In this document: positions 1-64,000 of the stretch, in pieces | Numbering within the stretch: the first letter of the stretch is position 1 | How the letters are laid out: each line of letters begins with the position of its first letter | Source of the DNA: a virus | IMG/VR virus record: IMGVR_UViG_3300034073_002951 | Coordinates: 7,092-71,091 of that record | Strand: one strand, 5' to 3' | DNA length: 64,000 nucleotides | Made by a program: the position numbers and the translations under genes | The notes under the pieces: generated by a model | Databases searched by the model: none | Seen by the model: only the letters and a program-made list of their open reading frames with translations | What the model was told of the DNA's origin: nothing

Positions 1-1006
1 GGACGGGTTTACGAGTAGACATTGCACCAATAATACGACCACCCCAACCTGCGGAACTATCGTATATGTGAAGTGGTTCATTTTGGTCAATATGACTTGT
101 GTATTTCTCATATATCCACTTTGCTGTAAGTGCAGGAAAGTTTACTGCTGGTTGTCCACAACTTAATCTGAACACTTGGTGTATCTTTGGAAAGAGTAAA
201 TCGGTTGTCTCATACCATCTTATCAAATAGTAGTATTGTCTAACTTTACCCGATTTAAGGGTTTCGGTGTCTACAATTCTACCCAAGTTTGATATGTGTC
301 GTTTGGTAAGGAAACCTTCTCTGTAAAGTTCGTGGACTTGTTCGGAAGTTAGGTATAAAAGACCTTCTTTTGTAAAACCCGTATCAGGGTTGATTTTGGT
401 TTCTTTGGACTTCGCCAATACAATGTCATTATCTTTCCACTTACCGACAAATACTTTCCCCTCGTGAACATCTTTGATAAACTGAACTCCACGTTGTCCA
501 TCCCAAAATGGATTGTCATCTTTGTTATTCGTAACAGACCGAGACCATGAATACATACTATCTCGTTTGACCGCACGTTTCATTATCTTAATGAAGTGGT
601 CTTCTAATTGAGGGTCAGAGAAATGGTCGTATATACTTAACCCACCTTCACTTGATTTACCAATAGAAATCTTGGTTTTCAACATTGTGGGGAAGAATTG
701 ATTGACAACGGAAGCGTCTTTATTGAAGTTTTGTATTATACCCAAACTCTCCCCATCACCACTTGTATCTTCTTCCCAAAAGTTACAGTCATTACTACGA
801 AGTTTCTTAAATGAATCAACCATATCATCTCTATCCTTACCGATGACAGGGGGTATACCATCATTATCCCATTGCTGAGTCACCTCTTTACGTAAAAGTC
901 TTGCCCACTCCACAAACTCCTCTTCCGTTAGTTGGAGGAGTTTATGGTAAGTGGTGTTAGACTCAAACTTGGAAAAATTAGATCGTTCGTAGAAAAAATT
1001 TGACAT
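1..1006 (-). CDS. SAM-dependent DNA methyltransferase-like protein (3' end outside window; missing from ORF track)
   Basis: Manual translation from ATG at 1006 (TAATG overlap with the clamp stop) is open to the window edge: MSNFFYERSNF...NFPALTAKWIYEKY...IYDSSAGWGGRIIGAM. The D-x-SAGWG-x-R SAM-binding motif matches that of 22694..23911. Confidence 0.75.
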   Translation of the reverse strand, partial: MSNFFYERSNFSKFESNTTYHKLLQLTEEEFVEWARLLRKEVTQQWDNDGIPPVIGKDRDDMVDSFKKLRSNDCNFWEEDTSGDGESLGIIQNFNKDASVVNQFFPTMLKTKISIGKSSEGGLSIYDHFSDPQLEDHFIKIMKRAVKRDSMYSWSRSVTNNKDDNPFWDGQRGVQFIKDVHEGKVFVGKWKDNDIVLAKSKETKINPDTGFTKEGLLYLTSEQVHELYREGFLTKRHISNLGRIVDTETLKSGKVRQYYYLIRWYETTDLLFPKIHQVFRLSCGQPAVNFPALTAKWIYEKYTSHIDQNEPLHIYDSSAGWGGRIIGAMSTRKPV

Positions 1007-1719
1007 TAATTAGAAATTTCTACCAAATAGTAATCTGCATTATAACCATCTACATCAAAGTGAATGTGAGATAGTCCTTGGGAAGAAATGTTGAGAGTTG
1101 CGTTAGATGCTTCTTTGTTAGCTACCAAGATTTCTTTAAGGTAAGTAGCTGAGAACGAGATTGGACTTACTTCACCATCACATTCCGCATCCACGTCAAT
1201 AGTAATTCGGTTAGTATTAATATTAGAATAACCAATAACAATTTGTGACTTACCGTCTTTGCAAATCAAAGTGAAGGTATTTTCATCAGAAAGAGCACCT
1301 TTTGCACGAATAAACTTGTTGATGAATGTTTCGTCAAGTTTAATACGGACATTGAATTCAGGAAGTTGTTTCAAGTCAGGAACATTCGGAATAACTGAAA
1401 GGTCAGCTAACATATAATTTACCGAAGTTGAACCATCTTTGAAACGAAGAGAGACAGGTTTTCCATCCATGTCTTGAATTGAAAAGTCTACATCATCACC
1501 CAATACCGCTAACATCTTGGTAAGTTTAGATGTATCGTATACACCGAATGTGGAAGAGTCATAATTAAAATCTGTCATGGATACTTTACCCAAAACCGAT
1601 TTATCTTCGGAGATAAAAGAGGTAGATAGAATATTGTTATCGATAGACCACTTGACAGACTCTACCAAACCTGCAAGATTGTATTTACTAACGAAACGAT
1701 TGAGTTTTTGTTTTTCCAT
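1006..1719 (-). CDS. DNA polymerase sliding clamp (gp45/PCNA-like)
   Basis: 237 aa with clamp-like size and pattern (FGVYDTSKLTKMLAVL, FSATYLKEIL, C-terminal YYLVEI); lies downstream of PolB. Confidence 0.7.
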   Translation of the reverse strand: MEKQKLNRFVSKYNLAGLVESVKWSIDNNILSTSFISEDKSVLGKVSMTDFNYDSSTFGVYDTSKLTKMLAVLGDDVDFSIQDMDGKPVSLRFKDGSTSVNYMLADLSVIPNVPDLKQLPEFNVRIKLDETFINKFIRAKGALSDENTFTLICKDGKSQIVIGYSNINTNRITIDVDAECDGEVSPISFSATYLKEILVANKEASNATLNISSQGLSHIHFDVDGYNADYYLVEISN

Positions 1720-1752
1720 ATGTGTTTTTTTGGAGTTTATAGTTATGTTTTA

Positions 1753-1781
1753 AAGATACGAAGTTTTTTTGAAAATGTCAA
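1753..1781 (-). promoter_or_regulatory. sigma70-type promoter TTGACA-N17-TATCTT upstream of clamp gene
   Basis: Exact -35 hexamer and 17-nt spacer; the same architecture recurs at 7 or more gene starts. Confidence 0.75.
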
Positions 1782-2851
1782 ATAATTCCAATTTTCATTT
1801 TGATTTTCTCTTCACTACTATAATGAATATTACGTTTATCAAAAATTCCATTAAATTTATTTTGAATTCTTCTTAAAAATTCAAATTCAGCCTCAACACT
1901 CAATCTTTCTAAAAGAACATTTGTAAAATATCGTAAAAAAGTATGAGATTTAAAAGATGAAAAGTGAGTTATTTTTTGGTTTTGAATCAAATATTCATGA
2001 AATCTATATCGTAGAGATTCATAGTCATCGAGTTGATTTTCAATATTAAATTCAAATGAAATACCATCAACTATTAAATTTTTTGGCTTATTTGTTTCAT
2101 ATTCTGTAATTGTTAGAGGAGTTTTATTAGATATTTGTTGAACATTTGAAATATTAAGTTGTATCAAATCCGTATCTAAATTATCATATTCTGAATTTAC
2201 TGTTTTTAATGCAGGTATCATCAGTAATTGTTCTATTACACAAGCGTTGTAATAATCCGAATCCCAAATACCTTGATTTTTTTTGTATAATTTTAATAAA
2301 AATTTTGAAGCTTTTGAAATTGACTTATAATCATATCCACCAAATACACACATATTTGGAACGTAACTAAAATCAATTTTTCTCTTAATAGTTTCGTCTA
2401 ATAAATCAGGAAATTTAGAAAATAATGATACATATGTTTCAAAAAAATTTAGATAGTTTTCAAAAGTTCTTGATTTATTGTAGGTAATGCTTTCTTTAAA
2501 TGGTAATTGATCTGGATGTGAAAATAAGACATTTGGTTCTTTTTCTGTAATTTTACCAAATAAAAAAGTATCGTGATCTATATGAAAAAAAGGTTCTGTT
2601 TGTTTAGAAAAAGTATATATTTTTGGAATTGCAAAATTATACCCAACATATTCATCCAACGATGTATCTATACTATCGTATGGTATTTCAAATCTTTTAA
2701 TATATTCTGAAATTTTAGAATCAGTATATAGATGTATATTTCCATACTTTTGTTTTGCCAAAGCAACTGATAAAAGAATAGATTTAAAATTATCTAATCC
2801 TAAAAACCAATCACCTGATGTTGTATTTTTTAAGGTATGTATAATTTTCAT
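1778..2851 (-). CDS. DUF6734-like / GT-A glycosyltransferase-like protein
   Basis: LYTD, A-x-PKIY...QTEPFFHIDHD (DxD), N-x-x-VFGG, IEQ motifs; very AT-rich. Confidence 0.55.
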   Translation of the reverse strand: MKIIHTLKNTTSGDWFLGLDNFKSILLSVALAKQKYGNIHLYTDSKISEYIKRFEIPYDSIDTSLDEYVGYNFAIPKIYTFSKQTEPFFHIDHDTFLFGKITEKEPNVLFSHPDQLPFKESITYNKSRTFENYLNFFETYVSLFSKFPDLLDETIKRKIDFSYVPNMCVFGGYDYKSISKASKFLLKLYKKNQGIWDSDYYNACVIEQLLMIPALKTVNSEYDNLDTDLIQLNISNVQQISNKTPLTITEYETNKPKNLIVDGISFEFNIENQLDDYESLRYRFHEYLIQNQKITHFSSFKSHTFLRYFTNVLLERLSVEAEFEFLRRIQNKFNGIFDKRNIHYSSEEKIKMKIGII

Positions 2852-3484
2852 TTAAAATGTATAATTAAAATTGTTTAAATCATCTTTATAAAACTCTTCC
2901 ACAATTTTTTTTGTTGAAGAGTTATAATATGATTTATAATCATCTCTTTTGGTTTCATTAAACTTTGGTAGATTTCTATCTAAATTAAACTTTTTAGATA
3001 TATACTCCCATCCCTCATTAATATTTTCAAATCGTATTATGTAATCTACACAAATTTTGTCATTTTTGTACAACCAATACGAAAGTGGATATAAGATAAA
3101 AAATTTTTTATGATAGTTGTAAAAAGAAGTGCTATTTTTATAATTTTGAACTTCAAAAACAAATTCTTCAAAGCTCAACATTTCATTTTTTTTCCCAAAA
3201 ATAATACCATTATTTGTCTTTGAATAAACTATTGAGAAATTTTCTCTAATACAATAATGATAAACAGATACTAATCTGTCAAATGGATTACGTATAGATG
3301 TAAACTTAAAATAATTCGAAAGGGAATTACTTAAAAAGTTTTTATTCAAAGGATGTATGTTTAATGCGCTTTTCTCATTATTTGATAAAACTGAACTAAT
3401 GCTCGTACCACCCGTTCTTGGAATATGAACAAATATTAATTTTTTTTGGTGGTCGATATTTTCTATATAATCGTACTCAATCAT
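2852..3484 (-). CDS. Sulfotransferase family 2 (carbohydrate sulfotransferase-like)
   Basis: 5'-PSB motif FVHIPRTGGTSI and 3'-PB motif RNPFDRLVSVY. Start moved to ATG 3484, just after the PolB stop. Confidence 0.8.
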   Translation of the reverse strand: MIEYDYIENIDHQKKLIFVHIPRTGGTSISSVLSNNEKSALNIHPLNKNFLSNSLSNYFKFTSIRNPFDRLVSVYHYCIRENFSIVYSKTNNGIIFGKKNEMLSFEEFVFEVQNYKNSTSFYNYHKKFFILYPLSYWLYKNDKICVDYIIRFENINEGWEYISKKFNLDRNLPKFNETKRDDYKSYYNSSTKKIVEEFYKDDLNNFNYTF

Positions 3485-3485
3485 A

Positions 3486-5996
3486 CTAAAAACTAAAAAA
3501 CTTTTCTGCGTTTCTTTGTTCACTAATAACCTCACCCCAATTAAGAGCATCATAAAAGTCTTGAAGTTTCTTCAACAACTCTCGGGCAAAGATTTTATCG
3601 TGGTCAACATAAGTATTGATAAAACTCATAATTTGTGGTGGGTCATTATCACCGTGGAATGCAAGGGACTCCAAACCAAGTGGATTGTCTTTTAGATAGA
3701 CCCACTTTACCTTGTCTCCATTTTTCATCGGGTTATACTTGAATGGAACTTCATAGTGTTTCATCAGAGCGTTATAAGAAAGAGCTGCTTTTACGTGAGC
3801 GGGTGTTGATTTTTTAAACTCAAAAAGAGATGTAGTGTTTTTGATTTGATATTTGGATATCTCTTTGACTGCTGAATTCCTTGCAACATCAACAACAGAA
3901 AGACCACTCATACCTTTTTTGAAATTTAGAATGGTATCACTTACCGAATCTTGACTTTCACCTTTAAGAATGTCTATAAGAACTTTGGACATTAACTTTT
4001 GGAACGCCTTGGGAAATGATGACCTTACGACATCCAACCCTTTAACATCCAATCTATCCATAGGAATACCGTTTTCTGCGATAATCCATTGTGCGTATCT
4101 TTTCTTTGCAATCCAAATACCACTACGAGATACAAACTCTTTCTTAATCTGTAATCTATGTTTTTGAACATTAAAGAACTTATCGCAAAGGATATCGTAA
4201 AACTTGTTTAGATAATCTTGCATTTCGCCTGCAATTCCATCTACCAACTGAGCAACTTCTTCATCTGATTTTCTCTTCCAATCAGAGTGACGATGGTCAA
4301 GAAGTGGTACTGCGGAAAAGAACACGGAGTCAGTATCAATATAGATGTTGGAGTCTTTATCAGGTGTACCCAACTCCTTATTATATTTGATGTTTCCCAT
4401 GTTTGCTGTATTCTTAATCACATCTTGACCTGTGGTAGTAACAGCCTCTGCGTTTTCACGGTCATAGAAACGGAAAGCAGGAAGACCCAATACTCCATAC
4501 AAAGAGTTAAGAAGGATTTTCTGTACCAACTGCCTTTTCTTGTAGAACGCGTATTGTTCTCTGTCTCCTTCTTCACCGTATTTCTTTTCCAACTTACGGA
4601 ACTCAACCCTCTTTTGAAACCAATCATCAAGAATACCAGGAATACAACCAACCTTGTCTTTTCGGTAAAGAACCCCGTTGGAAGAAACTGAAAAGTCACT
4701 TTCCTTAATCAACTTTTGTAGGTTGTCTTTCGTAATACGATCATCACCGATAAAGTAATCTTCTACCTCACCCTTTAACCACTTTTGGACATCCCAATTC
4801 TCAATCTTACCGATTTTGGTTTCGGGTGAAATGTTAAGGGTCATAATGATGGACGGATACAGAGAGGTCAAGTCCAAGTCATATACCCAATCATACTTAC
4901 CGACAATCGGGTCTTTTACATACGCACCAATGAACTTCTCTTGGTTGTTGTCACGTATCTCTTGCATCCTTTCTTGTCTGTCCGCTGGTTTGTTGGACGC
5001 TACCAAGTTTTGTCTACGAAGGTAAGTAAGAAGTGCACCCTCCAAGTATTTGGACGAATATACAAAGTCTTCGTATGGAACATGACCAACATGACAAATA
5101 CCACGACAGAGGTCTATGAATTGAAGTTTGTTTTCCAATCCTACTACCAACTCTACGTCAACCAAGTTATACTCAATAAACTTGTCTATATCATCACGGA
5201 AAAGGGTGTCTAACGACCCTGCGTACTCAATCTTACCCTTACCTAACTCAATAAGAGATACGGTGTCTAAACGATAATTTGGAAGTTCTGAGTAATTGTA
5301 ATTCTTGTAAAGAGCAAGGTAATCCAAACAACTCACACCTGCGAAAAACCAACGATTTCGGTAAGGAGAATAGAAACACTCCCCAATCGGAGAAAGGCGT
5401 TTTGCGTGTCTTTCACCCAATATGTTTTTAATTCGGTTGTAAAGGTAAGGAACGTCAAAGTTGTCTATATTCCAACCTGTAAGAATGTCGGGTTGTATTC
5501 CTTCATACAAATCCAAAAACTTTAAAACCATATCTCGTTCGTCTTGGAATGGAAGAACAACAGCCTTGTCAGTTTTACTTGACTCCATTTTACCTTCCTT
5601 GTCCATAACGAGCACATAATACTCATTGGAAAGATTATCATGGAAACCGATAGCGGTAAGTTCATTATGACCTTCTTGTGGATTTGGTAGTCCACTCTCC
5701 ATCTCCACCTCAATATCAAAGGTCATCGTCACTACTCCCTCACTCGGAAGGTCGGAGTCGGGGTATGTGTCTATAAGAACACGAGTGGTTTCAGGTACAT
5801 CTGACTCAAATAGATCAGGGTCATCTTTCTTAAACTTGTATATCTTGGTTAGTCGGTCTCCATAGATAGAGGTATACTCTCCCTTTTCCGCTTTCTCATA
5901 CGCGTACCGAGTATATGGAAATGTCCTGTACCCCAACTTGGAATCCCAAAGGTGGACAAGATTTCGTTCTCGTTGGTAATAAACGTTCTTATAAAT
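3486..5996 (-). CDS. Family B DNA polymerase (gp43-like) with 3'-5' exonuclease; probable ATT start
   Basis: ExoI FDIEV, ExoII GWNIDNFD, motif A DLTSLYPS, motif B KILLNSLYG, motif C YIDTDS. The frame is open upstream of TTG 5936 to ATT 5996, which has GGAGG 7 nt upstream. Confidence 0.95.
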   Translation of the reverse strand: MYKNVYYQRERNLVHLWDSKLGYRTFPYTRYAYEKAEKGEYTSIYGDRLTKIYKFKKDDPDLFESDVPETTRVLIDTYPDSDLPSEGVVTMTFDIEVEMESGLPNPQEGHNELTAIGFHDNLSNEYYVLVMDKEGKMESSKTDKAVVLPFQDERDMVLKFLDLYEGIQPDILTGWNIDNFDVPYLYNRIKNILGERHAKRLSPIGECFYSPYRNRWFFAGVSCLDYLALYKNYNYSELPNYRLDTVSLIELGKGKIEYAGSLDTLFRDDIDKFIEYNLVDVELVVGLENKLQFIDLCRGICHVGHVPYEDFVYSSKYLEGALLTYLRRQNLVASNKPADRQERMQEIRDNNQEKFIGAYVKDPIVGKYDWVYDLDLTSLYPSIIMTLNISPETKIGKIENWDVQKWLKGEVEDYFIGDDRITKDNLQKLIKESDFSVSSNGVLYRKDKVGCIPGILDDWFQKRVEFRKLEKKYGEEGDREQYAFYKKRQLVQKILLNSLYGVLGLPAFRFYDRENAEAVTTTGQDVIKNTANMGNIKYNKELGTPDKDSNIYIDTDSVFFSAVPLLDHRHSDWKRKSDEEVAQLVDGIAGEMQDYLNKFYDILCDKFFNVQKHRLQIKKEFVSRSGIWIAKKRYAQWIIAENGIPMDRLDVKGLDVVRSSFPKAFQKLMSKVLIDILKGESQDSVSDTILNFKKGMSGLSVVDVARNSAVKEISKYQIKNTTSLFEFKKSTPAHVKAALSYNALMKHYEVPFKYNPMKNGDKVKWVYLKDNPLGLESLAFHGDNDPPQIMSFINTYVDHDKIFARELLKKLQDFYDALNWGEVISEQRNAEKFFSF

Positions 5997-6014
5997 GACT
6001 ATACCTCCATAATT

Positions 6015-6437
6015 TTATAGTTCTGTTGTAAAATAAGTAAGGAGAGCTTCGGTTTTCGTCTTTTCCCACAATTTCTCATCTATACACACACCCAAGTTCT
6101 TACCGATTTGGTATCCACGGTCCCAAGCATCCACTTCATTCAAAAATTGACCCATCAAAAACTCTTTTGGTTTTTCATCCCAATCAACCAACTTGTATTT
6201 GTTGGCACCTGTATAGGTAGCAGGTTGAAAAACATGACCAACTTCGTGTAAGAGAGAATATAGACCATTCTTGTTAAGGTCAAAGTTGTGGTGGATAAAG
6301 ATTTGTCGGTTAAAGTGACCTGTGAATAAAGTTGAGTTGGATAGGGAAACTTTTACTCCCTTTTCTTTAAGTATGTAGTCACATACTTTTTGGAAGTCTT
6401 TCGGAAACCGTCTTTGTTTGAATTTGTACTTACCCAT
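6015..6437 (-). CDS. Hypothetical protein with HExxH metallopeptidase motif
   Basis: LLHEVGH motif and downstream NEVDAW. Confidence 0.55.
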   Translation of the reverse strand: MGKYKFKQRRFPKDFQKVCDYILKEKGVKVSLSNSTLFTGHFNRQIFIHHNFDLNKNGLYSLLHEVGHVFQPATYTGANKYKLVDWDEKPKEFLMGQFLNEVDAWDRGYQIGKNLGVCIDEKLWEKTKTEALLTYFTTEL

Positions 6438-6484
6438 TTTTTAAGTAGATTTGATTAAGGTATTGTCTCTCATTATCTACTTGT

Positions 6485-6513
6485 AATATACTCAATTTTT
6501 TTGTTAAAGTCAA
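6485..6513 (-). promoter_or_regulatory. sigma70-type promoter TTGACT-N17-TATATT (HExxH gene-polB unit)
   Basis: Consensus-like hexamers with 17-nt spacer. Confidence 0.7.
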
Positions 6514-7367
6514 GAGAAATCAAAAGGATTTTTATCTAATTCATAATTAATTGCCACGAAATGAATTGCATTACTATCAATTGATGTCATTCTATCTCTA
6601 TACTGTATTGAATATCTGTAATCATATTCACCTATTATATAATCTTTATAAAGTTCGTATGTAAATTCATCTTTGTTTAAAATCAAAAGAGATTTAGATT
6701 GACCTGTCTTAAACCACTTTGATAACTTAATGTGCTCATCTTCACCAAATTGACCATATGGGGAATAATTTTGAAATTTTCTCGTATATGGGGGGTCTAA
6801 AAAAGTAAAGTCATTTTTTGTTGATTTTTCAAGAGTGTCATTCCAATCTTGATTTTTTATTTCTGTATTATCCAATAATTGACACAATTCAGGTGTTATT
6901 TGTATTCTTTTTATATTTTTATACCACCCGAAAGGAACATTATAATTTCCTTTTTTTGAAAATCTTAACATACCTGAAAACGATAGTTGTCTCAGTAAAT
7001 AAAATTTTAAAGATTGTTGATAAGTATCATTAAATTCATTATCTCTATAGTAGTAATAAAAAGTTTGTCCTACTTTTTCAAAATCAGACTTGCTAAGTTT
7101 ATCTTTATCAATGCTATTATACTCATCAACTACTTTGTTTATAAACTCAACAATGTCATGTTTAAAGGTTTTTATACTTTGATAAAATTCAATCAATTCA
7201 GTAAAATTGTCAGATATGGTATTTTTGTTATGATTTAAATTAAACCAAAACGCACCACCACCTATAAAAGGTTCATAATATCTATCAAAGCATTTAGGTC
7301 TATATTTGTGTATGATTGGAATTTCTTTTGACTTCCCACCACTCCACTTAATTATTGGCTTCATCAT
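6510..7367 (-). CDS. dam: Dam-family (D12 class) N6-adenine DNA methyltransferase
   Basis: KPIIKWSGGK, YYEPFIGGGA (motif I), FLDPPY (motif IV), YNVPFG. Confidence 0.9.
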   Translation of the reverse strand: MMKPIIKWSGGKSKEIPIIHKYRPKCFDRYYEPFIGGGAFWFNLNHNKNTISDNFTELIEFYQSIKTFKHDIVEFINKVVDEYNSIDKDKLSKSDFEKVGQTFYYYYRDNEFNDTYQQSLKFYLLRQLSFSGMLRFSKKGNYNVPFGWYKNIKRIQITPELCQLLDNTEIKNQDWNDTLEKSTKNDFTFLDPPYTRKFQNYSPYGQFGEDEHIKLSKWFKTGQSKSLLILNKDEFTYELYKDYIIGEYDYRYSIQYRDRMTSIDSNAIHFVAINYELDKNPFDFS

Positions 7368-8085
7368 ATTTTTGTACTATCTTTCTGTATTCCTCTATTA
7401 TAAATTTCTCGTTTTCCTTTTGGTCTTTTTTTCTATACTCAACAATAAAGTCAAAATTCAAACCTATTAGATTACAAAACTCTTTACCTGTTGTTATATA
7501 ATCCTCTACTTCTTCTGATTTGAAATTGGAATTATCTCCATCATCTAAATTGAAAAGAGTTATAATGTTTTTATAATTAGTATGTTCGAGGAATTTTTCA
7601 ATCAATTTGAACATTCTAATTTCACCATCCGACTTTTTAGTATCGAAGTCATGACCATCTTTAACCTCGACTATATAAATTACACCATTATATATGATGA
7701 TTGCATCAATTTCGATGTTCTTTTTACTTTTCAAATCAACACCAATTGACTTGAAATCATCTCTACTTATTCTTAAGTTTGGAAAATAACAGTTTTCACC
7801 CTTTTCATACTTTTCCAATACTCTATGTATCGTGGGGGTTGTGCCTTCAACTTTGATGGGATTTTTAAGTTTATTACCAGTTTTGGGTGAAATATAGGTA
7901 TATTCTGTTTTATAGACAGGATATGATACGAAAGATACAATTACTCTCTCCAATTCATTACCATTAGAAATAACTGTGGAATGTATTCTTTGAGACAATC
8001 TAGCTATATCTTCATTACCAGTAAGTCTGTAATAACCACTATTTTTGATATCTGATTGTGGATTTGAATTTTTTATAAGAGCCAT
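7348..8085 (-). CDS. Putative type II restriction endonuclease (PD-(D/E)xK)
   Basis: GNELE...EIDAII...IVEVKDG catalytic pattern; overlaps the Dam MTase gene. Confidence 0.6.
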   Translation of the reverse strand: MALIKNSNPQSDIKNSGYYRLTGNEDIARLSQRIHSTVISNGNELERVIVSFVSYPVYKTEYTYISPKTGNKLKNPIKVEGTTPTIHRVLEKYEKGENCYFPNLRISRDDFKSIGVDLKSKKNIEIDAIIIYNGVIYIVEVKDGHDFDTKKSDGEIRMFKLIEKFLEHTNYKNIITLFNLDDGDNSNFKSEEVEDYITTGKEFCNLIGLNFDFIVEYRKKDQKENEKFIIEEYRKIVQKYDEANN

Positions 8086-8129
8086 ATTATTTTAGTTTGT
8101 TTAAAAGGGTCAAATGAATTAACTACTAA

Positions 8130-8158
8130 AATATACGAAACTTTTCGGTAAATGTCAA
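8130..8158 (-). promoter_or_regulatory. sigma70-type promoter TTGACA-N17-TATATT (R-M pair)
   Basis: Consensus hexamers, 17-nt spacer. Confidence 0.75.
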
Positions 8159-8166
8159 GTTTTTTT

Positions 8167-9000
8167 TTAAAATTTATAGATACCACCAATATTCCAAAAA
8201 AGCATATCTCCTTCTAATTTGTCTATATTATGTTCCAACCAATGCCATTGCTTGATATCCCAAAACTGATTACAGGGAAAGGGAGCACTATATTCACTTA
8301 ATCTATTATCAAAGTCATATTCTGATTTTCTTACATCAATCGGTAAATGACCCACTCCACTTTTCTTTAACATTTTTTGGATTGAACTTTCGGTGGATAC
8401 ACAAGTTGTCCATACCATTTTATCGGTGGATGGAAAAAATTGATTTAACTCATCTTCATAATACCCCATCATAAGACCCGAAAGAGTTACACCACTTCCA
8501 CTTGATACTACCAAGTTTTTAAAGTTCTTGTAAGGTTGTATTCTTTCTTTTAAGTAGTTACGATAAAAGTCATGGTCGAATGCATAAGGTAACATTTGCC
8601 ATCCATTTTCTTTTGCTTGTTTCTTTAATGAGTTATACATAATACTCATCATATTTGGTCTGATAGGGTTCATATGAACTTCGGGGTACATTTCTTTTAT
8701 CATACCCAAATACTCTTGTGAAATCTTTTTGGAGTTTGGATACGAAACATGAAATTCAATTCCCAAATCTCTACAAATTGCTGAAAGTACCCAACCTGTC
8801 CAAGAACCATCTACGGATAAGTGAGTAAGTGGTTTACTTCTATCTACATACTTTTTAACTAATTCGTAAACCCCACCAATCTTTCCCCAAGGTGGTAAGT
8901 TAACCCCATCACCCATTAAGTCATCTCGTTTTACCCAAACTGACCTACCTTTTATTTTATATTCTTCTAACGGGGTATTTTCGTTAAATCCTAAAACCAT
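8167..9000 (-). CDS. PLP-dependent enzyme, fold type II (ACC deaminase/D-cysteine desulfhydrase-like)
   Basis: VWVKRDDL...PPWGK (Schiff-base Lys region), SSGSGVT phosphate loop, C-terminal LFWNIGG. Confidence 0.7.
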   Translation of the reverse strand: MVLGFNENTPLEEYKIKGRSVWVKRDDLMGDGVNLPPWGKIGGVYELVKKYVDRSKPLTHLSVDGSWTGWVLSAICRDLGIEFHVSYPNSKKISQEYLGMIKEMYPEVHMNPIRPNMMSIMYNSLKKQAKENGWQMLPYAFDHDFYRNYLKERIQPYKNFKNLVVSSGSGVTLSGLMMGYYEDELNQFFPSTDKMVWTTCVSTESSIQKMLKKSGVGHLPIDVRKSEYDFDNRLSEYSAPFPCNQFWDIKQWHWLEHNIDKLEGDMLFWNIGGIYKF

Positions 9001-9836
9001 ACATTTTTATTTCTTTGAAGATGAGCAAACTGAACTTCACCATTTAAACATTCATCAATCACTTTTTTTAAGTTTTCTGCAAAAGAAGAATTAACATACC
9101 CACCCAATTTCCCGTTTTCCATCGGTTGATTATAACACCACGCGGTATGTTCGGTATATCTAATATTTTTTTGTTTAGAAAGTAATTCTCTACCATCGGT
9201 TACTAACATATCAAAGACACCAAATTTTATTTTTCCATTAGAAGACATTTCAAGTAAAGCTGAATTATCAAACAATTCCCCTCTTGATAAGGATATGAAA
9301 TTTACAGGTTCCTTTACATACTGAAAAAAGTTTCGGTCAAAATAATTCTTCGTTTTATCGGTAAGAGGTAAGGTTGAAACAATTGTTTTAGCCCAACTAA
9401 TAAGTTCCTGTATCTCTTCTTTTGGAGTAGAACTATCTACTACTTTAAAATCATTCAACTTTGATTGTAACTTTCGTGATATTGCACCATTACCAAAAAT
9501 CAAAACATTTTGGTCATCTAATATTTTGTCTTTAATCCAATTAGCACAAGGAACGGATGTTGGTGAAAGAGCAACGACACCAATATTTCTTCGTTTACAC
9601 TCATCCAAATTTACCATATCTACACCATGAGACCTACAAACTACCCATTCTAAATTTTTGTATTTATCAAAGGTAGTTTTACCAACTTTACTAAACTTAA
9701 CAGACAAGACTTTTATGTTGTCTGCTATTTTTAGATTTGGTTTTTCGTAAGCACCTAAAATATTAGAGGACGGTAACCTCTGTAATACGGTTGGTGTTAA
9801 ATCCGCTTTGTCTTTTAATAAAACTTGTTGGTACAT
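8991..9836 (-). CDS. D-isomer-specific 2-hydroxyacid dehydrogenase-like NAD(P)-binding protein
   Basis: RSHGVDMVNLDECKRRNIGV, GNGAIS Rossmann motif, LPLTDKTKN, SRG, EHTAW. Confidence 0.75.
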   Translation of the reverse strand: MYQQVLLKDKADLTPTVLQRLPSSNILGAYEKPNLKIADNIKVLSVKFSKVGKTTFDKYKNLEWVVCRSHGVDMVNLDECKRRNIGVVALSPTSVPCANWIKDKILDDQNVLIFGNGAISRKLQSKLNDFKVVDSSTPKEEIQELISWAKTIVSTLPLTDKTKNYFDRNFFQYVKEPVNFISLSRGELFDNSALLEMSSNGKIKFGVFDMLVTDGRELLSKQKNIRYTEHTAWCYNQPMENGKLGGYVNSSFAENLKKVIDECLNGEVQFAHLQRNKNVWF

Positions 9837-11409
9837 TTTTGTCTATAAATAATTCTTCAAAATAATCTTCTATTTTTTCTTTCCAAATTGATTGTTTCAA
9901 AAAATCTGTATGACATCCAACTTGAAAAGTTTTCTTTGGCCTCCATAGGAGTTCTTCACTTATTTCACCTTCAAATGCTTTTCTTAAAATATATTTCATT
10001 ACCTGACCATTGCCTTCGTTTTCATCACGATACTTGGTGGGTATTCTCAGACCAAAGTCAATTAACTTTTTATTTAAGAATGGTGTTCTTAATTCTACAA
10101 TACCACCCCACATCATTGCTTTATTTGTACGAATAAGATTTGTTTTATGAAGACTATTTAGAAGATTTACTCTTTTTTGGTGATACCAAATTGGTTCTGG
10201 CCAACAAAATCGTTTCACATCCCCATAGGAAGCAAAGATTTCATCTGCACCTTCACCCCCAAACACTACCTTAAATCCCCTTTTATCTATTTCTTGGGAT
10301 AAAAACAATTGAGCAACAGCTGGTGATACCTGTGTCCATTTATGAGTTTCAACCGCCCATATACTTTCTTTTAAAACTTCTTCAATCTGTTCACGGGTAA
10401 CATTCACCTCATTTAATTTTATTCCAAACTCTTTTGCAGCCATTCGTGCATAATACAAATCATCCTTCAAGTTTGATTGTCTTTTTTGTTGAACATTTAC
10501 CACAAATGCTTCAATATTTGGATTTACTTTTGAAAGAAGATATGTAATGATTGTACTATCTATTCCACCACTCAATATAGTACACACGGGTACATCTGAA
10601 ATTAGTTCATCATACACCGCTTCTTCTAACAAATTTCTAAACCCACTTGTGTAATAATCTACACCCCTATCTTCACCTTCATAGGCCATAAACTCTTCAT
10701 CATTTCTTGGATAGTATGCCGTTGGATGATGCAAACTAAATTTTGGTTTAAAATCAAAGTACCGAGTTTCTTTAAGTATTCCCAAAGAATTATAAATTAA
10801 AAAGGTTCCTGGTTCAACTATCTTGATTAATTCTTTGTCTTTATATTTTGAATTAAATCTACTCCCCTTATCAATATTATAATATTTAAGTGAATTTATA
10901 GACTCAGTTAGTCCTTTTACTTCACTTGAAAACGCAATATATTGACCATCATAGTAATAATAAAATGGAAGTCTTCCTATAAAGTCCCTTCCTAAAATTA
11001 ATTCATCTTTTTCCTTATCATAAAAAGCAAATGAAAACATACCTTCCAACTCATTTAACTTTTCTTTAAGGTTATTTTTGTTTTCAATCAAAAAGTATAA
11101 GAGAAGTTCGGTATCAGAACTGGTTGTTTTAAATTTGTATTTACTACGAAGGTATGAATTAAATTTGTCAAATGTGGATTTCCACAACTCACCATTAAAA
11201 GCAAGATAATATCTACCACAATCGGAAGACATTGGTTGATTTGCAATTTCGGAAAGGTCTTGAATGGATAACCTGTTATGAGCAAGTTTCATTCCATTTT
11301 GGAAACTGAAAACAGTATTACCATCCATTCCTCGGTGCATCATAGTCATTAGACCATGTTTTATATCATCCATCGAATTGATGATATTACCACCTAATAT
11401 TCCACACAT
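9763..11409 (-). CDS. asnB: Asparagine synthetase B-like glutamine amidotransferase
   Basis: N-terminal MCGI nucleophile, HNRLSIQDL, NGE, SGGIDS PP-loop, GEGADEIF, ELRTPFL. Confidence 0.88.
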   Translation of the reverse strand: MCGILGGNIINSMDDIKHGLMTMMHRGMDGNTVFSFQNGMKLAHNRLSIQDLSEIANQPMSSDCGRYYLAFNGELWKSTFDKFNSYLRSKYKFKTTSSDTELLLYFLIENKNNLKEKLNELEGMFSFAFYDKEKDELILGRDFIGRLPFYYYYDGQYIAFSSEVKGLTESINSLKYYNIDKGSRFNSKYKDKELIKIVEPGTFLIYNSLGILKETRYFDFKPKFSLHHPTAYYPRNDEEFMAYEGEDRGVDYYTSGFRNLLEEAVYDELISDVPVCTILSGGIDSTIITYLLSKVNPNIEAFVVNVQQKRQSNLKDDLYYARMAAKEFGIKLNEVNVTREQIEEVLKESIWAVETHKWTQVSPAVAQLFLSQEIDKRGFKVVFGGEGADEIFASYGDVKRFCWPEPIWYHQKRVNLLNSLHKTNLIRTNKAMMWGGIVELRTPFLNKKLIDFGLRIPTKYRDENEGNGQVMKYILRKAFEGEISEELLWRPKKTFQVGCHTDFLKQSIWKEKIEDYFEELFIDKNVPTSFIKRQSGFNTNRITEVTVL

Positions 11410-11412
11410 ATT

Positions 11413-12066
11413 TTATTTTTTAAAGAGTTGGTCTCGTTCAATTGTACTACTCATCCAATCAGCCCAATGTAATACATATTGAATGTTGTATTTAAGGTAT
11501 TTGTTTGTATCATAGACTTTATAATATTTTACGTTGTCTTCATCGAAAACCCCATCGGTAAGTTTAATACCAAAATACTCTACTTCATTATATTGAATTC
11601 CATATTTGTTAAACAAAAAGAAAGTTCTATCGGTATGGGATAGATAAGAAAGATTTGGGTTTGATTTATATACCTCACCTTTATTTTTGATGTGCCATTC
11701 ACTTTCATTTGGAACATAATGAGGTTCCCCCTTGTCACCTAATTTACCCAAATCATGATGAAATGCTGCAAACAAAAGTTCATCGGTAGTAAAATCAACT
11801 ACCCCACCTTGTTCTTGGTATAACTTCATCATTTTAAGAGAGTTTCTAACCACATTCATCACGTGGTCAATATACCCACCATCGTAGGCGTTGTGGTAAA
11901 ATGTATTTCCTGATGCGGGTGAAACCATTAGGTTTAAACCCAACTCATCTTCGGAATACATATGGAGAAGTTTTTCTAATCGTTCTCCATTAAAAGACTT
12001 TTCTATTGCTTTAAGAAACTTCTTATAATTTTCTTGTAATTGAGCTTCGTTGTATTGTTTTGTCAT
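11413..12066 (-). CDS. HD-domain phosphohydrolase
   Basis: HNAYDGGYIDH...HHDLGK...LHWAD. Confidence 0.75.
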   Translation of the reverse strand: MTKQYNEAQLQENYKKFLKAIEKSFNGERLEKLLHMYSEDELGLNLMVSPASGNTFYHNAYDGGYIDHVMNVVRNSLKMMKLYQEQGGVVDFTTDELLFAAFHHDLGKLGDKGEPHYVPNESEWHIKNKGEVYKSNPNLSYLSHTDRTFFLFNKYGIQYNEVEYFGIKLTDGVFDEDNVKYYKVYDTNKYLKYNIQYVLHWADWMSSTIERDQLFKK

Positions 12067-12091
12067 AAAAAAATGATTGTATAGTTAATAC

Positions 12092-12120
12092 AATATACAA
12101 ATTTTTTTTATAATTGTCAA
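12092..12120 (-). promoter_or_regulatory. sigma70-type promoter TTGACA-N17-TATATT (HD-asnB-dehydrogenase-PLP operon)
   Basis: Consensus hexamers, 17-nt spacer. Confidence 0.75.
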
Positions 12121-12383
12121 TTATTTAAATGCTCAATTATTGCATTTCTATAAGTCAATTCAGATTGAAGTCCAACAAATCTTTCAACTTCTACCCCATT
12201 TTTTTCATAAATCACCGTTGGTACTGACCTTACATTTGCTTGTTCAACAAATTCTGTTTCTTCTTCTATGTCAATGTGGTGAATTGGAACTTGTGGAAAT
12301 TCCTTTTGAAGTTTATCAAAGACAGGATTTAACATTCTACATGGACCACACCATATAGCATAATATTTTTTAATTTCTAACAT
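12117..12383 (-). CDS. trxA: Thioredoxin
   Basis: WCGPC active site, VRSVPT cis-Pro motif. Confidence 0.92.
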   Translation of the reverse strand: MLEIKKYYAIWCGPCRMLNPVFDKLQKEFPQVPIHHIDIEEETEFVEQANVRSVPTVIYEKNGVEVERFVGLQSELTYRNAIIEHLNN

Positions 12384-12401
12384 TTTTTTAAAAAAATTAA
12401 A

Positions 12402-12429
12402 TAAATGGGGATTTTTACATCCCCATTTA
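12402..12429 (-). terminator. Intrinsic terminator-like hairpin after Hc1-like gene
   Basis: TAAATGGGGAT / ATCCCCATTTA inverted repeat followed by T-rich sequence on the minus strand. Confidence 0.7.
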
Positions 12430-12432
12430 AAT

Positions 12433-12603
12433 TTATTTTGTTTCTTCTACTGAAAGTTTTCTGTATTCAGTAACAAGTTTTTTAAGTTCACCAATTGCTT
12501 TACGGGCACGGGACTTAGCGGCTTTTGAGTTTCCTTGATGTTCTGCTTCAAATTGTGTCCACAATTCACGCATTTGCTCAAAGAGTTCGTGTGATGTTGC
12601 CAT
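12433..12603 (-). CDS. Histone H1-like (Hc1 family) small nucleoid protein, 56 aa (below ORF-track cutoff)
   Basis: MATSHELFEQMRELWTQFEAEHQGNSKAAKSRARKAIGELKKLVTEYRKLSVEETK. The KAAxxRARK...LKKL...YRK signature is recognisable; AAGGAG upstream and a terminator downstream. Confidence 0.8.
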   Translation of the reverse strand: MATSHELFEQMRELWTQFEAEHQGNSKAAKSRARKAIGELKKLVTEYRKLSVEETK

Positions 12604-12689
12604 AAACTTTATTTCTCCTTTTGTTTATTAATAATTATTGTCCTATTGTTATTTTTTTATGATTAAGGACGATTTCATAAAAATTTATT

Positions 12690-13682
12690 TTATTTTTTAA
12701 AATGTTTTTTATACTTTTCAATTATTTTTTCTTTTGGTTCATTTAAAATTACAGATTTCTTATCTAAATATGTATCTGCAAAATTACTCCAAGTTGAAAG
12801 TGGAAATTTAATTAAAAAAGAACAAAAACATAATGAAAATAAATCGATAACATTTTTAAAATGACTATCTGAAAAAATATCATTTTTAATATACTTTAAG
12901 TAGTCATTTTTTCTATGTAAATTATTTGGGTATTTTTCAAACCAATAATCAATTAAATTATCAGGTCCATCATAACTTATATAAAATTTTTGATTTTCAT
13001 TTATTTCTAAAATAGAATCTATTATTTTAAAATAAAAAGTATCATCATAAAAGTCAAATTGATAAAACGATTCTGCTGATTCTTTTTCTCTAAATTTTAT
13101 AAATTCATTTTTTATACCATCATTAATTTCATGTAAATTATTTTTAAAATGTACCCCTCTTCCTCTTCGTACATGAATTCCAATCATGTTTGAAGTAAAA
13201 TCTTTTAAAATTTTTTCTAAATTTTTATCTTTTATCTTAATATCTTTTATATGTCTTTTAAACTGTTCAGAATCTGAAAATATATCATCCAATCTCGTAA
13301 ATCCAAAATCTGAATACCAATTTTCTGAAGATTGAATTTGTTTTTTTGATAATAATATTTCATCCAATAAGTCTTTATTAATTGGTTTTGATTCTATTTT
13401 ATCAGTTCCTTCTAAATCAAGATTTTTAAAATTCAAAAGATTTATAGATTGCTCAACTTCAACATCTTCTTTAATTAAAATCGTATTAGGTAAATCAAGT
13501 AACTCTAAAAGTTCAGGATAATGTGTTTGTTGTAACAAAATTTTAAATTTGTTTCCATGCAATTTATTTATTTCTTGTGCAATTTCCCAAAAAAATAATC
13601 TATTACACAAACCTGTATCATAACTTCTGTAAATTTCATCGGTATCTCTACCGAATGGTTCTATCCACCTTAATGTACTCAT
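12690..13682 (-). CDS. Fucosyltransferase-like glycosyltransferase (GT11/GT23-like)
   Basis: GLCNRL N-terminal motif, IGIHVRRG, DLFSL...STWS; very AT-rich. Confidence 0.65.
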   Translation of the reverse strand: MSTLRWIEPFGRDTDEIYRSYDTGLCNRLFFWEIAQEINKLHGNKFKILLQQTHYPELLELLDLPNTILIKEDVEVEQSINLLNFKNLDLEGTDKIESKPINKDLLDEILLSKKQIQSSENWYSDFGFTRLDDIFSDSEQFKRHIKDIKIKDKNLEKILKDFTSNMIGIHVRRGRGVHFKNNLHEINDGIKNEFIKFREKESAESFYQFDFYDDTFYFKIIDSILEINENQKFYISYDGPDNLIDYWFEKYPNNLHRKNDYLKYIKNDIFSDSHFKNVIDLFSLCFCSFLIKFPLSTWSNFADTYLDKKSVILNEPKEKIIEKYKKHFKK

Positions 13683-14224
13683 TTAATTTTAATTAATTCT
13701 AAAATTTGTTGGGTAGCGGATTCCGTTGGAAACGTATGAAAATTAATATTATTTTTAATAAGTATTTCTTTTAGTCTTTTATCAATCTCTTTACTTTGTT
13801 CTAAATTTTGGTATCTACCCTCATCTTCAAATTTTAATTCATCTCTTTCCAAAAATATATTTACATTATCATATTTGTTATGTAATGAAATGATAAAATC
13901 ATCAAATTCTTTTCCATAAAAAGAAGCAGGATAATATGGTTTTTCATCATAAAAGTTTTTATACACCAAGGAAAGAAGTATTGGTGAATCTACTATAATA
14001 TAATCCACCTCACCCCAACTTCGTGCTATACCTCTATGTTGATTACCTATTACATAAAATTGGTCACGTATAGCAGGATAATTCTTATCCCATGCTAAAA
14101 CCTTTGGAAATTCATAAGGAGCATCTGCCTTAATATGTCTTTTCTTTAATTCAGACAATAATGCAGCTGCTACTGATGATTTTCCAGCCGAAGGTCCTGC
14201 AAATAAATTGATAATTTTACTCAT
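13679..14224 (-). CDS. P-loop kinase/ATPase (NadR/AAA_28-like)
   Basis: GPSAGKS Walker A, IIVDSPILL, GRYQ. Confidence 0.7.
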   Translation of the reverse strand: MSKIINLFAGPSAGKSSVAAALLSELKKRHIKADAPYEFPKVLAWDKNYPAIRDQFYVIGNQHRGIARSWGEVDYIIVDSPILLSLVYKNFYDEKPYYPASFYGKEFDDFIISLHNKYDNVNIFLERDELKFEDEGRYQNLEQSKEIDKRLKEILIKNNINFHTFPTESATQQILELIKIK

Positions 14225-14231
14225 AAAAAAT

Positions 14232-14253
14232 ATGGGAAGGTTTCCCTCCCCAT
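14232..14253 (-). terminator. Intrinsic terminator after TonB-dependent receptor
   Basis: ATGGGGAGG-GAAA-CCTTCCCAT stem with GNRA loop followed by ATTTTTT. Confidence 0.8.
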
Positions 14254-14258
14254 TTATT

Positions 14259-16970
14259 TTAGAAATTGTATCTTAACGATGCATTCCACGTTCTACCAAA
14301 ACCAAACCATACAGAGTTACGAACATCAACATCATTCCATGTTGGTGCGGTTCCATCTGCGTGAATGTTGGTATTTGATTCAGCAATATAAACGGTATCA
14401 AACACGTTGTTTACGTTTACTCTGAACGAAGCGTTATGCTTCATCAAATCAAATCTAACAGTAAGACCTAAATCTACCAATCCATAGGAAGGAAGTTCAA
14501 GTGCTCCTTTGTTATCAGGTCTTGTAAAGTCTGATGAAGTAATAGAATAGTCAGCAAATAACTTATCTGCGAAACGATGACTAATGTCTAAACTTACATC
14601 ATCAACTCTAAAGTCAGCTTCTAAGTAAGTAGTAAACTGTGCTGCATCACCAACTTTAGCTCCTTTAGTATAAAGAGTACCTGTACCGATTTGTTGGTTG
14701 TTATCATCAAAGAGTACAGTAGAGAAGTCTTTTGTATATCTCCAATCACCAACTGAAACCATACCTGTTAGTTTCAGAGCGTTGAATGGACGATAAGTTG
14801 TTTCTACTTCTACACCATTGTGAAGAACATCAATATCACGGAACTGTGCAGTACCGTCTGTACCGTCTGCGGTTCTAAATCCTCTACTGATGAAACGATT
14901 ACCCCATACTGTGGAGTAGGCATTTACATTCAAAGTAAAGTCAGTACCTAAGTAACCGTAACCTAACTCAACAGATGTTACTCTTTCATTTTGTAGATCT
15001 GGATTGACTAAGTTTGCGTAGTTAGGAAATACAGCATCAAAGTTTGGTTGACGAGAAATGAAACCTGCATTGAAGAATACATTCTGTCTATCATTGATGT
15101 TGTAGTTTGCTCCACCTTTTACATATCCACCACCTTGGTTTACTTCTTCGGAAAGAGGAAGTGTTGGTTGGTCAAAAAGGTCTTCTCTTTGGAAGGATTG
15201 GTTAGATACACCTGCTTGAACTACTGCTGTAAGTTCTTCACCTGTATACTCGACCAAACCGTTTAGACCTTGCCATCCAACATAACCGACATTATAGTAG
15301 TCGATTTTCGGGCCGTTGAGACCTGTATTTTTGAATGGAGATGGGTCAATCAAAGTTTCAATGATTTGACCTGCGGAGTTCTTATTACCTGTTGAATAAT
15401 AACCATCAAGACCCATAAGGTCAGTTACTACTCGGTAGTGGTAGCCTGTATAGTCTCTCAAGTCAATACCAACTGATGCACGAAGAGTTTCACCTTCATA
15501 TTCCAAGTTAGAAATAACTCCATACCAGTCGTGTGAGTTCATAGAAGCTCTACGAATAAGAACCGCTCTATTTACTCCATCATTACGGAAACCGTTTGAA
15601 CCGATACGAAGACCTTCAAAGCGTGAAATTGCTCCTGTGTAAGCTCCTGTGGTTGCTCTATTGACTTCAATGACTTTATCAAAATCAATAAATCCATCAG
15701 CATCTCTTGTACCTCTACCACGGTTTAAGTAGTGTTCGGTCAAGTCAATGTTGAATGGATACATATCAATATCACCATTACGGAAGTTATTTCCACGAGG
15801 ACCAGTTCCTCCACCTCTACCTGCGGAAGCATAGAAAGAAGTATTCAACTGAAGTCTATCTGTGATTTCATAATCCCAGTTGAATGTTGCTAATGGTTTG
15901 TTGTAGAAGTTTCTTCTCATATTGAACTCTTCACCATCTAAGAATCCAGCATCAGTATTCCATCTTCTATCAATACCTTCTTCACCGAAGTTTTGGTAGT
16001 CACGGATTGATACCCATGAGTCTCTTTGGTGGTGCCATTGACCTGCTCCTAAAACCGAAAGGTTTAGAGAGTGACGGGAGTCAGTTGGATTATATCCTAC
16101 TGCGACAAAGTAAGTATGACCTTCACCTTGTGTTCCGTAGACATATCCATTACCCGCCCAATAGGAATAGAGGAAGGAAGTTGCCCATCCACTTTCACTT
16201 CTACCTGTGGAATAGGAAAGAGTTGTTTTGGTATAACCATCGTTACCGACAAGTTGAGATACAGTACCACCTCTTTCTCTCTCCGCAGCTTTTGTGAAGA
16301 TAGATACAGTACCACCTACTGATGGAACTGCAAGACGAGAAGCACCAAGACCTCTTTGGATTTGGATACCAGAAGCTACATCAGTCAAACCTTGCCAGTT
16401 AGACCAATATACCCATCCGTTTTCCATATCATTAACGGGTTGGCCATTGATAAGGAATGATGTATTACGTTGATCAAAACCACGAAGTGAAATACGGGAA
16501 TCACCATATCCACCACCTGTCTTGGTTGCGTAAACACCGGGTGTTCTTGCCATTACTTCTGGAAACTCTTGATTACCCACTCTTTGTGAGATTTCAAGAG
16601 GTGGAATTGTAGATACTGCAACAGGGGTTTCCCTGATTCTTGCAATATCAATAACTCCGGAAGTAACAACAATCTCACCAAGTTCACCGAACGCCTGTTC
16701 AAGTCTTACGACCATTCCATTTGTTGCAGAAACTTCTTGAGTTTTATAACCAACAAAAGATACTACCAAAACCGTACCTTCGGTTGCTTCTTGAAGTGTA
16801 AAAGAACCATCCATACCGGTACTAGCTCCGATATGTGGGCGTTCTTTCACAACAACAGTAGCACCGGGTAATCTTTCGGAAGTACTTGCATCAACCACAG
16901 TACCTGTGATTTGTGCATTTGCTACCAATGATGAAAACATCATTGTGATTGCTATTAGTAGTTGTTTCAT
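14259..16970 (-). CDS. TonB-dependent outer-membrane receptor with N-terminal carboxypeptidase-regulatory-like domain
   Basis: Signal peptide MKQLLIAITMMFSSLVANA/Q; ITGTVVD...LPGATV...VSFVGYK; plug ISLRGF...LINGQP; beta-barrel ending YNF. Start set at ATG 16970. Confidence 0.92.
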   Translation of the reverse strand: MKQLLIAITMMFSSLVANAQITGTVVDASTSERLPGATVVVKERPHIGASTGMDGSFTLQEATEGTVLVVSFVGYKTQEVSATNGMVVRLEQAFGELGEIVVTSGVIDIARIRETPVAVSTIPPLEISQRVGNQEFPEVMARTPGVYATKTGGGYGDSRISLRGFDQRNTSFLINGQPVNDMENGWVYWSNWQGLTDVASGIQIQRGLGASRLAVPSVGGTVSIFTKAAERERGGTVSQLVGNDGYTKTTLSYSTGRSESGWATSFLYSYWAGNGYVYGTQGEGHTYFVAVGYNPTDSRHSLNLSVLGAGQWHHQRDSWVSIRDYQNFGEEGIDRRWNTDAGFLDGEEFNMRRNFYNKPLATFNWDYEITDRLQLNTSFYASAGRGGGTGPRGNNFRNGDIDMYPFNIDLTEHYLNRGRGTRDADGFIDFDKVIEVNRATTGAYTGAISRFEGLRIGSNGFRNDGVNRAVLIRRASMNSHDWYGVISNLEYEGETLRASVGIDLRDYTGYHYRVVTDLMGLDGYYSTGNKNSAGQIIETLIDPSPFKNTGLNGPKIDYYNVGYVGWQGLNGLVEYTGEELTAVVQAGVSNQSFQREDLFDQPTLPLSEEVNQGGGYVKGGANYNINDRQNVFFNAGFISRQPNFDAVFPNYANLVNPDLQNERVTSVELGYGYLGTDFTLNVNAYSTVWGNRFISRGFRTADGTDGTAQFRDIDVLHNGVEVETTYRPFNALKLTGMVSVGDWRYTKDFSTVLFDDNNQQIGTGTLYTKGAKVGDAAQFTTYLEADFRVDDVSLDISHRFADKLFADYSITSSDFTRPDNKGALELPSYGLVDLGLTVRFDLMKHNASFRVNVNNVFDTVYIAESNTNIHADGTAPTWNDVDVRNSVWFGFGRTWNASLRYNF

Positions 16971-17038
16971 ATGTGTTTTTTGTTTTTTGTTGTTTGTATT
17001 GATACCACACATAGTATGGTATTTATCCTTTTTTTTTT

Positions 17039-19285
17039 TCAAAAGAATTTGTTTGTGTTATTATTTACTTTTATTCTTTTATTCGTTTCCTCAATATAAG
17101 GATTTTTTTGTTCATAGTCAATTCTTGCTTCCGCTATCTCAAAGTATTCCTTTTCTCTTTCTATTCCAATAAAATCAAATCCACCCCTTACTGCTGCCTT
17201 ACCAGTACTTCCACTGCCCATAAACGGGTCTAATGTAGTTCCACTTTTTGGAGTAACTAAACGGATAAGATAAAGCATTAAGTCTGTTGGTTTTACAGTT
17301 GGGTGGTGGTTCTTTCTTGGTTGACCTAATGCACTCTGTCTGCCCGATGCTGGTTTGGACCGGGCGGAAGCCGGAGGTTCTCCAAACGGAAACTCATCCA
17401 ACCCTTCGTTTCTATCCCCTTTTGAAGTTTTTGGACAATAGAAGAAACGAGATGCTCCGCCACTATCATTATGTCTTACTGTTACTTTATTTTTTAACCC
17501 TTTAAAAAAATCATTTTGTTCTTCGGGATTTGTATAACCTATACTTGTTGCCGTACATTTACTCAACCCACTTTGTTCGTCCAATAACTTACCTGCTTCT
17601 TCATCAAAGATAATGTTGGCAGGGAAACGGCCAGGTGGATTATAGTTCTTTGGTTCAACCATAGAGTAATCCCCATATATTATATTACCTGTTAGTGGTT
17701 TTGTTCCAAAGTCTGCGTGTTGGTTTTTTTGTGTGCTTTCTTTTCTATCCGCTTCATCTTTGAATGGTATTCTACTTTCATCTATGTTTATTCCACCGGT
17801 TCCCCATTCTAATACATTATCAACTACTGTATTTTCAGAGAGTGGTTTTCTTGCCATTACGATTGGTTCGTGTGCAGGTTTGAGAGCCGTCCCCCAACCT
17901 TCCCAATCAGAGTTTCCTTTGGTTATTTCCCATTCTCCTACACCATAGGTTGAACCATCATAGTCTGGACTATTTGGGTCTGCTTTACCCCAACAAGCAT
18001 TTTTAGCAGTTCTACTATCATTTCCAACTACTTCTCTTTGATTACCAAGTTTTTTATCAACCTCTTTTCCTATGTTGTGTGATTTGGGGAAGCCTGAGTT
18101 TCCTGTAATGAATACTTTTCCATTTCTACGAGCAACAAAAGCACCAGTTGAGGTGTTAGGACAGAAGATTACTCCTGAATAAGTTTCTTTGGTGATGGTT
18201 GCCAAATCGGTTGTATAGGATGTCCCGCTTCGTATTTCTTGTGGTCGGAGTTGTTCTTGAATAACATTAGATTGTTTATCTCGTTGTTTTCGGGGTTGTG
18301 GTCTATGTGATGGATGCACTCCATTCGTGTTAGTGGTCTCCCCAAATATTGAGCTACCTTCAGTCGGTATTCCGTCACGTAACCATCTTTTCTTGCCATA
18401 CTTTTGTATTCTTCGGGACACCTCACGTATTTTATTCTTGCATTGGAGTAATACCCCTTCTTCTTTCTGTAAGTTATCCCACCCTTCCAAGCTGGATTGT
18501 TCTCCCCACTCATATTCTGTCTGTAACTCTCGTGACTCTTTTCCGTCCACCCCGAACGACCTTTGTGTCCGTGATGTTTCCATTCTTCCCCCCTCACTTT
18601 GCCATTGCATTGGTGACTGCAATAATTGGAGTTCCCCTTCTTGTAAGAAAGAAAAATCGTTTTGCAAAACTGGCACTCTTTCCATATCACCGAGGTCTTG
18701 TGATTTGGTGAATACAAGATTTCCATTTCGTTCAACAAGGCAGTTGTGGTCTTTGCTGACGAGTTGGTCTGTTTGATTTCCTCTAATACGATAGACGGTA
18801 TCTTCGTTGAGCGAATATACATACCACCTTTCGGGCCTTTCCCATTTGTAAATGTCTCTTTCAATATCATAAACTAAAATCTCTCTTTTACTATAAATAT
18901 CATCTTTTGTGATTTTATGGTAGTGTTTCCACCCCTCTTTTGTAAGGATTTCAGTATCTTCTGTTAGACATCCATACACCCACATAATTTGGTCTCTTAT
19001 CTCAAATCCTGCATCTTCTATTCTAACTGCCATTCTATGATAAGTACGTGAACCTGCAAAAGCAAGAAGATGACCTCCGGGTTTTAGAACTCTCATACAC
19101 TCTTCCCAAATCTCTTGTGACGGAACATCGTAGTCCCACTGCTTTCCCATAAATCCACCTTTGGAAGTTTTACCACTATTTGGAGCTGCGGAAAGTCCGT
19201 ATGGAGGGTCCGTAACTATGGAGTCAACGGAATTATCCCCTAACTCTTTGAGTTTATCTAAACAATCACCTAATAAGAGTTTCAT
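17039..19285 (-). CDS. N4/N6 DNA methyltransferase (beta class) containing an intein
   Basis: IVTDPPY (motif IV) at the N-terminus; HPTVKP and LDPFMGSGSTG (motif I) at the C-terminus; the conserved WVYG|SGFPKS is split by a 291-aa insertion. Confidence 0.92.
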   Translation of the reverse strand: MKLLLGDCLDKLKELGDNSVDSIVTDPPYGLSAAPNSGKTSKGGFMGKQWDYDVPSQEIWEECMRVLKPGGHLLAFAGSRTYHRMAVRIEDAGFEIRDQIMWVYGCLTEDTEILTKEGWKHYHKITKDDIYSKREILVYDIERDIYKWERPERWYVYSLNEDTVYRIRGNQTDQLVSKDHNCLVERNGNLVFTKSQDLGDMERVPVLQNDFSFLQEGELQLLQSPMQWQSEGGRMETSRTQRSFGVDGKESRELQTEYEWGEQSSLEGWDNLQKEEGVLLQCKNKIREVSRRIQKYGKKRWLRDGIPTEGSSIFGETTNTNGVHPSHRPQPRKQRDKQSNVIQEQLRPQEIRSGTSYTTDLATITKETYSGVIFCPNTSTGAFVARRNGKVFITGNSGFPKSHNIGKEVDKKLGNQREVVGNDSRTAKNACWGKADPNSPDYDGSTYGVGEWEITKGNSDWEGWGTALKPAHEPIVMARKPLSENTVVDNVLEWGTGGINIDESRIPFKDEADRKESTQKNQHADFGTKPLTGNIIYGDYSMVEPKNYNPPGRFPANIIFDEEAGKLLDEQSGLSKCTATSIGYTNPEEQNDFFKGLKNKVTVRHNDSGGASRFFYCPKTSKGDRNEGLDEFPFGEPPASARSKPASGRQSALGQPRKNHHPTVKPTDLMLYLIRLVTPKSGTTLDPFMGSGSTGKAAVRGGFDFIGIEREKEYFEIAEARIDYEQKNPYIEETNKRIKVNNNTNKFF
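18098..18970 (-). mobile_element. Intein (291 aa) in DNA methyltransferase
   Basis: Block A CLTEDTEILTKEGWK, block B SKDH, block F/G VIFCPNTSTGAFVARRNGKVFITGN, followed by Ser+1. Confidence 0.92.
18169..18870 (-). CDS. HNH homing endonuclease encoded in the +1 frame inside the intein
   Basis: CQFC...CSHQC zinc motif, GENNPAWKGG, EYRL...LGRPL...IHHIDHNPENNEINNL (HNH_3-type). Alternative start ATG 18726. Confidence 0.85.
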   Translation of the reverse strand: MILKETFTNGKGPKGGMYIRSTKIPSIVLEEIKQTNSSAKTTTALLNEMEILYSPNHKTSVIWKECQFCKTIFLSYKKGNSNYCSHQCNGKVRGEEWKHHGHKGRSGWTEKSHESYRQNMSGENNPAWKGGITYRKKKGYYSNARIKYVRCPEEYKSMARKDGYVTEYRLKVAQYLGRPLTRMECIHHIDHNPENNEINNLMLFKNNSDHKKYEAGHPIQPIWQPSPKKLIQE

Positions 19286-19539
19286 ATTGTGTAAATGTGG
19301 ATTGGGGTATATTCTCCAACATAAGCAGATTCTATATTAAAGTCAAACCATTCTATTGCTTCCTCTTCCCTCATACCTTGTTCTTGAAGTTCTGAAATGA
19401 TTTTCCTAATATCATATACTACTCTACCATCAGAGGATACACCGATTATTGCTCCATCTAAACCATCCCAAAGGATAGCTTCTTCGTTATGTTCCGAAAT
19501 CCTATCTTTAATTGCCTGTGCTTCCAAATCCACCCTCAC
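19282..19539 (-). CDS. Conserved phage hypothetical protein
   Basis: DGLDGAIIG...VVYD...EAIEWFDFNI...YVGEYTP pattern; overlaps neighbours in operon fashion. Confidence 0.6.
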   Translation of the reverse strand: MRVDLEAQAIKDRISEHNEEAILWDGLDGAIIGVSSDGRVVYDIRKIISELQEQGMREEEAIEWFDFNIESAYVGEYTPIHIYTI

Positions 19540-20023
19540 CTCTTTCAGTTTGTGATAGTTCTTCTACTTCGGTAAATCGTACAGATGGATATGGAAGTAT
19601 CGTTATTTGACAAATTCGGTCACCAACTTCGTAATGTTGTGATTTTGGATTTAGAATGTTAAAGGTTGCTTGTATTTCACCTCTGTATCCACTATCTATT
19701 ACTCCAACTGAATTACTTAATTGTAATCCTGTTTTTCTTACCGAAGACCGTGGGAAAATCAATCCAACATATCCACGGGGAATTTCTACTGCAATACCCG
19801 TGCCATAAGTAATTTGTGTTCTGGTTTTGGAAATAATTTCTGTGGCTACTAAATCCATACCCGCGTCACCATCTTTTGCGTATTGTGGAAGTATTGCGTT
19901 AGGATGTAGTTTTTTCATTCTTATATCTAATTCTGCTAATTCCGTCAGTTTGTAAGTCACAGATTTCCCTTCAATATTTGCGGTTGATGAAAATTCCCTA
20001 AATAAATTTAATTGTTTGTCCAT
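19508..20023 (-). CDS. dut: Trimeric dUTPase
   Basis: AGMDL, PRSS, GVIDSGYRGEI, RGEGGFGSTG. Confidence 0.95.
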   Translation of the reverse strand: MDKQLNLFREFSSTANIEGKSVTYKLTELAELDIRMKKLHPNAILPQYAKDGDAGMDLVATEIISKTRTQITYGTGIAVEIPRGYVGLIFPRSSVRKTGLQLSNSVGVIDSGYRGEIQATFNILNPKSQHYEVGDRICQITILPYPSVRFTEVEELSQTERGEGGFGSTGN

Positions 20024-20037
20024 AGTTTTATAATATA

Positions 20038-21270
20038 TTAAAAGTTTGTGTAAATTTCAAGGTTTTTGTATTTTTTTCTGCATTCTTTTACTGTTTTCAC
20101 TTCATTTTTAAAATCTAAATAATCAAAATGAGAACTTGACCATATTTTTTTTAATTCAAATTCCTCATCACTAAATGTTCCCCAATTATTTATATGAATA
20201 AAATTTACTTCCGTTCGCATTCCATTCAATTTTTGAAAGTAATCACTCATTTCTATGAAGGATACCATTTCTTTGTAATTGTTATTTTGAACTACAAAAG
20301 TCATTCTAACAAAATCCAAGTTTGGTATTTTTGTAAAAATAAAATGAAGATTTTTTTGAAGTCTTTCCCAAATACCCCCTCTTCTTATGACCTCATATGT
20401 TTCTTTTGTGGAGGCATCAATACTAATTTCAGCTGCTATTCTTGGAATTTTATGTAAGTTTGATAACTTGTTCCATAATTCTTCAGTCCATCCATTTCCA
20501 TTTGTATGAAGGTGTAAAGTTTTTACTTGAGGATATTTTTCTATTGTTATTGATTTTAATAAATTTCTCCAATTTTTACCACCAAAAGGATCACCAGATG
20601 CTGTTATATATAATTCATGAGCATCTTTCATGGTTTTTTTAAGAATATAATTTTGTATTTTTTCTGATTGTTTCTTTTCTTCACCTTCATACTGAATAAA
20701 TTCATTTCTACAAGAAGGACAACTTAAATTACAACTTCTATCGTGTGAAAAAATTACGGTTTCAGGATCCCATTTTAATTCAGTCAATTTGTTAAAATAA
20801 ATTTCTTTCCACTTTTCTTCACCATCTGGATTTATTTCTTTAGCATTCCAAAGTTTATGAATAGTTGTATCATCATAAATTGGAAAATATCCGTTATTAT
20901 AAACACTTTCATCTATATTTTCATTCCACCATCTGTGTAAAAACCCACATTCATTTTCGTCACAGTATTTAAAATCACCATCATGCATTGATTGACGAAG
21001 TTTTATTGCAATTTCACTATTCCAAATTTTTTCCCAATTTTTTTCATTCAAAACATTTCCCGCAGGACCACTTTGTATCCAAGCGTTTTGCCATTTTTTT
21101 AATTCCTCAACCCAATATCCACTACAACATTGCCAAACTTCACCATTTACTAAAAATTCTGCATTCCTAAAAGGAGCAACACAAAACCCTTTTCTTTTTG
21201 GTTTAAAATTATCTGTTTTATACTCTTCAGATAATATTTCATTAATTATTTGTTGTATATCATCGGTCAT
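20038..21270 (-). CDS. Radical SAM protein with N-terminal SPASM/twitch domain
   Basis: CVAPF...GEVWQCC...GNV (SPASM-like), CNLSCPSC, SGDPF, HTNG, ISIDA. Confidence 0.85.
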   Translation of the reverse strand: MTDDIQQIINEILSEEYKTDNFKPKRKGFCVAPFRNAEFLVNGEVWQCCSGYWVEELKKWQNAWIQSGPAGNVLNEKNWEKIWNSEIAIKLRQSMHDGDFKYCDENECGFLHRWWNENIDESVYNNGYFPIYDDTTIHKLWNAKEINPDGEEKWKEIYFNKLTELKWDPETVIFSHDRSCNLSCPSCRNEFIQYEGEEKKQSEKIQNYILKKTMKDAHELYITASGDPFGGKNWRNLLKSITIEKYPQVKTLHLHTNGNGWTEELWNKLSNLHKIPRIAAEISIDASTKETYEVIRRGGIWERLQKNLHFIFTKIPNLDFVRMTFVVQNNNYKEMVSFIEMSDYFQKLNGMRTEVNFIHINNWGTFSDEEFELKKIWSSSHFDYLDFKNEVKTVKECRKKYKNLEIYTNF

Positions 21271-21272
21271 TT

Positions 21273-22637
21273 TTAACCCATGTTTTCTACATATTTTTTG
21301 TGTAAGAGTTTCTTTTCTATCAAACTACCATCTTTACTTTCTTTGGTAGCAATAATTCCATCTACCGAGTTTCCTTCATATACTTCTATAATTCCTTTGT
21401 TGGTATCCATTTTACAAGGGAATGTAATACCGTCCATACCGAACCTGTTTTTCATAATGTGAGCACGAGCAGTATTGTTTAACTTGTCTTTTGACTTTCT
21501 ACTCCACGACATAATGAAGTCTGCGTTCATAACCTTTGCGTATGAGTCTGCAATTTTATCGGCTTCAATCACTTCACTATCTATTGCAGTTCTGTTGGTT
21601 TGTGAAGCAGTCCAAACAGGAATACCTAACTCACCACTCAAACCACGAAGGTCAATATACACCCCACCTTGTTCTGCGTAAGTAGAGTCTGATTTATTAG
21701 AATGTGAAAGAAGTAAGTCAGCGTAATCCACAATAATAAGGTCAGGTTTGTTTCCCAACGAAATCATTTTGTCTATATGTGCCTCTAATTTCTTTACCGA
21801 AATTCCTTTTGGTGGAAAGTATTTAATAAGAAGTCTACCGGGTAGTTTTGAAATTCTACTTTTTACTTCATCTTTTTTATCCTGTAAATCACTTGACGGA
21901 ATGTGGGTAAAAAGAGTATCATATCTATTACCGACATAATTTTCTTGTAATTCCAAGGTATAATGAACTACCGAAAGTCCTTGTCTTACTGCTTCCGAAC
22001 CCATTGCACAAAGTATCCAAGTTTTCCCAACTCCCGAAGGTGCGACTACTACTCCTAATTCACCAGGACCCAATCCACCTTGCATTAAATCATTTATAGG
22101 AGTCCATGCAGTTTTTACAGTAAATCTGTCTATATTTTCGGTTCGTATTTCAAAGTCTTGGATATAGTCAGTTCCTAAATCATTATCACTACCAACTTTC
22201 ATTGCTCTGTCTACCAAGTCTTTAATTTTGTCGTATTGACCTGACTTGAGTAAATCTACTGATGAAAGAATAACCTGTTTGAGATTTTGGTTCTTACAGA
22301 AGTTTGTGAACTCATCTTTAATATATTGTAAGTCCAAATTACCGACTTGGGTATAGACATGGCGAAGTTGGTCTACTACGGTTGTTTTAAGGACTTCGTT
22401 GTCTAAATTAGAGACTTTTACCTTAAACACGTCCATCGTAGGTGGTCTTCGATATTGTTCGTGGTAGTCCAAGATTTCGCCAACTATCCATTTGTTGGCC
22501 TCGGACTCAAAGAATTTGGGAGTCGTAATCTCTTCTATTTGTGAAAGGAATTTCTCGTCTGTTAAAAGTGCACTGATAACTTTGGACTGAAACCCTTGAC
22601 CGTATTTAGAGAGTGTGTCTATGTGTTGTTCTGGCAT
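21273..22637 (-). CDS. DnaB-like replicative helicase (gp41-like)
   Basis: APSGVGKT, IIVDYADLL, WTASQTNR, KNRFG. Confidence 0.92.
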   Translation of the reverse strand: MPEQHIDTLSKYGQGFQSKVISALLTDEKFLSQIEEITTPKFFESEANKWIVGEILDYHEQYRRPPTMDVFKVKVSNLDNEVLKTTVVDQLRHVYTQVGNLDLQYIKDEFTNFCKNQNLKQVILSSVDLLKSGQYDKIKDLVDRAMKVGSDNDLGTDYIQDFEIRTENIDRFTVKTAWTPINDLMQGGLGPGELGVVVAPSGVGKTWILCAMGSEAVRQGLSVVHYTLELQENYVGNRYDTLFTHIPSSDLQDKKDEVKSRISKLPGRLLIKYFPPKGISVKKLEAHIDKMISLGNKPDLIIVDYADLLLSHSNKSDSTYAEQGGVYIDLRGLSGELGIPVWTASQTNRTAIDSEVIEADKIADSYAKVMNADFIMSWSRKSKDKLNNTARAHIMKNRFGMDGITFPCKMDTNKGIIEVYEGNSVDGIIATKESKDGSLIEKKLLHKKYVENMG

Positions 22638-22693
22638 TATTTATAGTTTATATAAAAATAAGGAAAAAATTTGATTTATACAAGTTTTTAAAT

Positions 22694-23911
22694 TTATTTT
22701 TCAAAAATATATATCGGTTCTCCAAATTTCATATCCTGTGTTTCATCTACCAAATTTCGTGTGTCATCATTAAAGTGGTCTGTTTTGGCTGTTCCCGCTC
22801 CTCCATTATTAGGACGAGATGCTATTTGCATTCCAATACAACCTCTGTATTTTAAATTGTTTGATTCTAAAAATTCATTCATTGGATTTACGATTTCTAA
22901 ATAACCTTTTGTTGATGATGAATAAACATCAGAAATATTAATTGCTAAAATACCTCCCTTTTTTAGGGTAGGTATAATTTTTTTTAAAACAGAATGTAAA
23001 AAATTTTTATTCCATTCATCAATTGTTTTGTATCTTACCCAACTTTGTGTGTTATCGTTGGAATATCTTTCCGTATCGAAATACGGTGGGGATGTAAAAA
23101 CAGTATCAAAATAATTTTCATATTCTGAATAATCTACATCTTCTGCTGGTTGTGATATAAATGTTGCCCTTTTTGGTTCTTCAAAAAATGTTTGGTATTT
23201 TTTGTAATACTCTTCTTGTTTTAAATAGTTTTCATGATTATTTACGTTAGGATCTATACCAACATAGTGTTTAGTAGTTTCACCTGCGTAAAACCCACAG
23301 AATCGGTCTCCCCATCCTGCTGAAAAATCTAACACATTTTCTGATTTAAAATAGTCATAAAATGCTTTTGCAATTACAGGTTTGAATTGTGAAGCTACAT
23401 ATTTTCTCATTTGTATAGCTAAAATAATGTTTTTTTTATTTACTTCTTGTAAATGTTCCGAAAGAGTAAAAAAAGCTTGAATTGAGGTTTTTATACCTTT
23501 TGGAGTTTGCCAACTTTTCCAACCAGATGGCATTCTTACCCAATCTACCTTATGTCTATTTTCCAAATGAAATTTATTTGAAGCTTTATTTCCTGTATTA
23601 ATTCTTTTAAATGATAAAAATTTTCCATCAAATTTTAAATCATATTTGGTTTTTCTACCATTTCTTGGAAACCAATTTCCTTCAACTAAAATATCCGGCC
23701 ACCAAGTTCCTTTTAATTTCTTATAATCATCTAATACTTCATCGTCTGGTATATCAGGTAGTGGATAATCATAAGAATGCAAAACATGAGATAATTCATC
23801 TACAATACTTTCCCTTTCCCAAGTTTTTTTAATCCAATCCCATTCTTCTTTTTCAATAGTGAGATATGGTGACATACCATAAAATTTTTTAAAATACTCA
23901 CTAATTTCCAT
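22694..23911 (-). CDS. SAM-dependent (amino) DNA methyltransferase
   Basis: VLDFSAGWGDR (motif I), YVGIDPN, VFTSPPYF (motif IV). Start set at ATG 23911. Confidence 0.8.
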   Translation of the reverse strand: MEISEYFKKFYGMSPYLTIEKEEWDWIKKTWERESIVDELSHVLHSYDYPLPDIPDDEVLDDYKKLKGTWWPDILVEGNWFPRNGRKTKYDLKFDGKFLSFKRINTGNKASNKFHLENRHKVDWVRMPSGWKSWQTPKGIKTSIQAFFTLSEHLQEVNKKNIILAIQMRKYVASQFKPVIAKAFYDYFKSENVLDFSAGWGDRFCGFYAGETTKHYVGIDPNVNNHENYLKQEEYYKKYQTFFEEPKRATFISQPAEDVDYSEYENYFDTVFTSPPYFDTERYSNDNTQSWVRYKTIDEWNKNFLHSVLKKIIPTLKKGGILAINISDVYSSSTKGYLEIVNPMNEFLESNNLKYRGCIGMQIASRPNNGGAGTAKTDHFNDDTRNLVDETQDMKFGEPIYIFEK

Positions 23912-24956
23912 TATGCACAAGACTTGAAAATGTTTCTTTTAACCAAGAGTTTATATCACCAAAATTATTTACAACTTTATATTTTAAACAAACTTTAAGA
24001 AAATCCATTTTATTAAATAGTTTTACTTCTTCATTGAACCTATCTAAAATCTTCATTTTAATTTGACCTGAAATGTCAGGGTCTTTAAGTTGCATTAGTT
24101 CTTTGTTAAGAAGAATTTGTTCTTTAGACTGAATGATATTTTCATATAACTTTAACTTTTCAGTTTGTATTCTTTCTTCACTTAACTTGATAATGTCTTC
24201 TGGATCTAATTGAATTTCTTCCCCAAGTTCGGGAAATCTTTTTAACATAGTCTTCATACCACAACCATATACACCGGGTATATTATCACTTGTATCCCCA
24301 TCAAAAACTCGGTAAGTCAACATATTACGAGCATCAATACCAAATTCTTCTTTAACTAACTTTCGGTTGTATATTTTCTTTTTGGTAGGAGACCATACAA
24401 TTGTTTTCTCATCTACTAGCTGTAAGAAATCCTTATCAGTAGACATAATAACACCCTGTTCTCCTTCTTTGAGAATTTGAGTTGCAATATACGCCATTAC
24501 ATCATCAGCTTCCACATTATCATAAATCATCGTGGTAACTGGTAAGTAAGTCAGTAGGTCATTTAACCATACGAACTGTCGTTTCATCGACTCTCGTTCG
24601 TCTTCCTCATTCATTAAATCTGCGTATTGACGATTTACACGAAGTTGTTTGTTTGTTCGTTCAGATTTGTATCCACTAAACGCTTTCTTTCTTCGTTGAG
24701 AACCACCTTTACCATCAAAGACAATGACTACCCGAGTGGGTTGTGTTTGACGAATTGCATATCCAATAGATTTAAGAAACCCCGAAACTCCACCAACATG
24801 ATCACCATCATCATTCATTGTTGGAATAGAAGACCAACACCTAATATAGGTGTTAAGTCCATCTATTATCAAAACTCGTGAATTATGATGTCTGTTGGTG
24901 TTTGTTTCGTGTTCTTTTTCTACTGACTCTAAAATACTTCTATAGAGTTCTTTCAT
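23901..24956 (-). CDS. 5'-3' exonuclease / flap endonuclease (T4 RNase H-like)
   Basis: IIDGLN, VFDG, EADD, STDKDFLQL, GDTSDNIPGV. Confidence 0.92.
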   Translation of the reverse strand: MKELYRSILESVEKEHETNTNRHHNSRVLIIDGLNTYIRCWSSIPTMNDDGDHVGGVSGFLKSIGYAIRQTQPTRVVIVFDGKGGSQRRKKAFSGYKSERTNKQLRVNRQYADLMNEEDERESMKRQFVWLNDLLTYLPVTTMIYDNVEADDVMAYIATQILKEGEQGVIMSTDKDFLQLVDEKTIVWSPTKKKIYNRKLVKEEFGIDARNMLTYRVFDGDTSDNIPGVYGCGMKTMLKRFPELGEEIQLDPEDIIKLSEERIQTEKLKLYENIIQSKEQILLNKELMQLKDPDISGQIKMKILDRFNEEVKLFNKMDFLKVCLKYKVVNNFGDINSWLKETFSSLVHNGN

Positions 24957-24958
24957 TA

Positions 24959-25171
24959 TTATACTGGAAAGTATTTATTGAGTGTTTCTAATCTTCCATC
25001 TGCATCATCAAGTAATGCAAGAGATTCTTCCAAGTTTTTATAGAAGTCACCTGTTGAGTGATCTCCAATACCAACACTTTTTTCCATAAGAAGTTCTAAT
25101 GAAAGTAGTGCTTTGGCTCTGTCTGCTTCAGCACTTGTTCTCAACATTTCAACAGCTTTTATTTTTACCAT
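24959..25171 (-). CDS. Conserved phage hypothetical protein
   Basis: 70 aa, VGIGDHS motif, tightly packed between recA and the exonuclease. Confidence 0.6.
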   Translation of the reverse strand: MVKIKAVEMLRTSAEADRAKALLSLELLMEKSVGIGDHSTGDFYKNLEESLALLDDADGRLETLNKYFPV

Positions 25172-25173
25172 GT

Positions 25174-26292
25174 CTATTCCTCATTTTGAGAGTTATCAAT
25201 TTCCATACTTTCTATATCGTATGTATCTGTTTTGTATTGTAAAATTGTAGATTCACAGATTTGTTTATAAATTTTTTCTCGAAGTGTTTCATCCTTTTCC
25301 ATCAAAGGAATAAAATCTTTTGCTTGAAACTTATGAACTTCACCTGTTTCTTCATCCACATATTCATACCAAGCACCTGCTTGTTTTACAATTTTGTTTT
25401 CCTTCATTACCATTAACCACGAACCAAAGTTATCTATACCACGGTCAAAGTATATATCAAAATCGGTAGAACGAAGAGGTGGACCCATACGGTTTTTAAT
25501 TACCTGAGCCCTGACTTTCATACCCATTATTTTATCTTGTCCGTCAATTTTCTTTTTAATTTGTCCGATGTTTTTTAATCTCAAACGAACAGATGAGTGA
25601 AATGCAAGAGCTTTACCACCACTTGTAGTCCAAGGGTCAGCGAATGCCATAGCATTTAATTTTTGACGAAGTTGATTTGTATAGACAAGTAGGATTTTCT
25701 GTCTACCAATCATATTTGTAATTTTCCTCATTGCTTTGGAAATAATGATTGCTTTGTCAGTTGCGTATCCATCTTTGCCGTAATCGGCAGCCAACTCTGT
25801 TTTAGTAGAAGCAGCTGCAACAGAATCAGTAACAATAGTTACCAATCTATCTTTATCGGTTTGTCTAACTTTTTCAATAATGGTTTCAGTAAAGTCAAAA
25901 ATTTGTTCTACTGAATCAGCTGATACATAAAGAAGTTTAGAAACATCTACACCAATAGCTTCTAAAAATTCTCTACTTACCGCAGTTTCGGTGTCAATTA
26001 AAACTGCTACACCGCCTTGCTTTTGAGTTTCAGCAAGGAGGTGAGCAGATAGTAATGATTTACCACTTTGTTCAAGGCCAGTAATTTCAACAATTCTTCC
26101 AACTGGAAACCCACCATAAGGTCGGTTTGAAATAGCAACATCTAACATCGCACATCCTGTGGAAACCCAACCCGAAACATTCGTGGGGGCTTCATCAGAG
26201 TCAAGAAAGAATGCTACTTTTTCTTCTTTGGATTGTTTGTTTAGAGTTTCAGCAAGTATATCTGCTAAATCTAATTCTTGTTTTTTGGCCAT
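25174..26292 (-). CDS. recA: RecA/UvsX recombinase
   Basis: GRIVEITGLEQSGKS, DSVAA, NQLR, TSGGKALAFHSSVRL, KNRMGPP. Confidence 0.95.
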   Translation of the reverse strand: MAKKQELDLADILAETLNKQSKEEKVAFFLDSDEAPTNVSGWVSTGCAMLDVAISNRPYGGFPVGRIVEITGLEQSGKSLLSAHLLAETQKQGGVAVLIDTETAVSREFLEAIGVDVSKLLYVSADSVEQIFDFTETIIEKVRQTDKDRLVTIVTDSVAAASTKTELAADYGKDGYATDKAIIISKAMRKITNMIGRQKILLVYTNQLRQKLNAMAFADPWTTSGGKALAFHSSVRLRLKNIGQIKKKIDGQDKIMGMKVRAQVIKNRMGPPLRSTDFDIYFDRGIDNFGSWLMVMKENKIVKQAGAWYEYVDEETGEVHKFQAKDFIPLMEKDETLREKIYKQICESTILQYKTDTYDIESMEIDNSQNEE

Positions 26293-26304
26293 GTATTATT
26301 ATGA

Positions 26305-27093
26305 TTATGAATTGAATAGGTCATCAAATGCCGAAGCTACATCATCTACTTTTTGAGTAGATTTTTCGGTAGATTTTGGTGTCACAGAAAGAGTTTGTTC
26401 TGTAACGGATTCCGCCGCATCTTCACTATCTGTTGATGAACTACTTGGGTTTAACCAACTTTCCAAAACATCTTTCAATTCATCATACGAAAGTTCTTGA
26501 TACAATTCAGTAATTTCCGTTTGACTATTTAGGAAGTTTTGAAGATTGTCACCTTCTGCAAGTGGTGACTGATTTGGTTTGACTCTAATTGTGGTAGTTG
26601 GATATGATGTTCCAGCATCTTCTGCGGATACATATTCGATTGTTAAATCTCTACCACTTACTGGATCGGTGATGTCTCCGTAATCAGGGTCTGCGATATA
26701 ACCAAGAATCTCTTGATAAACGGTTTTACCGAATCCCCAAAAACGAACTCCTTCACCTTCTTCACCACGAACGATGATTGGAACAAAAGTACGGAGTTTT
26801 GGTTCCATAGATTTTGCTGCTTTCCAATCTTCTTTATCACCCATTCGTTTGAGTTTGTCAGCAAACTCTACAATCGGGTCAGGTCTACCAAAAGATTGTG
26901 GGGAAAGGTAAGTTTTATTGTTGATGTTGTAGTGAAAGTAAAGTTCAATGAACGGATTGTCAGTATTGAACTTATAAGGAACAATTCGGACTTGATGTTT
27001 ACCGGGAGTTGGTTTCCAAAGTGCGTCCGACTTTTTCTGTGTATTTTGCAGTTTGTTCAGTCTGCCTCTGATTGCATTAAGGTCAATTGCCAT
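26305..27093 (-). CDS. Single-stranded DNA-binding protein (gp32-like)
   Basis: WKP...VRIVP, WGFGKTVY, DITDPVSGRDL, acidic tail ending AFDDLF; adjacent to recA. Confidence 0.8.
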   Translation of the reverse strand: MAIDLNAIRGRLNKLQNTQKKSDALWKPTPGKHQVRIVPYKFNTDNPFIELYFHYNINNKTYLSPQSFGRPDPIVEFADKLKRMGDKEDWKAAKSMEPKLRTFVPIIVRGEEGEGVRFWGFGKTVYQEILGYIADPDYGDITDPVSGRDLTIEYVSAEDAGTSYPTTTIRVKPNQSPLAEGDNLQNFLNSQTEITELYQELSYDELKDVLESWLNPSSSSTDSEDAAESVTEQTLSVTPKSTEKSTQKVDDVASAFDDLFNS

Positions 27094-27190
27094 GATGTTT
27101 TACCTCGTTATGTTTTAGTGTTTTAGTGTTTAAGTGACAACCATTTGGTTGTACTAATATATATGATGTAATCATATTTTCGTTTGTTTT

Positions 27191-27859
27191 TTAGACAATT
27201 ATTTTGGTTTCGGTATCAATTATTAGATTGATTGGTTTGTTAGTGTACTGATACATTTCATTCAAATTAGAACCGTTAATAAAGAGTGTATTTCGTGTTT
27301 GTAATTCACCATAACCTTCGTGGATATGACCAAAAGTATGAATGAGTGGTTTAATGTCATCTACTCTTTTACGGAGTAATTCACATCCTGCATTCTCATT
27401 ATTACGAATAGTTTTATCCAAAATACCGAAAGGAGGGCCGTGGGTAATCAAAATGTCAGTATCATCTGGTATCATACTCCATTTATGTTCTAACTCTTCT
27501 CCATTTCTTGGTAAGTTAAATGCCCAATTATGAAACCAAGGTTGGTAAGGAGACCCATAAATTTTTAATCCTTCAATAGTTATCGCCATATCATTTAGAT
27601 AAAAGAGATTATTGTAAGAAAGAAGATTGAGTGAGGATACTTTTTCTCTTTCAAAAAAGAAGTCATGGTTACCTGCGATAAAAACTTTGTATCTATAAGG
27701 TAGTTCAGAAAACCATTCTAAAAAGTAAAGGATTTCTCCTTTATTACCCGTACTACTTACATCACCACAATGTATAAGGAGGTCACCACCGATTAAGTTA
27801 TCGGTAAGTTTGTGGTGTCTGACATGAGTATCGGATATGATAGTTGTATTAAGTATCAT
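27191..27859 (-). CDS. Calcineurin-like metallophosphoesterase
   Basis: ISDTH, HCGD, AGNHD, THGPP, GHIHE. Start set at ATG 27859 because a promoter overlaps the longer ORF. Confidence 0.88.
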   Translation of the reverse strand: MILNTTIISDTHVRHHKLTDNLIGGDLLIHCGDVSSTGNKGEILYFLEWFSELPYRYKVFIAGNHDFFFEREKVSSLNLLSYNNLFYLNDMAITIEGLKIYGSPYQPWFHNWAFNLPRNGEELEHKWSMIPDDTDILITHGPPFGILDKTIRNNENAGCELLRKRVDDIKPLIHTFGHIHEGYGELQTRNTLFINGSNLNEMYQYTNKPINLIIDTETKIIV

Positions 27860-27865
27860 ACCTAT

Positions 27866-27894
27866 AATATAACCATAATAAAACAATTTGTCAA
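27866..27894 (-). promoter_or_regulatory. sigma70-type promoter TTGACA-N17-TATATT (possibly leaderless transcript)
   Basis: The -10 box ends 7 nt before ATG 27859. Confidence 0.7.
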
Positions 27895-27895
27895 G

Positions 27896-28288
27896 TTATT
27901 TTGCCCACTTACCTGATTTAACAATTTGGCCAATTATACCGTATACAGACAAATCCATTAAAGTATCATCTATTTTTTCACCAACATTTTCCTTTTTACC
28001 CAATACAACAAGTTGTTTTAGTCTTTGAATTTTATCATTCATTCTAAACCAAAGGCCTGTTTGAGCAAGTTTAATGTCATCAAGAGTTTTGAGTGCAGTT
28101 CCAACTGCTATATTATCTGGTCCGTAATTAGATTGTTTGAGGCAAAATAGTTCATATTGGGTAAACATAATACGTTTAAACTCATCAGTCATTTGTGGAT
28201 ACTGACTTTCCATTTGTTCCACAACCTGTGGATGTTCGTATTTTATAAATGAAATTTCTTCATCTGCGGAAACTTTTCTTTTAATCAT
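27896..28288 (-). CDS. DUF1599 / nucleotide-modification-associated domain 1 protein
   Basis: KQSNYG...RMNDKIQRL...DTLMDLSVYGII. Confidence 0.7.
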   Translation of the reverse strand: MIKRKVSADEEISFIKYEHPQVVEQMESQYPQMTDEFKRIMFTQYELFCLKQSNYGPDNIAVGTALKTLDDIKLAQTGLWFRMNDKIQRLKQLVVLGKKENVGEKIDDTLMDLSVYGIIGQIVKSGKWAK

Positions 28289-28313
28289 AGTTTTTAAAGT
28301 TAAATTTTATTTA

Positions 28314-28342
28314 AATATAAGAATTAATATTTTAAATGTCAA
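28314..28342 (-). promoter_or_regulatory. sigma70-type promoter TTGACA-N17-TATATT
   Basis: Consensus hexamers, 17-nt spacer. Confidence 0.75.
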
Positions 28343-28343
28343 A

Positions 28344-28745
28344 TTAATTTTGAGAAAATTCAATTATTTTAAAAATACGTGTACTAATTTTTTTTGTTCC
28401 TTCCGTATTTGTAACAATAATACAATTTTTATATTTTTCCCAATTTAATTCGAATTCTTTACTTAATACACCTTCATTTTCTTCTTTAATTAACTCATTA
28501 AGGGCATTTATAGTGTAAAGGGTGTTTGATTGTTTTTTACGGTGTACCAGTATAGTATTTTCAAGAGGTTTTTGTGGTTTTTTGGTAGTATCTATGTTAA
28601 ATGTAATATATAATTCATCTAAATTAGATTTATTTTGTAATATATAAATGTAATTATAAACAATCGTATAGGTTTCTCTTATTTCTTGTAATATCTGATT
28701 TATATTATCCTTATCCGTAAACGTACATAATAACTGAGTTTGCAT
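28344..28745 (-). CDS. Conserved phage hypothetical protein
   Basis: TQLLCTF...VHRKKQSNTLYTINALN; preceded by the ATATTTATA motif. Confidence 0.6.
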   Translation of the reverse strand: MQTQLLCTFTDKDNINQILQEIRETYTIVYNYIYILQNKSNLDELYITFNIDTTKKPQKPLENTILVHRKKQSNTLYTINALNELIKEENEGVLSKEFELNWEKYKNCIIVTNTEGTKKISTRIFKIIEFSQN

Positions 28746-28810
28746 TTTTTATCTCTCTTCTAATTTTAATCTTATATAAATATAAGATTTCGTTTGGAGA
28801 GATATTATTA

Positions 28811-30967
28811 TTATTGATTACTTTGAAAACACTTTTGAGTTTCTTTATCCCACTGATATGTCGTTTGGAGTTTGCCACTTTCTCCAGCTTTACTTCTTTG
28901 TGTTTTATATGCAACTTTTATTCTTTTTCCACCCTTTGTCACTGCATAAACAAAAATATTTCTTCCAGTAATCTGACCTGTTTCTCTATTGATGATTACT
29001 TCATCTTCTTTTTCAGGAGTGCCAACTTCAAAATGAGAAATAAAATCATCAGTATTATCAGTATTTAAACAAGTTTTTAGTTGGTCGGGTTCAACAATGA
29101 CACCACCCATATTAACATCAAACAAACCTGTATATTTCCCAACTCCCTCACCACTCTCACCATCTATTACACCTATATGTAATTTATCTATTATATTTTT
29201 TGCTTCAATATAATCACCAAGAGGTTTGGAGTCTCCATTAGGTAGAGTAATGCTTGTTTCATTTAATTTTCTATGAGTATTTCTTTGGATTTCCAAACTT
29301 TCTTCTCGTATTTTACCTAAATTTGCAGAAATATCATATCCTTGTTGTTTAGCAGATCTATAAAGTAATTTCAATTGGTCGGAGGTCATTTCTCCTTCTC
29401 TATTATCATCACCTGCAAATTCGTAAAATGCCTTTAATAATTGTTCTTCTGTATATGGTTCTTCTTGTTGAGGTAAATATGGAAGAAGATTTGAATGAGG
29501 TTTTCCCCTTGAAAGAAGTGATTTTAACTTATTACTAACTTTTGCCTTACCTGTAATTCCTTTATCAGATTTAATATCATTTAAAATTTGACTAATATCA
29601 CCATTTGCTAATTCTCTTGCTGGTTGATTTGCTGCTTGTTCTAATTCATTTTCTTTTTGATTTAATAAATCCTGTCCCTGTGATATAATCTGATTTGCCT
29701 GTTCTTTGATTTGTGGAGGTAAATCACTTTCTTCTACTATTTTTTTAGCGTTTTCTGCTTCTTGGTTAGGTGTTGAGTTTGCTTGTATATCAGAAAGTGA
29801 GATTTTATCGGAATGAAATGAAACCATTGCCCTTCCCCTTTCATCTACCGTTATAGTTGATGTATCACTTGGATTTTCACCACCACCACTATTTTTAATA
29901 AAGTTCAACAAAACATCTTTTGGAACCTCAACCCCATCTCTTGTGTAAAACGGCCCGTCAAGACTTTCTATAAGTTCCATTTGTTTTTGAATAGAAACTT
30001 CATGCCCATAATAACTTCTTGTAGTCGTTGGATCTGATAATTTACCTTGAGATTTTAAATTTTGAATACCCTTTTGATTTCTTTCCCATTTTTTTCTTCC
30101 ACTTTTAGCAACTGATTTTAACATAGAAAGTAAATCTTTGTTATATCCAGCATACTTACCAGAACTTGAAACAGTTTCACTTCCTAATTCTTTACCCAAT
30201 TCTGTGTCTTTAATTTGATTATAAAGTTTTAAGGTTAATTCGTCATCTGACATATTTGGATTTTGGTCTAAATGAAATTTTGCCTCTCCTGAAAGAATTT
30301 CAGCTGTCATTGATGAGACATTACCTGGTGCAGGTTTAAACTTTTCTTTATTTTTAGTTCCGAAATTAAGAGCCATTTGCTTTATTTCACCATCAGATAA
30401 TTCATCATCAACATCTGAAACGGAACTATCTTCAGGAACAATCCGTGTTGTGTCAACTATTTTTTTAGTGGTTTTCTTTTCTTCTTTGTCAGTTTTTGTT
30501 TTAATATCAGGTGCATGACTAAATGAAGCCTTACCTTTTACATTTTGTTGTGGTTCTTGTGTCTCACCTTCTTCACCAACTTCACCACTATCACCGCTCT
30601 TTTCAGGTTTTGGTTCTTCACCACTTACTTCTGCAGCATCTTTTTCAAACTCACCTGGTTTTACAGGTCTAATTTGGTCTTTATCTGCTTTATGAGTAGC
30701 AGGTTTTTCACCATTTTTGGAATAATAACCAAACGCGATATGTTGTAGTCCCATATCCTTAGCTTGTTTAGCTGCGGAAGTGGAAACTGAACCTTTTTCG
30801 GTAAGTAGATTTTCTAATAATTCGTGTTTAATTTCACCCAAACCCCACTCGGTAAGAATTTCAGAAAGTATCCAAATGTGTTCTCTATTCTGTAAATTTG
30901 GTATTCCTTCTTTTGAACGAATTGAAAGTTCTTCTATGAGGTTTTCTATGAGGTATGATATATTCAT
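28811..30967 (-). CDS. Large hypothetical protein, possibly virion-internal
   Basis: 718-aa ORF with a Glu-rich N-terminus, a low-complexity charged linker and a globular C-terminal part. Confidence 0.55.
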   Translation of the reverse strand: MNISYLIENLIEELSIRSKEGIPNLQNREHIWILSEILTEWGLGEIKHELLENLLTEKGSVSTSAAKQAKDMGLQHIAFGYYSKNGEKPATHKADKDQIRPVKPGEFEKDAAEVSGEEPKPEKSGDSGEVGEEGETQEPQQNVKGKASFSHAPDIKTKTDKEEKKTTKKIVDTTRIVPEDSSVSDVDDELSDGEIKQMALNFGTKNKEKFKPAPGNVSSMTAEILSGEAKFHLDQNPNMSDDELTLKLYNQIKDTELGKELGSETVSSSGKYAGYNKDLLSMLKSVAKSGRKKWERNQKGIQNLKSQGKLSDPTTTRSYYGHEVSIQKQMELIESLDGPFYTRDGVEVPKDVLLNFIKNSGGGENPSDTSTITVDERGRAMVSFHSDKISLSDIQANSTPNQEAENAKKIVEESDLPPQIKEQANQIISQGQDLLNQKENELEQAANQPARELANGDISQILNDIKSDKGITGKAKVSNKLKSLLSRGKPHSNLLPYLPQQEEPYTEEQLLKAFYEFAGDDNREGEMTSDQLKLLYRSAKQQGYDISANLGKIREESLEIQRNTHRKLNETSITLPNGDSKPLGDYIEAKNIIDKLHIGVIDGESGEGVGKYTGLFDVNMGGVIVEPDQLKTCLNTDNTDDFISHFEVGTPEKEDEVIINRETGQITGRNIFVYAVTKGGKRIKVAYKTQRSKAGESGKLQTTYQWDKETQKCFQSNQ

Positions 30968-30973
30968 TTTTTA

Positions 30974-32101
30974 TTATTTTTGTACCCAACTTGTACCATT
31001 ATGAAAATAAAGGTCTGAACCTGAAACTGCCAACATACCCAATTGTCCTGTTGGGAGAGGATCGGAAGGTGAAAGTGAAAGAGTTTGTGTTATACTTACC
31101 GAACCCGTTACAGAATATGAACCAGAAAGTTCGGTAGTTGTTCTATAATACCCACTACCACTATCCCACATAATCAACTCACCTTGTGTAAGGTTATTGA
31201 TTTGGACATCATTTATATCTTGTACTCTCGGGCCTAATGAAGGTCTAACAAGTAAGTTCGCGTTATTACCATTTACAGTTGTTAGAACTGCGATTGTAGA
31301 TTTTAAATTTGGTGTACTTGGTGGAATTGTTGTTAAACCACCTGGTCTGATTGGATCTGGATAAAGTATATCTCCTTCTCCCCAATTGTCATTTGTGTCT
31401 TTAAGACCCACTTGTTCCAATGTACTTATTGATACTTCTCTTACTTGTCCGAACCAAGAAACATATCCTTGTTCGTTTTGTAAAATTGATTGATGAGTTA
31501 CGCCCATTATCAAATCAGCACGATAAGTTCCATCGGTTACCGCTCTAACTACTCTTAATCTTTGTCCTTGAGCGACATCATTTGGATCAACCATGACCAA
31601 AGTTCCTTTTGGTAAAGTAATAGTATCACCATTAACAACATAAGGGTATATTAATTCTTCACCGATACTAACGGATACACCATCTGTTAATCCAACATCA
31701 AGTGTTCCATTTGTTGGATCCCACCACAATCTTCCTGTTTGTGGAGTTACATTATTGGTGAGTTCAAAATCAATCCACTCTGGTGTAGAAATAGAACCAG
31801 TAACATAAATTGAACCTGTAAAAGTGTGGGTGTCATCAAGAGAGTCACCAAAAATGGTAGAACCACTTTGAAATATAATAGACGATGAAACTAACTGTGA
31901 AACTACAAGGTCACCGTTGATAAATACATTACCGTTAAATACCGCACCCGATGATGTTATTGGTAAATTGGATGCAAGGATAAAAGTACCTAAAGTTCCC
32001 GTGGTTACTCTTCGGGTAGAATTAGCATTTACTATCGGTAGTAAATCACTTAACTGTAAAGTTTCGTGTAAATAAAGTTCTGAAATTTTTAAATCCGCCA
32101 T
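30974..32101 (-). CDS. Putative structural/fibre-associated protein
   Basis: MADLKISEL N-terminus; SGSTIFGDSLDDTHTFTGS and TGS motifs like the fibre genes. Confidence 0.6.
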   Translation of the reverse strand: MADLKISELYLHETLQLSDLLPIVNANSTRRVTTGTLGTFILASNLPITSSGAVFNGNVFINGDLVVSQLVSSSIIFQSGSTIFGDSLDDTHTFTGSIYVTGSISTPEWIDFELTNNVTPQTGRLWWDPTNGTLDVGLTDGVSVSIGEELIYPYVVNGDTITLPKGTLVMVDPNDVAQGQRLRVVRAVTDGTYRADLIMGVTHQSILQNEQGYVSWFGQVREVSISTLEQVGLKDTNDNWGEGDILYPDPIRPGGLTTIPPSTPNLKSTIAVLTTVNGNNANLLVRPSLGPRVQDINDVQINNLTQGELIMWDSGSGYYRTTTELSGSYSVTGSVSITQTLSLSPSDPLPTGQLGMLAVSGSDLYFHNGTSWVQK

Positions 32102-32319
32102 ATTATCCTACCGCCTCGTTCGCGTTCACTTTGTTCTTGTAAAATGTAAAATCCATTTTCTTGTAATAAAAAATCACTTTGACCTTTTTGTAACCAAAGT
32201 GTATTTTCTTCTAATGCTTCATATTGACTTAACCACAAATTATAGTTTGCAACCATTTCATTGAGTTGCATATGATGTTTGTGTTGTTCGTAGTATTTTT
32301 GCCAAGATATGAATTCCAT
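32089..32319 (-). CDS. Small hypothetical protein
   Basis: LLQENGFYILQE motif; ATATTTATA motif immediately upstream. Confidence 0.55.
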   Translation of the reverse strand: MEFISWQKYYEQHKHHMQLNEMVANYNLWLSQYEALEENTLWLQKGQSDFLLQENGFYILQEQSERERGGRIIWRI

Positions 32320-32338
32320 ATCTATAAATATAAAAATT

Positions 32339-32938
32339 TTATTTACACTCTACCTCGTATTCATTCCAAGGTTTGGTAGGTGGTTCGTTCAAGAAATAAT
32401 AACATTGCCACTTTTGGGTACTACGGAAATAAATTCTTTTGTAGAACGCATCAGGAATTTCTGCTCCTGTTGGTAATACCTGTGGTACGTCATCAAAAAT
32501 AACATCCACTCTTACATCCAACTCACCAAATACTTCAGCCCATTCTCTTTCTTTTTCTTCCAACAATCTCCACTGAACTCTATTCAATTTTTGATGTTGA
32601 AGTGCTGAATTTAGATATGTAAATGTTTGTGCTAAATTTTGTTTTGTATCAGCAAAATGAGCGGCAGGAGCCATATGTCCTTTATCCCATTCGTTCTTTA
32701 CATAATCAGCGTTATTAGAAGTATGGTAATCACTTTCTTCAAAGAAATCCATTCCCTTTCTATCTGCTCCCTTTGTAATTTTTCTAACCGTATATTCTAC
32801 CCAAAGTGGCTGTTCTTTGGTTTCAGAATACATGATTCTAAATATAGGTTTTTCAACCAATACTGAATCTCGGAGTTGAGCATAAGTTGAAGATGTTAAA
32901 ATAAAAAGTGTTAGAAGTAATGCTGATATTTTTTTCAT
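32339..32938 (-). CDS. Secreted DNA/RNA non-specific endonuclease (NucA/Serratia-type)
   Basis: Signal peptide MKKISALLLTLFILTSSTYA/Q; PLWVEY, DKGHMAPA, TFTYLN, LNR..WRLLE, IPDAFYK. Confidence 0.88.
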   Translation of the reverse strand: MKKISALLLTLFILTSSTYAQLRDSVLVEKPIFRIMYSETKEQPLWVEYTVRKITKGADRKGMDFFEESDYHTSNNADYVKNEWDKGHMAPAAHFADTKQNLAQTFTYLNSALQHQKLNRVQWRLLEEKEREWAEVFGELDVRVDVIFDDVPQVLPTGAEIPDAFYKRIYFRSTQKWQCYYFLNEPPTKPWNEYEVECK

Positions 32939-33084
32939 AATTTATAATTTAATTTTTCGTGCAAATAAAGTTTTATTCTTCCCCAAAATGTTTTTTGGAG
33001 GTCTTGTTTTTTACGAATGATTTCCCTTTGTTGAAGATATAAAGCAATTTGTCTTTTTTGCTTTTCGGATAATTTTTCTAACAT
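32935..33084 (-). CDS. Small basic hypothetical protein (49 aa; not in ORF track)
   Basis: MLEKLSEKQKRQIALYLQQREIIRKKQDLQKTFWGRIKLYLHEKLNYKL; its stop overlaps the nuclease start as ATGA. Confidence 0.5.
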   Translation of the reverse strand: MLEKLSEKQKRQIALYLQQREIIRKKQDLQKTFWGRIKLYLHEKLNYKL

Positions 33085-33159
33085 ACCTATAACTTTCCAT
33101 ATATCTCCGTTTTGTTAAAATTCGTAACCAATTTTTATATAAATATATAAAAATGAGTT

Positions 33160-33993
33160 TTATAGTCCGTATTTTGATTTATCTGCATTGTAATTATCTA
33201 ATACTTCGGCCGATGATAACGCCTTTTTGTATAATCGATTTATACCAATTCTACCCCCAAAGTTTTGTGCATATTCACCACCGTTGTATCTACCCAAGTA
33301 TAAAGGATTTGTTGAATTTAAAATACTACTCATACTTGTTGAAATTGTACCTATTGATGTACCATTTATAAAGGTTTCTAAACTTACTCCGGGTTTCCAA
33401 ACATAAACGGCTTGATACCATGTATTTGCTGAAATTGTATAAGAAGTTGAATTTACATAATCAACATTTAAAACACCACCTGTCCCATCACCAATTTGTG
33501 CAAATAAACTAGCGTTACTAATTCTGATTGAGTAAGATACATCGGTAGAACTACCACCATCATCAAATTTACCTAATACAACCGAACTACCAACTGTACT
33601 TGTTTTATAAAACCAAACTTCCATTGTAAATTCACCACTACCAGGTTCTAATGTTGGGTTATCTGCAACACTAACTTGTGAGTCTGTTCCGTTATATGTA
33701 AAATATGGTGATGTAAACGATATATTTGACATCGTTCCATTTCTACTCGGGTCACCCAATCCTATGGGATACCCACTTATATCTGTAATAGTAGTACCAG
33801 TTCCTGAATACGATGTTACATCGGATGGGTCAAAGTATAATACCAAGTCATCAAATAATACACTACCACCTCCGCCTAAGTTTGAACCACTGATAATTCC
33901 AGCAGTTCCTAAAAAGTCCTCAATTATATTATAAGAACCATCACTAACCATTTGTAATTTAGTGATGAATGCGTTTGAAATTTGAATAGCCAA
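33160..33993 (-). CDS. LamG/concanavalin-A-like lectin domain protein (probably virion)
   Basis: LVLYFD...SYSGTGT, FTMEVWF, WYQAVYVW, LYLGR, RLYKKALSSAEV; TTG start with GGAG. Confidence 0.8.
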   Translation of the reverse strand: MAIQISNAFITKLQMVSDGSYNIIEDFLGTAGIISGSNLGGGGSVLFDDLVLYFDPSDVTSYSGTGTTITDISGYPIGLGDPSRNGTMSNISFTSPYFTYNGTDSQVSVADNPTLEPGSGEFTMEVWFYKTSTVGSSVVLGKFDDGGSSTDVSYSIRISNASLFAQIGDGTGGVLNVDYVNSTSYTISANTWYQAVYVWKPGVSLETFINGTSIGTISTSMSSILNSTNPLYLGRYNGGEYAQNFGGRIGINRLYKKALSSAEVLDNYNADKSKYGL

Positions 33994-34028
33994 GTTTATA
34001 TCTCCATTAATACTCTATATAAGTATTA

Positions 34029-35294
34029 TTAAACTTCACTATAATTCTTACCCCAACTTACCTTTGTTGGAAATCCGAAACTTTCCAAGACGGACTTAAT
34101 CTCCATTGCCTTTTCAGTACCCCAATCTCCTTCGTATTCAAACAGAAACGAGTCATATACATAAAGGAGTGGTAGAGGTAGGTTCTTATCCATTAACCCC
34201 CTTAAAACCGAAATATTGTATTCTGTTTCAGTTGCTTGAAGTAAATAGTTAAACACTTTTTGGGGAGTTGGATTTTCAACCCAAGAAAGTGGTATTCTTC
34301 TTCCCTTTCCCGTTTGTAAATACCCCACACTCTGTATTCCCTCCCATAGGGTGTGAATAAATTCGTCTACCTTTTGAAAGAATGGAATTTGTCGGTCTTC
34401 GTCACTCACCCCACCGTAAAGAATACGAAAGGTTCTTCCTTTGGAGTCATCGTAAGACACTCCATATTGGTCTGCTAACCACTGGTGAACGGAAGTTTGA
34501 GGTAAAGTATACCCAATAAGTTTTCCGATGATACGGACGTGATAAGCGTCATAATCAAATTGTAAAAAGAGATGGTCTTCTCTCGGTATAAAGATTTCAC
34601 GTGTGTGGTCTTTGGGGATAGCAGAAAAGTTGATACCACCGTGTCTGTTAGAAGGACGGGAGGTTACCGTATACGGGTTGTATTGAGTAAATACGAACTC
34701 GTTATTGTGGAGATGTTTTTGAGAGTTAGGCCATCTATCAAGAAATTTTTCCGTATCGACCCTGATGGGGGATTTCTCCAATTCTGAAAGGATGGGGATT
34801 AGGTCTTTATCTACCAAATTTTGGTCGGTATTTGGATTTGTTGGTAAACCTTGGAAAAGAGTATCCAAGTATTCCCCCCACTTCATTATTGGAGTATTTT
34901 TACCCAAATTTTCTTTTATACCCTTTCGGTTATAATCTATAATGAAAGGTTGTTCTCTATACTCGTTCGGGTATAAATTGTTGGTTGAAAAGAAGTAGTG
35001 AGTTTGAATATCGTGTAGATTTTGAATACCCAACTCCGTTTGTAATACCGACTTTTTATCCCATACCCACTTTGGTTGTGTGGAGTTTGATAAGTCAATT
35101 TGAATAGGTAGACAGTCGATATGATTGAAAGGCAAAATATAAGAATGACCTTCTATTCTTACATAAAGGAAAGAGAGGGGATTGGTTATGGGATGCCTCT
35201 CTAAATCAGTCCATATAGGAATGAGTAGAGAGGGTTTAGTTTCCCATAATCGTAAGAAGTCTTGGATTTCGTCTTTGGTTTCTACAATATTCAC
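34029..35294 (-). CDS. Short divergent family A DNA polymerase-like protein
   Basis: TSRPSN, motif A FDYDAYHVRII, motif B-like KGRTFRILYGG, NYLLQATETE, motif C YVYDSFLF. Confidence 0.75.
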   Translation of the reverse strand: MNIVETKDEIQDFLRLWETKPSLLIPIWTDLERHPITNPLSFLYVRIEGHSYILPFNHIDCLPIQIDLSNSTQPKWVWDKKSVLQTELGIQNLHDIQTHYFFSTNNLYPNEYREQPFIIDYNRKGIKENLGKNTPIMKWGEYLDTLFQGLPTNPNTDQNLVDKDLIPILSELEKSPIRVDTEKFLDRWPNSQKHLHNNEFVFTQYNPYTVTSRPSNRHGGINFSAIPKDHTREIFIPREDHLFLQFDYDAYHVRIIGKLIGYTLPQTSVHQWLADQYGVSYDDSKGRTFRILYGGVSDEDRQIPFFQKVDEFIHTLWEGIQSVGYLQTGKGRRIPLSWVENPTPQKVFNYLLQATETEYNISVLRGLMDKNLPLPLLYVYDSFLFEYEGDWGTEKAMEIKSVLESFGFPTKVSWGKNYSEV

Positions 35295-35300
35295 AAATGA

Positions 35301-35329
35301 AAGATACGAAATAAAAATACAAAAGTCAA
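35301..35329 (-). promoter_or_regulatory. sigma70-type promoter TTGACT-N17-TATCTT (possibly leaderless transcript)
   Basis: The -10 box ends 7 nt before GTG 35294. Confidence 0.7.
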
Positions 35330-35330
35330 A

Positions 35331-36110
35331 TTATGACCAGTATTTTTTAAACCATTCTTTTAAGTCGTATCTTTCTCTTTTCATATGTTCGCCTTCTCTA
35401 AAATTAATTCCTTTTTGAACATAATTGAAAAGTAAAGACCTTCTCATTCTTTGTGAAGTATTGGGTTCTGAACCATGTACGGTGTGTGAGTGAAGAATAG
35501 TTACATCTCCCTTTTTCATTCTTCCCTCAATTTTTTTGAAATTATGACCTTCTGGCATTACACAAGGTTTACCACGTTCATTTCTCCAAAATTTAGGATT
35601 AGTTTTTGCTCGTTCTTCATCTACTTCTATTGGAAGTGTAGGTAAAAGATGTGATCCTTCATAAGACCAAACTGAACCATTTCCGTCATCATGATTATCA
35701 AGTGCTATTGCAAAATTTAAAACTTCATTATGCTTACATCCAATATAAAAAGCATTTTGATGTTGGTCACGTCCTAACTGCCCTGGTGGTTTAAAATAAA
35801 CCCAAGATTGGGTTCCATCAGACTCATTTCCAAAAACTAATTCTGCCGCTTCCATTAATTTTGGATGACAAAAATATTTTTCAATGAGAGGTGACAGTTT
35901 ATGTGGATATGCAAATGGATCCCATTCTCCCCACTCTGAACCATCTTCTTTGGATGTTTGGCTTCTTTCTTTTCTTAATTTTTCTAATTCTTCAATAATA
36001 GTATCGGCTTCCTCTTCACTTAAAAGGGGAAATGTGGAAAATCCACGGTATCTCCAATCAAAAAGTATTTGTTGAACTTCTTCATCGGAAAGGTATTTGT
36101 ATTTTTTCAT
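35331..36110 (-). CDS. Phytanoyl-CoA dioxygenase-like 2OG-Fe(II) oxygenase
   Basis: YFKPPG...HQN, IALD...NG...GSH, KGDVTILHSHTVHGSEPN...RR. Confidence 0.8.
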   Translation of the reverse strand: MKKYKYLSDEEVQQILFDWRYRGFSTFPLLSEEEADTIIEELEKLRKERSQTSKEDGSEWGEWDPFAYPHKLSPLIEKYFCHPKLMEAAELVFGNESDGTQSWVYFKPPGQLGRDQHQNAFYIGCKHNEVLNFAIALDNHDDGNGSVWSYEGSHLLPTLPIEVDEERAKTNPKFWRNERGKPCVMPEGHNFKKIEGRMKKGDVTILHSHTVHGSEPNTSQRMRRSLLFNYVQKGINFREGEHMKRERYDLKEWFKKYWS

Positions 36111-36146
36111 ATAACTTGTTAAATTTGAGTTGTATATATAAATATA

Positions 36147-36533
36147 TTATTTTTTATAAAATTGTAAATAATTTGTTATTCTATATTTTAATCCAGGTAT
36201 TTTTTCTTTGTAAAATTCCAATGTTTTTTTGTTTGATTCCCTAACACCGAAATCTAAAATATTTCCAACATCATCATAAACAGGATCAATTGATCCAGAT
36301 ATTCTCCACTTCAAGACCACTAATGAATAATCTGCAATTGGTGATAATTTTGCATAATTAGATTGATTAATTTCGAATATAGGAGCATTAATATCGTTAG
36401 ATTTTTGTACAAAATATCTTTTTAAAAACCCGTCTTCATAATTTTTTTGAGTGGGGACAGGTTGATATGGTTTTATTGTTTTTACATCATTAAAACCTTT
36501 GTTTAATTTTTTATAATCATCTATAATACTCAT
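36147..36533 (-). CDS. Hypothetical protein (baseplate region)
   Basis: Last gene of the tail/baseplate operon; 4-nt overlap with the upstream gene. Confidence 0.55.
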   Translation of the reverse strand: MSIIDDYKKLNKGFNDVKTIKPYQPVPTQKNYEDGFLKRYFVQKSNDINAPIFEINQSNYAKLSPIADYSLVVLKWRISGSIDPVYDDVGNILDFGVRESNKKTLEFYKEKIPGLKYRITNYLQFYKK

Positions 36534-39031
36534 ATTATATCACCTGGTAATGGTATTGATTGTGATTCAACAGATGTCTCCCATGAATCCAAATTAACCG
36601 TATGGTTTATACTTGTGATAGTATATATTCTATTTTTTGCATTATAAGATGGAATATCCGAATATCTAATTCTATCGTTAATTTTTAACCCACTTACACC
36701 ATGAATAGTAAAATTAACCTTTTCTAATCCAATTGGAATATTTCTAACTTGCAAATCATCAGTTATAGTTTGATTTGTTGATGATCCGGGTAGCCTATCT
36801 TTTAATTCTACCTTTTTAAGAGTATTTGGATTTGCCCATGCACCTACCATTAAAAGTTTTTCCAATCCACTTAAATCTTTTTCAGAACTAAACTTTTTAA
36901 TATTTGAAATAATATCAGAACGTTGTCTTTTATTTTGTAATTTTGGTACAATTGTTGCATTACTTGTAAAAATTTCAAATAAAGGATTTCGTTCTTCAAC
37001 AGAATTTGCCTTATCTTCTGTTTCCGTGTTAACCGTATCAGTTGTATTAAGTGACTCGTCCATTTTTACAGCACTCAAAATAGCTGAACCAACCCTATCT
37101 TCTCTTAAAGAAAAAGCAGTTCCTAAAAGTTGTTTTGGTGTATAAGGTGTTTCATCTGCACCAGCTGTGTTTGGATTCATTTTTGTTATTGCCAAGGAAC
37201 TTACCATTTGTGATGATGATTCCGTAGAAAAACTTGATTGTATAAATGGAGAATCAGTACCTCTTAATGGAAATTTGACTTCATAATCTTCAAAAGTCTT
37301 ATTTGTTTTTCCTCTAAAATTTGTATCAATAACAGTCATTTGTGCGTTTCCATTTTCATCCAAATCTTGTATAATTTCAAAATGCCATATAGAATTCACA
37401 GCGGAAGTCATACCATTTAATAAATTGTAGAAAACATCCTTTGCAACTAAATTTGGTGTATCCAAAGTTTTATAAAAGAAATTAAAATTTACATATAAAT
37501 CCTTTAACCATCCCCACCAATACTCATCCTCTGTTATTGATAAAAAAGATTCGTCATATTTTAAAACTGGAAATAATTCACGTGTGGATTCATCTAATTT
37601 ATACTTACATGGAAACGCATAAGGAACTGCTCTACTTTCTCCAGATTCATAGTCCTTTGAAACACCATTTAACTCTTCCTTTTCACTAAACTTTGTTTTA
37701 TTTGTAAATGGATGATTATTTGATAAATTTTCATCTGAATCTAAATTTGCAAAATCTATAATTTTACTTATCTCTGATTCATTTTTTGGGTCAGAGAACG
37801 CTTTTAGAAAATTAAAATTTGGATGTTTTGTATTTGGAATAAACAGTTTTGAGGGGTCAGTTGAAAATATATGTGGAAATGCCGATATTACTGAATTTTC
37901 TATATTAATTTTCATACTACGGGTTGGTTGAGGACACGTACCCTCTTTTGCCTCAATATTTAAACCATATGAATTTAAAATCTGAATGGCTAATTCAAAT
38001 CTTATAAATCGTTCATTTGAAATAAAATCAACTTCAGTTGGAGTTTCATTTCCCAAAGTATTTGTTATAGTTGACAAATAATTTGAAAATCCTTCTTTAA
38101 TTTCTTGAACAACATCAGAATCCATATTGACAAAATTTGCAGGATCTGTCCATCGTGAATCATTTATAAGACTTTTTACAGTATCTGTCTTTTTCTGTGG
38201 AGGTAAATTATTAAACATTTTTGCGAATAAAATTTTACCAACATCATCTCCAAAAGAGTCTATATCACTTTTTTCAAAATTTAAATCGCTACTTGTATCG
38301 TTAGATTCAGTATCAACAACTCCATTTTGGATTTGTAACATCTCCGCATAAGAACCCAATCCAATTATTTTTGTTTTAATATTAAAACTTCTATCTTCAC
38401 CAAATTCAACACCACCACCTAAAATTGTACCAAGTGTTGCAAAATATTGATAATCTGAATTTTTCATCTTTTGAAGAACATATTCCCAATTATTATATTT
38501 TGCAATTTCACAAACATCTATCGGACCGCCACCTCCAACTATTTGACTACGTGATGCTGCAGTATTCCATCCCCATTCTATTAATAAGTGAAATCCTGGT
38601 TCTAATAAAAACTTTGAAAGTTCTTCGCATTGTTCGGTTGTAAATGCAACTGTATCAAATGTTGCCTCAACAGTTCCATTCATCAAATTTTTTGCTGATA
38701 AACTTTGTATAAGTGGACTTGGCCTTAACCCGCGGCCTTCACCAATAATATTTACAGGTGTTTTTAAATCTAGTTGATACCCTAAAATACCAGGAAATGA
38801 GTTTGTCCCATATCTTATGTTAAAATTACTGTAAGGATTGATACTATCCATTACAAGTCCATTTATATTTTCTGTTTCCGAAAATGCAGCGGAGGTAACT
38901 CTTATCCAAGGTTGTAATCCACTTACTCCAAATTTATCAAGTGTTTTAGGACGTGTGTTACCACCTCTTCTTAAAATCAAGTTTTGTAGAGGTTCATCAA
39001 TTCTTGATAAAAATGGTTGTAATCCTATCAT
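36530..39031 (-). CDS. Putative baseplate hub/tail protein
   Basis: Follows the LysM/tail-X gene; LIEWGWN and C-terminal GVSGLKIND...ITSINHTV...WETSVE resemble hub proteins. Confidence 0.55.
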   Translation of the reverse strand: MIGLQPFLSRIDEPLQNLILRRGGNTRPKTLDKFGVSGLQPWIRVTSAAFSETENINGLVMDSINPYSNFNIRYGTNSFPGILGYQLDLKTPVNIIGEGRGLRPSPLIQSLSAKNLMNGTVEATFDTVAFTTEQCEELSKFLLEPGFHLLIEWGWNTAASRSQIVGGGGPIDVCEIAKYNNWEYVLQKMKNSDYQYFATLGTILGGGVEFGEDRSFNIKTKIIGLGSYAEMLQIQNGVVDTESNDTSSDLNFEKSDIDSFGDDVGKILFAKMFNNLPPQKKTDTVKSLINDSRWTDPANFVNMDSDVVQEIKEGFSNYLSTITNTLGNETPTEVDFISNERFIRFELAIQILNSYGLNIEAKEGTCPQPTRSMKINIENSVISAFPHIFSTDPSKLFIPNTKHPNFNFLKAFSDPKNESEISKIIDFANLDSDENLSNNHPFTNKTKFSEKEELNGVSKDYESGESRAVPYAFPCKYKLDESTRELFPVLKYDESFLSITEDEYWWGWLKDLYVNFNFFYKTLDTPNLVAKDVFYNLLNGMTSAVNSIWHFEIIQDLDENGNAQMTVIDTNFRGKTNKTFEDYEVKFPLRGTDSPFIQSSFSTESSSQMVSSLAITKMNPNTAGADETPYTPKQLLGTAFSLREDRVGSAILSAVKMDESLNTTDTVNTETEDKANSVEERNPLFEIFTSNATIVPKLQNKRQRSDIISNIKKFSSEKDLSGLEKLLMVGAWANPNTLKKVELKDRLPGSSTNQTITDDLQVRNIPIGLEKVNFTIHGVSGLKINDRIRYSDIPSYNAKNRIYTITSINHTVNLDSWETSVESQSIPLPGDII

Positions 39032-39035
39032 TTAT

Positions 39036-39326
39036 TTATGATTCAAAGTTATTTACTATTTGTATGTAATTTTGAGGTATTCTTAAAGTTGTTCCAGGTT
39101 CCACGCCTATTGGAGCATCATGTATATTATTTGCGGTAGCTATAATCCACCATAAAGTAGAGTCACCATAAAATTGAAAAGCAATAGTATCTAACCTATC
39201 ACCTTCTTGTGTCATTATATATATGTCTTGATCAGATTTTGGTATATTTGGATATACTTTTGACTTATATACTCTTCTACCATCTTTTCTTTTAAAAGGT
39301 TTTATATTTTTGTATCTATTAGCCAT
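39036..39326 (-). CDS. LysM/tail-X baseplate protein
   Basis: GDRLDTIAFQFYGDSTLWWIIATAN...GTTLRIP. Start set at ATG 39326. Confidence 0.85.
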   Translation of the reverse strand: MANRYKNIKPFKRKDGRRVYKSKVYPNIPKSDQDIYIMTQEGDRLDTIAFQFYGDSTLWWIIATANNIHDAPIGVEPGTTLRIPQNYIQIVNNFES

Positions 39327-40893
39327 ATAATTCCTGTAAAATTTCATCAATACCAGATGCACCAACTTTTTTCATACTTACATCACTCGGTGTTGATTCT
39401 GATTTTCCTGTATTTACATTAGTTGGTGCCTTTGATGGTCCAACTTTTCCACCTTTAACAAAAGTTATTGCAGGTGGTTTTACAGCCTCAACACCGAGAT
39501 CGTTTATTTTTGGAACATTCTCTCTTGAAATAATAACACCCAAACCTTCTTTTCTTTGTAAAACTCTTTCTCTATACTCTTTTAATAATTTATTAGCTTC
39601 TTTTGTTCTTGAATAATTATATAACGCATTTTCTATACCTTCCCATTCAACAAACTTAAATGTTGCTGCAACTTCAATAAGTTTAGGAAGGAAAAATCCC
39701 TCTAAATCAGTTTCCCAACCTGAATTTTCATCAATAGTGTATGTCAAACTTTCTATAAATGCAACTTTATCAACATACATATTACCAAGTCTAAACTTGA
39801 TAAATGGAGCATCTACGTAATTTTCATTTTCAGGAATAGTTGGATATGTTTTACTTGTTAAGTATTCTATTTTTTCCCAATTTTTTGCAAGTTCAGTTGG
39901 GTTCATACAATATATCATTAAATTAAATGATAATGTTCTTTCTACTGATGAATAAGTGTAATAATTGTATGGATTACCTATAAACCTTGAAGAGTTCCAT
40001 GTTGGGGTTACTGTTTCATTAATTGAATTAAGTAAAGCTCTAAAATAAACAGGTTTCGAGGAGTCCATCCCACTTACCCAAAATGGAACAAGATTCAATC
40101 CTTCAACTTCATCTCTCGAATAATCATCTGATGGTCCAATCATGTTAACTTTATCACCAACCGGTGGGGGTGAATCCAAACGATATGTATCACTAAATCC
40201 TCTATCTTCCAAACTTAATCTATTTCCGTCTCTTAATATTTTAGAAGCAGTTGCACTATATGTTTTTTCTTCTTTACTTGAATAATTTGAAAGTCTTTCA
40301 CCAGTAATTGGGTCAACAATTGCTTGCTTACCCATGATAGAATCTCTTATTTTATCCTTAATTAAACCAACACCTTTTCCAAGAGCTTGTTTACCAAGAG
40401 TTCTTGGGTTCCCACCTCCCGTGGATTTCAAATATTTACCCAATAAATTACCTTCACCTGATTTTTTAATATCAGCCAAAGTTGTCATTATATCTTGTTC
40501 TTCTGACTGTTTAAATTTTGGGTCGGCGATTACAGTAGATGGTATTAAATTTTTAGGAAAACCAAGTTTTGATGTTACAGCATCTCTGGCCTCCGAAATT
40601 TTTGATGCTATATTTAAACTTCCACCAGTATTTTGAGAGGTTCCGATTGACTCAACTACTGCTTGTTTTTGAATTTCAGTAGTTTCAATACTACGAGTTG
40701 CAATACGGATAGTACCTGTACCATATATTAAAGGATTATTTACATCAACTAAAGATTTTACACGAATACCCGAAAGTTCTTGATCAGCAAAACTTTTTAT
40801 AGATTTCACAAATTCACTTTTTGAACTACTATCTGTTGGACTAACAGCTAAATCTTGTGGGGAACCCTTAAATAATTCAAGTATTGTTGGCAT
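39319..40893 (-). CDS. Baseplate/tail-tube initiator-like protein
   Basis: Between tape measure and LysM genes; YFRAL...PTWN...IGNP...YTYSSVERTLSF and WE motifs. Confidence 0.6.
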   Translation of the reverse strand: MPTILELFKGSPQDLAVSPTDSSSKSEFVKSIKSFADQELSGIRVKSLVDVNNPLIYGTGTIRIATRSIETTEIQKQAVVESIGTSQNTGGSLNIASKISEARDAVTSKLGFPKNLIPSTVIADPKFKQSEEQDIMTTLADIKKSGEGNLLGKYLKSTGGGNPRTLGKQALGKGVGLIKDKIRDSIMGKQAIVDPITGERLSNYSSKEEKTYSATASKILRDGNRLSLEDRGFSDTYRLDSPPPVGDKVNMIGPSDDYSRDEVEGLNLVPFWVSGMDSSKPVYFRALLNSINETVTPTWNSSRFIGNPYNYYTYSSVERTLSFNLMIYCMNPTELAKNWEKIEYLTSKTYPTIPENENYVDAPFIKFRLGNMYVDKVAFIESLTYTIDENSGWETDLEGFFLPKLIEVAATFKFVEWEGIENALYNYSRTKEANKLLKEYRERVLQRKEGLGVIISRENVPKINDLGVEAVKPPAITFVKGGKVGPSKAPTNVNTGKSESTPSDVSMKKVGASGIDEILQELYG

Positions 40894-43800
40894 TATAATG
40901 TCCTCATGTCTGTTCCAGTATTACTTCTTCTTTGATTTTGGTTTCGGGTTACAGAAGCTGAAACTTTTTCACCATCCATATAAATAGTACCACCACTTAA
41001 TACTGCTTGTTTCACTTCTTCTAATTTTGAAATAATTCTTTCATTTGTGCTAATAATTTGTGTTGTTACCAAACTTTGTTGTTGCATTCCACTTGCTACT
41101 TCCATAGAAGCAGGTTGAACTTGAAGTGTTGCCCCTCTAAACATATCCTTTAAAGCACCACCACTTGCTTCTGCAAAATCTTCAAATTTATCAATATCTA
41201 AATCCTTCATACTTGAAACAACGGTGGAAATAGATTTTGCAAAAATATCCATACCAAATGCAAGTAAAGCAATTTTATCTGCATATTGTGCCAAAGTTTC
41301 TATTTTCCTAATCGGAGATTGTGCTCCGAATAATTTTCCAAAACCATCAATAATACTTGAAATGACGTTACCACCACTCAATGCCATCAAACCACCGGAT
41401 AAGGAAACCAAAGCACCACCTAATAAAGCAATTGCTCCAACTTTTTCCATAGAAACATTTTTTAAAAGAACTTCAAGAGTTACCCCAAGTTGTTGAAGAG
41501 TTCCTATCATGGTATCACTTACTATTTGAGCAATTTTAACCACTCCATTAACAATACTATCTATAATGGGCTGGACAACTGAACCAATGCTTTCAAAAAC
41601 TTTTTTAACATTATCACCAACAACGTTAATAATATTTGAAAATTCTTTAAATACTGTTATTATTACTGTTCCTACGATACCTGCCAATTTAATTAAAGTA
41701 TTAGATAAGGTTTCTATGATTGGTACTACAACTGTTGCAATACCTTCAAATACAGATTTCATCATTTTACCAAATGGTTCGAGAGCAGGACCGGCTATAC
41801 GAAGAGCAACAGCTATACCAAAAATACCAGCAACGATAGCTGCAAGTCCTATAAGTGCTGCTGGGTTTGCAAGTGAAGCTAAACCACCTGACATTCCTCT
41901 AAAAAATCCACCTAATCCTTTTCCTATTGCTGATAATGCCTTACCAATTCCAGTAGAAAGTCCATTTATAAATGTACCAATTCCAGTTCCAAGTGAACCT
42001 AATGCTGTACTAATACCTTTGGATAATCCACTTATAAATCTACCTATACCACTTCCTAAATCACCAACTCCCTTTCCTATCTTACTTAAAACACTTGTAG
42101 AACTTTTACCTACCTGGCCTATCTCTGTATTAACTTTTTTAAATGGATTGAAAGAAGAAAATAATCCTTTTAATTTACGACCAAAAACTCCTAATGCTAC
42201 ACCCCCAATTAGTAACATTTGCATAAAATTCATACCTGCTTTTTCAACAGTTTGAAATTCCTCTTCTCCTTTTTTACCAAATTTAAACCAACTTGTAAAA
42301 GTATCAAATGCTGATTTAACTTTTTCTATTACTGCATTTACCTTTTCACCAAATTCAGGGAACATATCCATCGCAGTTTTTATACCGCCTTCTATCCATT
42401 TCCAACCCGGAACAAATACTCTTAATGTTCCTAACAATGCATCTTTTATACCACCGAGTATATCACCTTTACCAAACTTTTCAAATGCGGTTATAAAATT
42501 ACCAATACCTTTAAAAAGAACACCTACTGTATTTAAAATAAATGAAAAAGCTCCTCCAAATACCTTTGCTAATGTTTCAGCAACTCCAAATTTACTTTCA
42601 ACCGTTCCAAACATTCTTTGCAATGGTTCAATTATAGCCATTGCACCATCTTTTAAGTTATTAAATGCAGGTTGTAAGGTTGTCATTAAAACGTTGCCAA
42701 ATTTTATAACGTGAGGAACTATATTCATTATAGTTCTACCAACGGGTTCTAAACTTAAAAGAAATTTCATTCCAAATTCTTTAATTTTATTAACTAATTG
42801 ATCAAATTCGGATTGCATTTCTTGTGTTGCTGCAATTACTGCTGCCTGTTGATTTAAATCTTCTTTTGTAATATCTTTAATTTCTTTACCAGCCTTTATT
42901 TGTGCTTCCAAGGCTTTCATTTGTTTTTCGTCTAACTTACCAAACCTTTGTCTAATTCTTTGTTGTTCTACTAAATCTTGAAACGGCACTCCTGTTGCTT
43001 TTGCAAGTGCTTCTTGTTGGAATACGTTAAGTCTTGTTAAATCACCAAGTTTATCAACTTCCTTACCAATCGCTTCATGCATTTTTACAGTATTACCTGT
43101 CATTGCGAAATAACGAGCTTGATTTAAATTTAGATTTCTACCAAGTATAGCAGACGCTTGCATTTGATCGGTTATGGATGTTTCAAAATCTAATAATCCT
43201 CTTGCAGACTCAGACATCTTCTTAATCGAAGTTCCCATTCTCGCTGCATAAATAGCACCCCACTTTAATTGTTTTTGGGAACCACCAAAATATTTAAGGG
43301 CATCTTCTGAACTTTCTGCAATGTCTTGCATTACTTGGTTAGGAGCAACCCCAGCCATCTTTGAAAGTAAAGCAACTTGATTTGTAAAATACTGTGATTG
43401 GTCTGCACTTGCACCTGTCATATCTCTTACGAGTTTTGTAACTTGTGCCGCGGTTTCAGGAAGTACACCAAAGTTTTTACTTAATGCAACAATTGATGTT
43501 AAAGTTCTTTGAGATGGTTGTTCTAAATTTTTAAATTGTTTTGTAAATGCTGCAGCTGATTGAGCTACATCTTCCATCGAAGCACCCAAACCAACGGTTG
43601 CTAAATAAACTGACTTAATGTTACCTTCAAGATTTCGAGTTTGTGATCGTAAAAGTCCCGTTTCTTGTCTAAATTGTTTCGCTGCTTCTGAAATCTTGTA
43701 AAATGCTAATACACCTGCAGCAGCGACCATTGCAAACAATGAAAGTGCCAACATTAGTGGGTTTGCAAATGCTGTACGAAGTCCTGATGAAAGTCCACTT

Positions 43801-44363
43801 GATAACGATCTGACAAATCCTTTTCCTTGACCGTTAACAGTAGAATATGCGTCTTTGAATGATTTTTTAAAATTATCACCTATATCATTTATTCTTTTCT
43901 TTAAAAATTCAAATGGTATGAGTTTTTCAAATACGTTTCCTAAAACAGGGATTTCTGAAAGTTTATTTTTAAAAGAATCCAAAGACTGATTTAAAGAACT
44001 AGCAACATTATCTACATTTTTATCTATTTTGCCTATTATATCTTTTCTTTTTTCTTCAAGATCAAGTATTTTTATACTGGTTTCATATATTTTTAATAAA
44101 TCATCTTTATATTTCTCATTTACACCAAAATTGGTTTGTGTAATTTGTAATTTTCTTTTTTGTAATTCAACAATTTTACTTTCAAATTCTTCTGTACTTT
44201 TAATATTTGAAACAATTGATTTTAATGTATTAGCTTCATTTGCTAATGATTTGTTTCTTTTATCACTTTTTTGCACAAGTTGGTCTGTCAACTTACCAAT
44301 TGATGATGTAAGTCCTTGAACTTCTTTTAGTTCATTAATACTTTGTTTATTATTTTTAGCCAT
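40893..44363 (-). CDS. Tail tape measure protein
   Basis: 1156 aa, helical, Ala/Gly-rich amphipathic repeats and hydrophobic segments; downstream of tube and chaperone genes. Confidence 0.85.
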   Translation of the reverse strand: MAKNNKQSINELKEVQGLTSSIGKLTDQLVQKSDKRNKSLANEANTLKSIVSNIKSTEEFESKIVELQKRKLQITQTNFGVNEKYKDDLLKIYETSIKILDLEEKRKDIIGKIDKNVDNVASSLNQSLDSFKNKLSEIPVLGNVFEKLIPFEFLKKRINDIGDNFKKSFKDAYSTVNGQGKGFVRSLSSGLSSGLRTAFANPLMLALSLFAMVAAAGVLAFYKISEAAKQFRQETGLLRSQTRNLEGNIKSVYLATVGLGASMEDVAQSAAAFTKQFKNLEQPSQRTLTSIVALSKNFGVLPETAAQVTKLVRDMTGASADQSQYFTNQVALLSKMAGVAPNQVMQDIAESSEDALKYFGGSQKQLKWGAIYAARMGTSIKKMSESARGLLDFETSITDQMQASAILGRNLNLNQARYFAMTGNTVKMHEAIGKEVDKLGDLTRLNVFQQEALAKATGVPFQDLVEQQRIRQRFGKLDEKQMKALEAQIKAGKEIKDITKEDLNQQAAVIAATQEMQSEFDQLVNKIKEFGMKFLLSLEPVGRTIMNIVPHVIKFGNVLMTTLQPAFNNLKDGAMAIIEPLQRMFGTVESKFGVAETLAKVFGGAFSFILNTVGVLFKGIGNFITAFEKFGKGDILGGIKDALLGTLRVFVPGWKWIEGGIKTAMDMFPEFGEKVNAVIEKVKSAFDTFTSWFKFGKKGEEEFQTVEKAGMNFMQMLLIGGVALGVFGRKLKGLFSSFNPFKKVNTEIGQVGKSSTSVLSKIGKGVGDLGSGIGRFISGLSKGISTALGSLGTGIGTFINGLSTGIGKALSAIGKGLGGFFRGMSGGLASLANPAALIGLAAIVAGIFGIAVALRIAGPALEPFGKMMKSVFEGIATVVVPIIETLSNTLIKLAGIVGTVIITVFKEFSNIINVVGDNVKKVFESIGSVVQPIIDSIVNGVVKIAQIVSDTMIGTLQQLGVTLEVLLKNVSMEKVGAIALLGGALVSLSGGLMALSGGNVISSIIDGFGKLFGAQSPIRKIETLAQYADKIALLAFGMDIFAKSISTVVSSMKDLDIDKFEDFAEASGGALKDMFRGATLQVQPASMEVASGMQQQSLVTTQIISTNERIISKLEEVKQAVLSGGTIYMDGEKVSASVTRNQNQRRSNTGTDMRTL

Positions 44364-44366
44364 CTA

Positions 44367-44609
44367 TTAGTAAAATCTTTTCAATTCGTCAGGAATTTTA
44401 TATCCTTTTTTTTCAAGATCTTTAATTGATTTTTTAAGATTTTCTAAACTCTTATCTGCATCTTCTAATGCATTTTGTAATTCTTTATCATTATCAAGTG
44501 CTTTCTTTAACTTTTTTTTAAAAATAAATGAAAGAATTCCTTCATTTTTAAGAGAATACTTTTCTTTTATAGTATTAAATTTTTTGTAATTTTCTTCACT
44601 TATGCGCAT
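44367..44609 (-). CDS. Small hypothetical coiled-coil protein
   Basis: ATATTTATA motif upstream; start set at ATG 44609. Confidence 0.55.
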   Translation of the reverse strand: MRISEENYKKFNTIKEKYSLKNEGILSFIFKKKLKKALDNDKELQNALEDADKSLENLKKSIKDLEKKGYKIPDELKRFY

Positions 44610-44661
44610 TTTTATCACTCCAATTCATATTATATAAATATAAACTATTGGAAAAGTGTTA

Positions 44662-44893
44662 CTATTTACGAACACTTACATTTGGACCACGTGCCGGTGA
44701 TTTTGAAGAACTTGACTGTTTATATTGTTTTTGTTCTTGTTCTTTAGCATCAACTAATTTTTTGTAATAAAAGTTTCTTATGTGGATTGGCATAGAATAT
44801 ACCTCTGATTGGGTAAATCCATTACCATAATAACATAACTCAAAAATTTGTTGATGAAGAATTACGGAGTAATTACTCGGAAGGCCAAAAAAA
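44662..44893 (-). CDS. Tail assembly chaperone C-terminal extension (probable frameshift product)
   Basis: The frame overlaps the chaperone 3' end at a T7 run: FFGLPSNYSVILHQQIFELCYYGNGFTQSEVYSMPIHIRNFY; no good independent start. Confidence 0.6.
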
Positions 44894-45631
44894 GTTGACG
44901 CCCATTGGGATTGGGCGTACCTCCTGTTCACCTGTCATTGGATTTTCATAAACATATTCTAAATCAATATCTGGTGAAATTGAACGAATATATTCTCTGA
45001 ACGCCTTTGTATCTCTTGCTAAAAATCTATTATTAATAAAATCTACAATAGTTTTCGTATCATCTTTACCATCAATAGAAAGTATCATATGGCGATAACG
45101 AGTTGTTAATTCTGATGATAATCCATCTTTTGATAATCTTTGGATTGCTTTCACATCAGCATCAATTCTTTTCTCGTCACCGTGAGTCAATAGTTTAAAT
45201 TCTATTGTATTTTTTCCAACCGGTGTTGTAAAGGTGTATCTATTTTCAGGATTTAAAAGGGAAAAATCTATATCTTTTGTTTTTACTGCTGTTAAATCTA
45301 AAGTTATTTGTTCCTTTTCGTCTAAATCATTTGTTACTTCAATTGTATAATCTTTACCATAACCAAGAATACGTGTTGCTAACATAATTGCGTTCTTATC
45401 ACCAATAATAATGTCATCAATATTAACATTTTTATCAACAACAATTGATTCAAATAATTTATCTAAAACCACTCCCTTTTTAATAAGGTTTTGTGAAGAA
45501 AGTATTTCTTCTTCTCTGGCTGTCATGTATTTTATTTCAATTTCACCTTTTGAAAGTGGATTATTGGATGGATATACTTTTCCCTGTGATGGGAGTGAGA
45601 TTACTTCGGTAGGATATAGTGTTTCTGCCAT
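44873..45631 (-). CDS. Tail/baseplate assembly chaperone (gp26-like)
   Basis: TEVISLPSQGKVY, IKYMTAREEEIL, GDKNAIMLATRILGYG; lies between tube and tape measure. Confidence 0.7.
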   Translation of the reverse strand: MAETLYPTEVISLPSQGKVYPSNNPLSKGEIEIKYMTAREEEILSSQNLIKKGVVLDKLFESIVVDKNVNIDDIIIGDKNAIMLATRILGYGKDYTIEVTNDLDEKEQITLDLTAVKTKDIDFSLLNPENRYTFTTPVGKNTIEFKLLTHGDEKRIDADVKAIQRLSKDGLSSELTTRYRHMILSIDGKDDTKTIVDFINNRFLARDTKAFREYIRSISPDIDLEYVYENPMTGEQEVRPIPMGVNFFWPSE

Positions 45632-45698
45632 AACTTTTATTTAATTTGTTTGTATATAAATATATAAATTTAAAAAAGTTGAAAAAGTATAGACAAAA

Positions 45699-45725
45699 AA
45701 AAACCTCTAACAAGTAGAGGTTTTT
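45699..45725 (-). terminator. Intrinsic terminator after tail tube gene
   Basis: AAAAACCTCTA / TAGAGGTTTTT inverted repeat with T-run. Confidence 0.75.
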
Positions 45726-45750
45726 CTTTATATTCATAAAAGAAATGAGA

Positions 45751-46242
45751 TTAAAACTCAAGTATCGCGTAATCGTATGAAAGTGTCAAAGTAATTTGAG
45801 CTGGGTCTGTTGCAGAAGCCCAATCTAAATCACCAAAGACAGCGTTTTGAATAAACGCACCTTTTAACTTCCAATTCTCAATTTTATCACCAACTGGTCC
45901 TAACATATAGATATCTATATCTTTTTTATAGAAATCTGCATATCCATCACGACCTGTAATACTTTCGTGTGATAAACGAACCCACTCCATTACTGCAACT
46001 GCTCCTGATGGAACAATTGGGTCATAAAGTGTGATTTCTAAATCTTGCCATTCACCTTTACCTTTTAATTGTCTTTTGACATTTATGTGGTCAAGAGTAA
46101 CTTTTTCAAAAGTGATACTTGGTCTGTTTCCAGCTTTGATTAGATATGAAGGTATACCATCGATTTCCATGATGAAGCGATTCTTCATCTTTGGTTCGAA
46201 GTTGGTATAAAACATCTCATTAAATTCTAATACTTCTGCCAT
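45751..46242 (-). CDS. Tail tube protein (gp19-like)
   Basis: FEPKMKNRF, KGKGEWQD, WKLKGAF, LSYDYA; directly after the sheath. Confidence 0.88.
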   Translation of the reverse strand: MAEVLEFNEMFYTNFEPKMKNRFIMEIDGIPSYLIKAGNRPSITFEKVTLDHINVKRQLKGKGEWQDLEITLYDPIVPSGAVAVMEWVRLSHESITGRDGYADFYKKDIDIYMLGPVGDKIENWKLKGAFIQNAVFGDLDWASATDPAQITLTLSYDYAILEF

Positions 46243-46267
46243 TTTATTTAATCTCCCTTATTTCTAT

Positions 46268-46276
46268 TATAAATAT
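46268..46276 (-). promoter_or_regulatory. Putative late promoter ATA(T/C)TTATA (representative copy)
   Basis: The same 9-mer precedes genes, with plus-strand starts at 28775, 32323, 33138, 34018, 36137, 44633, 45655, 46268, 48739, 49094, 50449, 55923 and 63167. Confidence 0.65.
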
Positions 46277-46290
46277 GTAAATTTAATTTT

Positions 46291-48699
46291 TTATGCCGAG
46301 AAGGATGCACCTGTCGGTAGTATGTTGAAGTCTAACACGATGAATTCAGCAGTCTTCGTAGGTTGTAAGTAAATCTGACCTGCCAAGATGTTTCTGTCGA
46401 TTACATCAGGTGTGTTGTTTGTTTCGTCCATAACTACACGGAAGGCGTATAAACCTTGTCTTTGTTGTATTCCTTCAAGATAAGGGTTCACTGTATTTAA
46501 GAACCTGTTTCTTGTTGTTGCTGTGTTTTGTTCGAATACCAAGTATCTTGATGTTGAAGCGATATACTTCTTCACTTTGATAAGTAGTCTTCTTACGTTA
46601 ATTCTGTCTAATGCTGAAGCTCTGTCTTGAAGTGTTTTCTGACCGAATGCTACAATACCCTCACCTGGAAATTGAGCGATTGGGTTTACTTTTCCTTCAT
46701 ATAGTTGGTCTCTTTCAGCGTGTGTAAGTCTGTTAAGTACCGAGATTGCCCCTGTGATACCACCTCTGTTAAGACCTGCTGGAGCGAACCATTCAGCTGC
46801 TACTGCGTCGTTGGCTGCGTATATTCCTGGCATCAATACTGATGGTGGAACAGCAGTTAGTCTGTTTGTTCTACTATCGATTGTTTTAACCCAAGGATAG
46901 TATGTACCAACATAGTTAGAGTCAATTGAATTAGCTTCTTGGATTGCTTGTGCGATAGTATCGGATGTTTGACCTCCTGTGATAGAGTCATAAGATACAC
47001 CGACAACATCACCGATGAAGAAAGCATCTTCACGAGCTTCAACCATATCTACAATCTTGTCGAATACATAAGAGTGGTGTCTACGAATAACACCTGGTGC
47101 AGCTACCAAGTTGATATCGAAATCATCAGGGTTAGATACTGCGTTGATTGCTCTTACGTATGCAACTGAACCACTTGCGGTTGAATTACTTAAATCAAAT
47201 CCTTGTGAGTTACCTGAACCAAATTCTTCATTTGTATTAAGGTTTTTCTCACCTGCTTTTAGTGGTTTAATTGTTGGAGCAACTCCATCAAATCCACCTT
47301 GGAAACCAACTACGAATTGACGTTTTGCGGTATCGTCAGCAGATGAACCTGTCATTGCATATCCAAATCCATGATTTGTAACAACTACACCACCAACGAT
47401 AGCGGTTAAATTAGTTGCGTCAAATGCGAAGTCTGTGTTTGCACCAACTGTTGCACTTGATGGAATTGGTTTTAGATAATTACGGTTATTTAGTTTAACA
47501 ACTGCTGTATCAAAGTCCATACCTGAATAGTATGTTGTTGATGAAGAGTTGTTGTCTGCTGAACCTGTGGAGTAAATTACCGCTGGTATAAGTGTTTCTT
47601 CACCACCACCGACAAATACAGGGTTTGTGTAAGCACCATGTCCGAATGGAGCAGCAGTTACAGGGAACGAACCCTCTGGTTTGGTTTCAACTCTAATGTA
47701 TTTAGAACGGTTAACATAGTCACCATTCATTGTTTGTTTACCAGTAGAGTCTATTGTAATATTCATATCACCGATTACTTTCTTAATGTAATTTGGTGAA
47801 GCTGGGTCTAAGTTTACATTATTCCATGTTTCAAGAATAACTGGTCTTCTGTCTGTATCAGAGAAACCACGAACTACGATTGAGAATGTTGCGTAGTCGG
47901 TAGAGTTAGTTGAACCGGCAGCTTTAACATTAAAGACACCTACTTTAACATCTTGGTTGTAATATGTACCATCACCAAGTGTGTGGAAGCGAACTAAATC
48001 GTATCTTTGACCTGAAATAAGTTGTGATTTAATCCAAGGAGTAGAAGCAAAAGTTACGTCTTGTGCAAATACTTGGTCTGCTAATTCTACTATCTCAACA
48101 ACAGAACCACTATCTGAAATAAATGTTGTTTGATCAGTTGCAGTTTTTTCAAAGTATGAATAAACATATCCACCCTTTGTACCGTATGGTGATGTACCGA
48201 ATACGTCACGAATGTCTTGATTGGAGTTAGGTAATACAGAAGATGAACCTGCAAACTCAAGGTCTGAACCACTAATGTAGAAATTAGATGATGAAGGTTG
48301 TGCATCGATAGTAGTATCATCATTAAAACCATCATCTAAAGTCTGTCTTTCAGTTACGTGGAAAGTACCAACGATTTTTCTACCTCCATCAGAACCACTG
48401 ACTGCAATTGCAAATGGGTTAGCGTGTGTATAACCACCTACGTGACCAACTCTAACGATTGTTACAGTTCCTGCTTCACGTAAATAATTTTGTACAGTAT
48501 ATCCTGTATAATATGATCCGTCTGGTGTACCGAATATTTCTTCGAATTGTGCTTGTGTATTAACTACTGTTGGAACGAATGCTGGGCCTTTTTGGAAAGG
48601 ACCGATGATTGCTGCTCCAATTTCACCAATTCCTTGTGCTAAGAAAGATAGGTCATTCTCTCTTGTAAATACACCTGGTGATACGATTTTTTCTGCCAT
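46291..48699 (-). CDS. Contractile tail sheath protein (gp18-like)
   Basis: SPGVFTRE, YYPWV, WFAPAGLNRG, GQKTL...DRINVRRLL, PTKTAEFI. Confidence 0.95.
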   Translation of the reverse strand: MAEKIVSPGVFTRENDLSFLAQGIGEIGAAIIGPFQKGPAFVPTVVNTQAQFEEIFGTPDGSYYTGYTVQNYLREAGTVTIVRVGHVGGYTHANPFAIAVSGSDGGRKIVGTFHVTERQTLDDGFNDDTTIDAQPSSSNFYISGSDLEFAGSSSVLPNSNQDIRDVFGTSPYGTKGGYVYSYFEKTATDQTTFISDSGSVVEIVELADQVFAQDVTFASTPWIKSQLISGQRYDLVRFHTLGDGTYYNQDVKVGVFNVKAAGSTNSTDYATFSIVVRGFSDTDRRPVILETWNNVNLDPASPNYIKKVIGDMNITIDSTGKQTMNGDYVNRSKYIRVETKPEGSFPVTAAPFGHGAYTNPVFVGGGEETLIPAVIYSTGSADNNSSSTTYYSGMDFDTAVVKLNNRNYLKPIPSSATVGANTDFAFDATNLTAIVGGVVVTNHGFGYAMTGSSADDTAKRQFVVGFQGGFDGVAPTIKPLKAGEKNLNTNEEFGSGNSQGFDLSNSTASGSVAYVRAINAVSNPDDFDINLVAAPGVIRRHHSYVFDKIVDMVEAREDAFFIGDVVGVSYDSITGGQTSDTIAQAIQEANSIDSNYVGTYYPWVKTIDSRTNRLTAVPPSVLMPGIYAANDAVAAEWFAPAGLNRGGITGAISVLNRLTHAERDQLYEGKVNPIAQFPGEGIVAFGQKTLQDRASALDRINVRRLLIKVKKYIASTSRYLVFEQNTATTRNRFLNTVNPYLEGIQQRQGLYAFRVVMDETNNTPDVIDRNILAGQIYLQPTKTAEFIVLDFNILPTGASFSA

Positions 48700-48789
48700 G
48701 TTATTATTACTCCTGATTTTTTTGTGTAAGAATACACATATAAGTATTATTTAATTTTATGAAAAAACAAATTTATAGTTTGTAACTTG

Positions 48790-49059
48790 TTATTTTTCTA
48801 TTGGAACAAATTCACCTGTTTCTGGATTATAATTCCCATCACCATATTTTTCATTAAGAGATTTAAATAATTCTTGTTCTCTTTCTACTAAAGTTTGGTA
48901 ACTTTCTAAAAGTTGGTCTTCAATATCATTTAATTCCTTCAAACGCTTGTCTTTTTCAATTTTTATTTGTCCTAATTGAATAAAAAGATTAGTTGTTTGA
49001 GTTCTTAAATCAATAATTGATTTTTGTTCTTCTTCTGTAAACTTAATTGTTGTTTCCAT
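48790..49059 (-). CDS. Small coiled-coil hypothetical protein
   Basis: EKYGDGNYNPETGEF C-terminus; ATATTTATA motif upstream. Confidence 0.6.
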   Translation of the reverse strand: METTIKFTEEEQKSIIDLRTQTTNLFIQLGQIKIEKDKRLKELNDIEDQLLESYQTLVEREQELFKSLNEKYGDGNYNPETGEFVPIEK

Positions 49060-49125
49060 TTTGATATATTTATTTAAAGATTAAAATAGTATATATAAAT
49101 ATATAAAAATTTTAAAAACGTAAAA

Positions 49126-50433
49126 TTATCTCGTAAATGTAAGAGTTGCATAACCACTTTTCAATCCATGGTCAATCGCTCTCACTCTTGCATAATATGT
49201 TACCCCCGGTGTTAATCCAGCGACATTCAATGTTGTACTACTATATTCTGAAAAAGAATAAACCGGTGATGAAAAATCTGAATTATCATCAACATCTATA
49301 TCATATGCAGTTACACCTGTTGTTCCACTTGATGTACCAGCAGCCCATGTTAAGTTTTTATTTGTGGCATTTACGTCCGTGTAAGCAAATGATTGTGGCG
49401 TACCTGGATTACCTAAATCTGTATGTGAATTACCACCTTTGTTGTGAGTAATAAATCCATTTGCTAAATAAGTATCTTGTTCTTCAACGTCAATTGTTAC
49501 AATTTCATTAACTCCGGTTTCTTCAACGATTGACTCAATTAAAATTTCGTTTAAACTATTTTCTTCAAATTTAATTAATTTATCACCTAAAACAAGTGAT
49601 GAAACTTTTTTAAATCTAAAATTATTATCATTTACATCTTTTACTAAAAATGGGTGTTCTCCTGTTGCATTTATCTGTCCATTGTTTACATTATAAATTT
49701 TTTGAGTAAATGAAAATACAACATTTTTTACTGTTACTATTTCTTCCGTTTCATTTAATTCACTTGAATACCATTCTAAATAATCACCTTCTTGTGTTCC
49801 TAAACCTGAAAGTGAGAAACCTTTTAATTTCATTCCTTCTTCTACATTGCCGATTTCGATAGTTGTACCATCTTCAAGTGTTACGATAGTGTCTAATGTT
49901 AAACAAAGTGCAGTAGAGTTTCCATCATATGAATCTACTGAATAAACGGTTTTGTCTTTATTAACACCATAACCATCACCCGAACCAATATGGTCATTAA
50001 ATCCATCTGCAAAATTAACTCTAATCGTATTAGTTTGAATGGATTGTAATACTGATTGTGCAGATGGTGATTGTGGGTTCATAGAAGCAATATTAAATGA
50101 AGCAGTTGCTCCTGAATTGGTGTTGACTGTAATATAAGATCCTGCTGGGACTGACCATGTAAAGTTACTTGGAGTAGAACCAATAGTTGAAGAAAAATGA
50201 GTTCCTGCTCCTGAAAAACCAAGAGTATATGTTTCGGTTGTATTTTCTACTGCGTATGTAAAGCCTGTGATTGCACCAACTGTATCTATTGCAAAATCAG
50301 CTCCTAATTCAATATTATCACCCGCGGTAGGGGAACCTTTAATTGTTCCTAATGATATATTTGTTGTTCCTTGACCCGTTGCTTGACCCAAGTTATAAAG
50401 TGATAAAGTATCTCCTGCTACAAGTGTTGCCAT
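49126..50433 (-). CDS. Virion-region protein with internal Hint (intein-like) domain and C-terminal FN3-like domain
   Basis: Hint spans 49441..49905: CLTLDT..., ATGEHPF, VTIDVE...YLANGFITHN|K; then W...YDIDVDD...GLTPGVTYYARVRA. Confidence 0.8.
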   Translation of the reverse strand: MATLVAGDTLSLYNLGQATGQGTTNISLGTIKGSPTAGDNIELGADFAIDTVGAITGFTYAVENTTETYTLGFSGAGTHFSSTIGSTPSNFTWSVPAGSYITVNTNSGATASFNIASMNPQSPSAQSVLQSIQTNTIRVNFADGFNDHIGSGDGYGVNKDKTVYSVDSYDGNSTALCLTLDTIVTLEDGTTIEIGNVEEGMKLKGFSLSGLGTQEGDYLEWYSSELNETEEIVTVKNVVFSFTQKIYNVNNGQINATGEHPFLVKDVNDNNFRFKKVSSLVLGDKLIKFEENSLNEILIESIVEETGVNEIVTIDVEEQDTYLANGFITHNKGGNSHTDLGNPGTPQSFAYTDVNATNKNLTWAAGTSSGTTGVTAYDIDVDDNSDFSSPVYSFSEYSSTTLNVAGLTPGVTYYARVRAIDHGLKSGYATLTFTR

Positions 50434-50440
50434 TTCTCTC

Positions 50441-51436
50441 CTATTTGTTATAAATATCTAATAAACTCTCCACCCATACCTCTTTATTGGTAAAATTATT
50501 TATCAAATAATTTTTTAATACGGAAAACCATTTATTTTTGACTTCCCAGCTCTCTTCTATTATACTTGTATAAATATGTTTAAAATCTTTTTTATTCGAT
50601 GCTCGGTAAGGATATTCTAAATCTTTACACCAATTTTTATGTAGTATTGGTAATTTACCTCTATCTACCGCTTCAAATATTCCATACCCAAATGGTTCTG
50701 ATGTAAAACAAGAGTGAGAAATACCCCAATCCATATTATAAAAGTGCTCTTTAAATTCGGGTAAATAGTGAAAAATCTTTGATTTGGAAAGGTCTAACTT
50801 TACACCGTTTTTCCAAATTATATTAAACTCTACAGAATTTGTAAATACATAACTTTCTAATCCATCTAAAAAGTGTGGATTTTTTCTTCCTTCACATCTT
50901 GCAGCAAATCCCAACTTATTTGATTTACTTAAAGGTAGATTGTGTTTAAATTCATAAAAGTTCGGTATTTTTATATGTGGATGTAAAATATCATACAACC
51001 CCACCCATATATTATATGTACTCCATTCTACTACTTCATTTTCCCACTCCGAACTCAAGTAGGGATGCCAACCTAAACTTGCATCAGTTCCAACTTGTGA
51101 TTTAAGTATATGATCTACTGAATTGTGTAAAACATTTGAGTGAATTTTATCTTTATTATCTACAATAGGTTTCATGGGTGTATAATGACCGTGAAGAATG
51201 TTTATTCTTCTTGCACCCGAACACAATTCTTCAAACTTTTGTATATCATCACCGTGCCAATGAGCTTCTATTGGAAACTCATACCCTTCGTGTCCTTTTG
51301 GTTTATTTCGATGAAGGAGGAGTATCGGTTTTACTTCTAAATGTGGAACAATCAACTCCATCCATAAATTAACCCACATATCAGAACCAGCATTTACCCA
51401 AGGACCACCACCTGTTGTGTAATAAACATCGTACAT
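50441..51436 (-). CDS. GT-B glycosyltransferase (GT4-like)
   Basis: GGGPWVNAG, RKNP, SEPFGYGIFEAVDRGKLPI (E-x7-E motif). Confidence 0.7.
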   Translation of the reverse strand: MYDVYYTTGGGPWVNAGSDMWVNLWMELIVPHLEVKPILLLHRNKPKGHEGYEFPIEAHWHGDDIQKFEELCSGARRINILHGHYTPMKPIVDNKDKIHSNVLHNSVDHILKSQVGTDASLGWHPYLSSEWENEVVEWSTYNIWVGLYDILHPHIKIPNFYEFKHNLPLSKSNKLGFAARCEGRKNPHFLDGLESYVFTNSVEFNIIWKNGVKLDLSKSKIFHYLPEFKEHFYNMDWGISHSCFTSEPFGYGIFEAVDRGKLPILHKNWCKDLEYPYRASNKKDFKHIYTSIIEESWEVKNKWFSVLKNYLINNFTNKEVWVESLLDIYNK

Positions 51437-52482
51437 TATTTTTTAACAATAATTTTACCAGAAAACGTACTATTAAATGTAATTGTCAAAGAATTTGGGG
51501 AAGTACTTTCTATTTCACTTGGTATTTCTTGTTTTTTTGTAGAAGTGTTCCAAGCTTGTACTATTGGATATTCTTCATTTAAAGAATGGGATATTGCATA
51601 AATTGAATTACCACTTACGGTTTCGTTATATGTAGTTAAATCGGTAATTTGAGATGAACCACTTATTACCCCACTTGGAATGTTAGTAAAATTCGTATAA
51701 TCTAAATAATACGAACCCAACTGACCGTTTAGTTGATTTGCATCATTTGCAGAACCTGAAACAATATGACCACCCTTTGCCACCACAATATATCCACTTT
51801 GTGCAGATGAAAGTGTAATGGTTGCGGTATTATTATTAGTAAGAACTACGGATTGTGGTATAAGTTGAGCATCAGTTGTATCATAAACCGATATTATTAC
51901 ATTTTTAGAATCAAAATTATGAGTTACTGAAATTGAAGATTGGTTATCAAATGATGCGGTTACAGTTGCTACTTGTGAAACATCTGCGTTTGGTAAATTT
52001 ACTAACCCACTACCATCACCGACATAAGAACCACTAAATGAACCAGATAAAGATTCAGCAACAACTGTGGTTGCATTTAGTCTTTTTACATAAATGTTAT
52101 TCCATTTTTTATTAGAAGCACCTAAATCATAGTATTCATTTCCGTCTGGAATAAGAGAACCACTAAATTCTGCTGCAATAATTACGGAATCAGATGGATT
52201 ATCTCCTATATAAATGGTTCCACCGAGTGTTAAATTTCCATTTATATTAGCATCACCAGTAACTAAAAGATTGGAAGAGGTTACATCACCATTTAATATA
52301 AGTGATCCGGTAACATCGGCATTTGTGGTAAAAATTTCTTGAATAGATGGATTACCATTATCTCTTTCAAAAAATATCCTACCATCATAGGTGTTAATCG
52401 CTAATTCCCCTAACTCTATGTTAGAGGTTGTTGGTACTTTTCCATGTACCGCTGTTCTCTTTAACTTTAATACCTGTGCCAT
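51436..52482 (-). CDS. Fibre/structural protein
   Basis: LKLKR...PTT...ELGELAINTYDG N-terminal module; two H-N/S-L/F...V small beta domains. Confidence 0.65.
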   Translation of the reverse strand: MAQVLKLKRTAVHGKVPTTSNIELGELAINTYDGRIFFERDNGNPSIQEIFTTNADVTGSLILNGDVTSSNLLVTGDANINGNLTLGGTIYIGDNPSDSVIIAAEFSGSLIPDGNEYYDLGASNKKWNNIYVKRLNATTVVAESLSGSFSGSYVGDGSGLVNLPNADVSQVATVTASFDNQSSISVTHNFDSKNVIISVYDTTDAQLIPQSVVLTNNNTATITLSSAQSGYIVVAKGGHIVSGSANDANQLNGQLGSYYLDYTNFTNIPSGVISGSSQITDLTTYNETVSGNSIYAISHSLNEEYPIVQAWNTSTKKQEIPSEIESTSPNSLTITFNSTFSGKIIVKK

Positions 52483-52551
52483 ATTTAAGCGTTACCGTTT
52501 TCATTATATATATAATTACTTCGGTTATAATCTCTTATTAAAGAGAGTGTA

Positions 52552-55500
52552 TTATCCTTCTAAATTGGTTAATCTTTCTTCTAATTTTTCAATTCTCTCC
52601 TGTTGTTCTTTTACAACTTCGATTAAAAGACCTGTTAGTTTGGAATAATCTACACCTTTATAACCATTTTCTCTGTCGTGTACCAATTGTGGAAGTACTT
52701 TTTCAACATCCTGTGCAATCACACCAACATTTGGAGATGATTTTGCTGCTTCGGATGCGTTTTCATTCCATTCCCAAGTAACACCACGTAATTCTTTAAC
52801 TTTTTCAATTGGATTAGAAATAAGTTCAATATTATCTTTTAATCTTTCGTCAGAAGATATGTAAGCAACAATATCACCCGATGCACCAATATCACCTGTT
52901 ACTTTTAATTCATACGTTGCGTCAGAAGCTCCACCAACTCCAACTTTTGCAAATTGTACTGTTGAGTTAGTTGCAACTGCCTGTCCGATTGAGAATGTAA
53001 CAGCACCTGTTCCAGCTGATACAGAAACACCTGTTCCAGCTACTGCGGACGTAACACCGGAGTTTGATATTGTTGTTCCACTTATGGAAATACCTGTACC
53101 TGTTGCTAACCAAGCTGTAGCTCCTGCTGAATCATCCCAAAATATAATTCTATCTGCGTTTGGATCTGTAAGAGATTGGATTCCCAAGTGAGATAAAGAA
53201 ATTGTTCTATTTGCTGCTATTGTACCACCACCTGTTAAACCTGTACCTGCTGAAATGGATACGGTGGAGTGGTCTATGTGTTCGTTTGAAACAAAACCTG
53301 TAGTTGAATCATGATTAATTTGACCCGAACCCGATACTACTCCAAATCCAGTTGTTCTTAAAACTGTTGCATCGACTGCTACGGCGTCTGCGGTTACAGT
53401 AATACCATCACCTTGACCCACTGCTAATGTTCTGTTTGTCGTGAGATTACCACCACCAGTCAAACCATTACCTGAAATAATTTCAAGTGATTGAGAAACT
53501 TTACCACCTATTTGATTTGAAATTGTAGTTGAGAAGTTGGAATCATCACCGAGTGCTGCAGCTAATTCGTTAAGAGTATCAAGTGCCGATGGAGCAGAAT
53601 CTACTAAACCTGCAACTTTTGTATCAACATATGCTTTAACAGATTGTTGTGTTGGTAATTTAGTATCAGAGTTAGATGTCATTGCATCTTCGTCAATCGA
53701 TACTAATGAAAGGATTTGACCTGAACCTGAAACTACTGTTTCTGTACTTAATTTAGTTTTTACTCTTGCATCTGTGTAGTAAAGGTTGGTTCCCTCTGAT
53801 AAGTTTGTAGTACTAAATCCACTTAAAGAAATCTGTGAAGAACCTGAAACTATTCCAGCTGGAATGGATGAAAGTCCTGTGTATGATACTTGCCCCGAAC
53901 CTGAAACTATTCCTGCTGGAATGGATGAAAGACCTGTATATGATACTTGTGAAGAACCAGAAACTACTCCACCTTTAAGATTTGCGGAAAGTGTATCACC
54001 TGTAAGTATCATATCCACGTTTGTAGTGTCAGATACTGATAAGTTGGTTCTTGATGAAATGTCAAGTGTTCCTGTTGTTGATGTAATATCAATTTGACCT
54101 GAACCTGAAACAACGCCAAATCCGGTTGTTCTCAATACTGTTGAATCAACTGCTACAGCGTCTGCTGTTACGGAAATACCGTCACCTTGACCCACTGCAA
54201 GTGTTCTGTTTGTTGTAAGGTTACCTCCACCTGTTAGACCATCACCTGAACCGATTTCGAGTGATTGAGAAACTTTACCACCTATTGTAGTTGAAATAGT
54301 AGTTGCAAAGTTAGGGTCATCACCAAGTGCTGCCGCTAATTCGTTAAGAGTATTTAATGTTTCAGGAGAACCACTAATTAAAGAAGAAATCTCGTTATCA
54401 ACATACGCCTTGACTGACTGTTGTGTTGGTAATTTAGTATCTGAATTTGATACCATGCTGTCTTCATCGATAGATACTAATGTAAGGATTTGTGATGAAC
54501 CTGAAACAACAGTATCAGTATCTAATTTTGTTTTAACTCTTACATCTGTATAATATAAGTTGGTTCCTTCTGTTAAGTCAGTAGTACTAAATCCACTTAA
54601 AGAAATCTGTGAAGAACCTGAAACTATTCCAGCAGGTATATTTGAAAGACCTGTGTATGACACTTGTGAAGAACCCGAAACAACGCCAAATCCGGTTGTT
54701 CTCAATACTGTTGAATCAACTGCTACAGCGTCTGCTGTTACGGAAATACCGTCACCCTGTCCAACGGCAAGAGTTCTATTTGTGGTTAAATTTCCACCCC
54801 CTGTTAAACCATCACCTGAATTTATTTCAAGTGATTGAGAAACTTTACCACCTATCTGATTTGAGATAGTAGTTGAGAAGTTGGAATCATCACCAAGTGC
54901 CGCAGCTAATTCATTAAGAGTATCAAGTGCTGATGGAGCAGAATCTACTAAATTAGCTACCTTTGTATCAACATAAGATTTTACAGATTGTTGTGTCGGT
55001 AGTTTAGTATCCGAATTGGATGTCATTTCATCTTCATCTACGGATACTAAATTAAGAATTTGAGTTGAACTTGAAACTACTGTTTCAACGTTTAATCTTG
55101 TTTTAACTCCACTTTCATAATTTGTTGTCTGTGTTAAATCAACTTGTGATGAACCTGACACCAAATTTGAAATTGTTCCACTATCACCAAGAGAAACAGT
55201 TGTTCCGTTAAAAGATACAGATGAATTTGTGAGTGAAGAATTTCCTATATTTGAAAGTGTATTGTTTGAAGCATCAATTGTTTTATTTGTTAAAGTTACG
55301 GTTGCAGAAGCAAAAGAACTTGTATATGATTCAATATTATTAACTCTTCCACTTAAAGAAGATGTTGTAGATTCAATTGATGATAATCTATTATTTTGAG
55401 TAGTATTGTCAGAATCTAATGAACCTGTTTTGGTTTCTATTGATGATAATCTGGTTTCATAAGATGCGGTTGTTAAGGTAAGTGTTGCATTTTTTAGAAC

Positions 55501-55899
55501 TTGTGAACCTGTAAATGATTCAATACTGTCAACTCGACTGTCAATAGAAGCAGTTGTTAATTCTAAATTTGCAGCTCTACCTTCAAAAGAAGCAGTTGCC
55601 AATTCTAAATTGGATGCTCTACTTTCTAAAGATGATGTTACATTTTCAAGTGTATTATTTTTTGATTCTTGTGAACCTGAAAAACTTTCTAAATTGTCTA
55701 ATCTTGCATCTTGTGAACCTGTGTCAAATGTTAAACCCTCCAAACGACTGTCAAGAGAAGCTGAAAATGTTTCGGGGTCACCGATACCATTGATAGATCC
55801 ACTAAATGAACCACTATAAACTCCATTATCAGGTAGTGTAAATGTACCACCTTCTGCAAATGTTAATGAACCTGAAATTATTGGACTATGTATAATCAT
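52552..55899 (-). CDS. Tail fibre protein with triplicated internal module and C-terminal peptidase S74 chaperone
   Basis: Three APxxLDTLNELAAALGDD-type repeats; SDERLKDNI...GVIAQDVEKVLP...VDYSKL. Confidence 0.8.
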   Translation of the reverse strand: MIIHSPIISGSLTFAEGGTFTLPDNGVYSGSFSGSINGIGDPETFSASLDSRLEGLTFDTGSQDARLDNLESFSGSQESKNNTLENVTSSLESRASNLELATASFEGRAANLELTTASIDSRVDSIESFTGSQVLKNATLTLTTASYETRLSSIETKTGSLDSDNTTQNNRLSSIESTTSSLSGRVNNIESYTSSFASATVTLTNKTIDASNNTLSNIGNSSLTNSSVSFNGTTVSLGDSGTISNLVSGSSQVDLTQTTNYESGVKTRLNVETVVSSSTQILNLVSVDEDEMTSNSDTKLPTQQSVKSYVDTKVANLVDSAPSALDTLNELAAALGDDSNFSTTISNQIGGKVSQSLEINSGDGLTGGGNLTTNRTLAVGQGDGISVTADAVAVDSTVLRTTGFGVVSGSSQVSYTGLSNIPAGIVSGSSQISLSGFSTTDLTEGTNLYYTDVRVKTKLDTDTVVSGSSQILTLVSIDEDSMVSNSDTKLPTQQSVKAYVDNEISSLISGSPETLNTLNELAAALGDDPNFATTISTTIGGKVSQSLEIGSGDGLTGGGNLTTNRTLAVGQGDGISVTADAVAVDSTVLRTTGFGVVSGSGQIDITSTTGTLDISSRTNLSVSDTTNVDMILTGDTLSANLKGGVVSGSSQVSYTGLSSIPAGIVSGSGQVSYTGLSSIPAGIVSGSSQISLSGFSTTNLSEGTNLYYTDARVKTKLSTETVVSGSGQILSLVSIDEDAMTSNSDTKLPTQQSVKAYVDTKVAGLVDSAPSALDTLNELAAALGDDSNFSTTISNQIGGKVSQSLEIISGNGLTGGGNLTTNRTLAVGQGDGITVTADAVAVDATVLRTTGFGVVSGSGQINHDSTTGFVSNEHIDHSTVSISAGTGLTGGGTIAANRTISLSHLGIQSLTDPNADRIIFWDDSAGATAWLATGTGISISGTTISNSGVTSAVAGTGVSVSAGTGAVTFSIGQAVATNSTVQFAKVGVGGASDATYELKVTGDIGASGDIVAYISSDERLKDNIELISNPIEKVKELRGVTWEWNENASEAAKSSPNVGVIAQDVEKVLPQLVHDRENGYKGVDYSKLTGLLIEVVKEQQERIEKLEERLTNLEG
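54107..54756. repeat. 80-bp identical direct repeat (54107-54186 / 54677-54756) within triplicated fibre module
   Basis: The identical string GAAACAACGCCAAATCC...GAAATACCGTCACC occurs twice, 570 bp apart. Confidence 0.85.
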
Positions 55900-55938
55900 C
55901 TCGTTTTACCTTTTTTATTTTGTATAAATATGTTTGAA

Positions 55939-56577
55939 TTAAATTGAACCACCATCTATTTGTGAAATAACCGTTGCTGCTGCTGTTCCAGTTACATCTC
56001 CACTCATAACTACTTGGGCAGATCCAGAAAAAACACCCAATACATTTACTTGGTTGGTTATTGAAGTTTCTAAACCATCAATATTATCTGATGAAATAGA
56101 ACCACTAACAATATGACCACCTCGTGCAACAACGACATATCCACTTTCACTTGAATCAAAAGTAATGGTGATTGTGTTATTATTTGTATGTCTTAATGTT
56201 GCGGGAATAATTTGATAACCATTTACATCAAAAACTTGTGCAATTGCGTTTGGTGTATCTAAATTGTGATTAACTACCCATGTAGATTGATTTGTAAATG
56301 ATTTTTGTATTGTTGATGCTTGATCTACTGTAATATTTGTAAGTTGTGAACCATCACCAACAAAATAGGAAGCTGTTACACTTCCTGAAATATATACATT
56401 ACCTACAATAGCTTCCGTTGTGTTTGTTGAAACTAATGTTTGTATGGTGTCATCACTTTTACGGAAAAATACTTTACCGTCTGCATAGTTGATTGCTAAT
56501 TCACCATATTCGATACTTGATGTTGTTGGTACTGCCCCTGGGTTTGGACTTCTTTTTAATTTAACTATTTGAGCCAT
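55939..56577 (-). CDS. Fibre/structural protein, paralog of 51436..52482
   Basis: Shared MAQ.VKLKR...PTTS.IE.GELAIN..DG and GY.VVA.GGHIVSGS segments. Confidence 0.65.
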   Translation of the reverse strand: MAQIVKLKRSPNPGAVPTTSSIEYGELAINYADGKVFFRKSDDTIQTLVSTNTTEAIVGNVYISGSVTASYFVGDGSQLTNITVDQASTIQKSFTNQSTWVVNHNLDTPNAIAQVFDVNGYQIIPATLRHTNNNTITITFDSSESGYVVVARGGHIVSGSISSDNIDGLETSITNQVNVLGVFSGSAQVVMSGDVTGTAAATVISQIDGGSI

Positions 56578-59500
56578 TATTTACTTTCCAGTTTTGATTT
56601 AAGTTCCTCAACTTCTCTACTTAATTCTTTTATGCCTTCTATTAAAACTGCAACCAATTTTTCATATTTAACCCCTAAATACCCATTTTCTCTCTTATGA
56701 ACTAATTCAGGGAAGATTTCTTGAACTTCTTGGGCTATAACCCCGTAGTCTTTACCTTTATAAATATGTTGTTTTTCCTCATTCCATTCAAAAGAATTAC
56801 CTGAAAGTTTATTAATTTTTTCTAAAGGAGAAGAAATTGGTGTTATATTATCTTTAAGTCTTATATCTGATGAATAATAAGCGACAACATCACCTGTTGC
56901 GTAAACGTTTCCTCCAATAATTGCATCATCTTCAATGTATAAATTATCACTACCACTTATAGAACCATTTACAGTTAGTTTTTGTGGAGGGTTAACTGAA
57001 GGTGTACCAATTCCGACATTTCCATCGTAATTAATACGCATTCTTTCCGTAAGTGTAGTATCTGTTACATTAGTTTTGGTTGCAAATATGATATTTCCAC
57101 GAGCACCAGTTGCCTGTGAGTTAGATTGAATATCACCTGATATCGCTGCCCATCTTCTTTGAGCGGTATCACCTGTTGCCCATACAATTTCACCACCATT
57201 TGTCGCAGTTGTTGAATTCGCTAATAATGAAATTCCACTTCCTTTATTACCAATAGCTGTACCTGTGTGGGTAGTTGGGGAAATTGTTAATACTGTTGTT
57301 GAACCTGAAATATGAACTGCTGATTGTGGTAACGATGTTCCGAAACCTACTCTACTACCACTCACATATAATTCATTTGTATTTACGGTGAGGATATTAC
57401 CATCAAATGTAAGATTTGTTTCGGCTTGAATTGCACTTGTACCGTTTCCAGTCAAAACTGCGTTTGATGTCAGTGATGTTGCACCTGTACCACCTTTATT
57501 GACGGCCAAAGTTCCTGTTGTGGAATTGATTGCAACTTGTGATGAACCCGAAATTACAGTTTCAGCATTTAATCTTGTTTTAACATTTGTAGTCCAGTTT
57601 GTAGTAGATGCCGCGTCTATTTGTGACGACCCCGATACAACACCACCTTTTAGATTTGCAGATATATTTCCATTTGTTATGGTTATATCTACATTTGTTG
57701 TATCAGTTGATGCAGAAACTATGTTTGTTCCACCAAGATGTGAAATTGTTTGTGTAGATGATGAAACAAGTGTTGTACCTGTTGCATAGAATGTACCTTG
57801 TACTACCGAGTTTGAACCAAGTGTAATAAGAGTTCCGGTGTCGGTAATATTAGAGTCATTTAAGTGGTGATTATCAACTGCTTTTGGTATTCTATTATCA
57901 GTTAAATAAGTTGGTGAACCTTTGGTATTATATTCAGGACCGAAAATTGCAACTCCATAATCAATACCACCTGAACCACTATATTCGTAATTCCAATCGT
58001 TTGTTTGCCCGTCAAAGAAGAATGACGCAGTAGATGGGTTAGAACCACTATCTATTACAAGTAGACCTGCATATCTTTCACTTGGTGTGTTATTGTTTAG
58101 AACAATAAACGCGTCACCAATAATCTTTGCGGAACCAGTTGTAGATTGGATGTAAGCAAAGGAAGCAGTACCATTAACACTTATATCGTTGAATGTCTGA
58201 ATTCCACCAAAGTTATTGTTTACATCAGTTCTTGCATATGATGCCGAAACTGCTTCAAATGAGTCTAACCTTTGGTCGAGTGATTGAGTTGCAACTCCAA
58301 CTGCTGTAAATTTAGTGTTTATTGAAGAAGTGTAATTTGATAATGTTGAGTTCTTTGTTTCTTGTGAAGAAGTAAACAATTCAATATTATCTACTCTACC
58401 ATCGAGTGATTGGGTTATAATTTCAATATTATTTAATCTACCAATGAAAGATGAAGTTATAATTTCAATATTATCTAACCTACCATCCAACGAAGAAGTT
58501 ACAGTTTCAAGAGTTGTATTTTTTAACTGTTGTGATGAAGTAAATGCTTCTAAATTAACCAACTTTCCATCTTGAGAACCAGAATTGGTTTCTAATTGTC
58601 CCAATCTACTTGCAAATGATGCAGTAGTTAGTTCAACATTATCCAATCTACTATCTAATGATGAAGTTACAGTTTCAAGGGTTGTATTTTTTAATTCTTG
58701 TGAAGAAGTAAAAGAATTTAATGATGATGTTGAATATCCAACACTCGTAAATTTATTATCAACAGAAGAAGTATATGTTCCTAAAGTTGAATTTTTTGTT
58801 TGTTGTGATGATGTGAATAACTCTAAATTATCCAATCTATTATCTTGACTACCTGAATCAGATTCAAGTTGTGTTATTCTATTATCAAATGATGCAGTAG
58901 TTAATTCAAGTGTTGCATTTTTGAGTGTTTGTGATCCTGTAAATACTTCAAGTAAATCTAATCTAAAATCAACAGATGAAGAGAAAGTTGTTTCAATTAC
59001 ATCCAATCTTGAATCAAAAGATTGAGAATCATTTACATATGTCGAACCTGTCCATGTTTCAACATTATCTAATCTATTATCTAATGATGAAGTTACAGTT
59101 TCAAGGGTTGTATTTTTTAATTCTTGTGAAGATGTGAATGTTTCAACATTATCTAATCTTACATCAAAAGAAGCTGAATCTATATTGTAAGAACCCGTGT
59201 CTAATTTTGTTCCTATTGAGTTTTCAAGAGCACCCGTTGCATCAGCAAGTTCGGTTTGATTTACATATCCACCCTCAAGTGATGAGGAGAATGACTCTAA
59301 ATTATCAATTCTTAAATCAAATGAAGATGAGTCTGTGTTATATGAACCTGTGTCTAATTTTGTTGCTATTGAATTTTCAAGAGCACCGGTTGCATCAGCA
59401 AGTTCTATTTGTGTTACAAAGTCTCCTTCTAATGATGAAGAGAATGATTCTAATGCATTTAATCTATCATTTCCACTTGAGTTTGCTGATTCTGCATTAT

Positions 59501-62500
59501 CTAACCTTAAATCTACCGATGATGAAAATGTAGAGAAGTTTTCATTTGATGATGAAAGGATTGTACTTCCATTTAGTATTTGTGCAGAAGATGTTACTAC
59601 ATTATCTCCATTTACTTCCAAATAACGAAGGTCAAGTGAAGAAGTTAATTGGTCTGATGATGAAATCAACCCATCACCAAGTTCATTACCATATCTTGCA
59701 TCGAAGGAAGCGGTTAATTGGTCCGATGATGAAATTACTAATTCAATATTTAATTTATTTTTTACACTATCAACAAAATGATTTGAACCTGTATCAAGTG
59801 TAAGAGTTAAAGAACCCGATGAACCACCACCCGATAAACCATTTCCTGCTACAATTTCTGAAATTTCACCTGCTTCAAGAAATTGAGCATCAATATAATT
59901 CTTAATTGCACCCGCGTTAGCTAAAACATCGGGGTTTCCATCAACAATAGAGTTGGAAACATAATAATTTATTGCATCGCCAAGGGATTGGGTATAAAAA
60001 TCAATTCTTGCCTTAATATTTTGTTCGTAATCAATTGAACCTGTAATGTTAATTTGTGAAGAACCCGAAACAAGAGTGTGAGTACCACTTGCTATCTCTT
60101 CATAACGGGTGTCGAGTGATTGACTGAATGTTTCTAATTCGTCTAATCTTAAATCTAACGATTGTGTTGTTAATTCGATTTGGTCTAATCTCTCATCAAA
60201 AGATTGAGTAGTCAATTCAATATTTGATAATCTACTATCTTGTGAACCCGAATCTGATTCTAATTGTGATATTCTTGTTTCAAATGATTGTGTCGTTAAT
60301 TCTATATTATCTAATCTACCATCAAATGATTGTGTTGTTAGTTCAATATTTGATAATCTACTATCTTGAGAACCTGAATCAGATTCTAATTGGTCTAACC
60401 TTAAATCAACTGATGATGAGAAAGTTGTTTCAATCTCATTAATTCTATTTTCAAAACTTGAACTTGCAGATTCTAAATCTACAATACGAGTATTTTGAGA
60501 ACCCGAATCGGTTTCTAATTGTCCTAACCTACTTTCATATGATGCAGTTGTAGTTTGTAAAGTAGTATTTTTTGTTTCTTGTGAAGAAGTAAATGTTTCT
60601 AAACTATCTAATCTACCATCAAATGATTGTGTTGTTAATTCTATATTATCTAATCTACCGTCAAATGATTGTGTTGTTAATTCTACATTGTCTAATCTAC
60701 TGTCTTGACTTGAAGAATCTAATTCTAAATTGTTTAATCTACTATTAAATGATGAGGTAACTGTTTGTAAAGTATTAAACTTACTATCAACAGAACCTGT
60801 ATAAGTTGTAAAATTGACTGATGATGATAATAAAGTTGTACCACCAAAATTAAGAGTTTTTGCTGCTCCAACAAATGTACTACCCGTAACTGCACCTATT
60901 ACATTTAAAGAAGTTTCTACTTTAACTTGGACTCCATCGTCAAATATACGGGAAGATGAAACGTGATCACCCCCATCTCCTTTAAGAATATAATTTTGTG
61001 TTGGATAAACTATTTGGGATATATCACTACCACTTGGAAGTCTTGGACCTGAAAGGAAACCACCCCCTGAATAAGTTGAACCTGATGAAAGTTGATATAC
61101 CCAATGATCTCTTTCACCGTCCCAAATAAGTGATGCGGTTGTATCTGTAGAACCACTATCAATTACTCTTATACCAGCATAAGGTTCACCTGGTAAGTTG
61201 TTATTCAGAATAATAAATGCATCACCTATGATTTTTGCAGAACCTGTTATCGACTGAATATATCCAAATGATGCAGTACCAAGGACTTCAATATTATCAA
61301 ATGTTTGAAGTTCGGTAAAGGTATTTGTAGTATCTATTCTTGCATAAGAACCCGAGTTTGTTTCGAAATCTGTAAGTCTTTGTTCGTGGTCTGAACCTGT
61401 TAGTTCTAAATCATCAAGTCTTAAATCTACAGAAGTTGAAAAAGTTGTTTCAATTTCATCAAGACGTGAATCAACCGAAGAAGAAAACGTAGTTTCAATT
61501 TCATCAATACGAGTTTCGTGATCTGAACCGGTGGATTCTAAATCTACAATACGATTTTCCTGATTTGAACCTGTGGATTCTAAATCATCAATTCTGTTTG
61601 TAAATGAACTTGTTGGTAATTGAGAACTAAAACCACTTGAATCACCAACTAAATAATATCCTTCTTGAATTGGTGAAGTGAATGAACCTGAAACTTCAAG
61701 GGCACCACTAATTGAGGTATTGTATGAAGTTACCGTAAATTGTTTTGTCGTTAATTCTGTATCAGTATTACCACCAATAAAAATATCTTGTGTTTTTATT
61801 TTACCTATTTCAAGTACCGTACCATACCAACTTCCTGTGGTTGAACCTGATAAGTCATTTGCATCTTTTTGATTTCTTAAAACCGCACTACGTGGACCAC
61901 CGTCTGGAGCAACCCCTATCGAAGTAATTCCAGTACTACTCAGTAATATTTGATTAATTGCAAATTGTGCAAAATTGTTAGAACCAATTGAACCCAATTG
62001 AAAATGTACTGATCCGGTTGTTCTTAATGAACCCGTAATCTCTTCATTTCCTTGAAATATATTAGAACCAGTTGTTGCAAGACTTGAATTAAAAATTTCT
62101 TGTGATGATGAAAATAATTCAATATTTCCAAGTCTGTTTTCTTGTTCTGAACCTGTTATTTCTAAATTAAATAATCTAAAATCAACAGATGATGAAAAAG
62201 TTGTTTCAATTTCATCAATACGAGTTTCATGATTTGACGATGTTGATTCCGATTTTGTCAATCTTAAATCAACTGAAGACGAAAATGTTGTTTCAATTTC
62301 ACCAATACGTGTTTCGTGGTTTGAACCCGTTAATTCTAAATTCTGAATTCTGTTTTCCTGTGACCCTGAGTCAGTTTCAAGTTGGTCTAAACGAGTATCA
62401 AACGAAGCAGAATCAGTTAAATATTGTGATGAACTGAAGTTTTCTATCAAATCAAGTCTTGAATCAACTGATGATGAAAAAGTTGTTTCAATAAAATCAA

Positions 62501-63110
62501 TTCTTGACTCTTGATTGGATGAAGTAATTAAAAGTTCGTCAAATGATGAAGAAATAGATTGAGAAAAAGTACCTTCTAAATAATCTATACGAGAATCAAC
62601 TGATTGAGAAAATTGTGAAACATTACCAATACCTTCAATAGAACCACTAATGTTGGTAGATGTTAAATTATTAAAAGAACCACTGACAATATATGATTCT
62701 GAATATCTTTTTGATTGAGTACCCAAAGTATATTCATTATCAGTATCGGGTACAAGAGACCCACTTAAAGATGCATTAACAATAATCGTATCTGAACCCG
62801 AACCATCACCCAAATAAATTGTACCACCTAAAATAATATTACCTTGGATTGTGGCATCGTTTTCTAAATATAAATTGGACGCTGATATGATGTTTTCAAC
62901 GTATAATTGGGATGATGTTATATTACCAGAAGCACTAATATCACCTGCTATCAAAATATTACCAGATACTTCTGTACCCAGTGCCGCAAGAGTGATATAT
63001 GAAGAACCAGAAACACCTACTAAAAGATTGTTATTTGTTGTATCTAAAAATGGTTCAGCGATTTGAGGGTCTGTAAAAGTAGTTCCTCGTCTAAATTGTA
63101 ATATTGCCAT
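56577..63110 (-). CDS. Very long coiled-coil tail fibre protein with C-terminal peptidase S74 chaperone
   Basis: 2177 aa; many S-[FLV]-D-x-R-L-D-x-[ILV]-E heptad-based repeats; duplicated GTASF.YIQS.TGSAKIIGDAFI module; SDIRLKDNI...GVIAQEVQEIFP. Confidence 0.8.
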   Translation of the reverse strand: MAILQFRRGTTFTDPQIAEPFLDTTNNNLLVGVSGSSYITLAALGTEVSGNILIAGDISASGNITSSQLYVENIISASNLYLENDATIQGNIILGGTIYLGDGSGSDTIIVNASLSGSLVPDTDNEYTLGTQSKRYSESYIVSGSFNNLTSTNISGSIEGIGNVSQFSQSVDSRIDYLEGTFSQSISSSFDELLITSSNQESRIDFIETTFSSSVDSRLDLIENFSSSQYLTDSASFDTRLDQLETDSGSQENRIQNLELTGSNHETRIGEIETTFSSSVDLRLTKSESTSSNHETRIDEIETTFSSSVDFRLFNLEITGSEQENRLGNIELFSSSQEIFNSSLATTGSNIFQGNEEITGSLRTTGSVHFQLGSIGSNNFAQFAINQILLSSTGITSIGVAPDGGPRSAVLRNQKDANDLSGSTTGSWYGTVLEIGKIKTQDIFIGGNTDTELTTKQFTVTSYNTSISGALEVSGSFTSPIQEGYYLVGDSSGFSSQLPTSSFTNRIDDLESTGSNQENRIVDLESTGSDHETRIDEIETTFSSSVDSRLDEIETTFSTSVDLRLDDLELTGSDHEQRLTDFETNSGSYARIDTTNTFTELQTFDNIEVLGTASFGYIQSITGSAKIIGDAFIILNNNLPGEPYAGIRVIDSGSTDTTASLIWDGERDHWVYQLSSGSTYSGGGFLSGPRLPSGSDISQIVYPTQNYILKGDGGDHVSSSRIFDDGVQVKVETSLNVIGAVTGSTFVGAAKTLNFGGTTLLSSSVNFTTYTGSVDSKFNTLQTVTSSFNSRLNNLELDSSSQDSRLDNVELTTQSFDGRLDNIELTTQSFDGRLDSLETFTSSQETKNTTLQTTTASYESRLGQLETDSGSQNTRIVDLESASSSFENRINEIETTFSSSVDLRLDQLESDSGSQDSRLSNIELTTQSFDGRLDNIELTTQSFETRISQLESDSGSQDSRLSNIELTTQSFDERLDQIELTTQSLDLRLDELETFSQSLDTRYEEIASGTHTLVSGSSQINITGSIDYEQNIKARIDFYTQSLGDAINYYVSNSIVDGNPDVLANAGAIKNYIDAQFLEAGEISEIVAGNGLSGGGSSGSLTLTLDTGSNHFVDSVKNKLNIELVISSSDQLTASFDARYGNELGDGLISSSDQLTSSLDLRYLEVNGDNVVTSSAQILNGSTILSSSNENFSTFSSSVDLRLDNAESANSSGNDRLNALESFSSSLEGDFVTQIELADATGALENSIATKLDTGSYNTDSSSFDLRIDNLESFSSSLEGGYVNQTELADATGALENSIGTKLDTGSYNIDSASFDVRLDNVETFTSSQELKNTTLETVTSSLDNRLDNVETWTGSTYVNDSQSFDSRLDVIETTFSSSVDFRLDLLEVFTGSQTLKNATLELTTASFDNRITQLESDSGSQDNRLDNLELFTSSQQTKNSTLGTYTSSVDNKFTSVGYSTSSLNSFTSSQELKNTTLETVTSSLDSRLDNVELTTASFASRLGQLETNSGSQDGKLVNLEAFTSSQQLKNTTLETVTSSLDGRLDNIEIITSSFIGRLNNIEIITQSLDGRVDNIELFTSSQETKNSTLSNYTSSINTKFTAVGVATQSLDQRLDSFEAVSASYARTDVNNNFGGIQTFNDISVNGTASFAYIQSTTGSAKIIGDAFIVLNNNTPSERYAGLLVIDSGSNPSTASFFFDGQTNDWNYEYSGSGGIDYGVAIFGPEYNTKGSPTYLTDNRIPKAVDNHHLNDSNITDTGTLITLGSNSVVQGTFYATGTTLVSSSTQTISHLGGTNIVSASTDTTNVDITITNGNISANLKGGVVSGSSQIDAASTTNWTTNVKTRLNAETVISGSSQVAINSTTGTLAVNKGGTGATSLTSNAVLTGNGTSAIQAETNLTFDGNILTVNTNELYVSGSRVGFGTSLPQSAVHISGSTTVLTISPTTHTGTAIGNKGSGISLLANSTTATNGGEIVWATGDTAQRRWAAISGDIQSNSQATGARGNIIFATKTNVTDTTLTERMRINYDGNVGIGTPSVNPPQKLTVNGSISGSDNLYIEDDAIIGGNVYATGDVVAYYSSDIRLKDNITPISSPLEKINKLSGNSFEWNEEKQHIYKGKDYGVIAQEVQEIFPELVHKRENGYLGVKYEKLVAVLIEGIKELSREVEELKSKLESK

Positions 63111-63196
63111 CTAATAAATTATCCTATTTTTTTTATATATGCCGAAAGTATATAATTTTATACAAATATAAGTATAATGAAATGAAAAGTATAAAA

Positions 63197-63229
63197 AAAA
63201 ATCCCCCATTTTTTAGGTGGGGGATTTTT
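63197..63229 (-). terminator. Intrinsic terminator
   Basis: AAAAATCCCCCA / TGGGGGATTTTT inverted repeat with T-run on the minus strand. Confidence 0.8.
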
Positions 63230-63250
63230 GATTTTTTGTAATAATTCTAA

Positions 63251-64000
63251 TTAGAACGTTCCACCATCAATTTCGTTGGAAGCAACGAATGATGAACCAT
63301 TCCATTGAATTAAATCACCGGCGTTCGATGGAGTTACTGCTGTAAGTGTCTTACTTCCATTTGCAAATACAAATGAGTTAGCACTTAAACCACCAATTGT
63401 GAAGTCACCTGTGATAGAAACATCTTGACCGTCATCTGTAATTGTAGAGTCAACTAAAAGACCGTTAACTCCAATTACTTGAACTGAACCTGATGTTGGA
63501 GTTGAGTTAAGTCTTGCGAACTCTTTCTCACTACCCAATGCTCCACCTTTCCAGTAGTCATTGGAACCGTCCCATACAAGAGAACCTGATACTGTATTAG
63601 GAGCAGTTGCATCTGTTACTAAAAGACCTGCGGTTGTTTGAGCACCACCGAAGTTAAGTTCTAAGATGTTGTCACCAATTTGTACTGTTGTAGAATCAAC
63701 TGTTGTAGTTGTACCTTGAACGTAAAGGTTACCAACAACTGTTAAGTCATTACCAACTTGGAAATCACCAACAACAGAACCTGTTTGGATAGTTACATCG
63801 TCAGGTAAACCTACTGTTACTGTACCACCTGCACCAAGAGTAATTGAACCGTTAGATACTGCGATTTCATTTGCTGTACCTTGGATTACTAATGATGTAT
63901 TACCTTCAACTGCTGTACCTGATGTTGAACCGTAATCTACTTCGATTGAATTGTCTACACCGTTAAGTGAGATACCTGTACCAGCAACGTCAGCGTTTAA
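63251..64000 (-). CDS. Fibre/structural protein, C-terminal part (5' end outside window)
   Basis: Frame open from the window edge (LNADVAGTGISL...TTVQIGDNILELNF...SGSLVWDG) to IDGGTF; the ORF track shows only the last 95 aa. Confidence 0.75.
   Translation of the reverse strand, partial: LNADVAGTGISLNGVDNSIEVDYGSTSGTAVEGNTSLVIQGTANEIAVSNGSITLGAGGTVTVGLPDDVTIQTGSVVGDFQVGNDLTVVGNLYVQGTTTTVDSTTVQIGDNILELNFGGAQTTAGLLVTDATAPNTVSGSLVWDGSNDYWKGGALGSEKEFARLNSTPTSGSVQVIGVNGLLVDSTITDDGQDVSITGDFTIGGLSANSFVFANGSKTLTAVTPSNAGDLIQWNGSSFVASNEIDGGTF

Follow-up and report, generated by a model that had tools for sequence, protein, structure and literature searches.

The four-gene cassette described here appears, on balance, to belong to an as yet undescribed pathway for the hypermodification of DNA bases, in which the phage would act on a base of its own DNA or on a nucleotide precursor. 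The PLP gene of this cassette travels with the gene of an AsnB-like protein, with that of either a 2-hydroxyacid dehydrogenase (DH) or a dCMP-type TS homologue and, nearly always, with those of SPPY methylase-like proteins. The earlier note on this DNA had proposed a modification either of DNA or nucleotides or of a virion glycan. The former option is supported by the membership of the PLP enzyme in the gp52 family, the fusions of this family to methylase-like domains, the co-occurrence of the genes and the altered residues of the AsnB-like protein; there is nothing to connect these genes with a glycan of the virion.

The gene block and its setting

The window, namely the whole stretch of 64,000 nucleotides that was analysed, derives from an uncultured large phage, and the window's genome is only approximately 35% complete. 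The four open reading frames lie on the minus strand in the order HD-AsnB-DH-PLP (table 1), with a gap of 3 nt between HD and AsnB and overlaps of 74 nt between AsnB and DH and of 10 nt between DH and PLP, so that their coordinates bear out the four tightly packed genes and the two overlaps initially reported.

Table 1. Genes of the cassette, methylase-like genes and promoter-like sites in the window.
Feature	Positions	Strand	Remarks
HD-superfamily phosphohydrolase, predicted	11413..12066	-	217 aa; PHROG 5889 and 28876
AsnB-like glutamine-dependent amidotransferase, type A	9763..11409	-	548 aa; Pfam and NCBIfam
Divergent D-2-hydroxyacid dehydrogenase family protein (DH)	8991..9836	-	281 aa; Pfam
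Fold-type-II PLP enzyme, M6 gp52 family (PHROG 7093)	8167..9000	-	277 aa
SPPY-motif DNA-methylase-like protein, putative partner	22694..23920	-	408 aa; PF01555 30.5 bits
Second methylase-like protein, first 335 codons, putative partner	1..1006	-	PHROG 12517 and DNA-methyltransferase PHROGs
Sigma-70-like candidate promoter, TTGACA-17-TATATT, ahead of the HD gene	12092..12120	-	11/12 positions match
Second promoter-like site, identical	8130..8158	-	directly past the PLP stop

The promoter claimed to precede the block does match the consensus, but sites of the TTGACA/TATATT type are not enriched in this AT-rich stretch (35 observed versus 31.4 +/- 6.2 in shuffles) and it is therefore only a candidate. 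The identical site past the PLP gene is likely the boundary of the four-gene unit.

The cassette is surrounded by genes for PolB, the assignment of which as a neighbour was confirmed, thioredoxin, dUTPase and a kinase-like P-loop protein, with RNR and MazG in relatives. The adjacent restriction-modification pair held only in part: the Dam-type methylase is well matched (114.3 bits), but its 245-aa partner, the supposed restriction component, scores 21.6 bits with NERD, below the cut-off of 22.1. Similarly, the DUF1599 gene that had been taken to favour nucleotide modification is a sub-cut-off match (24.6 versus 25 bits), and the argument drawn from it is at most weakly supported.

Other genes of the window encode a sulfotransferase (64.8 bits) and a DUF6734 protein, and a 330-aa ORF is unassigned. 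AsnB-like enzymes are known from O-antigen pathways, where they amidate uronic acids. A glycan pathway could be built on these grounds, with the AsnB-like protein amidating a uronic acid and DH and the PLP enzyme tailoring the sugar, which would end up in a glycan of the virion or of the host surface. It is, however, a very improbable reading, since none of the three genes recurs near the cassette in any of the related loci, no cassette-linked glycosyltransferase or nucleotide-sugar gene was found in the six loci annotated around a window-type PLP gene, and no part in sugar chemistry is known for fold-II PLP enzymes of the gp52 family.

The PLP enzyme

The window PLP protein falls below the cut-off of Pfam PALP (18 versus 35 bits) and matches PHROG 7093 over residues 7-272 with an E value of 2.4e-25; gp52 of Pseudomonas phage M6 itself scores 530 bits with the same PHROG profile. 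With the window protein as the query, tblastn matched 53 phage records, which belong without exception to Yuavirus or SN1, and the match to M6 (96% coverage, 25.8% identity, E 2e-12) corresponds to an alignment that spans both proteins end to end. Window Lys40, invariant in 30/30 family rows, lies opposite gp52 Lys36, which is the Schiff-base lysine according to Lee et al. (PMC8989533), and the two proteins share the C-terminal motif APFPCNxFxDxKxWxWL...FWNIG. The same source describes gp52 as decarboxylating Calpha-glycinyl-thymine in DNA (PMC8989533). Judged by sequence, the window protein is a full-length member of the DNA-adduct decarboxylase family of M6 gp52 and ViI gp226. An identity of 26% to gp52 is too low to settle which reaction is catalysed, and decarboxylation of a base-tethered amino acid is a putative activity of the window enzyme.

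Profile searches of the PDB with the family retrieved fold-II enzymes (E 1.3e-5 to 3e-4), which, along with the PHROG 7093 match, corroborates the fold-II assignment made at first sight. The matches include cysteine synthases, an aspartate racemase and a homologue of ACC deaminase; these enzymes use free amino acids as substrates, as would be expected if the cassette consisted of auxiliary metabolic genes working on free small molecules. The AsnB-like protein would then make asparagine or another free amide, and DH and the PLP enzyme would use free hydroxy, oxo or amino acids to produce, for example, an amine or polyamine-like compound needed in infection or packed with DNA. This alternative is rather unlikely. 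The PLP subfamily is virus-only: at a threshold of E <= 0.001, 351 representatives of the family were retrieved from 1.84 billion proteins, and none of the 30 pattern matches found in 185,579 prokaryote genomes is a relative of it. Furthermore, gp52, the only member characterised in the evidence considered here, acts on DNA (PMC8989533).

The AsnB-like protein, the dehydrogenase and the HD protein

The AsnB-like protein matches Pfam Asn_synthase (183.8 bits) as well as GATase_6/7 and has the two-domain architecture of E. coli AsnB (PDB 1CT9) and human ASNS (6GQ3). Residue alignment agrees with its initial description as an intact enzyme with Cys2 and SGGIDS. At 32% identity to the E. coli enzyme, the phage protein conserves the N-terminal Cys nucleophile (given as Cys2, also Cys1), the glutaminase residues, including Arg49, Asn74, Glu76 and Asp98, and the SGGIDS PP-loop, and also retains Glu348, Asp351, Glu352, Tyr357, Arg387, Lys429 and Lys449. 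It exceeds the cut-off of the general asparagine-synthase model TIGR01536 (283.8 versus 267.1) and stays below that of the AsnB-specific model PRK09431 (285.1 versus 499). The E. coli and human asparagine synthetases have in common the Arg of the TTxR (TTIR) motif and Asp384, residues involved in forming aspartyl-AMP and in binding aspartate. In contrast, in 5/5 phage sequences Asp384 is an Asn and the TTxR Arg is replaced, by Ser in the type A proteins, to which that of the window belongs, and by Glu in those of type B. The phage protein also differs from asparagine synthetase B in that it always sits inside a virus-only cassette.

The dehydrogenase matches Pfam 2-Hacid_dh_C (54.9 bits) and 2-Hacid_dh (34.6 bits), both above the cut-off. 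Arg185, Asp209, His230 and the GNGxI stretch are invariant (Arg185 and His230 in 6/6 relatives), and the dinucleotide motif reads GNGxI[SAG] where GxGxxG is usual. The Glu-Pro of the usual D-x4-E-P pattern appears to be missing: by spacing, Asp214 takes the Glu position in the window protein, and the six aligned dehydrogenases have Asp, Ser, Asp, Asp, Asp and Gln there. With both Pfam domains present, the original view of a divergent dehydrogenase, which appears to lack this acid, is upheld.

These properties bear on the small-molecule alternative in both directions. The closest PDB entries to DH are phenylpyruvate and glyoxylate/hydroxypyruvate reductases (E 1.2e-5), and such solved relatives reduce free 2-oxo acids; the AsnB-like protein passes TIGR01536 with most catalytic residues kept, and plain Asn synthesis may be compatible with this score and with the conserved Glu348, Glu352, Tyr357 and Arg387. 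The altered acceptor site of the AsnB-like protein, however, counts against this alternative.

The HD protein gave no Pfam or NCBIfam match. Its residues H58, H68, H103-H104-D105, H200 and D203 (H..HHD..D) are invariant in 10/10 relatives, and a Foldseek search with its structure model (pLDDT 72.7, two disordered stretches) found the HD protein YhaM as the best match (E 2.7e-3, probability 1.00), followed with weaker E values by PDEs, YqeK, YfbR and SAMHD1. Thus, the invariant motif and the fold match of the model favour the HD phosphohydrolase that had been suspected. Its standing as a regular partner is weakly supported, the gene being found beside the cassette in only 5/26 clusters; a homologue with 44% identity lies directly 3' of the PLP gene in the variant with the TS homologue.

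Methylase-like partners

The 408-aa protein, which is encoded 13.7 kb from the PLP gene in the window, has invariant VLDxSxGWGDR and SPPY motifs. In 17/18 dereplicated loci, a homologue is encoded no more than 6 kb from the PLP gene, a count much of which stems from related phages with shared synteny. The second methylase-like gene crosses the left edge of the window (full gene at G000:6475-8097, 540 aa) and adjoins the cassette in the variant with the TS homologue. A natural fusion of an N6_N4_Mtase domain with the PLP enzyme was observed in 3/10 long family members. The methylase-like part of one fusion protein, P0246, is homologous to the 408-aa protein (E 6e-27), and another, P0185, matches both methylase-like types, including the N-terminal part of the 540-aa protein (E 8e-9). 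By homology, the PLP family is fused in nature to predicted DNA-methylase-like domains of both types that the phage encodes. The fusion partners being DNA-methylase-like domains, not metabolic enzymes, also weighs against auxiliary metabolic genes.

It should be taken into account that (N/D/S)PPY methyltransferases also act on guanine N2 of rRNA and on a glutamine of release factors, and that the logic of diphthamide synthesis is amidation after aminocarboxypropyl transfer. By analogy, the SPPY transferases, the AsnB-like protein and the PLP enzyme might equip tRNA, rRNA or a host or phage protein with a diphthamide-like or acp-like group, and the present data leave the substrate of the cassette subclade not fixed as DNA. 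An RNA or protein target is nevertheless quite improbable: the methylase-like proteins match PF01555, a DNA-methylase family, as well as PHROGs of DNA methyltransferases, genes of DNA replication and dNTP metabolism surround the cassette, and the characterised member of the PLP family works on DNA (PMC8989533).

Co-occurrence and rearrangement

The co-occurrence set comprised 86 loci in 26 clusters, 18 of which had flanks of 4 kb or more in each direction. Among these 18 dereplicated viral loci, AsnB is near the PLP gene in 15, DH in 13 and the TS homologue in 5, with DH and the TS homologue never found together. The AsnB type follows the partner, type A occurring with DH in 10/10 and type B with the TS homologue in 5/5 dereplicated loci, and on the PLP tree the partner changes at least three times. 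Gene orders and insertion sites differ as well: one locus (L071) has the order methylase-like-PLP-DH-AsnB downstream of polB, and another (L081) carries the same four genes between the clamp-loader genes gp44 and gp62. The gene-neighbourhood comparison suggested in the earlier note thus comes out in favour of DNA or nucleotide modification. Three DH-PLP clusters are without AsnB (L072, L090 and L092), and L072 also is without a methylase-like gene. Such clusters would suit enzymes of free small molecules, but the location of the cassette in replication modules and the exchange of DH for a dCMP-type TS homologue would not. No cultured phage was found with the cassette.

Comparison with known DNA-modification systems

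The thymidine hypermodification systems of M6 and Salmonella phage ViI share with the cassette the PLP family, the aligned Schiff-base Lys and the C-terminal motif and are likewise phage-encoded, with the PLP gene in a DNA metabolism region. Next to its TS homologue, M6 encodes an HD hydrolase too, though one unrelated in sequence to that of the window (E 0.15). However, the window cassette is without a 5-hmdU DNA kinase, an AADT and an M6-type radical SAM isomerase, no TS homologue is found in the available part of the window's genome, and the partners are instead AsnB, DH and the SPPY methylase-like proteins. Neither the kinase nor AADT (PF18748, PF18724) was matched at E <= 1 in G000 or any of four near-complete relatives, and neither was found in the 18 dereplicated loci, so that the M6/ViI route was rejected in its known form. 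In a distant branch of the PLP family (80 loci), the M6-type radical SAM protein occurs in 27/80, AADT in 20/80 and the kinase in 12/80; the radical SAM gene adjoins the PLP gene in 14/20 further loci.

In Synechococcus phage S-B43, CmoA, CmoX and CmoY produce 5-carboxymethylcytosine and its glycine amide, and CmoY, an asparagine-synthetase homologue, provides a precedent for amidation of a DNA-base carboxylate (PMC12783734). The paper also describes a cluster of homologues that retains the glutaminase domain, as the window AsnB does. The sole Asn_synthase-family ORF of S-B43, in contrast, has 271 aa and no glutaminase domain (22% identity over 260 residues, E 3e-7), and the S-B43 pathway is without a PLP enzyme or dehydrogenase, the text of PMC12783734 making no mention of PLP or decarboxylase. 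CmoA and the C5-cytosine methyltransferase CmoX (TIGR00740, PF00145) gave no match at E <= 1 in five records, four of which are at least 90% complete; the CmoA/CmoX route was rejected as both enzymes are missing from G000 and the four near-complete relatives. With AADT, 5-hmdU kinase, C5-methylase and CmoA absent from these genomes, none of these known enzymes would account for the presumed adduct.

The pre-replicative cytosine replacement of the T-even type employs a TS-homologue dCMP hydroxymethylase or 5-hydroxy-dCMP synthase, a dCTPase and a dNMP kinase (PMC13326640). The sister cassette has a TS homologue of the dCMP type, in which Pro-Cys is kept and Asn177 is replaced by Asp, and the window similarly has the HD hydrolase, dUTPase, thioredoxin and the kinase-like P-loop protein nearby. 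The window variant differs by encoding the dehydrogenase where the sister has its TS homologue, and in the six annotated loci the cassette has no linked glycosyltransferase.

Proposed pathway

In the hypermodification pathway that is preferred here, a methylase-like transferase or another enzyme would put an amino-acid-like group on the base, and the PLP enzyme would bind the free alpha-amine of this group and then decarboxylate or otherwise trim it. The AsnB-like protein would adenylate the carboxylate of the adduct, or of a precursor, and convert it to the carboxamide with ammonia from glutamine, and DH would interconvert a 2-hydroxy and a 2-oxo acid, either on the side chain or on a small-molecule precursor. 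The HD protein may hydrolyse a nucleotide, e.g. by removing a canonical dNTP or a phosphate. The cassette that would carry out these steps is mobile and virus-only.

Genome setting and gene layout

The source record, of which the window covers bases 7092-71091, has 71,091 bases, is approximately 35% complete according to CheckV and is that of a large T4-like myovirus; the window encodes a family-B DNA polymerase, a DnaB-like helicase, a UvsX-like recombinase, SSB, dUTPase, tail sheath, tail tube, tape measure and long tail fibres. Genes lie on the minus strand nearly throughout, G+C ranges from approximately 0.24 to 0.40, no tRNA genes were found, and a DNA similarity search matched no cultured phage.

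The four cassette ORFs, encoding an HD hydrolase, an AsnB-like amidotransferase, a D-2-hydroxyacid dehydrogenase (DH) and a PLP enzyme, lie exactly where the earlier note had placed them, with a 3-nt gap, a 74-nt overlap and a 10-nt overlap between successive genes from HD to PLP. The promoter claimed ahead of the HD gene is present as a site, but TTGACA-type promoter-like sites are not enriched in the window (35 seen versus 31.4 +/- 6.2 expected in shuffles). The two identical promoter-like sites that bracket the four genes would provide a neat boundary of a four-gene unit.

Features of the window discussed in the text
Feature	Coordinates	Strand	Remark
HD hydrolase	11413-12066	-	ORF
AsnB-like amidotransferase	9763-11409	-	ORF
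DH	8991-9836	-	ORF
PLP enzyme	8167-9000	-	ORF
Promoter-like site TTGACA-17-TATATT	12120-12092	-	ahead of HD gene
Identical promoter-like site TTGACA-17-TATATT	8158-8130	-	after PLP stop
SPPY methylase-like protein	22694-23920	-	408 aa; partner candidate
Sulfotransferase, DUF6734 protein and 330-aa ORF	1778-3553 and 12690-13682	-	PF03567, 64.8 bits; DUF6734, 87.5 bits
Dam-type N6-adenine methylase and 245-aa protein	6510-8085	-	20-nt overlap
Strong hairpin terminator-like site	12402-12429		after Hc1-type gene
Hc1-type histone-H1-like protein	12433-12603	-	56 aa; PF07432, 42.7 bits
TonB-dependent receptor	14259-17042	-	full length, 927 aa
Radical SAM protein with SPASM domain	20038-21270	-	410 aa
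DUF1599 protein	27896-28288	-	'nucleotide modification associated domain 1'
PhyH-type 2OG dioxygenase	35331-36110	-	77.6 bits

Of the restriction-modification pair described beside the cassette, the Dam-type methylase stands (114.3 bits), but the match of its 245-aa neighbour to the NERD nuclease is sub-threshold (21.6 bits, cut-off 22.1); this possible phage-encoded R-M pair lies between the cassette and polB and was not seen in related loci. The DUF1599 match reported at 27.9 kb is likewise present, but falls just under the cut-off (24.6 bits against 25).

Several other genes were noted. The Hc1-type protein is 73-82% identical in related phages. The TonB-dependent receptor, with a signal-peptide-like start and CarboxypepD_reg, Plug and beta-barrel domains, has a local G+C of 0.385-0.40 compared with 0.24-0.33 alongside and has no counterpart in the related loci. 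The gene may have come from a host recently and may point to Bacteroidota as the host group. The sulfotransferase and DUF6734 genes may be glycan-related, the 330-aa ORF had no family match, and none of the three is linked to the cassette in related loci. The SPASM radical SAM gene adjoins the dUTPase gene, has no PHROG match and is absent from related loci.

The PLP enzyme and its family

The family assignments of the four genes were upheld with nuances: the Pfam match of the PLP enzyme falls short of the threshold (PALP, 18 bits against 35), and the HD protein has no match in Pfam or NCBIfam. The PLP enzyme is better placed by PHROG 7093 (E 2.4e-25), a family that gp52 of Pseudomonas phage M6 matches with 530 bits. 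When 50,697 phage records were searched in translation, 53 matched, all of them Pseudomonas Yuavirus (M6, YuA, MP1412, PAE1 and others) or Sphaerotilus phage SN1, with approximately 26% identity over 96% of the query (M6, E 2e-12), the M6 counterpart being gp52. According to Lee et al. (PMC8989533), purified gp52 turns Calpha-glycinyl-thymidine in DNA into 5-(2-aminoethyl)uridine by decarboxylation, and Lys36 is proposed as its Schiff-base lysine. For the characterised member of the family, the substrate is thus an amino acid attached to a base in DNA. Lys40 of the window enzyme aligns on Lys36 of gp52, and the C-terminal motif APFPCNxFxDxKxWxWL...FWNIG is common to both. When compared with the PDB, the profile of the window subfamily retrieved fold-II PLP enzymes (aspartate racemase, the ACC-deaminase homologue 1J0A and cysteine synthases). 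Set beside this kinship with a DNA-acting enzyme, RNA or protein as the target of the cassette is considered quite improbable.

Relatives of the PLP enzyme are few, only 351 at E <= 0.001 among 1.84 billion representatives. Two short patterns run on 185,579 prokaryote genomes gave 30 pattern matches and zero PLP relatives, in a search that could miss divergent cellular relatives, and one pattern gave 241 relatives in IMG/VR. The cassette is widespread among uncultured T4-like and jumbo phages and, as judged from these searches and from gene neighbourhoods, is virus-only and mobile. A distant branch of the family keeps different company: in the best 80 of its 119 loci, not dereplicated, tblastn detected AsnB and DH in 0/80, M6-type radical SAM in 27, AADT in 20 and the kinase in 12. 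Among 20 further loci of this branch (145 ORFs, Pfam), a radical SAM gene lies by the PLP gene in 14, and AsnB or DH in none.

The amidotransferase, the dehydrogenase and the HD protein

The AsnB-like protein has the full two-domain make-up (Asn_synthase, 183.8 bits, and GATase_6/7); it passes TIGR01536 (283.8 against a cut-off of 267.1) and fails the AsnB equivalog PRK09431 (285 against 499). In an alignment to E. coli AsnB, Cys1, Arg49, Asn74, Glu76, Asp98 and the PP-loop, as well as Glu348, Asp351, Glu352, Tyr357, Arg387, Lys429 and Lys449, are retained in each of the five phage sequences. In the same five, the Arg of the TTIR motif is replaced (by Ser in type A and Glu in type B) and Asp384 has become Asn. 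E. coli AsnB and human ASNS share the two original residues, which have roles in aspartyl-AMP formation and aspartate binding. Because the catalytic residues are kept and these two are replaced, the protein is predicted to be an intact glutamine- and ATP-dependent amidotransferase for which free aspartate is probably not the substrate. Lys376 was dropped as a discriminator, human ASNS having Leu there. Types A and B are approximately 33% identical to each other, and the window enzyme is of type A. That the cassette would serve the metabolism of free small molecules appears unlikely.

Both 2-Hacid_dh domains of DH are above the Pfam cut-off, and the closest solved relatives are phenylpyruvate and glyoxylate/hydroxypyruvate reductases, at E 1e-5 only. 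In six relatives Arg185 and His230 are invariant and the usual Glu-Pro is not conserved, being Asp, Ser or Gln by spacing; the glycine motif is GNGxI. No fused DH forms were found among longer proteins, which is weak evidence. The HD sequence retrieved nothing from the PDB at E <= 10. The residues H..HHD..D are, however, invariant among relatives, and the model is an all-helical fold with the HD protein YhaM as top fold match (E 2.7e-3), followed by PDEs, YqeK, YfbR and SAMHD1. In the Atlas, the clusters that resemble it contain viruses only. Kinship with M6 gp59 was ruled out (E 0.15).

Gene neighbourhoods and exchange of partners

Two IMG/VR scans, the second limited to the best 80 of 241 relatives, yielded 86 loci with PLP proteins 43-87% identical to that of the window; dereplication at 90% PLP identity left 26 clusters, of which 18 have 4 kb or more of flank on each side. 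Counted up to 6 kb from the PLP gene, an AsnB-like gene is found in 15/18 clusters, DH in 13, a TS-like gene in 5 and an SPPY-motif methylase-like gene in 17, while DH and TS-like together, and AADT, kinase or M6-type radical SAM, are each found in 0/18. AsnB type A is always accompanied by DH (10/10 clusters) and type B by the TS-like gene (5/5). The co-occurrence across phage genomes on which the earlier note made its proposal depend is therefore borne out. The HD gene adjoins the cassette in 5/26 clusters, with both variants represented, and in the TS-like variant it lies directly 3' of the PLP gene.

The order HD-AsnB-DH-PLP of the window is not fixed. At locus L071 it is methylase-like-PLP-DH-AsnB, after polB; at L081 methylase-like, PLP, DH and AsnB genes interrupt the clamp-loader pair gp44 and gp62; and at L087 there are, in addition, two 2OG-Fe(II) oxygenases and a GmrSD_N-like gene. 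Related loci also encode, at L072:10494-11111, L053:10657-11469 and L053:1603-2085, a protein-L-isoaspartate O-methyltransferase (201.7 bits), a family-6 glycoside hydrolase (140.5 bits) and a pyrimidine-dimer glycosylase.

On the maximum-likelihood tree of the PLP proteins the DH/TS-like label needs four changes, at least three of them forced by well-supported branches, and the smallest supported clade containing the window holds two DH-type and two TS-type loci. Since the label changes at least three times, the DH and TS-like front ends are, on this tree, repeatedly exchanged beside a conserved PLP gene. The catalytic Pro-Cys is retained in the TS-like protein and Asn177 has become Asp, which presumably points to a cytosine nucleotide (T4 dCMP hydroxymethylase rule). 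No TS homologue was found in the window's own record (~35% complete) or in the complete DH-type relative genome G004.

Methylase-like partners and natural fusions

The 408-aa family keeps the SAM-binding motif VLDxSxGWGDR together with the SPPY motif, and its Atlas look-alikes are virus-only PF01555 clusters. A second methylase-like protein (540 aa) extends past the left edge of the window. Against the PDB, the methylase-like profile gave a marginal match only (2zie, E 0.082).

Ten unusually long members of the PLP family were surveyed for fusions. Three join an N6_N4 DNA-methylase to the PLP domain, one a radical SAM domain 38% identical to M6 gp53, and two carry a GIY-YIG domain; no second domain was found in the other four. 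The methylase-like part of fusion P0246 is homologous to the 408-aa protein (E 6e-27), and P0185 matches both this protein (E 1e-11) and the N-terminal part of the 540-aa protein (E 8e-9); P0217 gave no significant match to the methylase-like protein (E 0.025). By these homologies, natural fusions tie the PLP family to DNA-methylase-like proteins of types also present in the window's phage. P0246 (1385 aa) brings together SPPY methylase-like and gp52-type PLP domains and a C-terminal region, the last of which weakly matches, below cut-off (22 bits), LPG_synthase_C, an aminoacyl-tRNA-dependent transferase family. It may be a one-protein hypermodification machine.

Comparison with known hypermodification routes

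Genes of known routes were sought at E <= 1 in the window's own record and in four relatives 93-100% complete (169-289 kb). None of the amino acid:DNA transferase (PF18724), the 5-hmdU DNA kinase (PF18748), C5-cytosine methylases (PF00145) or CmoA (TIGR00740) was matched in these five. The M6/ViI route is therefore rejected for the cassette, since neither kinase nor AADT is present, and so is the CmoA/CmoX/CmoY route, since CmoA and the C5-methylase are missing. The latter is nevertheless a precedent for an AsnB homologue acting on a DNA base: as described in PMC12783734, an asparagine-synthetase homologue joins glycine to 5-carboxymethylcytosine in DNA, and a homologue cluster retaining the glutaminase domain is mentioned, uncharacterised there. 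The only Asn_synthase-family ORF of Synechococcus phage S-B43 (271 aa) has no glutaminase domain and shares 22% identity with the synthetase domain of the window enzyme (E 3e-7).

The starting points given in the accounts of known routes consulted are 5-hydroxymethyluracil (M6, ViI), 5-hydroxycytosine, 5-carboxymethylcytosine and adenine N6 (Mom). Literature searches found no paper describing the PLP, AsnB, DH and SPPY gene set, and, among the matches listed, none of the known hypermodification papers mentions 'asparagine synthase'.

Proposed function and significance

From the above, we infer that the cassette fairly probably serves to make or modify an amino-acid-like side chain carried by a DNA base or by its nucleotide precursor. 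Any particular chemistry is held with much less confidence. The PLP enzyme would work at a free alpha-amine/alpha-carboxylate end, the AsnB-like enzyme would convert a carboxylate into a carboxamide, DH would set a 2-hydroxy or 2-oxo group, and the HD enzyme would have a nucleotide as its target. Glycan tailoring, the other substrate class envisaged in the earlier note, is very improbable.

A more specific version of side-chain tailoring on DNA is rather unlikely as a whole, and would be a new base hypermodification without hydroxymethyl-pyrimidine, kinase and AADT. In such a route the SPPY methyltransferase-fold enzyme would move the aminocarboxypropyl group of SAM, or another amino-acid-like group, to an exocyclic amine of a base in the phage's DNA, and the gp52-type PLP, AsnB-like and DH enzymes would tailor the tethered amino acid in a diphthamide-like manner. 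By swapping DH/AsnB-A and TS-like/AsnB-B front ends, phages would vary the product in a restriction arms race.

Phage DNA hypermodifications determine which restriction and CRISPR systems cut a phage, and technologies for labelling and sequencing DNA draw enzymes from them. In the cassette, a known DNA-adduct-trimming family is combined with an amidotransferase, a 2-hydroxyacid dehydrogenase and an SPPY transferase-like protein. If the proposal is true, a new modified base would be indicated along with new DNA-acting amidotransferase and dehydrogenase activities. The recurrent swap between DH and TS-like genes is a natural experiment in pathway diversification.

Follow-up and report, generated by a model that had tools for sequence, protein, structure and literature searches.

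Cyanophages carry pstS and phoA, phage copies of genes for host envelope nutrient-capture proteins, which are thought to raise the supply for phage replication and whose host-like alleles are traded with hosts. The TonB-dependent receptor (TBDR) gene analysed here lies in a 64,000-nucleotide stretch of IMG/VR virus record IMGVR_UViG_3300034073_002951 (the window, meaning the whole of that stretch) and shares this likeness. It differs from pstS in that it would encode a TonB-energised outer-membrane channel rather than a periplasmic binding protein, and from both cyanophage genes in that degradative enzymes and a putative trapping kinase of the phage's own stand alongside. [quoted passage not shown] Our receptor is distant from that of LR745206, the match being limited to residues 87-293 (30.5% identity).

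The use of DNA by means of a TonB-dependent transporter (TBDT) and secreted nucleases has a precedent in Bacteroidota. According to the parts of PMC12478041 that describe them, this applies to the ddbABCDEF loci of gut Bacteroidales, to which natural-transformation genes of Riemerella are related. The phage cassette described below can be likened to these loci, and both mix types of signal peptide (PMC12478041). However, the phage TBDR belongs to another family, with 22% identity (E 2e-9) over its N-terminal part to the DdbC-like neighbour of a bacterial orthologue (locus L117), which stood in for B. thetaiotaomicron DdbC in this comparison. Of 80 genome loci, 9 had a DdbC-like TBDT near the bacterial orthologue, and 7 had an Exo_endo_phos_3 nuclease. 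The gene for the DUF5689 lid (DdbD) occurred in 7 genome loci and in 0 of 80 viral loci (window included); in L117, the one locus inspected, it follows a different, 910-aa TBDT. The phage nucleases (S1/P1 and Endonuclease_NS) are also different ones; the carriers are lytic-type phages, in which the transporter gene is coupled with one for a kinase-like protein.

The receptor and its surroundings

The open reading frame (14259..17042, minus strand) was found to be uninterrupted. Read from the ATG at 16970, which is the biologically sensible start, it encodes a protein of 903 residues that begins with MKQLLIAITMMFSSLVANAQ and ends with RYNF (Table 1). When 49 long ORFs of the window were put through a hydrophobicity screen, only the TBDR and one other were flagged. 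The three Pfam matches (CarbopepD_reg_2, Plug and b-barrel) each exceed their curated cut-offs, with 51.9 bits against 23.9 for the plug (53.5 bits in a record-wide family search) and 32.6 bits against 27 for PF00593 (TonB_dep_Rec_b-barrel, residues 365-856, 1.1e-7). The AlphaFold2 model had a mean pLDDT of 76.5, the barrel strands (233-902) reaching 80-90, while the plug was modelled poorly. When this model was searched with Foldseek, FhuA, PqqU, Fiu, YncD, FecA and OprC were retrieved at E values from 5e-29 to 1e-24 (FhuA, 5e-29, with a TM score of about 0.7 on the target), a result that gives the class of the protein and not its substrate. Like FhuA, FecA and OprC, the TBDR has a plug in a large beta-barrel, carries a TonB-box-like motif and ends in an aromatic residue; it differs from them in its additional Bacteroidota-type N-terminal CarbopepD_reg domain and shares 11-14% identity with them. 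[quoted passage not shown]

Table 1. Features of the receptor gene and associated genes (window coordinates)
Feature	Position	Strand	Basis
TonB-dependent transporter gene, 903 aa + stop	14259..16970	-	ORF, translation, Pfam domains, fold
Predicted signal peptide, residues 1-20	16911..16970	-	basic N-terminus, hydrophobic core, ANAQ, read from sequence
CarbopepD_reg_2 N-terminal extension, residues 21-101	16668..16910	-	Pfam PF13715, 9e-16
TonB-box-like motif EIVVTS, residues 99-104	16659..16676	-	conservation across orthologues
Plug domain, residues 112-220	16311..16637	-	Pfam PF07715, 1.2e-13
Beta-barrel, residues ~233-903, terminal Phe	14262..16274	-	AF2 strands, Foldseek, Pfam PF00593
Intrinsic-terminator-like hairpin (GAAA loop) and T run	14222..14253	-	hairpin search, folding energy
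9-bp hairpin in TBDR leader	17002..17022	-	hairpin search, folding energy
AAA_28 P-loop protein, nucleoside/nucleotide-kinase fold	13679..14224	-	Pfam AAA_28, profile, Foldseek
Exported Endonuclease_NS (non-specific DNA/RNA endonuclease), signal peptide	32339..32938	-	Pfam PF01223, 3.5e-27; N-terminus

Alignment of 46 phage and bacterial orthologues showed L97, E99, D108, A110, R113, T115 and P116 to be invariant or nearly so. The motif EIVVTS in this region, conserved in these orthologues, is a putative TonB box, to judge from the TonB-box consensus. The C-terminal residue is F in most orthologues and L in a few, and the CarbopepD_reg domain is absent from some, both phage and bacterial. In a sequence search of the PDB this domain was the sole part of the TBDR to resemble solved RagA/SusC chains (RagA 6sli and the SusC homologue 9hfj). 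The protein is not a SusC: no SusC/RagA match (TIGR04056) was found in NCBIfam at E <= 1e-3, where the search gave no specific family, and no SusD-like neighbour was present in any locus scanned. The domain architecture is Bacteroidota-like, as stated in the first-pass annotation, but the likeness does not extend to SusC.

Immediately after the gene, a hairpin with a 9-bp stem and a GAAA loop, followed by a T run, begins 6 nt past the stop (14253-14232, minus strand); its energy of -16.4 kcal/mol (z -2.92) was equalled by 2 of 200 shuffles. The leader, which comprises 68 nt between the stop of a DNA methylase gene and the TBDR start, is A-rich and contains a second hairpin of 9 pairs (including one G-U) with a 3-nt loop (-11.5 kcal/mol, z -2.85, equalled by 2 of 200 shuffles) and no T run on its 3' side. 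Sigma-70-like sites near the gene were not commoner than in shuffled sequence, as assessed with a tool that does not cover Bacteroidota promoters. The neighbours on the same strand encode the DNA methylase (17039-19285), dUTPase, a radical SAM protein, DnaB, PolB and UvsX/RecA, and sheath, tube, tape measure and fibre genes lie farther away in the same contig (71,091 b, about 35% complete by CheckV). The contig is that of a T4-like myovirus, in whose replication module the gene sits; the uncultured phage is large (about 200 kb) and infects planktonic marine Bacteroidota. The features of the gene agree with the first-pass annotation, which had described an intact receptor of about 900 residues with signal peptide, CarboxypepD_reg-like domain, plug, barrel and terminal Phe, a GNRA terminator of its own, a small hairpin in the leader and phage genes on both sides.

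Distribution and exchange with hosts

Relatives of the TBDR with 63-84% identity are encoded on 447 IMG/VR stretches, which span several phage groups distinct in gene content. Among 50,697 catalogued phage records only 22 matched, the best with 34% identity. The statement of the annotation that such large transporters are uncommon in phages is thus correct for catalogued records but not for IMG/VR. We inspected the best 80 of the 447 viral stretches and the best 80 of more than 594 bacterial matches. At least one further protein of the window phage was encoded in 70 of the 80 related viral loci (PolB with about 70%, a clamp-like protein with about 75% and AAA_28 with about 52% identity). The neighbour families of viral and bacterial loci were disjoint: none of 81 viral loci contained PGI, M23 or DUF3108, and none of the 80 genome loci contained AAA_28. 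Contigs from two other runs of the same study crossed the junctions with no difference in sequence, the 5' one in one run and the 3' one in both; these Logan contigs, being short, end within the TBDR, and none covers the gene from end to end. Among RNA runs, none was listed as containing window positions 13000-18000. The first-pass annotation had pointed to the risk of an assembly chimera with host DNA. This, as well as host contamination, is excluded by the shared phage genes, the disjoint neighbourhoods and the junction-crossing contigs.

Further evidence came from the pattern of substitution. The dN/dS ratio between viral copies had a median of 0.167 (range 0.014-0.268, 399 viral pairs), and more than 150 invariant columns are common to phage and bacterial copies down to 41% identity, which indicates that the phage copies are under purifying selection. 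It is very probable that the TBDR is a real, selected phage gene. Being flanked by phage genes, present in related phages, homologous to a cellular gene and under purifying selection, it is a candidate phage auxiliary metabolic gene.

The comparison with host receptors that the annotation had called for showed that phage and bacterial copies form one orthogroup. In Flavobacteriales and Cytophagales this orthogroup is single-copy and chromosomal and usually adjoins pgi; each bacterial genome has one orthologue (68-71% identity), the next paralogue being at most 32% identical. In the IQ-TREE tree, phage and bacterial copies were interleaved, and the virus label required 10 changes, at least 9 of which are forced by starred branches. 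A single viral clade was rejected (delta lnL 800.7, p-AU 3e-54), which rules out a one-time acquisition by phages. Both the conserved pgi synteny and the branches at the base of the clade are bacterial, which favours capture from host to phage, and thus a host origin of the phage TBDR. Replacement in the opposite direction, from phage to host at the same site, may also have occurred. Given at least nine allele exchanges between phage and host, which cross families and orders, phages may also have been a vehicle that spread the TBDR clade through Bacteroidota.

Gene neighbourhoods and the proposed substrate

In phages the TBDR is the core of a cassette with the order (exported Endonuclease_NS)-TBDR-(81-aa membrane protein)-exported S1/P1 nuclease-AAA_28 kinase-like protein. 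Among the 53 viral groups that remained after de-duplication at 95%, AAA_28 was found in 22, the 81-aa protein in 12, GMP reductase/IMPDH in 11, S1/P1 in 10 and Endonuclease_NS in 3, while 22 groups, several of them represented by short contigs, had no cassette gene within four ORFs of the TBDR. The TBDR has AAA_28 as its direct neighbour in 38 of 81 viral loci; Endonuclease_NS homologues lie directly 5' of it in phage loci other than the window. An example is locus L028 (TBDR 8813-11515, 81-aa protein 11565-11810, S1/P1 11807-12568, AAA_28 12565-13110), where stops and starts overlap. The association was also apparent in the reverse direction. A search with an S1/P1 profile, which matched 0 of the 50,697 catalogued phage records, retrieved 39 IMG/VR loci, of which 30 had a TBDR just upstream, 2 ended at a contig edge and 7 were without a TBDR; AAA_28 was downstream in 32 and Endonuclease_NS ahead of the TBDR in 6. 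Signal peptides were present at the N-terminus of 16/16 S1/P1 proteins and 4/4 cluster copies of Endonuclease_NS, as well as of the window's own Endonuclease_NS. Those of S1/P1 are of the plain type, and some phage Endonuclease_NS copies have a lipoprotein-like Cys. We did not find this cassette described in the literature, marine phage papers included; supplementary tables could list such genes.

The AAA_28 protein gave its best profile matches with the ribosylnicotinamide-kinase domain of NadR and with deoxyguanosine kinase, and its Foldseek matches were NadR, thymidylate kinases and dCK, while the Atlas gave nothing past the family assignment. The NadR kinase domain phosphorylates nicotinamide riboside, a point against the scavenging reading given below. 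For the 81-aa protein we found no Pfam family, and the Atlas returned only viral hypothetical clusters with a weak lead to CBU_0592/DUF6552. We call it a membrane protein because three moderately hydrophobic stretches can be read in its sequence; a simple hydropathy screen found no transmembrane segment at its threshold. The window's copy of the TBDR is the weakest case for the cassette reading: only AAA_28 adjoins it, the Endonuclease_NS gene is 15 kb off, and S1/P1 and the 81-aa protein were not found in the 71 kb of the phage's record.

On the bacterial side, an Arcticimaribacter MAG (L104) has the TBDR orthologue followed by S1/P1, a NupC-type nucleoside transporter, a LOG-family protein and Endonuclease_NS; the NupC and LOG neighbours were seen in this locus only among the bacterial loci searched. 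A general bacterial link between S1/P1 and the TBDR was not found in 121 sampled Flavobacteriaceae genomes. S1/P1 was present in 77 and a TBDR relative in 51; by a reading of coordinates, 39 had both, and none of these 39 had the pair within 10 kb, the nearest being 17.5 kb apart. Thymidine kinase (9 loci) and RecJ (8 loci) also occur near the bacterial orthologue, and we gave them no weight because they are cytoplasmic housekeeping genes in conserved synteny.

The annotation had suggested auxiliary nutrient uptake as one role for the receptor, and this is the reading that we favour; because of the gene neighbourhoods, nucleic-acid breakdown products, which had not been foreseen, are indicated as the substrate class. 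We consider it somewhat more probable than not that the phage TBDR is the outer-membrane leg of a nucleic-acid scavenging system which imports such products in the manner of the Bacteroides ddb loci; to judge from the cassette, DNA and RNA from outside the infected cell may be gathered to build phage genomes. We infer the following order of steps. The TBDR would be expressed during infection, exported via Sec and folded into the host outer membrane, and the host TonB system would energise it, consistent with the conservation of the TonB-box-like motif, plug and barrel. Exported phage nucleases, Endonuclease_NS in the window phage and S1/P1 in many relatives, would cut extracellular DNA and RNA, and the fragments or nucleotides would pass the outer membrane via the TBDR. 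Once these have crossed the inner membrane as well, the AAA_28 kinase-like protein encoded next to the TBDR may trap them as nucleotides, which would enter the phage nucleotide module (GMP reductase, at G000:C1:4677-5738 in the window phage, dUTPase and thioredoxin) and finally genome replication.

Alternative functions and implications

It is unlikely, though a serious alternative, that the TBDR imports iron, another metal, haem or a cofactor (cobalamin, PQQ), and so supplies the phage ribonucleotide reductase and radical SAM enzymes in a trace-metal-poor ocean. The best fold matches (FhuA, PqqU, Fiu, FhuE, FecA, OprC and BtuB) are of this kind, as are most solved structures, since such importers dominate that set. 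In 19 of 80 loci the bacterial orthologue is followed by a four-helix membrane protein of 145 aa that has four conserved His and is its commonest downstream neighbour; 6 of 18 members gave weak cytochrome-b561-type matches, Pfam matches were weak and mixed, and no PDB match was found. The protein hints at redox or metal chemistry, but it was missing from all 81 viral loci. In the window, the third gene upstream of the TBDR encodes a radical SAM protein, and in locus L003 the gene after the TBDR encodes a B12-binding one. Names given in source records, such as 'cobalamin receptor' and 'Fe transport', are generic COG labels, and the NCBIfam siderophore and B12 equivalogs were far below cut-off (TonB-B12 (BtuB), 34 against 599.7 bits; MxcH, 30 against 925). 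Moreover, no siderophore, haem or cobalamin genes were found beside the TBDR in the phage and bacterial loci examined, and metal or cofactor import leaves unexplained the tight reciprocal link in phages to exported nucleases and a kinase-like protein.

Less probable still, and not supported by our results, is receptor remodelling, a decoy or superinfection exclusion, whereby the phage allele would replace or dilute a host orthologue serving as phage receptor and so block adsorption by the same or rival phages. In its favour, phages often use TonB-dependent transporters as receptors, and the fold matches include the FhuA-T5 pb5 and FhuA-Llp structures; the grouping of phage alleles with particular host clades, with the turnover described above, could reflect an arms race. 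Nevertheless, purifying selection and the many invariant columns are unlike a diverging decoy, an extra receptor would probably trap progeny on debris, and the nuclease-kinase cassette would again have no explanation. The idea of a host-derived passenger idle in infection, or of a chimera or contaminant, is very improbable and already largely refuted: the region's GC content (0.39-0.41) exceeds the 0.29-0.35 typical of the window and the Logan contigs are broken within the gene, but PolB, sheath and fibre, which are conserved phage genes, are as GC-rich, contigs with the gene in the same phage context carry about 74 different dataset numbers (counted by eye), other runs bridge both junctions, dN/dS is 0.17, and none of the 81 viral loci has any bacterial neighbour gene.

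Beyond the import of nucleic-acid breakdown products by the TBDR itself, we tentatively propose, with less confidence, that planktonic Bacteroidota phages have a portable nucleic-acid utilisation locus, with nucleases at the surface or in the periplasm, a TonB-dependent channel, a small protein of the inner membrane and a kinase for trapping, which would let the infected cell scavenge dissolved DNA and RNA, debris left by earlier lysis included. Such a locus would pay for a phage genome far beyond the supply from host recycling. Dissolved DNA and RNA form a large marine pool of organic phosphorus and nitrogen, and Flavobacteriia dominate following algal blooms. The repeated swap of an outer-membrane protein gene between host and phage offers a clean new example in which to study how genes for envelope proteins flow. 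If the scavenging role is true, the logic of DNA utilisation recently described in gut Bacteroidales would reach marine bacteria and their viruses, and a highly conserved Bacteroidota transporter orthogroup would have its first functional handle. Viral infection would then re-capture nucleic acids besides releasing them, which would change the budgeting of the 'viral shunt'.

The receptor gene and its phage setting

The first-pass annotation had described an intact TonB-dependent receptor (TBDR) gene with its own terminator and a leader hairpin, and this was confirmed. The reading frame is open, with a sensible ATG start at 16970 giving 903 aa; the translation has a typical signal peptide and ends in RYNF, and three domains scored above the curated Pfam cut-offs (table). 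Terminator and hairpin were both present, each being equalled or beaten by only 2 of 200 shuffled sequences. The motif EIVVTS occupies the TonB-box position and is kept across phage and bacterial orthologues. Some orthologues (viral loci L059–L066 and L079, genome loci L093–L116) lacked a whole CarbopepD_reg domain but had a TonB-box-like motif; variants without the N-terminal domain, from phages and bacteria alike, grouped together in the tree. An AlphaFold2 model made from 46 orthologues (mean pLDDT 76.5) had a confident barrel and a poorly modelled plug, and its Foldseek matches were FhuA, PqqU, Fiu, YncD, FecA and OprC (E 5e-29 to 1e-24). Likeness in sequence to solved RagA/SusC chains was confined to the N-terminal domain, and an NCBIfam search gave neither an equivalog nor the SusC signature.

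The source, an IMG/VR virus record (71,091 b, of which the window is bases 7092–71091), was about 35% complete according to CheckV. All long ORFs of the window lie on a single strand. Besides PolB, DnaB and a clamp-like protein they encode a UvsX-like recombinase, SSB, dUTPase, thioredoxin and three DNA methylases; after these come the genes for sheath, tube, tape measure and baseplate and for very long fibres. The closest catalogued phage was Microcystis phage Mel-JY01 (PolB 54%, sheath 46% identity), with Flavobacterium phage vB_FspM_immuto second; both were absent from the TBDR matches among catalogued phages. Mel-JY01 as top relative of a Bacteroidota-type phage points to a phylum-spanning lineage or to a host assignment worth rechecking. 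Signal-peptide-like N-termini were found in 2 of 49 long ORFs, the TBDR and an Endonuclease_NS.

Genes for DNA modification are also abundant in the window, which encodes an asparagine-synthase/QueC-like PP-loop enzyme and a 2OG-Fe(II) oxygenase-like protein besides its three DNA methyltransferases. Between DnaB and dUTPase is a radical SAM protein of twitch/SPASM type that had no PHROG match; five relatives encode homologues of it (30–32% identity) close to the TBDR. Two genes located between PolB and the clamp-like gene, for a sulfotransferase and a DUF6734 protein, may serve cell-surface or DNA-sugar modification. Two fibre proteins (2177 and 1115 aa) contain repeated collagen-like or fibre modules matching dozens of PHROG tail-fibre families.

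Positions of features in the window and in related loci
Feature	Position	Remark
TBDR open frame	window 14259..17042 (-)	
CarbopepD_reg_2	TBDR residues 21-101	
TonB-box position	TBDR residues 99-104	EIVVTS
Plug	TBDR residues 112-220	
TonB-dependent barrel	TBDR residues 365-856	
Terminator	window 14253-14232 (-)	GAAA loop and T run
Leader hairpin	window 17022-17002 (-)	
Closest-phage search proteins	window 3486-5936; 46291-48699	
DNA-modification genes	window 6510-7367; 17039-19285; 22694-23920; 9763-11409; 35331-36110	
Radical SAM protein	window 20038-21270	
Sulfotransferase and DUF6734	window 1778-3553	
Endonuclease_NS	window 32339-32938	signal-peptide-like N-terminus
Fibre proteins	window 56577-63110; 52552-55899	2177 aa; 1115 aa
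3' junction contigs	window 12000-14310; 13850-14310	
5' junction contig	window 16757-17716	
81-aa hydrophobic protein	L028 11565-11810	and 15 other viral loci
Envelope/secreted proteins	L074 2273-9371; L060 13857-15779	
145-aa four-His protein	L117 10846-11283	and 18 other genome loci; directly downstream of orthologue
DdbCD-like locus	L117 13028-17139	also L084, L118, L123, L124, L126
Locus of orthologue and nucleic-acid genes	L104 1-6121	

The phage flanks claimed for the gene were borne out by its relatives, found in 447 stretches of IMG/VR. The best 80 of these share 63–84% identity across nearly the full length, and 70 of the 80 encode nearby at least one further protein of the window's phage (AAA_28 P-loop protein in 42, clamp-like protein in 27, PolB in 19). 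We clustered the neighbours within four ORFs on each side in 161 loci (81 viral, 80 genome). The viral and bacterial families were disjoint, bar S1/P1 nuclease, Endonuclease_NS, a glycosyltransferase and two families with one viral and one genome locus each. In a Pfam scan, ten viral loci without window-like neighbours all looked phage-like, of other kinds: one carried PolA and GroEL along with a holin, another a primase, RNR, ThyX and a protein of 2739 aa, and further loci a helicase with DUF5856, Que genes with a divergent PolB, or a ligase with PNKP and DnaJ. Thus, several phage groups distinct in gene content carry the TBDR. Two further runs of the study from which the record may derive gave contigs that crossed the 3' junction without differences, and those of one run also crossed the 5' junction. 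An assembly chimera, named at first pass as a refuting outcome, was rejected on the relatives' companion genes, the disjoint neighbour families and these contigs.

In two other TBDR-bearing phages (L074 and L060), we observed more envelope or secreted proteins: one with a fasciclin domain, an M43 peptidase, type IX secretion sorting domains (CHU_C and Por_Secre_tail), part of a PHO4-like phosphate transporter, and GroEL accompanied by Hsp20.

Bacterial orthologues and gene exchange

More than 594 bacterial stretches encode TBDR relatives. Three genomes searched whole each contained one orthologue (68–71% identity), the next paralogue being at most 32% identical. The Flavobacteriaceae order is conserved and of housekeeping character (UvrC, DUF3108, M23 peptidase, PGI, TBDR); PGI is directly upstream in 27 of 80 genome loci, from both the ~65–70% and the 40–45% identity groups, which indicates that members of both are orthologues. 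In Schleiferiaceae and Cryomorphaceae the gene comes after recA. No SusD-like gene or polysaccharide locus surrounded the bacterial orthologues in the loci examined. A relative at E <= 1e-100 was present in 51 of 121 sampled Flavobacteriaceae genomes, just 5 of the 51 being at least 55% identical. The nearest bacterial sequence (L082, 77%) lies amid MnmE, HlyD and AcrB genes and is therefore chromosomal.

Comparison with host receptors by phylogeny, also suggested at first pass, gave trees in which viral and bacterial sequences interleave (FastTree, 157 sequences; IQ-TREE, 72 sequences). The IQ-TREE topology needed 10 changes of virus label, at least 9 being forced by well-supported branches; a single viral clade was rejected, at a cost of 800.7 log-likelihood units (p-AU 3e-54). 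Within the high-identity clade, bacterial sequences form the basal branches, and several viral sequences pair with coherent bacterial clades as their sisters, a pattern consistent with phages having repeatedly captured the local host's allele. The median dN/dS was 0.167 for viral pairs (399 pairs) and 0.067 for bacterial pairs (22 pairs), but dS was higher and partly saturated in the latter. We are confident that the phage gene encodes a functional importer and is under selection, and it is most improbable that it is a passenger or an artefact.

A Crocinitomicaceae MAG contig (L109) and an 86-kb IMG/VR contig (L064) are sisters in the tree. L109 has two neighbour families, one a 1461-aa protein, in common with a single viral locus, suspected to be L064; one of the two contigs may be misclassified as genome bin or virus.

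A cassette of nucleases and a kinase-like protein in phages

Pfam annotation of neighbour clusters placed the phage copies in a nucleotide-metabolism setting. Within four ORFs of the TBDR, AAA_28 was found in 38 of 81 viral loci (22 of 53 groups after 95% de-duplication), IMPDH/GMP reductase in 17 (11 groups), an 81-aa hydrophobic protein in 16 (12 groups), S1/P1 nuclease in 14 (10 groups) and Endonuclease_NS in 3 (3 groups); ribonucleotide reductase, clamp-loader subunits, GroES, NadE and thioredoxin also recurred. In viral locus L028, GroES and then GMP reductase precede the TBDR, which is followed by the 81-aa protein, S1/P1 and AAA_28 in turn, with overlapping stops and starts. Every S1/P1 copy starts with a signal peptide followed by Trp, and the Endonuclease_NS copies have signal peptides too, with a lipoprotein-like Cys in two. 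The AAA_28 profile best matched the NadR ribosylnicotinamide-kinase domain (E 0.011) and deoxyguanosine kinase, and its model (pLDDT 79.7) was nearest to NadR, thymidylate kinases and deoxycytidine kinase. The 81-aa protein, situated between TBDR and S1/P1 or just after S1/P1, has no His and no family, and its Atlas matches were viral clusters only.

The linkage was reciprocal. An S1/P1 profile retrieved 39 loci from IMG/VR (near-duplicates counted separately), with a TBDR just upstream in 30; 2 ended at a contig edge, and 7 were without TBDR, three of them distant S1/P1 relatives (29–38% identity). AAA_28 was downstream in 32 of the 39, the 81-aa protein was present in 29, and Endonuclease_NS preceded the TBDR in 6. 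Among 50,697 catalogued phage records S1/P1 had no match and Endonuclease_NS had 25, the best in Flavobacterium phage immuto (53%). Within the 71 kb of its record, the window's phage has a reduced set, the TBDR-AAA_28 pair and an exported Endonuclease_NS 15 kb off; its GMP reductase sits just beyond the window.

Substrate and significance

The first-pass proposal of auxiliary uptake was partly supported and could be sharpened to candidate nucleic-acid import. This reading best explains the tight reciprocal linkage in phages of two exported nuclease kinds, a small hydrophobic protein and a nucleoside/nucleotide-kinase-like protein within a nucleotide-metabolism module. The nucleases would act outside the cell or in the periplasm, their products would pass the outer membrane through the TBDR, and the kinase-like protein would trap them inside. 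On balance we slightly favor such a division of labor, similar to Sus or to the DNA-utilisation (ddb) loci of gut Bacteroidales; the latter, described recently (PMC12478041), are a mechanistic precedent in bacteria.

Bacterial neighbors bear on the substrate in both directions. On an Arcticimaribacter MAG contig (L104) with ordinary bacterial genes, the orthologue is followed by S1/P1, by a NupC-type nucleoside transporter encoded on the opposite strand, by a LOG-family protein and by an Endonuclease_NS that is exported; from its gene content, the locus has the look of a complete unit for nucleic-acid utilisation. In Robiginitalea (L117), a divergent TBDT of 910 aa, nearly devoid of Pfam signal, begins 2.3 kb downstream of the orthologue and is followed by a protein combining DUF5689 with a lamin-tail domain, an Exo_endo_phos_3 nuclease lying in between. 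The 910-aa TBDT and DUF5689 pair resembles DdbC/DdbD, and similar neighbors occur in 7–9 of 80 genome loci; several of these appear as DdbCD-like DNA-uptake or DNA-utilisation loci of marine Flavobacteriaceae (table). Evidence in the other direction is that S1/P1 and the TBDR relative were never less than 10 kb apart in the 121 sampled Flavobacteriaceae genomes. The commonest gene downstream of the bacterial TBDR encodes a four-helix membrane protein of 145 aa, of no family, with four conserved His. Its likeness to b-type cytochromes, although only weak, would be compatible with a substrate linked to redox chemistry or metals. Import of a metal or cofactor is the main competitor of nucleic-acid import, though an unlikely one in view of the phage cassette; receptor remodelling, the other role suggested at first pass, we regard as less probable still.

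[quoted passage not shown] The term 'TonB' was not found in the marine phage genomics papers checked for it, nor did full-text literature searches yield a description of the orthogroup or cassette in phages; unremarked entries in supplementary tables are possible. Auxiliary uptake genes of phages are known; what is new here is an outer-membrane TonB-dependent channel accompanied by its own nucleases, an arrangement that is apparently undescribed and widespread.

What the first reader, a model, noticed from the sequence alone, without database searches (positions are those of the whole stretch)
18098..18970. Intein whose homing endonuclease is hidden in the +1 frame (dual-coding selfish element)
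Seen: the MTase frame is open for 748 aa and contains a canonical intein (Cys1; SKDH; ...ITGN|Ser) that splits the conserved WVYG|SGFPKS. The roughly 170 aa between intein blocks B and F have no recognisable endonuclease in that frame and read as a Gln/Arg/Ser/Glu-rich spacer. The same DNA read in +1 (18169..18870) gives an HNH nuclease with CxxC/CxxxC zinc motifs, GENNPAWKGG and HHIDHNPENNEINNL; its stop lies in block F codons. About 700 nt are therefore stop-free in two same-strand frames in AT-rich DNA. Established: intein homing endonucleases are normally in-frame domains; from memory, alternate-frame HNH insertions have been reported in actinobacteriophage methylases, so this may be an independent case in an unrelated phage group. 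Inference: splicing removes the alternate-frame junk from the MTase while the HNH is made as a separate protein and drives homing.
Basis: partly seen in the sequence, partly recalled or inferred. Interest (0 to 1): 0.92.

Follow-up and report, generated by a model that had tools for sequence, protein, structure and literature searches.

The report
Methylase intein with out-of-frame HNH gene
A phage DNA-methylase gene carries a self-splicing intein, and the intein's mobility nuclease (an HNH endonuclease) is a separate gene written one base out of step in the same DNA; both frames are kept by selection, but this kind of layout has been published for other inteins and nucleases.

Summary
On the minus strand, a 748-aa N6/N4 DNA methylase ORF (17039-19285) contains a 291-aa intein (18098-18970) inserted at WVYG|SGFPKS. 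A 233-aa HNH ORF (18169-18870) lies in its +1 frame.

This is not chance or indel error. None of 20,000 synonymous recodings of the HNH keeps the methylase frame open. The same frame pair is open in 78 of 80 related viral loci.

Selection switches frame. dN/dS for frame 0 / frame +1 is 0.14/1.41 in the extein plus intein start, 1.38/0.18 in the HNH core and 0.13/1.92 at the C-terminal end.

The frame-0 ends fold as a HINT domain and the middle is disordered. Intein-free alleles exist.

Splicing, separate HNH translation and homing are inferred, not shown.

The layout is already in print: dnaX intein, actinophage inteins, and the ShiLan HNH in a homologous methylase without an intein. This HNH-in-intein family was not found in three literature searches.

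This scan has already met the same family on other DNA.

The new points are a doubly constrained overlap with the splicing domain and a class-3-like intein signature.

The parts
17039..19285 (-). Methylase precursor ORF (748 aa plus stop), N6_N4_Mtase family, interrupted by the intein
   Evidence: ORF list. Pfam PF01555 E 9.9e-32, matched in two stretches on either side of the insert. PHROG 67 DNA methyltransferase E 3.4e-69.
18971..19285 (-). N-extein (residues 1-105), ending ...IMWVYG
   Evidence: Junction read directly. N-extein similarity in related loci. 77% identical over 44 aa to Mantra gp64, where the site is uninterrupted.
18098..18970 (-). Intein, 291 codons in the methylase frame (Cys1 ... 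Thr-Gly-Asn, followed by Ser+1)
   Evidence: Boundaries W.YG|CL[ST]EDTE ... [ITP]TGN|SGFPK found by BLAST in 71 of 80 loci, plus 3 more by eye. C1, H75, C270, T289, G290 and N291 are invariant in 64 sequences. A contig in run X3 joins 18097 to the N-extein without this stretch.
18656..18970 (-). N-terminal splicing lobe of the intein (intein residues 1-105; block B SKDH at 18746-18757)
   Evidence: AF2 pLDDT 87-98 in ten-residue blocks (69 for residues 21-30), beta-rich. Foldseek top hits are all inteins or HINT domains, best 6zgq E 8.3e-6. Variability is highest at frame-0 codon position 3.
18218..18655 (-). Frame-0 filler or linker (intein residues 106-251): stop-free read-through of the HNH gene
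   Evidence: AF2 pLDDT 43-57 for residues 111-250 with no secondary structure after residue 119. Frame-0 dN/dS is 1.38. Variability peaks at frame-0 position 1, which is HNH position 3. T is avoided at all 67 stop-risk sites.
18098..18217 (-). C-terminal splicing lobe of the intein (residues 252-291; invariant Cys270 at 18161-18163)
   Evidence: AF2 pLDDT 96 with beta strands. Frame-0 dN/dS is 0.13 for residues 268-291 plus the C-extein. Invariant residues.
17039..18097 (-). C-extein (residues 397-748 plus stop), starting SGFPKSHN
   Evidence: Pfam stretch 467-719.
18169..18870 (-). HNH endonuclease ORF, 233 aa, in the +1 frame. Candidate starts are ATG 18870 and ATG 18822. The stop codon is at 18169-18171.
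   Evidence: HNH_3 in 24 of 24 aligned members. HNH PHROGs, best E 4.5e-16. 362 homologues at E <= 1e-3. Frame +1 dN/dS is 0.18 in the core. AF2 mean pLDDT is 83.5.
18601..18684 (-). Zinc-ribbon-like CxxC...CxxxC segment of the HNH protein (residues 63-90)
   Evidence: W63, C66, C69, C84 and C88 are invariant in 24 sequences. Relatives carry one to several extra copies.
18226..18513 (-). HNH catalytic core (residues ~120-215: NPAWKGG ... MARKDGYV ... HHIDHNPENN..NL..F...DH)
   Evidence: Invariant columns. Pfam and PHROG stretches 132-215. The best whole-bank structural match is I-HmuI 1u3e: Z 4.9, rmsd 5.2, 79 aligned, model residues 120-219. This is weak.
18701..18814 (-). Doubly constrained overlap: intein residues 53-90 (including block B) in frame 0, and HNH-ORF residues ~20-57 (conserved IP..E...LNE.E segment) in frame +1
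   Evidence: Codon identity given the same amino acid is 0.63-0.67 here, against 0.34-0.45 outside the overlap. Frame-0 dS is 0.25, against 1.0-1.4 elsewhere; dN/dS is 0.35 (frame 0) and 0.73 (frame +1). AF2 gives pLDDT 79-93 for HNH residues 1-50. The free-standing relative L063 keeps this N-terminal segment.

Best explanation
This is a mobile intein in a phage N6/N4 DNA-methylase gene. Its homing endonuclease is not an in-frame domain. It is a separate HNH gene nested in the +1 frame.

Shown here:
- The two frames are both open.
- Purifying selection acts on frame 0 in the exteins and in the two splicing lobes.
- Purifying selection acts on frame +1 across the HNH core.
- Both frames are constrained over about 38 codons where the HNH ORF's N-terminal segment overlaps the intein's block-B region.
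- The frame-0 ends are predicted to fold as a HINT domain joined by a ~145-residue disordered read-through.

Inferred:
- The methylase precursor is translated straight through, and protein splicing removes the whole 291-residue insert.
- Splicing runs from Cys1 to Asn291 onto Ser+1. It may use the class-3-type branch Cys270.
- This restores WVYG-SGFPKS.
- The HNH protein is made separately from an internal start, ATG 18870 or 18822.
- The HNH protein cuts intein-free alleles of the methylase near this conserved motif. Repair then copies the intein plus HNH into them (homing).
For: Dual frame:
- Both ORFs are present.
- 0 of 20,000 synonymous recodings keep frame 0 open; 0 of 67 risk codons end in T, against 23.3 expected.

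Conservation:
- The host frame is open across the HNH in 78 of 80 viral loci found with the HNH alignment, always with the same frame offset.
- 71 of 80 loci have both intein junctions by BLAST, and 3 more have them by eye.
- 635 methylase proteins match the intein region at E <= 1e-3. All 120 listed carry PF01555 and none carries HNH_3 in frame.

Selection:
- Codon-position variability switches from frame-0 p3 to p1 (which is HNH p3) at intein residue ~96 and switches back at ~252. This holds in 13, 65 and 52 sequences.
- Pooled NG86 over 17 pairs gives frame 0 / frame +1 dN/dS of 0.14/1.41, 0.35/0.73, 1.38/0.18 and 0.13/1.92 along the element.

Fold:
- pLDDT is 87-98 (one block of 69, residues 21-30) for intein residues 1-100 and 96 for residues 251-290. 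It is 43-57 for 111-250.
- The top Foldseek hits are all inteins or HINT domains.

Catalytic residues: C1, H75, N291 and Ser+1 are invariant.

HNH identity.

Intein-free alleles:
- Mantra gp64 reads AWLYG-SGFPKSLD uninterrupted.
- A contig of run X3 joins 18097 to the N-extein through 22 replaced bases. I read these by hand as ..CIAWMYG|SGFPKS.
- Other contigs in X1-X4 leave the conserved N-extein block and run directly into SGFPKS-coding sequence.

No indel artefact:
- Contigs of X1 and X2 are identical to the window. These runs are possibly the source, so they are not independent.
- X4, from another study, differs only by substitutions and one 83-to-80-nt replacement, a multiple of three.

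Start codons:
- An ATG lies 2-6 codons before the conserved IP motif in 26 of the 45 sequences where my pattern located that motif. 15 of the 26 have an SD-like motif, against a 0.20 background.
- An ATG lies 15-26 codons before the motif in 22 of 45.
Against: - There is no expression, splicing or cleavage evidence. No RNA run was available.
- The frame-0 intein hits no Pfam family.
- The penultimate residue is Gly, not His.
- The window's own HNH scores just below the Pfam cut-off.
- Foldseek found no PDB match for the HNH model.
- The I-HmuI match is only Z 4.9.
- A PDB profile search gave no nuclease.
- The window's first ATG (18870) has no canonical SD, only a purine run.
- 20 of the 65 sequences were not placed by my IP-motif pattern. 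2 of the 45 placed ones have no ATG before the motif.
- Promoter-like sites are not above chance: 10 found against 6.3 +/- 2.8 expected.
- Four loci (L071, L078, L079, L080) carry the same HNH out of frame in the methylase without an intein. Read-through insertions near this site can therefore persist unspliced.
- Rare fused forms exist (P0085, P0252).
Confidence: 0.8

Rival explanations
1. Assembly or sequencing artefact: a canonical intein with an in-frame HNH domain, thrown out of frame by two compensating indel errors.
For: Nothing positive. The two runs whose contigs match exactly (X1, X2) may be the source of the record, so they are not independent. Raw reads were not available; only contigs were.
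Against: - Two errors would leave frame 0 full of stops between them. A mean of 23.6 stops is expected, and 0 of 20,000 recodings are open.
- 78 of 80 independent viral contigs show the same frame pair.
- Run X4, from another study, carries the element at about 97% identity with no indel other than one 3-nt length change.
- None of the 120 listed methylase-intein proteins has HNH_3 in frame.
Confidence: 0.01
2. The HNH is not initiated internally. It is reached by a programmed +1 ribosomal frameshift from the methylase/intein frame, giving an N-extein-IntN-HNH fusion protein.
For: - The +1 frame opens well upstream of the nuclease core, inside the splicing lobe.
- The window's first ATG lacks a canonical SD.
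- 2 of the 45 placed sequences have no ATG before the conserved motif.
- One database protein, P0085, is exactly such a fusion.
Against: - Most relatives have an ATG at one of two conserved positions. The proximal ATG is enriched for SD-like motifs: 15 of 26, against a 0.20 background.
- I did not look for a conserved slippery site, and none was noticed.
- P0085 lacks the first CxxC, so it looks like a deletion variant.
- The free-standing relative L063 starts at its own Met just before the same N-terminal segment.
Confidence: 0.06
3. The intein no longer splices. The 291-residue insert stays in the mature methylase as a tolerated loop, as proposed for the ShiLan domain, and only the HNH matters.
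For: - The penultimate His is absent.
- Intein-less relatives (L071, L078, L079, L080) carry the out-of-frame HNH as a read-through insertion at or within ~20 residues of the same site.
- The ShiLan authors argue that such an insertion need not disrupt the methylase (PMC11855218, section 4.1).
Against: - Strong frame-0 purifying selection acts on both splicing lobes: dN/dS 0.13-0.14, including flanking extein.
- C1, H75, C270, T289, N291 and Ser+1 are invariant across 64-71 sequences.
- The HINT model is confident.
- The closest solved structure is an intein that lacks the same His and still splices well (AceL NrdHF; passages of PMC7891396).
Confidence: 0.1
4. The nested HNH is domesticated rather than a homing enzyme, for example a packaging-associated or anti-competitor nuclease.
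For: HNH_3-type nucleases have several roles in phages (stated in PMC11855218, section 4.2). The wider profile family is very large: 37,937 representatives at E <= 1e-3.
Against: - The close family (92 representatives at E <= 1e-30) was found almost only inside this one methylase site: 78 of 80 loci.
- Intein-free alleles occur in the same metagenomes.
- Other configurations are found at the same gene: an antisense copy (L037) and intein-less copies (L071, L078, L079, L080).
- This is the pattern of a site-specific invader.
Confidence: 0.03

Closest known systems
Non-canonical actinobacteriophage inteins with the homing endonuclease in a separate reading frame (bioRxiv 10.1101/2025.01.02.630785; passages and section 8 read)
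   Same: A bona fide intein whose endonuclease ORF lies on the same strand in another frame, while the extein/intein frame stays open. It is interpreted as a free-standing nuclease gene that invaded an intein.
   Different: - There the out-of-frame nuclease is endonuclease VII-like, in frame 3, in DNA polymerase, minor capsid, terminase or thymidylate synthase hosts. The HNH inteins they list are in frame.
[quoted passage not shown]
- Here the nuclease is HNH_3-type with zinc ribbons, in frame +1, in a methylase.
- Here the ORF overlaps about 60 codons of the N-terminal splicing lobe, with signs of double constraint.
[quoted passage not shown] That text credits Gorbalenya 1998 with the first proposal.
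   Same: The principle is the same, and so is the frame-dependent dN/dS signature: low in the nuclease frame, raised in the extein frame through loss of synonymous change. Mini-intein and intein-free alleles co-exist.
   Different: The nuclease there is LAGLIDADG, in a +2 ORF, in a bacterial chromosomal replication gene. It is not an HNH in a phage methylase.
ShiLan domain: hidden out-of-frame HNH in mycobacteriophage DNA methylases (PMC11855218; abstract and sections 3 and 4 read). Also noted for phage Applejack (PMC12613952; search listing only).
   Same: - The methylase family is the same: the window's exteins are 35-77% identical to Mantra gp64 in four blocks.
- The nuclease type is related: 26.5% identity over residues 62-218, E 1e-5.
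- The host frame is stop-free across the nuclease gene.
   Different: - ShiLan has no splicing domains.
- It sits at a different site (HEPVVVARKP, which corresponds to window residues ~471-480).
- It is in frame +2 of the methylase in Mantra.
- In Mantra the window's intein site is uninterrupted.
AceL NrdHF class 3 split intein (PDB 6zgq; PMC7891396, passages read)
   Same: - It is the best structural match to the frame-0 model: E 8.3e-6, 22% identity over 104 columns.
- Both have Cys at the block-F/C2:4-like position and Thr at C1:5.
- Both lack the penultimate (C1:6) His.
- Both lack Trp at N3:12.
   Different: - AceL NrdHF is naturally split and carries no endonuclease.
- The window's intein is contiguous, starts with Cys1 and has Cys (not Met) two residues after the block B His.
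- I assigned the motif positions here by pattern, not by structural superposition.

Membership tests
Intein (HINT-domain protein-splicing element) | Nucleophile (Cys/Ser) as the first residue | tested here: met
   Cys1 is invariant in 64 of 64 aligned inteins. The window reads WVYG|CLTEDTE.
Intein (HINT-domain protein-splicing element) | Block B T/SxxH | tested here: met
   The window has SKDH and the consensus is SRNH. His75 is invariant.
Intein (HINT-domain protein-splicing element) | C-terminal Asn followed by Ser/Thr/Cys at +1 | tested here: met
   N291 is invariant. Ser+1 is present in all 71 junctions found by BLAST.
Intein (HINT-domain protein-splicing element) | Penultimate His (usual in class 1, not obligatory) | tested here: not met
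   Gly290 is invariant. The spliced AceL NrdHF intein also lacks this His (PMC7891396 passages).
Intein (HINT-domain protein-splicing element) | HINT fold of the N- and C-terminal lobes | tested here: met
   The AF2 model has pLDDT 87-98 (one block of 69) for residues 1-100 and 96 for 251-290. The 11 Foldseek PDB hits at E <= 1e-3 are all inteins or intein-like HINT domains.
Intein (HINT-domain protein-splicing element) | Precise presence/absence at a conserved site of the host protein | tested here: met
   The site is uninterrupted in Mantra gp64, in L071 and L079, and in contigs of runs X1-X4.
Intein (HINT-domain protein-splicing element) | Protein splicing activity | not testable with these tools
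   This needs expression of the precursor.
Class 3 inteins (WCT triplet) | Trp at N3:12, branch Cys at C2:4 and Thr at C1:5 (as defined in PMC7891396 passages) | tested here: inconclusive
   Cys270 (in V-[WF]-C-[VP], the place of the class 1 Asp) and Thr289 are invariant. The residue two after the block B His is Cys in the window and the consensus, not Trp. Cys1 is also kept. Positions were assigned by motif pattern only.
HNH (His-Me finger) endonuclease, HNH_3 type | HNH motif recognised by family profiles | tested here: met
   PF13392 is hit by 24 of 24 members, best E 5.3e-10. The window's own protein scores 24.5 bits against a 24.8 cut-off. Eight HNH PHROGs are hit, best E 4.5e-16.
HNH (His-Me finger) endonuclease, HNH_3 type | Beta-beta-alpha-metal fold | tested here: inconclusive
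   The best VIA-align row is I-HmuI 1u3e (Z 4.9, rmsd 5.2, 79 aligned); I-PpoI scores Z 3.7. Foldseek found nothing at E <= 1e-3.
Homing endonuclease | Cleaves the element-free allele and drives gene conversion | not testable with these tools
   Only distributional support is available. The close family is tied to one methylase site in 78 of 80 loci, and intein-free alleles co-occur.
[quoted passage not shown] | Nuclease ORF on the same strand in another frame inside the intein, with the intein frame open | tested here: met
[quoted passage not shown] | Purifying selection in the nuclease frame and relaxed selection in the intein frame over the same DNA | tested here: met
   In the HNH core, dN/dS is 0.18 in frame +1 and 1.38 in frame 0. 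Codon-position profiles agree.
ShiLan-type hidden HNH insertion | Out-of-frame HNH in a methylase with no splicing domains | tested here: not met
   The window's insert has both HINT lobes. The site and the frame also differ from Mantra.

The most novel reading that the evidence does not exclude
The element would be more than a nuclease gene parked in intein filler.

About 38 codons (18701-18814) would encode two functional, folded segments at once: the intein's block-B region in frame 0 and a conserved N-terminal segment of the HNH protein in frame +1. This segment would have arisen by overprinting inside the intein. It would then have been carried out again when the nuclease became free-standing, as in L063.

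One HNH lineage would also link the following forms at a single conserved methylase motif:
- a free-standing gene;
- an intein-nested gene;
- an intein-less read-through insertion (ShiLan-like; L071, L078, L079, L080);
- an antisense insertion (L037).

That would give a natural series for how homing endonucleases and inteins join and part. The intein itself may splice by a class-3-type branch cysteine despite having Cys1.
Probability: 0.35. Interest if true: 0.7.

Novelty: new variant of a known kind. Interest (0 to 1): 0.5.

Why it matters
Inteins are textbook examples of a splicing domain with an in-frame endonuclease domain. Cases where the nuclease is a separate overlapping gene support the view that inteins and homing endonucleases are independent partners that associate repeatedly.

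This family is large. There are 362 HNH homologues and 635 methylase-intein proteins at E <= 1e-3. IMG/VR holds 209 relatives, of which 80 were examined. One 484-kb GenBank phage record carries the element without any annotation.

Gene callers annotate these loci simply as DNA methylases, so the nuclease is routinely missed.

The family offers a well-populated system for studying several questions:
- dual-coding constraints on a catalytic protein domain;
- how overlapping nuclease genes are translated;
- the relation between intein-borne and intein-less (ShiLan-type) invasions of the same gene.

Compact contiguous inteins with long tolerated linkers, and site-specific HNH nickases or cutters, also have some tool value.

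Tried and rejected
Artefact and chance were tested and rejected.

Searches and scans that gave nothing useful:
- Pfam on the frame-0 intein: no family at E <= 0.1.
- Foldseek PDB with the whole HNH model: no match at E <= 1e-3.
- PDB sequence profile search with the HNH alignment: only a BED zinc finger, at E 0.028.
- ESM Atlas with HNH residues 1-62: no usable hit.
- Promoter and terminator scan of 17000-19600: 10 promoter-like sites against 6.3 +/- 2.8 expected by chance, and 0 terminators. Nothing can be said about a dedicated HNH promoter.
- Sequencing runs: no RNA holder was listed, so expression could not be addressed. All laid runs were contigs, not raw reads.

In-frame HNH versions:
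- None was seen among the 120 listed methylase-intein proteins; the other 515 hits were not listed.
- Among the 150 listed representatives, only one protein over 500 aa has the close HNH. This is P0252, where the HNH frame runs into the C-terminal intein lobe and the C-extein.
- P0085 is the converse fusion.
- I could not inspect the DNA of either, so a real variant cannot be told from an error.

Limits of my own analyses:
- My IP-motif pattern failed to place 20 of 65 sequences in the start-codon survey. Those rows are simply missing from the counts.
- In the codon analyses I used 65 unique sequences of the 70 that had 25 flanking extein codons on both sides. Duplicates were dropped. The loci without both BLAST-defined junctions were dropped too (L031, L037, L052, L054, L063, L071, L078-L080), as was one locus cut by its contig end.
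- dN/dS used only the 17 of 2,080 pairs with 72-97% nucleotide identity. These pairs are not independent.

Literature:
- Three searches found no description of this methylase-intein/HNH family.
- Supplements were closed, so supplementary intein lists of the actinophage survey could not be checked.
- Subscription journals are outside the library.

Full report
WHAT IS THERE

On the minus strand, one search lists a 748-aa ORF (17039..19285) and, inside it, a 233-aa ORF (18169..18870). The inner ORF starts at gene offset 415, which is frame +1.

The long ORF is an N6/N4 DNA methylase:
- Pfam PF01555 at E 9.9e-32, matched in two stretches around the insert.
- PHROG 67 at E 3.4e-69.

After WVYG it reads CLTEDTEILT. 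It contains SKDH and ends KVFITGN, followed by SGFPKS. That is a 291-codon insert at 18098-18970.

The +1 ORF carries CQFC...CSHQC, GENNPAWKGG and HHIDHNPENNEINNL. It matches HNH_3 at E 2.1e-5, which is 24.5 bits, just under the 24.8 cut-off. It also matches eight HNH PHROGs, best E 4.5e-16.

The window is part of a 71,091-base IMG/VR virus record rated 35% complete. The record holds one copy of the HNH.

IS IT MORE THAN CHANCE OR ERROR?

Window G+C is 33.3%. Frame +1 of the gene has 38 stops, with a single gap from codon 136 to 371. Frame +2 has 75 stops.

I recoded the 185-aa HNH core synonymously with the window's codon usage:
- None of 20,000 versions kept the methylase frame open; the mean was 23.6 stops.
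- At the 67 HNH codons followed by AA/AG/GA, none ends in T, against 23.3 expected.
- The reverse test gave P = 0.00175 (all).

Two compensating indel errors would not produce an open frame 0 between them.

Contigs of two runs that may be the source (X1, X2) are identical to the window. A run from another study (X4) carries the element at about 97% identity. It differs only by substitutions and one 83-to-80-nt replaced segment, a multiple of three. No insertions or deletions were listed.

RELATIVES

The HNH ORF has 362 homologues at E <= 1e-3 among 411 candidates. Most are 221-233 aa and cover 97-100% of the query.

An alignment of 24 of them (A1) was used to scan IMG/VR:
- 321 stretches matched, 209 were relatives, and 80 loci were kept.
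- In 78 of 80 loci the frame in which the HNH is +1 is open right across the HNH. The open spans are 478-1191 aa, some cut by contig ends.
- The third frame is open for only 2-195 aa.

BLAST of the window's N-extein, intein and C-extein against those host-frame translations gave:
- both intein junctions in 71 of 80 loci;
- junctions of the form W.YG|CL[ST]EDTE ... [ITP]TGN|SGFPK.

L031, L052 and L054 show the junctions on inspection. That makes 74 of 80.

A search with the intein region found 635 proteins at E <= 1e-3 among 1,758 candidates. All 120 listed carry PF01555, and none carries HNH_3 in frame. Sources call them DNA methylases.

Against GenBank phages, only one of 1,041 records with a methylase match covers the whole precursor. 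This is LR756508.1, an unannotated 484-kb uncultured phage. It has the same layout.

SELECTION

The analysis used codon alignments of 13 short-type, 65 total and 52 long-type sequences. Mean pairwise difference is highest at frame-0 codon position 3 in three places:
- the exteins;
- intein residues 1-95;
- intein residues 252-291.

It is highest at frame-0 position 1, which is HNH position 3, across residues ~96-251.

Pooled Nei-Gojobori estimates come from the 17 of 2,080 pairs with 72-97% nucleotide identity:

| Region | dN/dS frame 0 | dN/dS frame +1 |
|---|---|---|
| N-extein plus intein 1-30 | 0.14 | 1.41 |
| Intein 53-90 | 0.35 | 0.73 |
| Intein 100-250 (HNH core) | 1.38 | 0.18 |
| Intein 268-291 plus C-extein | 0.13 | 1.92 |

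In the 53-90 stretch, frame-0 dS drops to 0.25, against 1.0-1.4 in the flanking single-coding parts. Codon identity given the same amino acid is 0.63-0.67 there, against 0.34-0.45 outside the overlap.

So the first ~60 codons of the +1 ORF overlap the splicing lobe, and both readings appear constrained.

STRUCTURE

The frame-0 intein was modelled with 64 aligned sequences. In ten-residue blocks:
- pLDDT is 87-98 for residues 1-100, with one dip to 69 at residues 21-30;
- pLDDT is 96 for residues 251-290;
- both of these parts are beta-rich;
- pLDDT is 43-57 for residues 111-250, with no secondary structure after residue 119.

All 11 Foldseek PDB hits at E <= 1e-3 are inteins or intein-like HINT domains. 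The best is the AceL NrdHF class 3 split intein 6zgq, at E 8.3e-6.

C1, H75, C270, T289, G290 and N291 are invariant. Passages of PMC7891396 define the class 3 triplet as Trp N3:12, Cys C2:4 and Thr C1:5. They also note that AceL NrdHF lacks the C1:6 His.

By motif pattern, Cys270 and Thr289 sit at C2:4 and C1:5, and Gly290 replaces the His. The N3:12-like residue is Cys, and Cys1 is retained. The mechanistic class therefore stays open.

The HNH-frame model has mean pLDDT 83.5, including 79-93 for residues 1-50. Foldseek found nothing for it. The best whole-bank row is I-HmuI at Z 4.9 over residues 120-219, which is weak. HNH_3 is hit by 24 of 24 family members.

INTEIN-FREE ALLELES AND OTHER CONFIGURATIONS

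Mycobacteriophage Mantra gp64 is a homologous methylase. It reads AWLYG-SGFPKSLD without interruption.

In run X3, a 94-nt contig of depth 2.7 joins 18097 to 18993 with 22 other bases between. I read those bases by hand as ..CIAWMYG, followed by SGFPKS.

Several contigs in X1-X4 leave the conserved N-extein block at 18972-18978 and continue into SGFPKS-coding sequence. These are related intein-free methylase genes in the same metagenomes. They are not alleles of the same phage.

The six loci without an intein fall into three types:
- L071 and L079/L080 have the site uninterrupted and carry a shorter HNH in the +1 frame. It sits in a read-through insertion 10-20 residues downstream. L078 has such an insertion just upstream of YG-TGFPKS.
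- L037 has the HNH antisense between two methylase half-ORFs.
- L063 is a free-standing 278-aa HNH with no methylase or intein similarity nearby. It still has the N-terminal IP..EF...LNE.E segment: 29% identity over window residues 17-78 (E 2e-4), against 50% identity in the core.

TRANSLATION OF THE HNH

This part is inference only. The short-type relatives start at M[IMT][ILF][KQ].TFTNGK, at intein residues 28-34. The long-type relatives start at M.T.IP, at about residue 47.

My pattern placed the IP motif in 45 of 65 sequences. Among those 45:
- 26 have an ATG 2-6 codons before it, and 15 of the 26 have an SD-like motif (background 0.20);
- 22 have an ATG 15-26 codons before it, and 6 of those have an SD-like motif;
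- 2 have no ATG before it.

The window has ATG 18870, preceded by a purine run, and ATG 18822, preceded by GAAAGG.

Promoter-like sites are not above chance. No RNA run was available.

Two database proteins show fused frames:
- P0085: N-extein-IntN-HNH.
- P0252: HNH-IntC-C-extein.

COMPARISON WITH WHAT IS KNOWN

The principle is in print:
[quoted passage not shown] - The dnaX preprint reports an out-of-frame LAGLIDADG with the same dN/dS pattern and credits Gorbalenya 1998.
- The ShiLan paper reports an out-of-frame HNH in mycobacteriophage methylases without any intein.

The window's methylase is homologous to Mantra gp64, and its HNH is a distant relative of Mantra's hidden HNH (26.5% identity, E 1e-5). 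The Mantra insertion, however, is at another site (HEPVVVARKP), in frame +2, and without splicing lobes.

Kelley et al. 2016 list 11 methylase inteins in mycobacteriophages. The passages I read do not give their sites or their endonucleases.

Three literature searches found no description of an HNH gene nested out of frame in a methylase intein.

Earlier notes of this scan describe the same family in at least five other genomes, with the same reading.

VERDICT

It is a new variant of a known kind: a different nuclease family and a different host gene. It also has three added features:
- a doubly constrained overlap with the splicing domain;
- a class-3-like signature;
- sibling configurations (intein-less, antisense, free-standing) at the same methylase motif.

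Splicing, internal initiation and homing are inferred and need the experiments listed.

Noticed in passing
L071:1293-3041, L078:2571-4484, L079:2151-4319 (L080 gives the same output as L079): High-G+C relatives of the same methylase carry a shorter member of the same HNH family in the +1 frame, with no intein lobes. The methylase frame reads straight through. In L071 and L079 the W.Y[AG]-SGFPKS site is intact and the insertion lies 10-20 residues downstream. In L078 it lies just upstream of YG-TGFPKS. This is ShiLan-like, but at other sites than in Mantra.
   Followed up: partly
L037:1733-3898: The HNH gene lies antisense between two methylase half-ORFs. The N-terminal part ends in a stop, and the C-terminal part resumes shortly before ..NYG-SGFPKS. 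This could be a disrupted or a split methylase.
   Followed up: partly
L063:2695-3507: This is a free-standing 271-aa member of the HNH family with no methylase or intein similarity within about 3 kb. It still has the N-terminal IP..EF...LNE.E segment that, in the window, overlaps the intein's block-B region.
   Followed up: partly
P0085 (363 aa) and P0252 (801 aa): These are database proteins in which the frames are fused. P0085 is N-extein-IntN-HNH and lacks the first CxxC. P0252 is HNH-IntC-C-extein. They may be real one-indel intermediates towards an in-frame HNH intein, or they may be assembly errors.
   Followed up: no
L081:1425-3749 (Mycobacterium phage Mantra gp64): Besides the hidden HNH, gp64 has an in-frame insertion of about 160 residues after ..KTWD. 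It contains a LAGLIDGEG motif and is absent from the window's methylase. The ShiLan paper mentions an intein in the ShiLan methylase.
   Followed up: no
L082:2041-4395 (LR756508.1, 484-kb uncultured phage): This is the only GenBank phage record found with the full layout: ..MWVSG|CITPDTEILT ... MFVTGN|SGFPKS, with a +1-frame HNH stretch open for 296 codons. The record has no annotation at all.
   Followed up: partly
window 18494-18576: In run X4, from another study, contigs that are otherwise about 97% identical replace this 83-nt stretch of the HNH/linker with 80 different bases. The one-codon length change keeps both frames.
   Followed up: no
window 14259-17042 (minus strand): A 927-aa ORF with a signal-peptide-like start and a TonB-dependent-receptor-like sequence abuts the methylase gene in this virus record. 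It is also the subject of another first-reader note.
   Followed up: no
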